From Candidatus Electrothrix sp. GW3-4 (lineage in GTDB: Bacteria > Desulfobacterota > Desulfobulbia > Desulfobulbales > Desulfobulbaceae), in assembly GCF_037902255.1 (NCBI RefSeq), contig NZ_CP147990.1:2850001-2882000 (forward strand): DNA of 32,000 bases. The letters run 5' to 3'. The notes beneath the pieces were generated by a model, which saw only the letters and a list, made by a program, of their open reading frames with translations, was not told where the DNA came from and did no database searches. Position numbers and translations under genes: made by a program. Shown one piece after another: positions 1-32,000 of this stretch (the stretch's first letter is position 1; each line of letters opens with the position of its first letter).

Positions 1-520
1 ACGCATACAAGTTCATCCCCCCATCCAACCCAATCGGATCAGCAGCAATATACCGTCCGGTCTCAGGATCATAATACCGGTTCCAGTTGTAGTGCAGCCC
101 TGTTTCCGCATCGTAGTACTGCCCCGGAAACCGCAGGTTGTTCTCAATCTGGGAAACAGAAACATTCACCTTCCCGAAGGGCAGATATTCGGCTTTCCAA
201 ACCACGCTGCCTGAATCATCCGTGATGATCTGCGGCGAACCGAGATGATCTGTCACATAATAATACGCTCCCTCGGCTGACTTGTTTTGCAACAGCAGAA
301 GGAAATATATCGCCTGAAGAAAGGCGGTATCCGACGGGGTTGATGTTGCCGCGACCGCAGGGGGATTATCCGCAAGCACCGGCTCCGGGGCCTCCTCCGC
401 TGGCGGTTCGTTGACTGAAACCGTCGCCTCCGATGCAGCATCCGGGGTTTCATACTGAAAATGCGCGAAGATATCCCCTTCCAGGTAGACATACTCTTTC
501 AGGATATTCCCGTCGCTCCC
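1..520 (-). CDS. Orphan Rhs core fragment, module G (partial; its tip and any immunity gene lie beyond the window start)
   Basis: Hand translation of the correct frame reads [173 protein letters not shown]. This frame is absent from the ORF track because it has no start and runs off the window. It is colinear with the 3' core of the main Rhs gene. Homology begins about 18 bp after the ankyrin gene stop. Confidence 0.8.
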
Positions 521-537
521 TTTTATCCCTCAGGTAC

Positions 538-897
538 TCAGGACAACAGTAACATTATATCATCAAAACCTTTTAGAACAGCTAGATCAGTAGCGGATTT
601 TCCAAGTTCATTTTTATAGTTTTTATCAGCTCCATTCTCAAGTAACTTTTTGACGATCTTTGTGTGCCCCTGAGCGACAGCATAATGGAGAGGCAAGTTA
701 TTTAGTTCCCCAATACTATTCACTTCTGCTCCCGCAGTTAATAGAACATCAAATTCTTCATCATCCCCTCTTATGCAAGCAACATGCAACGGTGTATCTC
801 CAGTATGTCCATGCTGGTTAACATCATTTAATGACATATCAATAAACTCTGGTAAGAATTCTTCAATATATCGACTGAGGACATCCTGAGCATTCAT
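538..897 (-). CDS. Ankyrin-repeat protein, candidate immunity protein for the module F tip
   Basis: 119-aa ORF with ankyrin-repeat signatures (GDTPLHVACIRGDDEEFDVLLTAGAEVN, NLPLHYAVAQGHTKIVKKLLENGADKN). AGGAGG lies 8 nt upstream of the ATG. The start is 15 bp after the module F stop. The sequence is visibly AT-rich relative to the Rhs core. Confidence 0.85.
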   Translation of the reverse strand: MNAQDVLSRYIEEFLPEFIDMSLNDVNQHGHTGDTPLHVACIRGDDEEFDVLLTAGAEVNSIGELNNLPLHYAVAQGHTKIVKKLLENGADKNYKNELGKSATDLAVLKGFDDIMLLLS

Positions 898-912
898 TAT
901 TAGTTCCTCCTG

Positions 913-1572
913 TTATTCTCCGCAACAATATCGATTAATCTTATCTTGAAGCTTGTCAATCCCCCTTTGCAAATTATCTATGTCATTCTGATGTCTTCCT
1001 GGCTGCCACTTATCATCCCACGCTTGCCTCATATCACGACAGTCTTTGTTCCGCTGAAGAAGCCACCGCCATTTTTCACATTGGTCTAATCCGCCGGGAG
1101 GACGCTCGTTACATCGAGCTTTATAGCGATCATATTCAGCTTGCCTCGCTTGATCGTTACCAGAAGCATCTCTGTCTTTCACGGCATCATAAGTCTCTTG
1201 TGCCGCTTTTGCTCCCATTGCAGCCATGAGTAGACGACCACCCCATTCAAGCCCTTTAATTACCAAAGCATTCAGTCCCTCTGGATCAACCCCATTAACC
1301 GGATCACTCCCCACATACGCATACAGATTAATCCCGCCACCCAACCCAATCGGATCAGAGGCGATATACCTCCCCGTCTCCGGGCTGTAGTAGCGATTCC
1401 AGTTATAGTGCAGCCCGGTTTCGACGTCGTAATACTGCCCCGGAAAGCGGAGATTATTCTCAATATCTGCAACAGAGATATTCACCTTCCCGAAGGGCAG
1501 ATATTCAGCTTTCCAAACAACGCTGCCGGAGTCATCGGTAATAATCTGCGGGGCACCGAGGTGATCTGTCAC
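913..1572 (-). CDS. Orphan Rhs C-terminal fragment, module F, with a Cys-rich WDDxWxPGRH-type tip (tip approx 913..1272)
   Basis: The ORF reads (V)[28 protein letters not shown]...[41 protein letters not shown] and then a 119-aa tip. The listed start is a GTG inside the core. DNA homology to the main gene continues upstream to about 1685 with a 1-nt indel, so a genuine start is unlikely. Confidence 0.8.
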   Translation of the reverse strand: MTDHLGAPQIITDDSGSVVWKAEYLPFGKVNISVADIENNLRFPGQYYDVETGLHYNWNRYYSPETGRYIASDPIGLGGGINLYAYVGSDPVNGVDPEGLNALVIKGLEWGGRLLMAAMGAKAAQETYDAVKDRDASGNDQARQAEYDRYKARCNERPPGGLDQCEKWRWLLQRNKDCRDMRQAWDDKWQPGRHQNDIDNLQRGIDKLQDKINRYCCGE

Positions 1573-1715
1573 ATAATAATACGCTCCCTCGGCTGCTTTG
1601 TTCTTGAGGAGTAAAAGAAAATATATCGGCTGAAGAAAAGCGGTATCCGAGGGAATTGAGTCGCTGCGACAGCAGGGGGATTAGTAGCAACAATGTATAA
1701 GGAAATTAATGCGTA

Positions 1716-2234
1716 CTAACCGCTCCACTCGACTCCTTGGGTATAAGCTTCCTTGAGAAGGGGATCTTTTTTCCAGTCATTAAAGTATGTTCTTATTTTC
1801 TTATCTTCAAACAAATGTTCAACCACTCCATTGATAATACAGTTCTGCAAACGCCGATCTCCCGTCTTGTATAAATTGCCTACCCACTGTTTAAACTCTT
1901 CTATTTCCTTTATGCGCCTTTCTTTTTCCGACCATAAGTAATTGAACCAGTTGGCAAGATCCCATGCTGCTTCATAGCTCGAATCAGCCCAGTCTCCGTC
2001 AGGATTTTCGAGAAGGCATCTTTCGTAATATGCCATAATAAACGGATGAATATCCTCAAATGTTAATTGAGGCTCAATTCGCTCAGTATATTCTTTTTTA
2101 AGAAGATAACTGCTCACAGCACCTAATATTTCAATATCTTGTGATTCCATCCATCTTTTCACAAGAGTCTGCGAAATAACATGATGCTTAGGCGATTCGG
2201 GCAAGCCAAATTCATTAATGATCTCTTCAAGCAT
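1716..2234 (-). CDS. Hypothetical helical protein, candidate immunity protein for the module E tip
   Basis: 172-aa ORF starting 31 bp after the module E stop, with a GGGGGTG Shine-Dalgarno-like sequence upstream. It is AT-rich. I recognise no family. The immunity call rests on position alone. Confidence 0.65.
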   Translation of the reverse strand: MLEEIINEFGLPESPKHHVISQTLVKRWMESQDIEILGAVSSYLLKKEYTERIEPQLTFEDIHPFIMAYYERCLLENPDGDWADSSYEAAWDLANWFNYLWSEKERRIKEIEEFKQWVGNLYKTGDRRLQNCIINGVVEHLFEDKKIRTYFNDWKKDPLLKEAYTQGVEWSG

Positions 2235-2265
2235 AGGTTACACCCCCATTATTTATCTACAGAAA

Positions 2266-4026
2266 TTACAAGGGAAGTGGTCCGGCTGGGGTTGGAATAA
2301 CTAACGGTACGCCCCCTCCAGCCGGTGTGCCTCTCTCTATGCCTTTCCTTATAGACTTTTCAATCTTTTCAGACAGTTCATTAATTTTTTCACCAATTGA
2401 CCTGTTATCACAATCATCTTGGCATTTTTTATTTCTATAAAACCTCTCACATTTAGCCAAAGATCTCTTTAGCTGAGTAATCTCATCACTATGACGACCT
2501 CCGCCTCTTGGTGCGGGCATATGACGATCCCAGTATTCATGTGATCTGATCATTCGGTTAAGCAACTCTATTTTATTTCTTAGTTGTGGACAAGTATCGT
2601 TCCCTTTACATCCAGTTTTAACTCCCTTGGGGGGATGCCACGGCCCACCATTGCTCGCCAATCCCAATGGATCGACAGCATTCACCGGATCACTCCCCAC
2701 ATACGCATACAAGTTCATCCCACCACCCAGCCCAATCGGATCAGCAGCAATATATCGCCCGGTTTCAGGATCATAATACCGGTTCCAATTATAATGCAGA
2801 CCGGTTTCCGCATCGTAGTACTGCCCCGGAAAACGGAGGTTATTCTCAATCTGCGCAACAGAAATATTCACCTTGCCGAAGGGCAGGTATTCGGCCTGCC
2901 AGACAACGCTGCCTGAATCATCCGTGATGATCTGCGGGGCACCGAGGTGGTCATTGATGTAATAATACGCTCCCTCGGCTGACTTGTTTTGCAACAGCAG
3001 AAGGAAAAAGATAGGCTGAAGAAAGGCGGTATCCGAGGGCATTGATGTTGCCGCCACCGCAGGAGGATTATCCGCAAGCACCGGCTCCGGGATTTCCTCC
3101 GCTGACGGCTCGCTGACCGCGATTGCCTCCTCCGGTACAGCAGCCGGAACCTCATACTGAAAATGGGCAAAGATATCCCCTTCCAGGTAGATGTACTCTT
3201 TGGTGATATTCCCGTCGCTGTCCGCCTCGGCGATGAGTCTGCCGCTCTTGCAGGAGACAAACAGGGTATCTTCCCCGTTCACGGTTTTGACCGTACGCAG
3301 GCCCCGACCGTCATACTGGTAGGCTCCCACAGTGACGCTGTTTTTCGTCACCGATGCCAGTCGCTGATCATCGGTCAGGTCGTAGACCGTGGTTTCCGTG
3401 CTGTCCGTGGCGATATTGCCCGAGGCGTCGTAACCGTAGGCTGCCGCCACCGCCCCGGTGCTTTGGTCGAGCCGGTTGGTTCCGGTGACGTAGGAATAGC
3501 CGGTCACGTCGCTGCTGTCCACAGTACGGCTCAGGCGGTTGCCCGTTCCGTCGTGATCGAAATCAAAGGCTCCGGCGGGCAGGCTTGCCGTATCCAGCTG
3601 GCCGAGATCGTCGTAGCTGTAGGCATGATCGGTTCCGATGGGATCAACAATATCCTGCACCAGACCGTCCGACCAGTAGGTATAGGTTCGTTCATACAAC
3701 CTGCCCGCTGTGATGCCGGAGAGCCGATACAGGCTGTCGAAGCTGCGGGACAGGGTCAGGCCGTTGCCCGTTTCCAGGCTGCTGACCGGGCCGAAGGGTT
3801 TGCTGCTGATATTTTCGGCCAGCAAGCCGGTTTTCCCCTCGTACAGGGACTGCACAGAAGAAAGCTGGCCTGTGGTGTCACGGTTCCAGGTGATCCTGCG
3901 GCCCGAGGGATAGATCATGTATGCGACTTCCCCGTTGCCAGTGTAACCGTATTCAGTGACAAAGATCTGCCCGGCGGTGGTGCGGGTCTCCTTGATCAGC
4001 TCGCCGTGGATGTTGTACAGGTACAC
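2266..4026 (-). CDS. Orphan Rhs fragment, module E (longest orphan, about 1.57 kb of core) with a 130-aa Cys-rich tip (approx 2266..2658)
   Basis: 586-aa ORF colinear with main Rhs residues from SVYLYNI... through YD repeats to ...NLYAYVGSDPVNAVDPLGL. The listed start is an internal GTG. The tip contains HEYWDRH...GGGRHSDEI, distantly resembling the module B and F tips. Confidence 0.85.
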   Translation of the reverse strand: MYLYNIHGELIKETRTTAGQIFVTEYGYTGNGEVAYMIYPSGRRITWNRDTTGQLSSVQSLYEGKTGLLAENISSKPFGPVSSLETGNGLTLSRSFDSLYRLSGITAGRLYERTYTYWSDGLVQDIVDPIGTDHAYSYDDLGQLDTASLPAGAFDFDHDGTGNRLSRTVDSSDVTGYSYVTGTNRLDQSTGAVAAAYGYDASGNIATDSTETTVYDLTDDQRLASVTKNSVTVGAYQYDGRGLRTVKTVNGEDTLFVSCKSGRLIAEADSDGNITKEYIYLEGDIFAHFQYEVPAAVPEEAIAVSEPSAEEIPEPVLADNPPAVAATSMPSDTAFLQPIFFLLLLQNKSAEGAYYYINDHLGAPQIITDDSGSVVWQAEYLPFGKVNISVAQIENNLRFPGQYYDAETGLHYNWNRYYDPETGRYIAADPIGLGGGMNLYAYVGSDPVNAVDPLGLASNGGPWHPPKGVKTGCKGNDTCPQLRNKIELLNRMIRSHEYWDRHMPAPRGGGRHSDEITQLKRSLAKCERFYRNKKCQDDCDNRSIGEKINELSEKIEKSIRKGIERGTPAGGGVPLVIPTPAGPLPL

Positions 4027-4228
4027 TGACCCCCGCCCGAGGCGTCGGTCATGGAGGTCAGGCGGCCTTTCTGCTCTGTTCCCTCCACGGTTTCATCGTA
4101 GCCGTAACTCACCAGGGTCGAACCGTTATTGCGTTTGATCTCGGTCAGCCGATTCAGGGCATCGTATTCGTAGGTCAGGGTGATGCCACCCGCATCTTCC
4201 CTGGTTTTCAGTAGGTCGTTGGGCAGAT
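4027..4228 (-). pseudogene. Frameshifted upstream continuation of the module E Rhs core
   Basis: The DNA aligns with main-gene 14160..14345 (NDLLKT...GRLTSMTDASGG). Module E reads ggcgggggtcagtgtacctg where the main gene reads ggcggttcggtgtacctg. This 2-nt length difference breaks the frame near 4027-4035. Homology stops exactly at the stop codon of the 4229..4591 ORF. Confidence 0.75.
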
Positions 4229-4591
4229 TTAAGGGTGCAGCCCCCAGCGGTGGCTATTCGGCAAACACTCTTCACATAATTGTTGTCCTCGATAATCTCC
4301 ACCATCAAGCACGGCTAATTCAAAATCACACGCACTATCACCTCCCCCAAAACCAGTTGGATTTCTGTCTCTATTGATCATAACATTTCCGCATGACTCA
4401 CAGTTACATATGGAAAACTTCTTTAACCCATAGTAGCCAGTACAGGATTCAGCCAAATGCACATCATACTTTTTAAGCAATAGCCTCATTTCCTCATCTA
4501 ACTTTTCATCAAGACTACCAGAGTTAGTAGTACAGGAGTCTGTAAAATAATAGGTTAGCGTTTTTTTTATGGCAATCTGCTTCACGAACAC
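4229..4591 (-). CDS. Cys-rich small protein (zinc-ribbon-like CNCESC ... CEEC), candidate immunity protein for the module D tip
   Basis: 120-aa ORF starting about 50 bp after the module D stop. It has a GTG start, with a second GTG 6 nt downstream that is better spaced from GGAGA. Cys pairs are C-x-C-x2-C and C-x2-C. The assignment is positional only. Confidence 0.55.
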   Translation of the reverse strand: MFVKQIAIKKTLTYYFTDSCTTNSGSLDEKLDEEMRLLLKKYDVHLAESCTGYYGLKKFSICNCESCGNVMINRDRNPTGFGGGDSACDFELAVLDGGDYRGQQLCEECLPNSHRWGLHP

Positions 4592-4640
4592 TCTCCAGAG
4601 AAGTTTTTATCACAACGATCAAGTCTGTCCGACAACTTGG

Positions 4641-5675
4641 TTATTTTCTTTTTGTCCCGTCTCTATCAGTACAACGGCATGGTTGGTGCTTTGGTTTTGC
4701 GCCTAATTTTTCAGCCGCCAACTTTTTTGCTATTTTCTTAGCTCGATTACAATTATTCGCTGTAACAGTCTCGGTTACACTGAGAACGCCACTAATAGGA
4801 ACTGGATTATTCTTCATATTTCCATCATAATCCGCACGACAGGTACAAGTACATCCACATCTATTTCGCTTTGGGTAACTTAACTCAGCCAAATCAAATG
4901 TCGTTGGCTGGGACGGTGCTTCTGGACTCGGTAATTCAATCATTATTGGCGAATTGGACGGGGCAATGATAGGAGGTGGTGGAACTGGAATTGGAATAGG
5001 AAATTGCAATCCCATTGGATCCACCCCATTAACCGGATCCCCACCCACATACGCATACAGATTCATCCCCCCACCCAACCCGATAGGATCAGCAGCAATA
5101 TATCGCCCGGTCTCGGGATCATAATACCGGTTCCAGTTGTAGTGCAGCCCTGTTTCCGCATCGTAGTACTGCCCCGGAAACCGCAGGTTGTTCTCAATCT
5201 GGGAAACAGAAATATTCACCTTGCCGAAGGGCAGATACTCCGCCCGCCAGACCACGGTGCCGGAATCGTTCGTGATGATCTGCGGAGCACCGAGGTGATT
5301 ATTGATGTAGTAATATGCGCCTTCCGCCGATTTGTTCTTCAACAGGAGAAGGAAGTAAATCGGCTGAAGAAAGGCGGTATCCGACGGGGTTGATGTTGCC
5401 GCCACCACAGGAGGATTATCCGCAATCATCGGCTCCGGGGCTGTCTCCTGCGATGGTTCGGCAGAAGGAGCAGCTTCAAGCGACGCAGCAACCGGAACCT
5501 CGTACTGAAAATGAACGAAGATATCTCCTTCCAGGTAGATGTACTCTTTGGTGATATTGCCGTCGCTGTCGGCCTCAGCGATGAGCTTACCGCTCTTGCA
5601 GGAGACAAACAGGGTATCTTCCCCGTTCACGGTCTTGACCGTGCGCAGGCCCCGGCCGTAGTAAGGGAGCCACAA
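4641..5675 (-). CDS. Orphan Rhs C-terminal fragment, module D, with a 121-aa Pro-rich/CxCxCxC tip (approx 4641..5006)
   Basis: The ORF starts at a TTG and reads ...GRGLRTVKTVNGEDTLFVSCKSGKLIAEADSDGNITKEY... to ...[19 protein letters not shown]. The tip reads QFPIPIPVPPPP...RCGCTCTCRADYDGN...KHQPCRCTDRDG. Confidence 0.8.
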   Translation of the reverse strand: MWLPYYGRGLRTVKTVNGEDTLFVSCKSGKLIAEADSDGNITKEYIYLEGDIFVHFQYEVPVAASLEAAPSAEPSQETAPEPMIADNPPVVAATSTPSDTAFLQPIYFLLLLKNKSAEGAYYYINNHLGAPQIITNDSGTVVWRAEYLPFGKVNISVSQIENNLRFPGQYYDAETGLHYNWNRYYDPETGRYIAADPIGLGGGMNLYAYVGGDPVNGVDPMGLQFPIPIPVPPPPIIAPSNSPIMIELPSPEAPSQPTTFDLAELSYPKRNRCGCTCTCRADYDGNMKNNPVPISGVLSVTETVTANNCNRAKKIAKKLAAEKLGAKPKHQPCRCTDRDGTKRK

Positions 5676-5855
5676 GAAAATAAACTACCAACCTGCGGCG
5701 TCAATATTAACATCCCATTTGAGCAATTTTTTGACTTCCCGTCTTATGAGCGTTACCCCTTTCTCATAGTTCAATAGTGAACTGGTACTTTATTTATTTG
5801 TGAATCCCTAACTGTAGGTTGCCGCCACTGCTCAGGTACTTTGGTCGAGTCTGCC

Positions 5856-5882
5856 AAATCAATCAAGTTTGACCCTATTGAT
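5856..5882. repeat. Cassette junction motif, copy 3 (AAATCAATCAAGTTTGACCCTATTGAT)
   Basis: 27-nt motif with ATCAAT...ATTGAT inverted arms. It abuts the Sel1 gene stop codon (5883) and is followed by a short remnant of the RLDQST core region. The motif also occurs at 8758..8784 and 10439..10465. Confidence 0.8.
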
Positions 5883-6347
5883 TTATAGGTCACTCAAAGT
5901 AACAAGCAATAATTTAGCTTCATCGACAGACTCTTCATACATATTGTCATGTTCAATAGCTATTCGTAAATATTTCCTCACTGTCTCAACTTCTTTGTCA
6001 GATACCATATAAAGTTTAGCGAGTTGCAGGGCTGCCTCGCCATTCCCTGCTGCCAAAGATTTTTCAAACCAATATTTAGCTTTTTTGATATCCCCCAACG
6101 CCCTATAGGTAACAGCTAAGTTCAACAACGAAGTAAAAGAACCTGCTTCTACAGCTTTCTTATCCCACTCAATAGACGTCTCAATATCTACATCAACACC
6201 ATCACCGCTATAGTACATTAAGGCAATTCTCGACATAGAGGAATCATCGCCCATTCTTGCAGCTTTATTGAACAGCTCAAATGCCTTTACATAATCACCT
6301 TCATCATAAGCTTTGTCCGCTTCAATAAATAGATCGTCACAATTCAT
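5883..6347 (-). CDS. Sel1-like (SLR/TPR) repeat protein, candidate immunity protein for the module C tip
   Basis: 154-aa ORF with Sel1-type repeats (KAFELFNKAARMGDDSSMSRIALMYYSGDGVDVD, IEWDKKAVEAGS, AKYWFEKSLAAGNGEAALQLAKLY). It starts 42 bp after the module C stop. Confidence 0.85.
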   Translation of the reverse strand: MNCDDLFIEADKAYDEGDYVKAFELFNKAARMGDDSSMSRIALMYYSGDGVDVDIETSIEWDKKAVEAGSFTSLLNLAVTYRALGDIKKAKYWFEKSLAAGNGEAALQLAKLYMVSDKEVETVRKYLRIAIEHDNMYEESVDEAKLLLVTLSDL

Positions 6348-6389
6348 ATCGTTTGCGAATAACTGTTAAATTTATGGAACCTAATATAA

Positions 6390-7097
6390 TTAGGGAGTTG
6401 CAAGTGCAGCACCTAGTCCGATTGGCCCTCCCAAGTAAGTCAGTACACAGATTTTACCGACCCGGTACACAACATAACCCGTTCCAAGTAATGCGGCTGT
6501 TTTAGCCACGGTCTGGCAATCATCACCACACATCTTTGCTGATTCTGGCTCCCACTTGTTAGTATCATCATTCCAACCTTCTGGTTTTGCAACTTCTTTA
6601 TCTTTTCCGTTTTTATCTTTACATATTAGTTTGTTTGGCTTAGTTGGATGAGACTTACAATGTTTATAGGGATTACTTGTATTCTTGCCTGAACCACTGC
6701 CATCCCCCTTGTTTCCTTTACGAGCTGCGCCAGTAGGGTCATACCAGTTCACCGGATCACCACCCACATACGCATACAGATTCATCCCCCCACCCAACCC
6801 GATAGGATCAGCAGCAATATAGCGCCCGGTCTCGGGATCATAATACCGGTTCCAATTATAATGCAGCCCGGTCTCAGCATCGAAATACTGCCCCGGAAAG
6901 CGGAGGTTATTCTCAATATCCGCCGTCAGGATATTTACCTTCCCGAAGGGCAGATATTCCGCCTGTCAGACCACGCTGCCTGAATCATCCGTGATGATCT
7001 GCGGCGCACCAAGATGATCGGTGATATAGTAATATCCACCCTTGGCAAACTTATCATTCAGCAGGAGAAGCAGATAAATTGCAGGCAGAAAGGTGGG
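6390..7097 (-). pseudogene. Orphan Rhs C-terminal fragment, module C, with an in-frame TGA; 112-aa tip ending in a glycine-zipper-like hydrophobic tail (tip approx 6390..6728)
   Basis: Hand translation reads [54 protein letters not shown]... All other copies have TGG (W) where this copy has TGA at 6966..6968. The ORF track only picks up 6390..6797. Homology begins directly after the stop of the 7098..7544 ORF. Confidence 0.8.
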
Positions 7098-7544
7098 TTA
7101 TCGCGCTGCACTCTTATGGTGCATTTTCTCTAATTCGATTATGTTTCGATACTTTTTCCTAAAATCACCATATATATCTATATCAGCATCATAATAGCTT
7201 TGATTGCTGGCAACATATCTTACCGAACTGATTAGCTCTCCAATTACAGAAAGAATAGTTTCAGGTTCATTTTTTAGTTTTTCTTCAATTAAAAGAAGAT
7301 AGCAACTCGCACCATCAGCATCATTTTCTGACAAATCAGACTGAATATAATGTGCAAATGAAAAAATATAATATTGAAAAGGTACTGCTGGCATAAAGCG
7401 CAGTTCGTCAGCCATTTCGATAGAATTATCTCGATATTCATCTAAGAAATCATCGAATTTCCTACCTGCAAATCTTTCGTGCGCAGAACTCTTATCCAAG
7501 TCACTCTTCCATTCGCCCCAGTCTTCTTCCTTTGGAATATTCAT
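7098..7544 (-). CDS. Hypothetical acidic protein, candidate immunity protein for the module B tip
   Basis: 148-aa ORF with an ATG 28 bp after the module B stop. It is AT-rich. I recognise no family. Confidence 0.65.
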   Translation of the reverse strand: MNIPKEEDWGEWKSDLDKSSAHERFAGRKFDDFLDEYRDNSIEMADELRFMPAVPFQYYIFSFAHYIQSDLSENDADGASCYLLLIEEKLKNEPETILSVIGELISSVRYVASNQSYYDADIDIYGDFRKKYRNIIELEKMHHKSAAR

Positions 7545-7572
7545 TTATTATACCGAATAAAAAGATAGTTAA

Positions 7573-12502: not shown

Positions 12503-15500
12503 TTAAATAGCTGTCCAAGAATAGGGGTCCATTATAGTATCTCTATCCCAGTTCTTTTCTTTTGCAGGCCCAAAAGTTGCGATTGGATCTCGCATATCCA
12601 TATCACCAACAGTTTGTATCGCTTCTACAATTGCAAGCTGTATATTAGCCAGTTGAGCATTCATCGGAGAATTTTCAGCCCCATCCATTTTATTTCCTTT
12701 GCAGCTTACATAGCAATGCATATATAAATCATTATACCCATTCCCAAAAACTTCCCCCACAGCTTTAATCATGGCAACATTTTCACCAGTCAAATCGACT
12801 CCATTAACCGGATCACTCCCAACATAAGCATACAGATTCATCCCCCCACTTAATCCAATAGGATCAGCAGCAATATACCGCCCGGTTTCAGGATCATAAT
12901 ACCGATTCCAGTTGTAATGCAGCCCGGTTTCCGCATCGTAGTACTGCCCCGGAAAACGGAGATTGTTTTCAATCTGTGCAACAGATATATTCACGTTGCC
13001 GAAGGGCAGATACTCAGCCTGCCAAACCACTGATCCCGAATCATCGGTAATAATTTGCGGCGCACCGAGGTGGTCGTTGATATAGTAGTAGGCCCCCTCA
13101 GCTGCTTTGTTCTTCAGGAGTAAAAGAAAATATATCGGCTGAAGGAAGGCTGTATCCGAGGGAATTGATGCCGCCGCAACGACAGGAGAAGATGTCGTTT
13201 GTTTCTCCAAAACCGGCTCAGGAACAACCTCCTGCGATGGTTCGGCAGAGGGAGCAGCTGCAAGCGGTGCAGCAGCCGGGGTTTCATACTGAAAATGGGC
13301 GAAGATATCCCCTTCCAGGTAGATGTACTCTTTCAGGATATTGCCGTCACTGTCGGACTCGGCAATGAGTTTGCCGCTCTTGCAGGAGACAAACAGGGTG
13401 TCTTCCCCGTTCACGGTCTTGACCGTACGCAGCCCCCGACCGTCATACTGGTAGGCTCCTGCTGTGACTCCGCCCTTGGTCACCGAGGCCAGCCGTTGGT
13501 CATCGGTGAGGTCGTAGACCGTGGTGTCTATACTATCCGTGGCGATATTGCCCGAGGCATCATAGCCGTAGGATGCTGGCACGGACCCGGTGCTCTGATC
13601 GAGCCGGTTGGTTCCGGTGACGTAGGAATAGCCGGTCACGTCGCTGCTGTCCACAGTACGGCTCAGGCGGTTGCCCGTTCCGTCGTGATCGAAATCAAAG
13701 GCTCCGGCGGGCAGGCTTGCCGTATCCAGCTGGCCGAGATCGTCGTAGCTGTAGGCATGATCGGTTCCGATGGGATCAACAATATCCTGCACCAGCCCGT
13801 CCGACCAGTAGGTATAGGTTCGTTCATACAACCCGCCCGCTGTGATGCCGGAAAGCCGATACAGGCTGTCAAAACTACGGGACAGAGTCAAGCCGTTGCC
13901 CGCGACCAGGCTCTTGACAGGCCCGAAGGGTTCACTGCTCATGTTATCAGCCAGGAAGCCATTCTTCCCATCATACAGGGATGCTATAGAAGAAAGCTGC
14001 CCCGCTGTATTACGATTCCAGGTGATCTTCCGCTGCGAGGGATAAATAATATACTTAACTTCCCCATTGCCGGTATAGCCGTATTCGGTGATAAAGATCT
14101 TCCCGGCAGTAGTCCGGGTTTCCTTGCTCAGCTCGCCGTAGATATTATACAGGTACACCGAACCGCCCGAGGCATCGGTCATGGAGGTCAGGCGGCCTTT
14201 CTGCTCTGTTCCCTCCACGGTTTCATCGTAGCCGTAGCTCACCAAGGTCGTGCCGTTATTGCGTTTGATCTCGGTCAGCCGATTCAGGGCGTCGTATTCA
14301 TAGGTCAGGGTGATGTTGTCCGCATCCTGCCGGGTTTTCAGCAGGTCATTGGGCAGATAGGTGTAAAAGGTCCAGCCGCTGTCCGGGCTGTACCGGCTTG
14401 TCCGACGACCGAAATCATCGTACTCAAACTCGGTCTCCACGCCCCCGCTGTCCGTAACCGAGGTCCGGTTGTCATGCGCATCGTAGCTGAAGATCGTGTT
14501 CGGCACAGCAGAACCGGGATCAGTGATGCCGGTTAATCGGTTCAGCTCGTCATATCCGTAGCCCGTGGTCAGGACTGTGGCCGACCCGGCTTCCCGCATT
14601 ATTTTCCGCTCTGATAGATTACCTGCTGCGTCATAGAGCAGCTCTTCCGCCGGCAGGGTTTCAGTGGTGTCGATATCGTTCCAGGTCTTCCAGTTCCGTC
14701 CTGCGCTGTCCGCAGCATAATGGAGGGCCGCTGTCAGGGTATCCTCGCTATCATAGACCTCTTTGTCCTGAAGATTCCCAGCAGCATCCCAGGTCAGCTT
14801 GCGGTAGTTACCCTGATTATCGGTCACGCTCTTCAGCCTGCCCGAGGGCCAGTATGCATACTCCAGACGACGCTCGTCCGGCAGTTCCACGACCTGTAAC
14901 ACTCCGGCATCGTCGTAGATATAAGAGACCGTTCGATCACCGACAGTCCGGGCGATCAACTGCCCTTGATCATTATAATCCAGCACGGTCTCGGTCAGAT
15001 TGGGATCAATGATCTTTTCCGCCTTGCGCAGGCCGTTGTAGTCCTGATACTCAATAACCTGATCAAGGGTATTCGTCACCTTGTAAAGCATACCCCGGTT
15101 ATTGCCGTAGGCCGCACTGTCCGGGTAATACTCGTAGAGCAGGGTGTCATTCACATCGGTTCGCGGTCCGTCAACCGCCTCCAACCTACCCAAGGAATCG
15201 TAATCATAATCGGTTGTCCGGGTAATCGAGGTTGTTCCGTTGTAGCCCTCTTCTGTTTTCGTGTCCGGATTACCGTTGGCGTCATATGTCCAGGTGGTGA
15301 CGCTCTGCTGCCCCGAATTCGCCACAGAATCGTGGGTCACGGTATGTACCCGGTCGGTGCCGGTATAATAGGCAGTGATCACAGTACGCTCAATTGCACT
15401 GCCCAATGCTTTGGTCACGGCAGTTCGATTGCCTGCATCATCATAACCGTATCCGGTGACATTGCCCCGCCCGTCGGTCAGCTCCTCGGGCTGATTCCGA

Positions 15501-16507
15501 TCAGTATACGTATAACTCCCGCTGTCTCCTGATCCGCCGCAGACGGCACAGCCCGATCCGGTGAAGGAATCGATGCGGGCCACCCCATGCTGCACACCCA
15601 GCTGATAGACAGTGCTGTTACCGAGCGCATCGGTGACGGTCCGCTCCATCCCGTTGTAGACAATGGTGATCCCTTCGCTGCCATTGGCCTGATAGGCGTT
15701 CTCCACCCGGTCGGAGCTGTCATAGACCACGGACATGATCTGCACGCCCTCCTCATCAATAACCGACGTCAGGTTATGGGGATCATTGCTGTCTTCATAC
15801 TTGTATTCACGAAAGGCGGTACTTCCCGGTCGATACACCTTCCACAAGTTACTGCCGCTGTATTGAAAGGTGAAATCGCCGACAGGTGTGGTCAGGGTTT
15901 CCAGATACCCGGAGGCATTATAGGCAAAGGAAAAGGAACGGCCAAAGCTGTCAGACACGGATTGAAGCTGATCGCCACTGTAGGTGAAGGTACGGGTATA
16001 GCCGTTTGGCTCCTGAATTTGGGTCAGCTTGCCCTGGGCGTCATAGGTATGGACAGTACCGTCTTGTTTGGTCAGAGTATAGTCACCGCTGGTCTCCAGG
16101 GTGATGGTCGTCTTTTTGCCCGCCGGACTGCTCCAGACGCCCTCGCTGTCTTTGGTATGCGGAATATGCCGCCCGGTGGACAGTACCCGGCCGATTGAAG
16201 CATCATCACCCGGATCAATCAACAGATGTTCCCCGAACGACCACGACCAGCCATATCCCAATACGGATTCCCCGGTGCTCCGGCTGTTGTACACCCGCCC
16301 AAAGGCCATCGGCCCGGTCGGCCCGGCTATGCTCACGTCGGTCTCTGAATGTACCTTATTGCCGATGGCGAAGTTCACACTGTGAGATGAAATGTATGGT
16401 TGCGTGGATGAGGCGTAAACAGCTTCGGTGCAAAGCAGAAAGAGCAGGAAAAGAAGAGCTGAAGTAAATAAACCGGACTGCAAAAAAAAATGTCGTCGTT
16501 TTATCAT
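12503..16507 (-). CDS. Full-length Rhs/YD-repeat polymorphic toxin with N-terminal signal peptide and 93-aa C-terminal tip (tip approx 12506..12784)
   Basis: 1334 aa. The N-terminus is MIKRRHFFLQSGLFTSALLFLLFLLCTEAVYA/SS. A DUF6531-like segment follows (VNFAIGNKVHSETDVSI...RVYNSRS...GYGWSWSF), then many YD repeats (YxYDxxGNL/R type). The Rhs core end reads YYYINDHLGAPQ...[58 protein letters not shown], followed by a short unrelated tip. Confidence 0.95.
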   Translation of the reverse strand: MIKRRHFFLQSGLFTSALLFLLFLLCTEAVYASSTQPYISSHSVNFAIGNKVHSETDVSIAGPTGPMAFGRVYNSRSTGESVLGYGWSWSFGEHLLIDPGDDASIGRVLSTGRHIPHTKDSEGVWSSPAGKKTTITLETSGDYTLTKQDGTVHTYDAQGKLTQIQEPNGYTRTFTYSGDQLQSVSDSFGRSFSFAYNASGYLETLTTPVGDFTFQYSGSNLWKVYRPGSTAFREYKYEDSNDPHNLTSVIDEEGVQIMSVVYDSSDRVENAYQANGSEGITIVYNGMERTVTDALGNSTVYQLGVQHGVARIDSFTGSGCAVCGGSGDSGSYTYTDRNQPEELTDGRGNVTGYGYDDAGNRTAVTKALGSAIERTVITAYYTGTDRVHTVTHDSVANSGQQSVTTWTYDANGNPDTKTEEGYNGTTSITRTTDYDYDSLGRLEAVDGPRTDVNDTLLYEYYPDSAAYGNNRGMLYKVTNTLDQVIEYQDYNGLRKAEKIIDPNLTETVLDYNDQGQLIARTVGDRTVSYIYDDAGVLQVVELPDERRLEYAYWPSGRLKSVTDNQGNYRKLTWDAAGNLQDKEVYDSEDTLTAALHYAADSAGRNWKTWNDIDTTETLPAEELLYDAAGNLSERKIMREAGSATVLTTGYGYDELNRLTGITDPGSAVPNTIFSYDAHDNRTSVTDSGGVETEFEYDDFGRRTSRYSPDSGWTFYTYLPNDLLKTRQDADNITLTYEYDALNRLTEIKRNNGTTLVSYGYDETVEGTEQKGRLTSMTDASGGSVYLYNIYGELSKETRTTAGKIFITEYGYTGNGEVKYIIYPSQRKITWNRNTAGQLSSIASLYDGKNGFLADNMSSEPFGPVKSLVAGNGLTLSRSFDSLYRLSGITAGGLYERTYTYWSDGLVQDIVDPIGTDHAYSYDDLGQLDTASLPAGAFDFDHDGTGNRLSRTVDSSDVTGYSYVTGTNRLDQSTGSVPASYGYDASGNIATDSIDTTVYDLTDDQRLASVTKGGVTAGAYQYDGRGLRTVKTVNGEDTLFVSCKSGKLIAESDSDGNILKEYIYLEGDIFAHFQYETPAAAPLAAAPSAEPSQEVVPEPVLEKQTTSSPVVAAASIPSDTAFLQPIYFLLLLKNKAAEGAYYYINDHLGAPQIITDDSGSVVWQAEYLPFGNVNISVAQIENNLRFPGQYYDAETGLHYNWNRYYDPETGRYIAADPIGLSGGMNLYAYVGSDPVNGVDLTGENVAMIKAVGEVFGNGYNDLYMHCYVSCKGNKMDGAENSPMNAQLANIQLAIVEAIQTVGDMDMRDPIATFGPAKEKNWDRDTIMDPYSWTAI

Positions 16508-16564
16508 GATGATACCGAACGGATGGATTTTGTTCAGCGAAAGAAAAGGAAAAACGAGCGCGAA

Positions 16565-17023
16565 TTATTCTTCGCAGGGAAGACCGAGGTTGTTTGCGTC
16601 AATAAGCGGCACTGGGCAGGGAGATGTGTCTCCCTCGGAACGCTGTTCGCCGTTACAGTAAAGATGGGCTGTATAATAAGAACCATCTGTTTCATAAGAA
16701 AATAGCCCCCCTGTCATAACTCGACAGTAGCCTGTTACTTCTGTCGAGATCAGGATAATGACTCGCACCTTATCATCAATATACGTGCCATTTATTGTGG
16801 ACTGTTCACATGCATGGTCCAGGGCATCAAATGCTCCATATGTATATTCACCATAGTATGGAGTTGGAGGATCATCTTCGTTGTAAAGCGAGTAAAAATC
16901 TGAGGTATCGCCGTCGACTTTCCAATAGAGTTCTCCCTGCGGCTCAGCCGATAAGGAAGAAACAGGAAAAGCAAGCAACATAACCAGAGCAGATGCGGTC
17001 AGGGCGAGTTTTAAGGCATGCAT
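16565..17023 (-). CDS. Small secreted protein of unknown function, immediately upstream of rhs and probably co-transcribed with it
   Basis: 152 aa with signal peptide MHALKLALTASALVMLLAFPVSSLSA/EPQ and several Cys. There is a 57-bp gap to the rhs start on the same strand. Confidence 0.7.
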   Translation of the reverse strand: MHALKLALTASALVMLLAFPVSSLSAEPQGELYWKVDGDTSDFYSLYNEDDPPTPYYGEYTYGAFDALDHACEQSTINGTYIDDKVRVIILISTEVTGYCRVMTGGLFSYETDGSYYTAHLYCNGEQRSEGDTSPCPVPLIDANNLGLPCEE

Positions 17024-17326
17024 GATTAACGATAGGGAAATGTGTTGTTATCTTGGTTTCATCTTCCACATAGAGATATCGGAAAATTTAGCCTACCCTA
17101 TCTGCCGAAAAGGCACAATAGGTATATCTACCCATTTTTTCATAGGTATATACACCTACACATCGACCTAATTTGATCACCGAGGCGAATAAAAAACATG
17201 ACAATCTTTTCATCTTCCCTCCCCCTATCCCGTCATCTTCCCCAGCTACACTGAAAACAGAAGGAAGAACGGAGAACGAATAAGACGCATCACAACAGAT
17301 CCATCGCCCCCCCCAAGGAGGGAACC

Positions 17327-18631
17327 ATGAAAACAACAGATTCCTCTTCACGAAAAAAAACCATCGCGACCATCCTGCTGATCCTTTGCAGCCTTGGAGG
17401 CGTGCCTACCTTGCTCCCGTTCGGTCCGGCAAGCAGCGCAGCAGCAGGGACCGGCACCGGCGCCCTACCAGCCGTCTACATGCTCCTCCTCAATAAAACA
17501 ATAGAGGAAACACCCCTCACCTACCCCATCGTTGACACCGGCGTGACCGACTTCTATAGCAACAACGCCATCATCTCAGCACCAGCCGAGGGCGAAATCT
17601 TCTACGGTCAGGATGGGCACTACAACGGCAATCAGCCTACCTACACCGATAATGGCGACGGCACAGTGAGCGATAAGGTGACCGGTCTGATGTGGCAACA
17701 GGATATGGGCGAACAGCTGACCTGGTCAGAGGCCAATGCCCTGGCTGACAACTCGGAGCTGGCTGGTTATACCGACTGGCGGCTCCCCACCATCAAGGAG
17801 CTCTACTCCCTGATCCTCTTTACCGGCGCCAATGGAGATGGCGTAAATGAAGAGACCTATACCCTCTACCTGGATAACGAATACTTTCTCCAGCCCTTTG
17901 GCGATACCAGCAACGGCCAGCGCCTGATTGATGCCCAGACCTGGTCTGGAACCGAATATGTCGGCACCACCATGAACGGCGATGCCACGGTGTTTGGGGT
18001 GAATTTTATCGACGGCAGGATCAAGGGATATCCCAAGTACGAACCAGGAACCCAGCAGGAACGAAAGGCCTATTTTCGCCTGGTCAGGGGCAATACCGAG
18101 TATGGGAAGAACAGCTTTATTGATAATGGAGACGGGACCATCTCCGATCTGGCAACCGGTCTGATGTGGCAGCAGGCGGATGAGGGGCTTGCCCTGGATT
18201 GGCAGGATGCCCTGGCATATGCGGAGGATCTGGAGGTCGCTGGCTATACAGATTGGCGCCTGCCCAATGCCAAGGAGCTACAGAGCATTGTTGACTATAC
18301 CCGCTCGCCCCAGACCACGGCGTCACCAGCCATTGATCCGCTCTTTTCCACCACCGAGATCAGCGACCCTGACGGTAATTCGCAGTATCCCTATTTCTGG
18401 ACAGGGACCAACCATCAGGACGGGATCAATCACTATGACAGCGCGGTCTACATTGCCTTTGGCGAGGCCCAGGGGATGATGAACGGGATACTCCTGGATG
18501 TGCATGGGGCAGGGGCCCAACGCAGTGACCCGAAAACAGGGGACCCTAACAACTACCCGCAATACTTCGGGCCCCAGGGGGATCTGCGTTATGTCTTCAA
18601 CTATGTCCGTTGCGTGCGCAGCATAGAGTAA
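17327..18631 (+). CDS. Secreted DUF1566 / Lcl C-terminal-domain protein (two domain copies)
   Basis: AAGGAGG lies 6 nt upstream of the ATG, and the N-terminus is signal-peptide-like. The signature occurs twice: TGLMWQQD...LAGYTDWRLPTIKELYSL and TGLMWQQA...VAGYTDWRLPNAKELQSI. Confidence 0.85.
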   Translation: MKTTDSSSRKKTIATILLILCSLGGVPTLLPFGPASSAAAGTGTGALPAVYMLLLNKTIEETPLTYPIVDTGVTDFYSNNAIISAPAEGEIFYGQDGHYNGNQPTYTDNGDGTVSDKVTGLMWQQDMGEQLTWSEANALADNSELAGYTDWRLPTIKELYSLILFTGANGDGVNEETYTLYLDNEYFLQPFGDTSNGQRLIDAQTWSGTEYVGTTMNGDATVFGVNFIDGRIKGYPKYEPGTQQERKAYFRLVRGNTEYGKNSFIDNGDGTISDLATGLMWQQADEGLALDWQDALAYAEDLEVAGYTDWRLPNAKELQSIVDYTRSPQTTASPAIDPLFSTTEISDPDGNSQYPYFWTGTNHQDGINHYDSAVYIAFGEAQGMMNGILLDVHGAGAQRSDPKTGDPNNYPQYFGPQGDLRYVFNYVRCVRSIE

Positions 18632-18661
18632 CGAGGACCGAGGAACCGACGCGAAAAGGCT

Positions 18662-20527
18662 CTACTCGAAAGTCTTTTGCACCGCCTTCTGGAGCTGGGT
18701 GGCCGTATAGTAGTCACTCTTATAGACCTGCTTACCCTCTCCATCCAGGACAACCAGGAGGGGAATGGTCAGGCTGCCCACCTCCTTGAGCTTGGCCTTG
18801 CCCTCAGGGTTATTGCCCGTGATATCCACCTTCATAGGCAAGACCCGTTCATCACTGAGAAGGCCGATAATCCTGGGAGTATTCAGGACTCCCTTTTCCA
18901 GCACTTTACAGTTCAGACACCACTCTGCGGTAAAGAGCATCACAACGGTTTTACGTCCTTCCTGGGCCAGCTCAAGGCGCTGCGGTGTATAAGAGATCCA
19001 GTCAATGGGGCCGGTACGGGTCAGACGACATGCTCCAAAAACAGAGGCCAGCATAATAAGCACCCCGATCCCGGCAAAAAAAGATTTCATCTTCCGCTCG
19101 GCTGCAATCTGCCAGGTTCGCCAGGCAGTCCAGCCACCTGCACAAAAGCCAAAAAACATAACTGGCCACCAGTAAAGCTTCCCAGGTGGATCCGCAGGGG
19201 AAGACAGCAAAACCTCCACCCCGATTCCAACAAAATAGGCAGCAGCAGCCAACATGAACAGCCCCATAACCTGTTTCACCAGCACGCTGGCAGGTCCGGT
19301 CTTCGGCATCTTACTGACCAAATGGGGGGAGACAGAGAGGAGAAAATAGGGTAAGGCCATACCAATACCTATGGAGGCAAAGACGGCCAGGGTAGAGCTG
19401 GGTGGCTGGGTGGCGGCCCAGGCAGCGGCCGCTCCCATAAAAGGTGCGGTACAGGGGGTGGAAAGGACAGCAGCCAGGATCCCTAACCCGAATGAGCCCT
19501 TCAAGGTATCCTGCTCTGGATGAATCATATAGACGAAAGACGGTAACTGAAGAGAGAAAAAGTCAAACATCCCCCCGGCCATAATAGCGATAATCAGCCC
19601 TACCGTGATCGTAAAAAGAGGGTACTGAAACAGCTGATTCGTGGCACTGAAACCACTGACCAAGGCGATCAGAGCACCAAGGCCGAGCCAGAACACCAAG
19701 ACCCCCAAGGACATAAACACCCCGAGCAGAATGCACTGCCGCCGATTCTTGGCCGCATAGGACAGGCTGATAATCTTGATAGGAATCAAGGGGAGCACGC
19801 AGGGGGTAAAGTTGAGCAGCATACCACCAAAGGCGGCAATGATCAGCAACAAGACCACCCCGCCAAAGGAAGAGCTATCAACAGAAAAATCCCAACCAAA
19901 CATGCCAAAGGAGATTTCCTCGGAGACCTCTGGGACAAGTCCGGGTTCATAGCCTGCAAAAAGCTCCTGATTGATCTTCTCAACCACAGTATCTGCAGTA
20001 ACAACTGATATGCTTGTCTCAATGTCTCTTTTTTCCGGGAGCAGGCAATACTCTTCTGAACAGGGCTGATACTGCACCTGCAGGCTCAAACCTGCCTGCT
20101 CACCAGCTGGTGTAGTCTCTTCCAAACGGACAGGGAGATAAACAACGGTCTCCCCCTGAAAAGACATCACTTGGTCAGCAAGATACGGCACTTTCAAAGA
20201 GACAGCCGCAGGATAGATGGGTGCTTCAATCTTAAGCCCCTTACCTGCTCCAGTCACTGTGACCTTGGTGGGAAAGAGCTTCAGATCTTCTACCGGGATA
20301 ATCTGCCGTTCATCCGCATTGATATGAAACCCTTTCTTCACCTGCAAGACAACGGCAAGGATAGCCTGATCACCGGGATGAGTCGCAGTAACAGACCAAG
20401 TCGCCCGTACCTCGACGGCTTTTTCCGTCGAGGAGGCCTTGGCTACCGATCTGCAATCCCGACCGGGCATGAACAGGAGTACTAGAGCGAGCAGTAAGGA
20501 GGAGAATATTTTTTTGCTATCCAACAT
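18662..20527 (-). CDS. dsbD: Thiol:disulfide interchange protein, DsbD family
   Basis: The central CcdA-type TM core has FTPCVLPLIP and STPCTAPF, and the C-terminal thioredoxin domain has WCLNCK. The ORF-track start at 20764 adds 79 implausible residues. The ATG at 20527 gives MLDSKKIFSSLLLALVLLFMPG, which is signal-like. Confidence 0.85.
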   Translation of the reverse strand: MLDSKKIFSSLLLALVLLFMPGRDCRSVAKASSTEKAVEVRATWSVTATHPGDQAILAVVLQVKKGFHINADERQIIPVEDLKLFPTKVTVTGAGKGLKIEAPIYPAAVSLKVPYLADQVMSFQGETVVYLPVRLEETTPAGEQAGLSLQVQYQPCSEEYCLLPEKRDIETSISVVTADTVVEKINQELFAGYEPGLVPEVSEEISFGMFGWDFSVDSSSFGGVVLLLIIAAFGGMLLNFTPCVLPLIPIKIISLSYAAKNRRQCILLGVFMSLGVLVFWLGLGALIALVSGFSATNQLFQYPLFTITVGLIIAIMAGGMFDFFSLQLPSFVYMIHPEQDTLKGSFGLGILAAVLSTPCTAPFMGAAAAWAATQPPSSTLAVFASIGIGMALPYFLLSVSPHLVSKMPKTGPASVLVKQVMGLFMLAAAAYFVGIGVEVLLSSPADPPGKLYWWPVMFFGFCAGGWTAWRTWQIAAERKMKSFFAGIGVLIMLASVFGACRLTRTGPIDWISYTPQRLELAQEGRKTVVMLFTAEWCLNCKVLEKGVLNTPRIIGLLSDERVLPMKVDITGNNPEGKAKLKEVGSLTIPLLVVLDGEGKQVYKSDYYTATQLQKAVQKTFE

Positions 20528-21182
20528 AGTTACAGAATATATACTGTTCTTGAATCCTGGCAGGACAGCGGGAGACTCTCGCTGATTTTCTCTTGTTACC
20601 AATAAGAGAGCAAGGGTCGTTGCGAACCGTTCCTGTGCAGATACAAAAAGACGATCAAATGATGCAACCTGCATATTGCTGCGCAATAAGCGGCTGCATG
20701 AACACTTCCGGTTATGAAAAAAATCTTTGTGCCAAGTCTTACTGTATGTCTCCAGGAAAAACAAGGCAAAACGCGAAACAAAGAGGGCCAGGGAGTATTA
20801 AGAATACGCATACAAGCCAAGGACCGAACCATACATTATCAAATCAAAAACAAACAAATAGCCTGAGCCTTCAAAAGACTTCCATCTTTTCAAACCAAAC
20901 GTTTTTCAAAAAGAGAGACTCTCCCCCTGCAACTGATCCACAAGAAAAACGTTTCTTTTTTCCATGGACGCCAAGAAATAACTCTTGTACAACCTCTCCA
21001 AAAGCCACTATGTTACCAAAAAGAGACGTGACTGAACAGGCGAGATCTCCTGTTATCAAATTGTGGTCAGATCAAGCAGTTTGTACATGACTTTCGCAAA
21101 CGCAGCAAGGTCTCAAGGGGCTCGACCATCTTGCAACAGAAGAGGCAGGAATTGACTTTCTCTTATCAGCCAAGGAACGATA

Positions 21183-22172
21183 ATGGCTATCACGCTCAGA
21201 CAATTTCAAATTTTTATAGCTGTCGCAGAGACCAAACAGGTCACCAGGGCCAGTAAAAAACTCTTTCTCACTCAGTCTGCGGTCAGCATGGCCCTTGCTG
21301 AACTAGAAAATCAGTTGGGCGGCCCGCTTTTTGATCGCCATGGCCGCAGCCTTCTCTTGAATGACCGGGGCCGCTATCTGCTGCCCATGGCCAAGAAGAT
21401 CACCTATCAGGTTCACAATATCGAAGCCCTGCTGAGTGAAAAAAAAGAAGTGATCGCTGGATCACTGGAGGTCATTGCCAGCTCGACCATCGGGAATTAC
21501 GTCCTGCCCTACCCCATTGCCCTTTTTATGCGGATGCACCCTGAGGCGCATATCAATATGATGGTGGCAAATACGAAACAGGCAGAACGACTGGTGGCAC
21601 AGGGGGTCATGGATCTCGGCTTTGTCGAGGGAGGGATTACCGACGAGGCGGTTCGGATGACGCCCTGGTTCGAAGATGAACTACGAATTATTATCAGCGC
21701 CTCCCATCCCCTTGCTGAGCAGGACCTGTTTTCTCTCCCCGATGACCTGGTCAAAACAGCCTGGGTCCTCCGGGAAGACGGCTCCGGCACCGCAGAAATC
21801 TTCAAAAATAAGCTGGGAGAACATGCTGCGCTGCTCAATGTCGTCACCCGGATCGGGCACACAGAAGCCATTAAGAAAGCAGTGGAAGCGGGCGTGGGAG
21901 CGGCCTGCCTTTCTGAACTGACCATCTGCCGTGAAGAGGAATATGGCTGGCTGAAAGGCCTGTCCATCAAAGACATCAACATGCGACGACAACTCTCAGT
22001 GATTCAGCATAAGGACAAAACCACAACCCGGCTCATGGGTGAATTCTTACAATTCTGCATAATGATGGCCAAATACGGTCTAGGGCGCGAATGTCTCTCA
22101 TCACCGAAAAAATTGGGCGAATTACTGAATACCCCCCATCCCTCCCCTCTGGGGAGGGACAACAAAACATGA
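21183..22172 (+). CDS. LysR-family transcriptional regulator
   Basis: The N-terminal HTH is MAITLRQFQIFIAVAETKQVTRASKKLFLTQSAVSMALAELENQLGGPLFDRHGRSLLLNDRGRYLLP, followed by a LysR substrate-binding-type C-terminal region. Confidence 0.9.
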   Translation: MAITLRQFQIFIAVAETKQVTRASKKLFLTQSAVSMALAELENQLGGPLFDRHGRSLLLNDRGRYLLPMAKKITYQVHNIEALLSEKKEVIAGSLEVIASSTIGNYVLPYPIALFMRMHPEAHINMMVANTKQAERLVAQGVMDLGFVEGGITDEAVRMTPWFEDELRIIISASHPLAEQDLFSLPDDLVKTAWVLREDGSGTAEIFKNKLGEHAALLNVVTRIGHTEAIKKAVEAGVGAACLSELTICREEEYGWLKGLSIKDINMRRQLSVIQHKDKTTTRLMGEFLQFCIMMAKYGLGRECLSSPKKLGELLNTPHPSPLGRDNKT

Positions 22173-22184
22173 AAGGTGATCGAA

Positions 22185-22230
22185 CGACTCCTCCAGGGAG
22201 TCGTGAAGAAGAAGGAGCCCCATCTTCTTC
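22185..22230. terminator. Two short hairpins between convergent genes; possible bidirectional terminator
   Basis: The hairpins are cgactcc-tccag-ggagtcg (22185..22203) and gaagaag-N12-cttcttc (22205..22230). No clear U-tract follows either. Confidence 0.3.
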
Positions 22231-22244
22231 CCTACCGCCCCCTG

Positions 22245-24554
22245 TTAATGGGCCGCAGCAATGGCCTTGCGCAATTCTTTCAAGGTAAAAGGTTTGGCCA
22301 CCGCAGCCCGAAAGCCATATTCACTGTATTCTGCCATGACCGGATCATTGGAATAACCACTGGCAACAATGAGTTTCGCCTCCGAGTTCAACTGAAGCAA
22401 TTTTTGCGCGGTATCCTTCCCTCCCATGCCCCCTGGAATAGTCAGATCAAGAATAACAAGATCAATCGGATTATCACTTTCCAGCATCTCCTGATAGATG
22501 CGAATGGCCTCAGCCCCGTCCTGAACAAGGACCGCATCATGCCCTAACACACTCAGCTGGGACTGTGCCAGCGTACGCAGCATAGCATCATCATCCATGA
22601 CCATAATCGTTGTCGAGGAAACAGCCTTTTCCTGGACCTGCGGTTCATCAGCACGCCTGTCACTCGCAGACAGGGCAGGGAGGTAGATAGAAAAGATTGT
22701 GCCCTGTTGGGGTTCTGAATGAACGGTAATATGCCCATCGTGTTTTTTAATGATGGAATGACAGATAGCCAGCCCCAGCCCATTACCCTCTTTTTTCGTG
22801 GTAAAATACGGGTCAAAGATACTCTCTAGAATATCCTGGGGAATACCAACCCCGGTATCCTGTATCGTAATCCGAACATAATTCCCCTTATGTCGACGCA
22901 GCAAGAGGCCTGAGGCCAGATCTTGAACATTACTGCATTTCACCCTTATCTTGCCACCATTGGGCATGGCGTCTTTGGCATTCAAAATAATATTCTGAAC
23001 AACCTGACTCAGCTGCCCGCTGTCTGCGTGGATCATCCAGAGATCATCGGCAAAGGAAAATTCACATGATACCAAGGAACCGTGCAGAACAAAATTTGCA
23101 GACTCACTGACCAGATCAGGCAGAGAGGTCTTCTCTTTAATCGGCTCACCACCTTTAGAAAAGGTCAGTAGCTGATAGGTCAGTTTTGTTGCTCTCTCTG
23201 TCGCCTTCTGCGCATTGGCAAGCAGAGAAGATATCTTACTATCCCCTGTGACCCCGGAAGAGGCGAGTTCAATGTTACCGAGGATAGCAGAAAGTAGATT
23301 GTTAAAATCATGAGCGATTCCACCAGCAAGTATTCCAACAGATTCCAACTTTCGAATTTTAACGCGCTCCTGCTCCATCTTTTTTTCCTGCGTAATATCC
23401 CGAAAAATAATTACCACCCCGATAACCTGATTTTCCCGGTCCCGGATAGGGGCACCGCTATCAGCAATACTTACCTTTACCCCATCCCTGCGGATCAGGA
23501 CCGCATCTCGGGACAGGGCGCCCCGCTTCCCGGCCTGCAAGACCCTCTCAACGGGACCTAAATTTTTTTCACCTGTTTTTCCATCAAAAATTCTAAATAT
23601 CTCCCCAGAAGGACGGCCAGCAGCATAGGCGTTTTCCCAGCCTGTCAGCTGTTCTGCGGCCCTATTAATAAACACAGTCGTCCCATGTACATCAGTGGTG
23701 ATAACCCCATCACCAATGGACTGTAAGGTCACACTGAGTCGCTCCCTCTCCTCTTCTGCTGCCTGCTGCGCCTGCTTGAGCTCGTTAATATTACGACAAA
23801 TCCCGATGAGCCCAAGTAAGTTCCCCTCAGGTCCGACATAGGGTGTTTTCCGAATATCAAAAAACAGACTTTTCCCTTGAGGATCGACAATCAGCTCCTC
23901 GGTCCGTTGGGCATCCCCAAAGGAGAGCATCTCCTGATCCTTTGCTCGAAAAGAAGCAGCAACTTCTGGAAAAAACACAGCAGAATCTTCTTTTCCAATA
24001 ATCTCCTGTTCCTTCTTTCCAGCTATCTCCTCAAATGCGCGATTACAGCCAATGTATGTATTCTCCACATCTTTAATATAGATAGGATCTGGAATTGAAT
24101 TAATCAGGGCCTCAAGTTTGTTTTTCTGATGCAGCAGCTCCCCTTGGGTTTCCTTGAGTTTTAATGCCTTTTTACGCAGATTGATATGCGTATTGATGCG
24201 AACCAAGACCTCTGTTTGCTGAAAGGGCTTTGTAATGTAATCAACCCCACCGGCTTTAAAACCGGTCACCTTATCTTCCACCGTATCAAGGGCGGTCATG
24301 AAAATAACCGGAATATCGACAAGCCGCTCATCGGCCTTAATCCTGCGACAGGTCTCAAAACCATCCAATTCCGGCATCATCACATCAAGCAGGATAATAT
24401 CCGGGAGAGTTTCCTGCAGCAGAGCAAGGGCCTGAACACCGCTCTGCAATATACGGAGCTCAAAATCTTGCTCCTGCAAGAAAGAGAGGAGAATCTTAAG
24501 ATTAATGGGCTGATCGTCGACGATCAGGATGATATCTTTTTTCCGATGGTTCAT
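22245..24554 (-). CDS. Hybrid sensor histidine kinase/response regulator (REC-PAS-PAS-HisKA-HATPase-REC)
   Basis: The N-terminal receiver reads [12 protein letters not shown]...[11 protein letters not shown]...KPF. It also has PAS-like regions, the H-box [17 protein letters not shown]-boxes DTGVGI and GNGLGL, and a C-terminal receiver MVMDDD...[10 protein letters not shown]. Confidence 0.9.
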
Positions 24555-27500
24555 TGAGAAATTCCGTATCGTTTGATCAACTCGGGGATCATATTCAGTT
24601 GAAAATCTTCTGCAAGCCGTTCAACTCGCCTGGCAAACTCCTTATATTTTCCTGAATCCATAGAAAATAAGGAGGAAACCTGCTGGTTAATTCCAGCCAC
24701 ATCACCTCGGCGAACCTTGAGCAGCAATGCCTCCAGCTCTTTCTTGGGCGGGAGAACAACCTCTGGGCCAGCCTTGCCTGCTCCCCCATCATTATCGTAT
24801 ATCAACGTAATAGGCAGATGCTCCGCCAGGACAGAGAGCAAGTCAAGACTGGAAAACGGTTTGACAACACGGGCGGTGCAGATATCCTCCTGTTGATCTT
24901 CTTCTAAAGCAGCAAAAACTGCCTCATCAGCAAGAACGACCACAGGTAACGACTTATTTCTTTTTTGTTCTTTTATCTGCTGCAAGACGGACAGCTCTTC
25001 ACAGTCTGCTGTGGGCAGGACTGCCAGAACGGCATCAGGCCTGAACAGCTCCCACACATCAGACGGCATCTCTTTCCCGACCAGCTCATTCACCTCAAAT
25101 CCCAGGGTGGAAAGAACATTTCCCAGGACAGCCCGGTTTGATACACTGCCAGAGACCAGTAAAATTTTTTTCGGTGTATCGCCCGCAGTTACCGTGTAGC
25201 CAGTAACAACGTGCTGCCTTTCTTGTGTTGCCCCATTCTGCTCAACAACCTTGACAGGGATAGTGAAGAAGAAACGACTTCCCGGCCCCTGGCCCGACGA
25301 AGAACCAGGAAGCAATGGACTCATAACCTGGAGCTCGCCTCCCATGAGACGAACCAATTTCCGACTAATGGCAAGGCCAAGCCCAGTGCCTTCAGAATAT
25401 TGCAGGCGTTCCCCACTCTGCCGAAAAGGGTCAAAGATTTTTCCCTGCATTGCCAAAGGGATACCAGGACCATTATCTTCCACCATGACAGTCAAAAATA
25501 TTTTTTTGTCACCATCTTTTTTCACCTCAGAGTGCAGATGACAGTATCCCCCCCCACTGGGAGCAAATTTTACCGCATTGGAGAGCAGATTAAGAATAAC
25601 CTGGCGCAACCGCAACTCATCAGCCTGTATAGAACGTGGCTGTTGAGGGATTCCTTGATATTGAAGGGTTATCCCTTTCCCCTCTGCCTCTGCCCTGCAC
25701 AGGTCCACTATTCCAGAGAAAAATTCAGGCAACCTGAATACCCGAGAGACGAGTTCTACTTTGTCTGCCTCAAGTTTTGAGAGATCAAGGATGTCATTAA
25801 TAAGCATTAACAGATACTCTCCTGACTTCCTGATAATCCTCACACTGTTCAGCTGCTTGTCTGTTAACTGCGTATCCGCATTGAGAAGTTGCGTGTAGCC
25901 AAGAACAGCATTTAAGGGGGTACGCAACTCATGGGTTATATTGGCAAGAAAAATAGATTTAGCGCGATTCGCGGATTCTGCCTGCTCTTTTGCTGTAATA
26001 AGCTGTTGTTCCGCCTGCTTTTGCGCATTAATATCAAGCTGAATACCCACAGCCCGTGTCGGTTTTCCTTGAGCATCACGCTCAAAGACCCTTCCGACCC
26101 CCAGGGTCCAGACCCAATCACCTGCTTTATTGCGCAGACGTTGCTCGGTCATAAATAACGGTGCATCTCCAGCAAGATGACTCTCCAGGGCCTGCATAAT
26201 CTGTCCTTTTCCATTCGGATGCAGGTGCTGCTCCCAGGTCGAAAAATGAGGGCGTAATTCATTGAGGTCGTATCCGAGGATCTCTGCCCAACGCTCATTA
26301 AAAACCACCTCACCAGTGGTGACGTTCCAATCCCAGGTGCCGAGGTTGGCGCCCTTGACAACCAACTCCAGGCGCTCATTGCTCTCCAATAATTTTTTTT
26401 CCGCCTGTTTGCGGTCTGAAATATCATGAATAATAGAGTAGAGTAATGTCCGCTCACCGCTTTGCAGGGGACCAGAGTATACCTCCACATCACGTACCTC
26501 TCCAGAAGCCAATTTATGGCAAAAATTGAAATAGAGCCGTTCTTCCTGTTCAGCCCTGGCCATTTCTGCCTGCACTTCATCAGGAGACAGCTGATTAATA
26601 TCCGTTATTCTCATACAAACAAGCTGTTCTACCGAGTACCCATAATAGGAAGCCGCTGCCTGATTGGCCTCGACAATACTGCCGTCTGCCGGATCAATAA
26701 TCAGCTTTACCGCCATATTGGTTTCAAAGGTCTGGCGATAGCGCCTTTCACTCTCCCGCAAGAGATCCTGATTGATCTTCAGCCCGGTAATATCATGCGA
26801 GCTCATCACAATACCGGTTACTTTATCCTCAACAGTATAGAAAGGATAGCAGGAAACATGGAGACAACAGCGCCTTGCCGGGGAAAAATCATACCAGGTC
26901 TGATAATGGACCGTTTCACCGCTCAAACAACGGGCCAATTTTTCTTTCATAACCTGATTAAAAAAATCAGTCCCATAGACCTCTGCGGCCGAATGACCTG
27001 TAATCTCCTCCTGAGACTTTTGAAAGGCATCAAGATAGGCCTTGTTCACAGCGCGAAAAACAAAGCCTTGGTCAAGAAAGGCCATGAGATCAACAGTCGC
27101 CGAGATAATCTGCTCGTATCGACGCAACAACTCCCGGGCCTGCTTACGCTCCGTGATATCCTCTTTGGTGGCGACAAATTTAATAATTGTTGCATCTTCG
27201 GCAAAAATAGGAGCGACAACAACGGATTCCCAGGACAGGGTGTTGTCTTTCCTCTTATTGAGTAGCTCCGCCTTCCAGACCATACCGCTGGTAACCGTCT
27301 GCCACAGCTCATCATATTTTTCATCCGGGGTATATCCTGATTGAAAAATGCTGGTCGATTTTCCTTGCAGCTCTTCTGCCGTATAACCGGTCAGCTGCTC
27401 CATCCTGGAGTTCACATATTCAATCTGCCCGGCAAGGTCAGTAATGACAAGGGCAGTAGGACTTTGTTCAACCGCTGTGGATAGGATATTGACTTGTTGA

Positions 27501-28255
27501 TCATGATGTTGCAATACTCTCACCATCCGATTAAAGGCAGAAGCCAGGGAAGAAAATTCTATTGTGCCCACCTCTTCATCAAGCAGAGGATATTGGTCCG
27601 TATCAAAGGAATTCATCGCCGCAATTAGGTGCTCCACTGGCCGGATCACAGAATAGCGAATAAAAAATGCCGCTATAGGCAAAAAGAGGAAGAAAACAAG
27701 AACAAAAACGAAGAGAAGAACCTCACCGAGCACAGTGACCCCCTGATGAACAAGATCCAGGGACTGGGCAAAGAGCAGCACTGCATCCCCCTTGTCACTC
27801 AAAACAAACCGTGCCCCATAGATGATATTGTTTTCATCATTGATTTGAAGAATCTGCCATTGCTCAGCCCTCGTACTCAGGAGCGGCAAATCGTCAACCG
27901 GATAGTCCTCGACAGACAAGGCCTGACCAGTAGTGATAAGACCACGTACGCGGAGCTGCGCATCCACAAACAGATAAATATCACACCCGCTCTCATGGGC
28001 AATACGGTCCAGGAGCTCCGGCGTGATCCGCTCCGCAAGAATCCCTTGTGACTGATCTTTCCCCCCTTGCTTGAGCCTTTGCTCCAGAGTCAACATTCCC
28101 TGCTCAATCCGCGCCCGGCCCTGCTTCTGATAATGACGATAAATGAGCAGGGTGAACACGAAATAAATGGTCGCCAGAAGAATACAGATCAAACATGTCC
28201 ACAACAGCATAACATGACTGCGTAACTTCATTTTTCCACAACGGTGAATAATCAA
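24551..28255 (-). CDS. Multi-PAS sensor histidine kinase with C-terminal receiver-like and HPt-like regions
   Basis: It has TM segments, several PAS/PAC blocks, the H-box THELRTPLNAVLGY and G-boxes DNGPGI and GTGLGL. Its stop overlaps the downstream kinase start by 4 bp (ATGA), which implies an operon. The true start may be MKLRSH at 28231. Confidence 0.9.
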   Translation of the reverse strand: MIIHRCGKMKLRSHVMLLWTCLICILLATIYFVFTLLIYRHYQKQGRARIEQGMLTLEQRLKQGGKDQSQGILAERITPELLDRIAHESGCDIYLFVDAQLRVRGLITTGQALSVEDYPVDDLPLLSTRAEQWQILQINDENNIIYGARFVLSDKGDAVLLFAQSLDLVHQGVTVLGEVLLFVFVLVFFLFLPIAAFFIRYSVIRPVEHLIAAMNSFDTDQYPLLDEEVGTIEFSSLASAFNRMVRVLQHHDQQVNILSTAVEQSPTALVITDLAGQIEYVNSRMEQLTGYTAEELQGKSTSIFQSGYTPDEKYDELWQTVTSGMVWKAELLNKRKDNTLSWESVVVAPIFAEDATIIKFVATKEDITERKQARELLRRYEQIISATVDLMAFLDQGFVFRAVNKAYLDAFQKSQEEITGHSAAEVYGTDFFNQVMKEKLARCLSGETVHYQTWYDFSPARRCCLHVSCYPFYTVEDKVTGIVMSSHDITGLKINQDLLRESERRYRQTFETNMAVKLIIDPADGSIVEANQAAASYYGYSVEQLVCMRITDINQLSPDEVQAEMARAEQEERLYFNFCHKLASGEVRDVEVYSGPLQSGERTLLYSIIHDISDRKQAEKKLLESNERLELVVKGANLGTWDWNVTTGEVVFNERWAEILGYDLNELRPHFSTWEQHLHPNGKGQIMQALESHLAGDAPLFMTEQRLRNKAGDWVWTLGVGRVFERDAQGKPTRAVGIQLDINAQKQAEQQLITAKEQAESANRAKSIFLANITHELRTPLNAVLGYTQLLNADTQLTDKQLNSVRIIRKSGEYLLMLINDILDLSKLEADKVELVSRVFRLPEFFSGIVDLCRAEAEGKGITLQYQGIPQQPRSIQADELRLRQVILNLLSNAVKFAPSGGGYCHLHSEVKKDGDKKIFLTVMVEDNGPGIPLAMQGKIFDPFRQSGERLQYSEGTGLGLAISRKLVRLMGGELQVMSPLLPGSSSGQGPGSRFFFTIPVKVVEQNGATQERQHVVTGYTVTAGDTPKKILLVSGSVSNRAVLGNVLSTLGFEVNELVGKEMPSDVWELFRPDAVLAVLPTADCEELSVLQQIKEQKRNKSLPVVVLADEAVFAALEEDQQEDICTARVVKPFSSLDLLSVLAEHLPITLIYDNDGGAGKAGPEVVLPPKKELEALLLKVRRGDVAGINQQVSSLFSMDSGKYKEFARRVERLAEDFQLNMIPELIKRYGISQ

Positions 28256-28664
28256 TGCCTGTTCTCCTGATCAGTTTTTTTAGAAAATACAAATAGAAAC
28301 ATGCATTATCCTTATAATAGCAAAAGAGCTGAAACGAAGTCAAACAGAGAACCTGTTTTGCCTCACTGGAATCTTCTTTAAAAAAATCCATGCCACGAGA
28401 ACCACGAGCACAAGCCCTTGCATCGAAGTCCATTGTCATTCAGGAGGTTCTATGGTACTTTTAGACAGAGAACGTAACCTCTTCAGCTGAATGAAGTTTT
28501 CAACTTCTTTCCAGCTGTTTGTTCCAGCCCGGCAGAACCGACTTGAACTCGCATCGTACAGAACCGTACCCCGTAATCAACTCCAGGTCCGGCGCCTTTT
28601 ACGAGCAAACCCGTTCTCTTTCTTTTACTGACAAAATCTAACCTTCAGATACCGTTACAATATT

Positions 28665-30434
28665 ATGCGTTATTCTCAGATGCTCATCCGCACGGCCAAA
28701 GAAATCCCGGCCGAGGCCGAAGTTATCAGCCATCAGCTGCTGCTGCGGGCAGGCTGTATCCGCAAACTGACCTCAGGCCTGTACACCTATCTCCCCCTCG
28801 GACTGGCAGCAATCAAAAAGGTGGAAGCCATTGTTCGGGAGGAGATGAACCGAGCAGGTGCCCAGGAACTGCTCATGCCCATGGTCCAACCAGCCGATCT
28901 TTGGCATGAATCAGGACGATGGGTAAAATATGGACCAGAACTGCTTCGCTTCCAGGATCGGCATAATCGTGACTACTGTCTCGGCCCTACCCATGAAGAG
29001 GTTATTACAGATATTGCCCGTCGCGAGCTTCATTCCTACCGTCAGCTCCCGGTGAATCTGTATCAAATCCAGACCAAGTTTCGGGACGAGATCCGCCCCC
29101 GCTTTGGCCTGATGCGCGGACGTGAGTTTATCATGAAAGACGCATACTCCTTTGATATCAGCGATGAAGCAGCCGGGCAAAGTTATCAGAGCATGCATAA
29201 TGCGTACACCCGTATTTTTCAACGCTGCGGGCTTGAATTCCGGGCTGTGGAAGCCGATTCCGGCACTATTGGCGGTTCCTTTTCCCACGAATTCATGGTG
29301 CTGGCCGACACAGGAGAAGACACCCTGGTCATCTGTCGGCAATGTGCATACGCAGCCAATGTGGAAAAGGCCAAGGTGGTTCTCTCTGAGTCTGAGACAG
29401 CAGCTGCATCGACAGGAGAGCTACAGGACTGCATCACAGTAGAGACACCGGGCATGAAAAAGGTGGATCGGGTAGCAGAATTCCTCAAGGTTACGCCCAA
29501 GAAGGTCATCAAGACCATGATCTACCTTGCCGATGAAGAACCAGTGGCTGTACTGGTGCGTGGAGACCGTGAGGTGCAATCCGTGAAACTGAAAAACCTG
29601 CTTGCTGCCACCGAGGTTGAATTGGCTGAGGATGATACGGTCTGGAAGCTGACCAAGCTGCCTGTTGGCTATATTGGACCAGTCAATATTCCCATCAAGC
29701 TGGTCGCGGATCAGGAGGTCATGACCATGGTCAATGCCGTTGCCGGGGCCAATGAAAAGGGGCATCACCTGACCGGTGTCAATCCAGGTCGGGATTTCAC
29801 CCCGGTTGCAGTGGGCGATCTCCGCCAAATCACAGAACAGGACCACTGCCCGGTCTGCCAGGGCGCCTTAAAACTGACCGAGGGGATTGAGGTCGGCCAT
29901 ATCTTCAAGTTGGGAACCAACTACTCTGAGGCCATGCATGCCGTGTACCAGGACCAGGAAGGCAAAGAACAGACCATGGTCATGGGGTGCTACGGTATCG
30001 GGGTGAGTCGGGTAGTGGCAGCTGCTATTGAGCAGAATCATGATAAAAACGGGATCATCTTTCCCCTTCCCCTGGCGCCGTTTCAGGTCATTGTCCTGAA
30101 CCTGGGCATGAATAATGAAGAGACCACCGCAGCGGCAGAGAAACTCTATCAGGATCTTCGCGCCGCAGGCCTGGAAGTCCTCCTGGATGATCGGGATGAG
30201 CGTCCAGGATCAAAATTCAAAGATGCTGACCTCATCGGTATTCCCTATCGGGTGACAATAGGAAAGACCTGGGAAAAAGAAGGGCAGATAGAAGTACGGA
30301 CACGACGCGACGGCACAACGACCCTGCTGGCCTATGAGCAGGCAGCATCCACCATAACCACTATGATCCGAAAGGAACTCAACGCCCTGGAGCAACGCGC
30401 CTTTGCTGCCCAAGAGCAAGAGGACGCCTGTTAA
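28665..30434 (+). CDS. proS: Prolyl-tRNA synthetase (bacterial type with editing insertion)
   Basis: 589 aa. The sequence reads MRYSQMLIRTAKEIPAEAEVISHQLLLRAGCIRKLTSGLYTYLPLG...QTKFRDEIRPRFGLMRGREFIMKDAYSFD...GCYGIGVSR. Confidence 0.95.
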   Translation: MRYSQMLIRTAKEIPAEAEVISHQLLLRAGCIRKLTSGLYTYLPLGLAAIKKVEAIVREEMNRAGAQELLMPMVQPADLWHESGRWVKYGPELLRFQDRHNRDYCLGPTHEEVITDIARRELHSYRQLPVNLYQIQTKFRDEIRPRFGLMRGREFIMKDAYSFDISDEAAGQSYQSMHNAYTRIFQRCGLEFRAVEADSGTIGGSFSHEFMVLADTGEDTLVICRQCAYAANVEKAKVVLSESETAAASTGELQDCITVETPGMKKVDRVAEFLKVTPKKVIKTMIYLADEEPVAVLVRGDREVQSVKLKNLLAATEVELAEDDTVWKLTKLPVGYIGPVNIPIKLVADQEVMTMVNAVAGANEKGHHLTGVNPGRDFTPVAVGDLRQITEQDHCPVCQGALKLTEGIEVGHIFKLGTNYSEAMHAVYQDQEGKEQTMVMGCYGIGVSRVVAAAIEQNHDKNGIIFPLPLAPFQVIVLNLGMNNEETTAAAEKLYQDLRAAGLEVLLDDRDERPGSKFKDADLIGIPYRVTIGKTWEKEGQIEVRTRRDGTTTLLAYEQAASTITTMIRKELNALEQRAFAAQEQEDAC

Positions 30435-30471
30435 CGAGCCACGGATAAAAGCTTTTCCGTTTCCTGAAAAA

Positions 30472-32000: not shown

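Follow-up and report, generated by a model that had tools for sequence, protein, structure and literature searches.

The question raised by this locus is whether an rhs gene accompanied by truncated copies of its own 3′ part represents a reservoir of alternative toxin tips, a decaying remnant, a set of independently acting modules or a product of faulty assembly. Within the window, i.e., the whole stretch of 32,000 nucleotides analysed, every rhs feature lies on the minus strand. A blastn comparison of the main rhs gene with the rest of the window recovers, on that strand, all seven further copies of the 3′ core that had been claimed in an earlier description made from the letters alone (hereafter, the sequence-only reading), with E-values from 5e-77 to 0 and 78-85% nucleotide identity to the main gene over 0.3-1.56 kb. 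The locus accordingly comprises the main gene and at least seven orphan cassettes:

Orphan A, 9243..10436, minus strand: core fragment 9621-10436, entering at RLDQ/STG; tip 9243-9620; blastn core match 9634-10434.
Orphan B, 7573..8757, minus strand: core fragment 7939-8757; tip 7573-7938; blastn core match 7951-8756.
Orphan C, 6390..7091, minus strand: core fragment 6726-7091; tip 6390-6725; blastn core match 6748-7042.
Orphan D, 4641..5852, minus strand: core 5007-5675; tip 4641-5006; blastn core match 5019-5659.
Orphan E, 2266..4228, minus strand: core fragment 2659-4228 (1.56 kb); tip 2266-2658; blastn core match 2671-4228.
Orphan F, 913..1680, minus strand: core fragment 1273-1680; tip 913-1272, homologous to tip B; blastn core match 1285-1676.
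Orphan G, 1..517, minus strand: core fragment cut at NLYA by the window edge, as is its blastn core match, 3-517.

Because orphan G is cut by the window edge, the array extends past the window. The copy-specific entry points of the sequence-only reading are reproduced by tblastn and frame translations (E at LPNDLLKTR, A and B at RLDQST, D at GRGLRTV, G at SDGNILKEY, F at IPSDTAF and C at FLPAIY). The common end of the copies at NLYAYVG(S/G)DPVNxVDPxGL, which G does not reach, also holds, with variants in the main gene (VDLTGE), A (VDLEGL) and C (WYDPTGA). The distance from the stop codon of a tip to the next small ORF, previously put at about 10-50 bp, is 9-49 nt, and the tips and small ORFs are indeed richer in AT than the cores (GC content of 0.38-0.47 and 0.35-0.41, respectively, vs 0.50-0.57).

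These repeats are points at which short-read MAG assemblies of relatives break, and collapsed or chimeric repeats could in principle have generated the multiple cores. Such an artefact is, however, highly improbable: the copies are 78-92% identical to each other and carry copy-specific synonymous differences; entry point, tip and neighbour differ for each copy; and single cassettes are found independently on SRA-derived contigs (the ORF denoted I_F below on L081; the B and F orphan ORFs as P0041 and P0042). The core copies differ mainly at synonymous sites (between the main gene and E, 38 synonymous and 3 non-synonymous differences in 94 codons) and share identical tracts of 197 nt (main and E; main 13599-13795), 119 nt (A and G) and 105 nt (B and E), the copies involved being otherwise 71-90% identical in 100-nt windows. 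This combination of synonymous-site divergence and long identical tracts argues for real, recombining copies rather than an assembly artefact. Orphan fragments are also present on contigs of related Electrothrix and Desulfobulbaceae MAGs.

The main rhs gene had been described as full-length, but its toxin tip is split by an insertion sequence:

Secreted protein 5′ of rhs, 16565..17023, minus strand: 152 aa, directly upstream of rhs.
Main rhs ORF, 12503..16507, minus strand: 1334 aa (Pfam RHS_repeat 8e-55, DUF6531 4e-16, RHS 9e-13; TIGR03696 5e-26).
IS3-family insertion sequence, 11087..12537, minus strand: 1451 nt, inside the main toxin tip (Pfam HTH_Tnp_1, HTH_21, rve, rve_3).
Displaced 3′ end of the main toxin tip, 10986..11086, minus strand: ending in MPSNMAGYECAKDCEQSCEDCCSKYAGGKYVK and a stop codon.

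The main protein consists of a Sec-type signal peptide (about 16409-16507; MIKRRHFFLQSGLFTSALLFLLFLLCTEAVYA/SS, read from the translation), DUF6531, YD/RHS repeats and the RHS-associated core (to about 12782); next comes the initial segment of the tip (12538-12781), and the last 11 codons and stop of the ORF (12503-12537) come from the end of the IS. The element contains orfA (12135-12476), orfB (11306-11998) and an A-run slippery site near 12140-12150, is bounded by a perfect 3-bp target duplication (ATA, 12538-12540 and 11084-11086), and has 105 nt of its right end in tandem duplicate (11087-11191 and 11195-11299). In-silico excision yields a tip frame colinear with intact homologues (P0001, 75% identity; P0002, 62%; and L207 DNA). 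In the alignment with P0001 and P0002, the displaced 3′ end abuts the upstream half exactly, and it shows 90% nucleotide identity to L207 5314-5401. Because the IS3 element sits in the tip, the toxin encoded by the main gene is currently truncated and, judging from the sequence, the deployed toxin is probably inactive in the present genome. The insertion looks recent and may be polymorphic in the population. The adjacent 152-aa secreted protein occupies the same position beside rhs in the closest relatives (83% identity in L001 and 39% in L011 by tblastn) and had no match in a Pfam search.

The tips differ from copy to copy, but not all of them are unrelated: tips B and F are homologous (47% identity, E 1.6e-32), and tip E is a probable distant relative of the B/F family by profile comparison (hhalign probability 64%, E 6e-5). 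Tip B, for which Pfam and NCBIfam searches gave no match, belongs to an unannotated three-helix family with the motif RC..PPxGL..C..CRDxRQxWDDxWxPGRH..C, and three helices are also predicted by AF2 (pLDDT 85). Tip D combines a Pro-rich linker with a CGCTCxCRAD…KPKH..CRC domain and has homologous tips in L055 and in L207, where the tip sits on a full-length Rhs. Nor are all the tips unrecognisable: tip A consists of a prok-SAA domain (serum amyloid A-like, Lipocone) that is full-length (Pfam SAA E 1e-25, profile positions 3-102 of 102) and retains every family-invariant residue. Tip C, with a Lys-rich linker and a Gly-rich hydrophobic C-terminus, may be a Tox-WTIP-like membrane peptide, its score against Pfam Tox-WTIP (23.9 bits) falling just below the cut-off of 25.

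Seven small ORFs follow the visible tips:

I_main, 10473..10976, minus strand: 167 aa, two N-terminal TM helices (hydropathy); candidate immunity protein for the main tip.
I_A, 8805..9221, minus strand: 138 aa, predicted lipoprotein (…LFSSC lipobox); candidate immunity protein for tip A.
I_B, 7098..7544, minus strand: 148 aa, soluble; candidate immunity protein for tip B.
I_C, 5883..6347, minus strand: 154 aa, Sel1/TPR protein (Pfam Sel1 4e-14); candidate immunity protein for tip C.
I_D, 4229..4591, minus strand: 120 aa, Cys-rich, soluble, 3′ of tip D; putatively paired by position.
I_E, 1716..2234, minus strand: 172 aa, soluble DUF7674 protein (Pfam 8.5e-8); candidate immunity protein for tip E, paired by position.
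I_F, 538..897, minus strand: 119 aa, ankyrin-repeat protein (Pfam Ank 1e-16); candidate immunity protein for tip F.

Five of the seven tip/ORF pairs (main, A, B, C and F) recur jointly in unrelated metagenomic contigs, which supports their interpretation as cognate toxin-immunity pairs. In L207, L208 and L209, intact main-type tips have a homologue of I_main (40-54% identity) directly downstream; an I_A homologue is found 3′ of an SAA-tipped Rhs in L036; an I_B homologue (61% identical) directly follows the B-like tip P0035 in L202; a C-like tip in L022 is followed by an I_C homologue (41% identical); and ankyrin homologues of I_F (38-47% identity) occur 3′ of F-like tips in L019, L203-L205 and L206. 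Elsewhere, the protein that follows D-type tips is a different, conserved one without a counterpart in the window, and a Pfam search with I_D found no family match. Comparative evidence supports the description of the locus as an array of the C-terminal displacement type, in which a main rhs gene is accompanied by orphan rhs-CT/immunity units.

Membrane or lipoprotein immunity candidates accompany the main tip and tip A, whereas the other five (B-F) are soluble proteins devoid of signal sequences. These partners point to the envelope as the predicted site of action of the main tip and tip A, and to predicted action in or from the cytoplasm for tips B-F, so that the envelope-side activity suggested earlier from the Cys-rich tips is retained for the former two and not for the latter five. 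Tip A itself is a predicted lipid or lipid-carrier head-group enzyme.

Taken together, these observations make it quite probable that this is a chromosomal Rhs polymorphic-toxin locus of Desulfobulbaceae that arose through repeated C-terminal displacement and the accretion of cassettes, with the orphans as a reservoir of tips. The main gene would provide a Sec-signal-bearing Rhs shell that encapsulates and delivers whichever tip is fused to it, with the DPxGL boundary of the core as the presumed site of self-cleavage. The orphans would be promoter-less and start-less 3′-core fragments, each carrying an alternative toxin followed by its own immunity gene; the latter would guard against the same toxins when delivered by neighbours, and homologous recombination in the common core could transfer the tips to the main gene. 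Given that core identity is just 78-85% and that exact runs against the main core do not exceed 35 nt for B, C, D, F and G, such re-arming is expected to be inefficient, except for E and A. The window contains no T6SS, PAAR or other export partner.

The main tip is broken, the core of orphan C has an in-frame TGA (6966-6968), and that of orphan E is shifted in frame (+2) near 4032; decay is therefore under way in part of the locus. Carried further, this would turn the locus into an immunity island, in which the IS has disarmed the delivery gene, the orphan toxins are relics, and selection maintains only the seven immunity genes against the toxins of neighbours. Such a scenario would fit the unrelated filler of about 165 nt that replaces part of the core of orphan D (between an RLDQST remnant at 5831-5852 and the core), the intactness of all seven small ORFs, some with good Shine-Dalgarno sites (AAGAGGA before I_main and a strong AGGAGGA before I_F), and the precedent of Snodgrassella alvi, where orphaned immunity genes are kept without a toxin (PMC5727410). 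We nevertheless consider it unlikely because in each of the seven visible tip ORFs the frame stays open as far as the stop and is full-length compared with homologues, the defects sit in upstream core parts that recombination could replace, the 197-nt tract identical in the main gene and E attests to recent exchange, and the IS insertion, with its perfect duplication, may be confined to a part of the population.

The reservoir reading further implies that the orphans are silent. Conversely, they could be translated from internal starts, as intracellular toxin-antitoxin-like modules with their partners, or transcribed by read-through. Compatible with this are the long open frames, in which ATG or GTG codons occur in frame (e.g., ATG 8565 in B and GTG 4026 in E), and there are precedents in the read-through of Snodgrassella (PMC5727410) and in the orphan Rhs of Salmonella, proposed to be intracellular toxin-antitoxin-like modules (PMC7043789). 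Expression of this kind appears even less likely than wholesale decay: no candidate internal start is preceded by a Shine-Dalgarno-like sequence, promoter-like sites are no commoner than expected from shuffled sequence, and a prok-SAA tip with a lipoprotein partner, lacking a signal sequence, could not access the periplasm. Sequence scans of the orphans, which carry no statistical weight, found no convincing promoters or Shine-Dalgarno sites.

Three palindromes, vs 0 matches expected in the window, were identified as REP of a RAYT/Y1 transposase system and mark the entry point common to A, B and D:

REP palindrome, 10439..10465, minus strand: 5′ edge of orphan A.
REP palindrome, 8758..8784, minus strand: 5′ edge of orphan B.
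REP palindrome, 5856..5882, minus strand: 5′ edge of orphan D.

The locus is large but conventional for an Rhs toxin system. It resembles the enterobacterial rhs main/orphan arrays (Jackson et al., 2009; Poole et al., 2011, PMC3150448; Koskiniemi et al., 2014) in that a full-length rhs gene is followed by 5′-truncated fragments on the same strand, which have in common the 3′ core up to the DPxGL boundary and each carry a low-GC tip of their own beside a small immunity gene, with homologous recombination in the core as the proposed route of exchange. It differs from these in its lineage (Desulfobulbaceae, close to the cable bacteria), a Sec signal peptide instead of a PAAR or VgrG-linked domain at the N-terminus, the lack of T6SS genes within the window, the presence of at least seven orphans in one array, the IS-inactivated main tip and the REP palindromes at three cassette boundaries; compared with the Salmonella case, the cores are also much more diverged. 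The S. alvi Rhs loci similarly contain lengthy rows of truncated rhs toxin fragments whose immunity genes are strictly linked to them, an architecture interpreted as C-terminal displacement (Steele et al., 2017, PMC5727410). In S. alvi, however, the loci are associated with a T6SS, and transcription and toxicity are described for many of the orphans.

The WapA-type Sec-dependent YD/Rhs toxins of Gram-positive bacteria share with the main gene the signal peptide, YD repeats, polymorphic C-terminal toxin and adjacent immunity gene, and involve no T6SS. WapA, however, is anchored in a monoderm wall; the present host is a diderm, and a Sec-exported Rhs would therefore reach the periplasm first.

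For tip A, a mechanistic template may be provided by TelC, the lipid II phosphatase of Streptococcus intermedius, which is described as acting on lipid II outside the cytoplasm and is, to our knowledge, the sole characterised toxin of the Lipocone superfamily; we know of no experimentally characterised prok-SAA toxin. TelC belongs to another Lipocone family (prok-TelC) and is delivered by a T7SS in a monoderm. The toxin type of tip A has already been described computationally (Burroughs, Nicastro & Aravind, 2025, PMC12419801). In that work, prok-SAA is included among the polymorphic-toxin tips, with immunity by TM proteins or lipoproteins, and the rule is given that immunity proteins against Lipocone toxins are of these two kinds and act outside the cytoplasm. 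Tip A fits this description: its SAA-family domain is full-length, carries the conserved motifs KYFH…, RE and sNxxGR, lies C-terminal to an Rhs core and is followed by a lipoprotein. It differs in being an orphan that is detached from the delivery gene.

The locus is an orphan rhs-CT/rhsI array of the C-terminal-displacement type and displays the structural features of such arrays. When the remainder of the window was searched by blastn with the main rhs gene, seven further copies of its 3′ core were recovered, denoted A to G, all located on the minus strand downstream of the main gene and 78-85% identical to it at the nucleotide level:

12503-16507, minus strand: main rhs ORF, the longest ORF, 1334 aa
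9634-10434, minus strand: core copy A, 0.80 kb
7951-8756, minus strand: core copy B, 0.81 kb
6748-7042, minus strand: core copy C, 0.30 kb
5019-5659, minus strand: core copy D, 0.64 kb
2671-4228, minus strand: core copy E, 1.56 kb
1285-1676, minus strand: core copy F, 0.39 kb
3-517, minus strand: core copy G, cut by the window edge

The main protein has the architecture of an Rhs shell, with YD/RHS repeats (PF05593, RHS_repeat, 8e-55, in five stretches; TIGR01643, 8e-40; Pfam and NCBIfam), an RHS-associated core (TIGR03696, 5e-26; PF03527, RHS, 9e-13) and a DUF6531 domain (Pfam, 4e-16) that comes straight after an N-terminal Sec-type signal peptide. The self-cleavage boundary motif, ...DPIGLxGGxNLYAYVGxDPVN, is common to all eight core copies, those of the main gene and A-G, with G breaking off at NLYA at the window edge, and is followed by modular tips. 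The sequence-only reading had assigned a single NLYAYVGxDPVNxVDPxGL boundary to every copy; all copies do run to this boundary, with S or G at the x of NLYAYVGx (G as far as NLYA), but the xVDPxGL continuation is found in B, D, E and F, whereas the main gene, A and C carry the variants VDLTGE, VDLEGL and WYDPTGA, respectively. Its entry points for the seven core copies were each reproduced by translations. Its description of the tips and small ORFs as AT-rich is likewise borne out (GC 0.38-0.47 in tips and 0.35-0.41 in small ORFs, compared with 0.50-0.57 in the cores and 0.50 in the flank), as is the presence of a small ORF shortly after each tip, starting 9-49 nt past the tip stop. These ORFs, candidate immunity genes, are denoted I_main and I_A to I_F.

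The visible tips are open through to the stop codon (7/7). Among the orphan cores, C contains an in-frame TGA (6966-6968), and E a +2 frameshift at a G-run near 4032. In D, ~165 nt of unrelated sequence separate an RLDQST remnant from the rest of the core, which picks up again at GRGLRTV. No Shine-Dalgarno-like sequence precedes the candidate internal starts of the orphans, promoter and terminator scans of positions 1-17400 yielded fewer sites than shuffled controls and hence support no conclusion, and Rfam produced no match at the gathering threshold. A hypervariable Pro/Ala/Glu-rich linker, unusual for an Rhs shell, occupies 13110-13310 of the main core and the equivalent positions in A, B, D, E and G; its nucleotide identity between the main gene and E is 54-67%, and the hydrophobic stretch FLQPIYFLLLLKNK comes next. 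With regard to a continuation of the array past window position 1, the exact 46-mer at the window end is absent from the metagenome contigs, and exact-protein matches were found only on a 1.2-kb contig.

The main gene, which had been considered full-length, is disarmed: its tip is split by an IS3-family element and the toxin is truncated.

11087-12537, minus strand: IS3-family insertion sequence within the main tip, 1451 nt, recognized by transposase domains, termini and target duplication
10986-11086, minus strand: displaced rest of the main tip, ending in MPSNMAGYECAKDCEQSCEDCCSKYAGGKYVK and a stop codon, recognized by homologues spanning the junction

The element begins directly after ...NWDRD of the main tip and belongs to the IS3 family, with overlapping ORFs (orfA with HTH_Tnp_1, orfB with HTH_21, rve and rve_3; Pfam), an A-run slippery site between them, terminal inverted repeats (CTATAATGGACCCC and GGGGTCCACTTTA) and a 3-bp target duplication, ATA, at 12538-12540 and 11084-11086. 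Its right-terminal ~105 nt are present in tandem (11087-11191 and 11195-11299, minus strand; 91% identical), so that the element has two copies of the right inverted repeat. Excision of the element together with one ATA copy restores the frame, the rebuilt junction reading ...DRDMPSN...; the intact metagenomic homologues P0001 (75% identity) and P0002 (62%) cross this junction uninterrupted, and the DNA of the comparison contig L207 aligns to both halves of the main tip with a 3-nt overlap. The main ORF now ends with 11 codons derived from the insertion sequence, and no longer encodes the Cys-rich, 32-residue part of the toxin that is most conserved. An intact tip followed by a putative cognate immunity gene was thus a feature of the main gene before the insertion and is not one at present.

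Over the 94 codons at the 3′ end of the core, the main gene and E differ by 38 synonymous and 3 non-synonymous changes, and A and G by 16 and 4, respectively. The preponderance of synonymous differences implies that the core fragments diverged as parts of functional genes and rules out both a recent duplication in situ and an assembly artefact as the origin of the repeated cores. Amid these diverged cores, there are tracts of complete identity. The longest, of 197 nt, is shared by the main gene (13599-13795) and E (~3470-3670), with flanking segments only 71-90% identical; others link A with G (119 nt), B with E (105 nt) and A with D (100 nt). Such tracts are direct evidence for gene conversion or recombination among the copies, the main gene included; tip replacement itself is not among the observed events. 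The tract shared by the main gene and E stops at the RLDQST position, which is also the start of A, B and D; it looks like a recent gene conversion, and a recombination hot spot at this position is possible. The longest exact runs shared with the main gene (197 nt in E, 62 nt in A and at most 35 nt in the other orphans) suggest that E and A would be the realistic donors for re-arming.

The 5′ boundaries of A, B and D are each marked by the same palindrome, for which three matches were found in the window versus none expected by chance:

10439-10465, minus strand: 27-nt palindrome ATCAAYAGGRTCRRACTTRATTGATTT, exactly at the 5′ boundary of A
8758-8784, minus strand: the same palindrome, exactly at the 5′ boundary of B
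5856-5882, minus strand: the same palindrome, exactly at the 5′ boundary of D

This placement, and the recurrence of the palindrome in further rhs loci (L002, L007, L048, L051 and L080, the last from a Gallionellaceae MAG whose rhs array carries it twice, between cassettes and at their borders), would fit a site-specific recombination site dedicated to the cassettes. The wider distribution of the palindrome rejects this possibility. It is present in at least 120 metagenome stretches, and inverted pairs of it flank Y1/IS200-like transposase genes (PF01797, E 1.8e-14) in four of these loci (L083, L091, L092 and L162), which identifies it as a REP belonging to a RAYT system. Among the palindrome loci listed, 33 of 120 encode a RAYT and just 4 of 120 an rhs gene, indicating that the element is generic; there is no RAYT gene within the window. 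In Ca. Electrothrix marina (L002, ~1700-1862), the REP palindrome abuts an apparent internal fragment of dnaK, and in L007 it lies between an orphan rhs core fragment and a truncated higB/gp49-like gene, so that REPs of this lineage often mark joins of gene fragments. In the simplest reading, a unit consisting of the REP, the core from RLDQST onward, the tip and the immunity gene would have originated once and then spread by in-register recombination, and C, E, F and G would owe their boundaries to independent illegitimate joins.

The tips had been described as each unrelated to its neighbour and as showing no recognizable nuclease, deaminase or ADP-ribosyltransferase motif; A, B and F, and probably E, can now be placed in families. 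Tip A is a full-length SAA domain (PF00277, E 1e-25, 90.5 bits with a threshold of 30.8, spanning positions 3-102 of the 102 in the profile) that keeps all columns invariant in a 28-sequence alignment, including ANTIGADKYFHCMANCQA (KYFHCMANCQA), RE and DRAANRQGR, the last of which includes the sNxxGR motif at the H4 active-site position as defined previously (PMC12419801). SAA is present in all 32 detectable relatives of tip A and is joined to an RHS core in several of them. The prok-SAA family belongs to the SAW clade of the Lipocone superfamily and is listed among polymorphic-toxin tips, with lipids or lipid-carrier head groups as the target predicted by analogy to TelC, and the immunity proteins of Lipocone toxins are transmembrane proteins or lipoproteins (Burroughs, Nicastro and Aravind, eLife 2025; PMC12419801). 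By analogy with TelC, and given that I_A appears to be a lipoprotein (see below), we infer that tip A would cleave lipid or lipid-carrier head groups outside the cytoplasm.

With an identity of 47% (E 1.6e-32), tips B and F constitute one family, for which there is no Pfam or NCBIfam model; NCBIfam yielded nothing for any tip. The invariant residues are four Cys (C56, C67, C80 and C118), a W (W91), a P-G (P93 and G94) and an H (H96), in the arrangement ...RC..PPxGL..C...C...W..PG(R)H...C, and the AlphaFold model is a three-helix bundle (pLDDT 85) with no structural neighbour in the PDB. In an exhaustive HMMER search with a B/F profile that also took in the adjoining end of the Rhs core, nearly all of the best 150 cluster representatives matched via the tip domain; these best 150 include a PAAR-like Rhs protein (P0069) and adhesin-like Rhs proteins of 2.5-4.5 kaa, and the B and F orphans of the window were themselves recovered (P0041 and P0042). 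Tip E is a probable distant member of the same family, aligned with it by hhalign over 61 columns that include the GRH motif (prob 64%, E 6e-5). The likeness of tip C to Tox-WTIP (PF15654) covers 41 of 79 profile positions at 23.9 bits, below the cut-off of 25, and resides in a Gly-rich hydrophobic C-terminus. Tip D, with the pattern CGCTCxCRAD...KPKH.CRC, matches no annotated family; homologues of it occur in L055 and, attached to a full-length Rhs protein, in L207.

The family of the main tip comprises only two detectable relatives. A segment of this tip, D..SNxAG..C..C, resembles the H4 motif of SAA, which raises the possibility of another SAW-clade Lipocone domain. The likeness falls short of a claim of homology: hhalign aligns that segment only, and weakly (E 0.009, prob 4%), the AF2 model, helical with five main helices, has a low pLDDT of 61, and Foldseek retrieved nothing from the PDB; a profile search of the main-tip family against PDB sequences gave only chance ribosomal matches.

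Three of the small ORFs could be assigned to Pfam families, I_C to Sel1/TPR, I_F to ankyrin and I_E to DUF7674; no Pfam family was found for I_main, I_A, I_B and I_D, and no PHROGs match for these four, I_E or the product of up152, the gene directly upstream of the main rhs gene. Conserved pairs of tip and partner recur in other loci:

main/I_main: partner 40-54% identical, downstream of intact tips of the main type (L207, L208 and L209)
A/I_A: partner 34% identical over 77 aa, downstream of an Rhs with an SAA tip (L036, Spongiibacteraceae)
B/I_B: partner 61% identical, downstream of P0035, a B-like tip (L202)
C/I_C: partner 41% identical, downstream of a tip resembling C (L022, Alphaproteobacteria)
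F/I_F: ankyrin proteins 38-47% identical, downstream of tips resembling F (L019, Methylobacter; L203-L205; L206)

This co-occurrence, in five of the seven pairs, supports the assignment of tips and adjacent ORFs as putative cognate partners. Given that B-like tips are accompanied by I_B and F-like tips by ankyrin proteins, the B/F family splits into two subtypes with unrelated partners. D-type tips elsewhere, on the full-length Rhs of L207 (403-3810) and in L055 (901-1956), are followed by a conserved protein of ~90-110 aa (45% identity to each other). The window lacks an equivalent of this protein, and its tip D is followed by a Cys-rich ORF of 120 aa (4229-4591). The pairing of E with I_E is based solely on position. 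Hydrophobic N-termini are confined to I_main, which has two TM helices, and I_A, whose lipobox reads ...LFSSC; I_B to I_F are soluble. From these N-termini, we infer that the main tip and tip A would act on the envelope side and tips B-F in the cytoplasm. The earlier proposal that Cys-rich tips hint at envelope-side activity is accordingly retained for the main tip and A, but not for the remaining five of the seven, which have soluble partners.

The closest rhs loci are those of Candidatus Electrothrix MAGs (L001, and L002 and L007 of Ca. E. marina) and of a Desulfobulbaceae MAG (L011), with amino acid identity to the main protein of 79% over the whole protein in L001 and 89% in L011; orphan fragments also occur on short contigs of these closest Electrothrix and Desulfobulbaceae relatives. 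Within the window, the neighbours of the rhs genes encode a 152-aa unknown protein, an Lcl_C protein, DsbD, a LysR regulator, sensor kinases and ProRS. The first of these is conserved in position:

16565-17023, minus strand: up152, secreted, Cys-containing protein of 152 aa, in the same position in L001 (83%) and L011 (39%)

This protein matches no family and may be an accessory factor. The upstream context in L001 differs from that in the window. Next to this locus of Cys-rich secreted toxins lie, perhaps by coincidence, genes for a protein with an Lcl_C domain (17327-18631, plus strand) and for a thiol:disulfide interchange protein of the DsbD type (18662-20764, minus strand). Further away, two multi-PAS hybrid sensor kinases in tandem (769 and 1234 aa; 22245-28255, minus strand), flanked by the LysR regulator (21183-22172) and ProRS (28665-30434), represent ordinary chromosomal context unrelated to rhs.

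With regard to delivery, the window encodes no T6SS, PAAR or VgrG proteins, and the Pfam matches of the main protein are limited to DUF6531 and RHS. The hallmarks of T6SS-delivered Rhs effectors, an N-terminal PAAR or PAAR-like domain and an adjacent vgrG or EagR/DUF1795 chaperone gene, are thus absent from the window; in the relative P0069, a PAAR-like domain is located where the main protein has its signal peptide. By extension from established Rhs biology, the shell would encapsulate the tip, which would be freed after cleavage at DPxGL, the partner proteins would neutralise their cognate tips, and orphan tips could be re-armed through recombination. A far-reaching scenario combines a T6SS-independent, Sec-routed Rhs of a cable bacterium, envelope-directed tips (tip A and the main tip) that act in the periplasm shared by the cells of a multicellular filament in kin discrimination or cell policing, and an undescribed superfamily comprising B, F and E; we regard it as improbable that all of this holds together. 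If true, the three-helix domain with the signature PPxGL...WDDKWxPGRH would define a widespread superfamily of toxins, whose immunity proteins belong to two or more unrelated families.

The value of the locus lies in the material that it provides, i.e., natural toxin/immunity pairs such as the prok-SAA tip with its lipoprotein partner, and two subtypes of the unannotated, widespread three-helix domain with different partners, an unknown 148-aa protein versus an ankyrin protein. We know of no experimental characterization of the prok-SAA family. A single locus also captures several processes that shape such arrays: the IS knock-out of an armed tip, gene-conversion tracts and REPs at cassette borders. 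No link of cable bacteria or Electrothrix to Rhs was found in the searchable literature, and the literature searched contains no description of antagonism between filaments in relatives of cable bacteria. The new aspects are the host lineage, as large orphan arrays are thereby extended to Desulfobulbaceae near the cable bacteria, the number of tips (at least eight in this one array), the threefold presence of the widespread but unannotated B/F/E family with two immunity types, and the details of the IS and REPs. The architecture itself is textbook, so that the general view of Rhs systems is unchanged: it is the same as in the main/orphan rhs arrays of enterobacteria (PMC3150448) and in the Snodgrassella loci, where it has been described as C-terminal displacement (PMC5727410), and the toxin type to which tip A conforms was described in a computational study of 2025 (PMC12419801).
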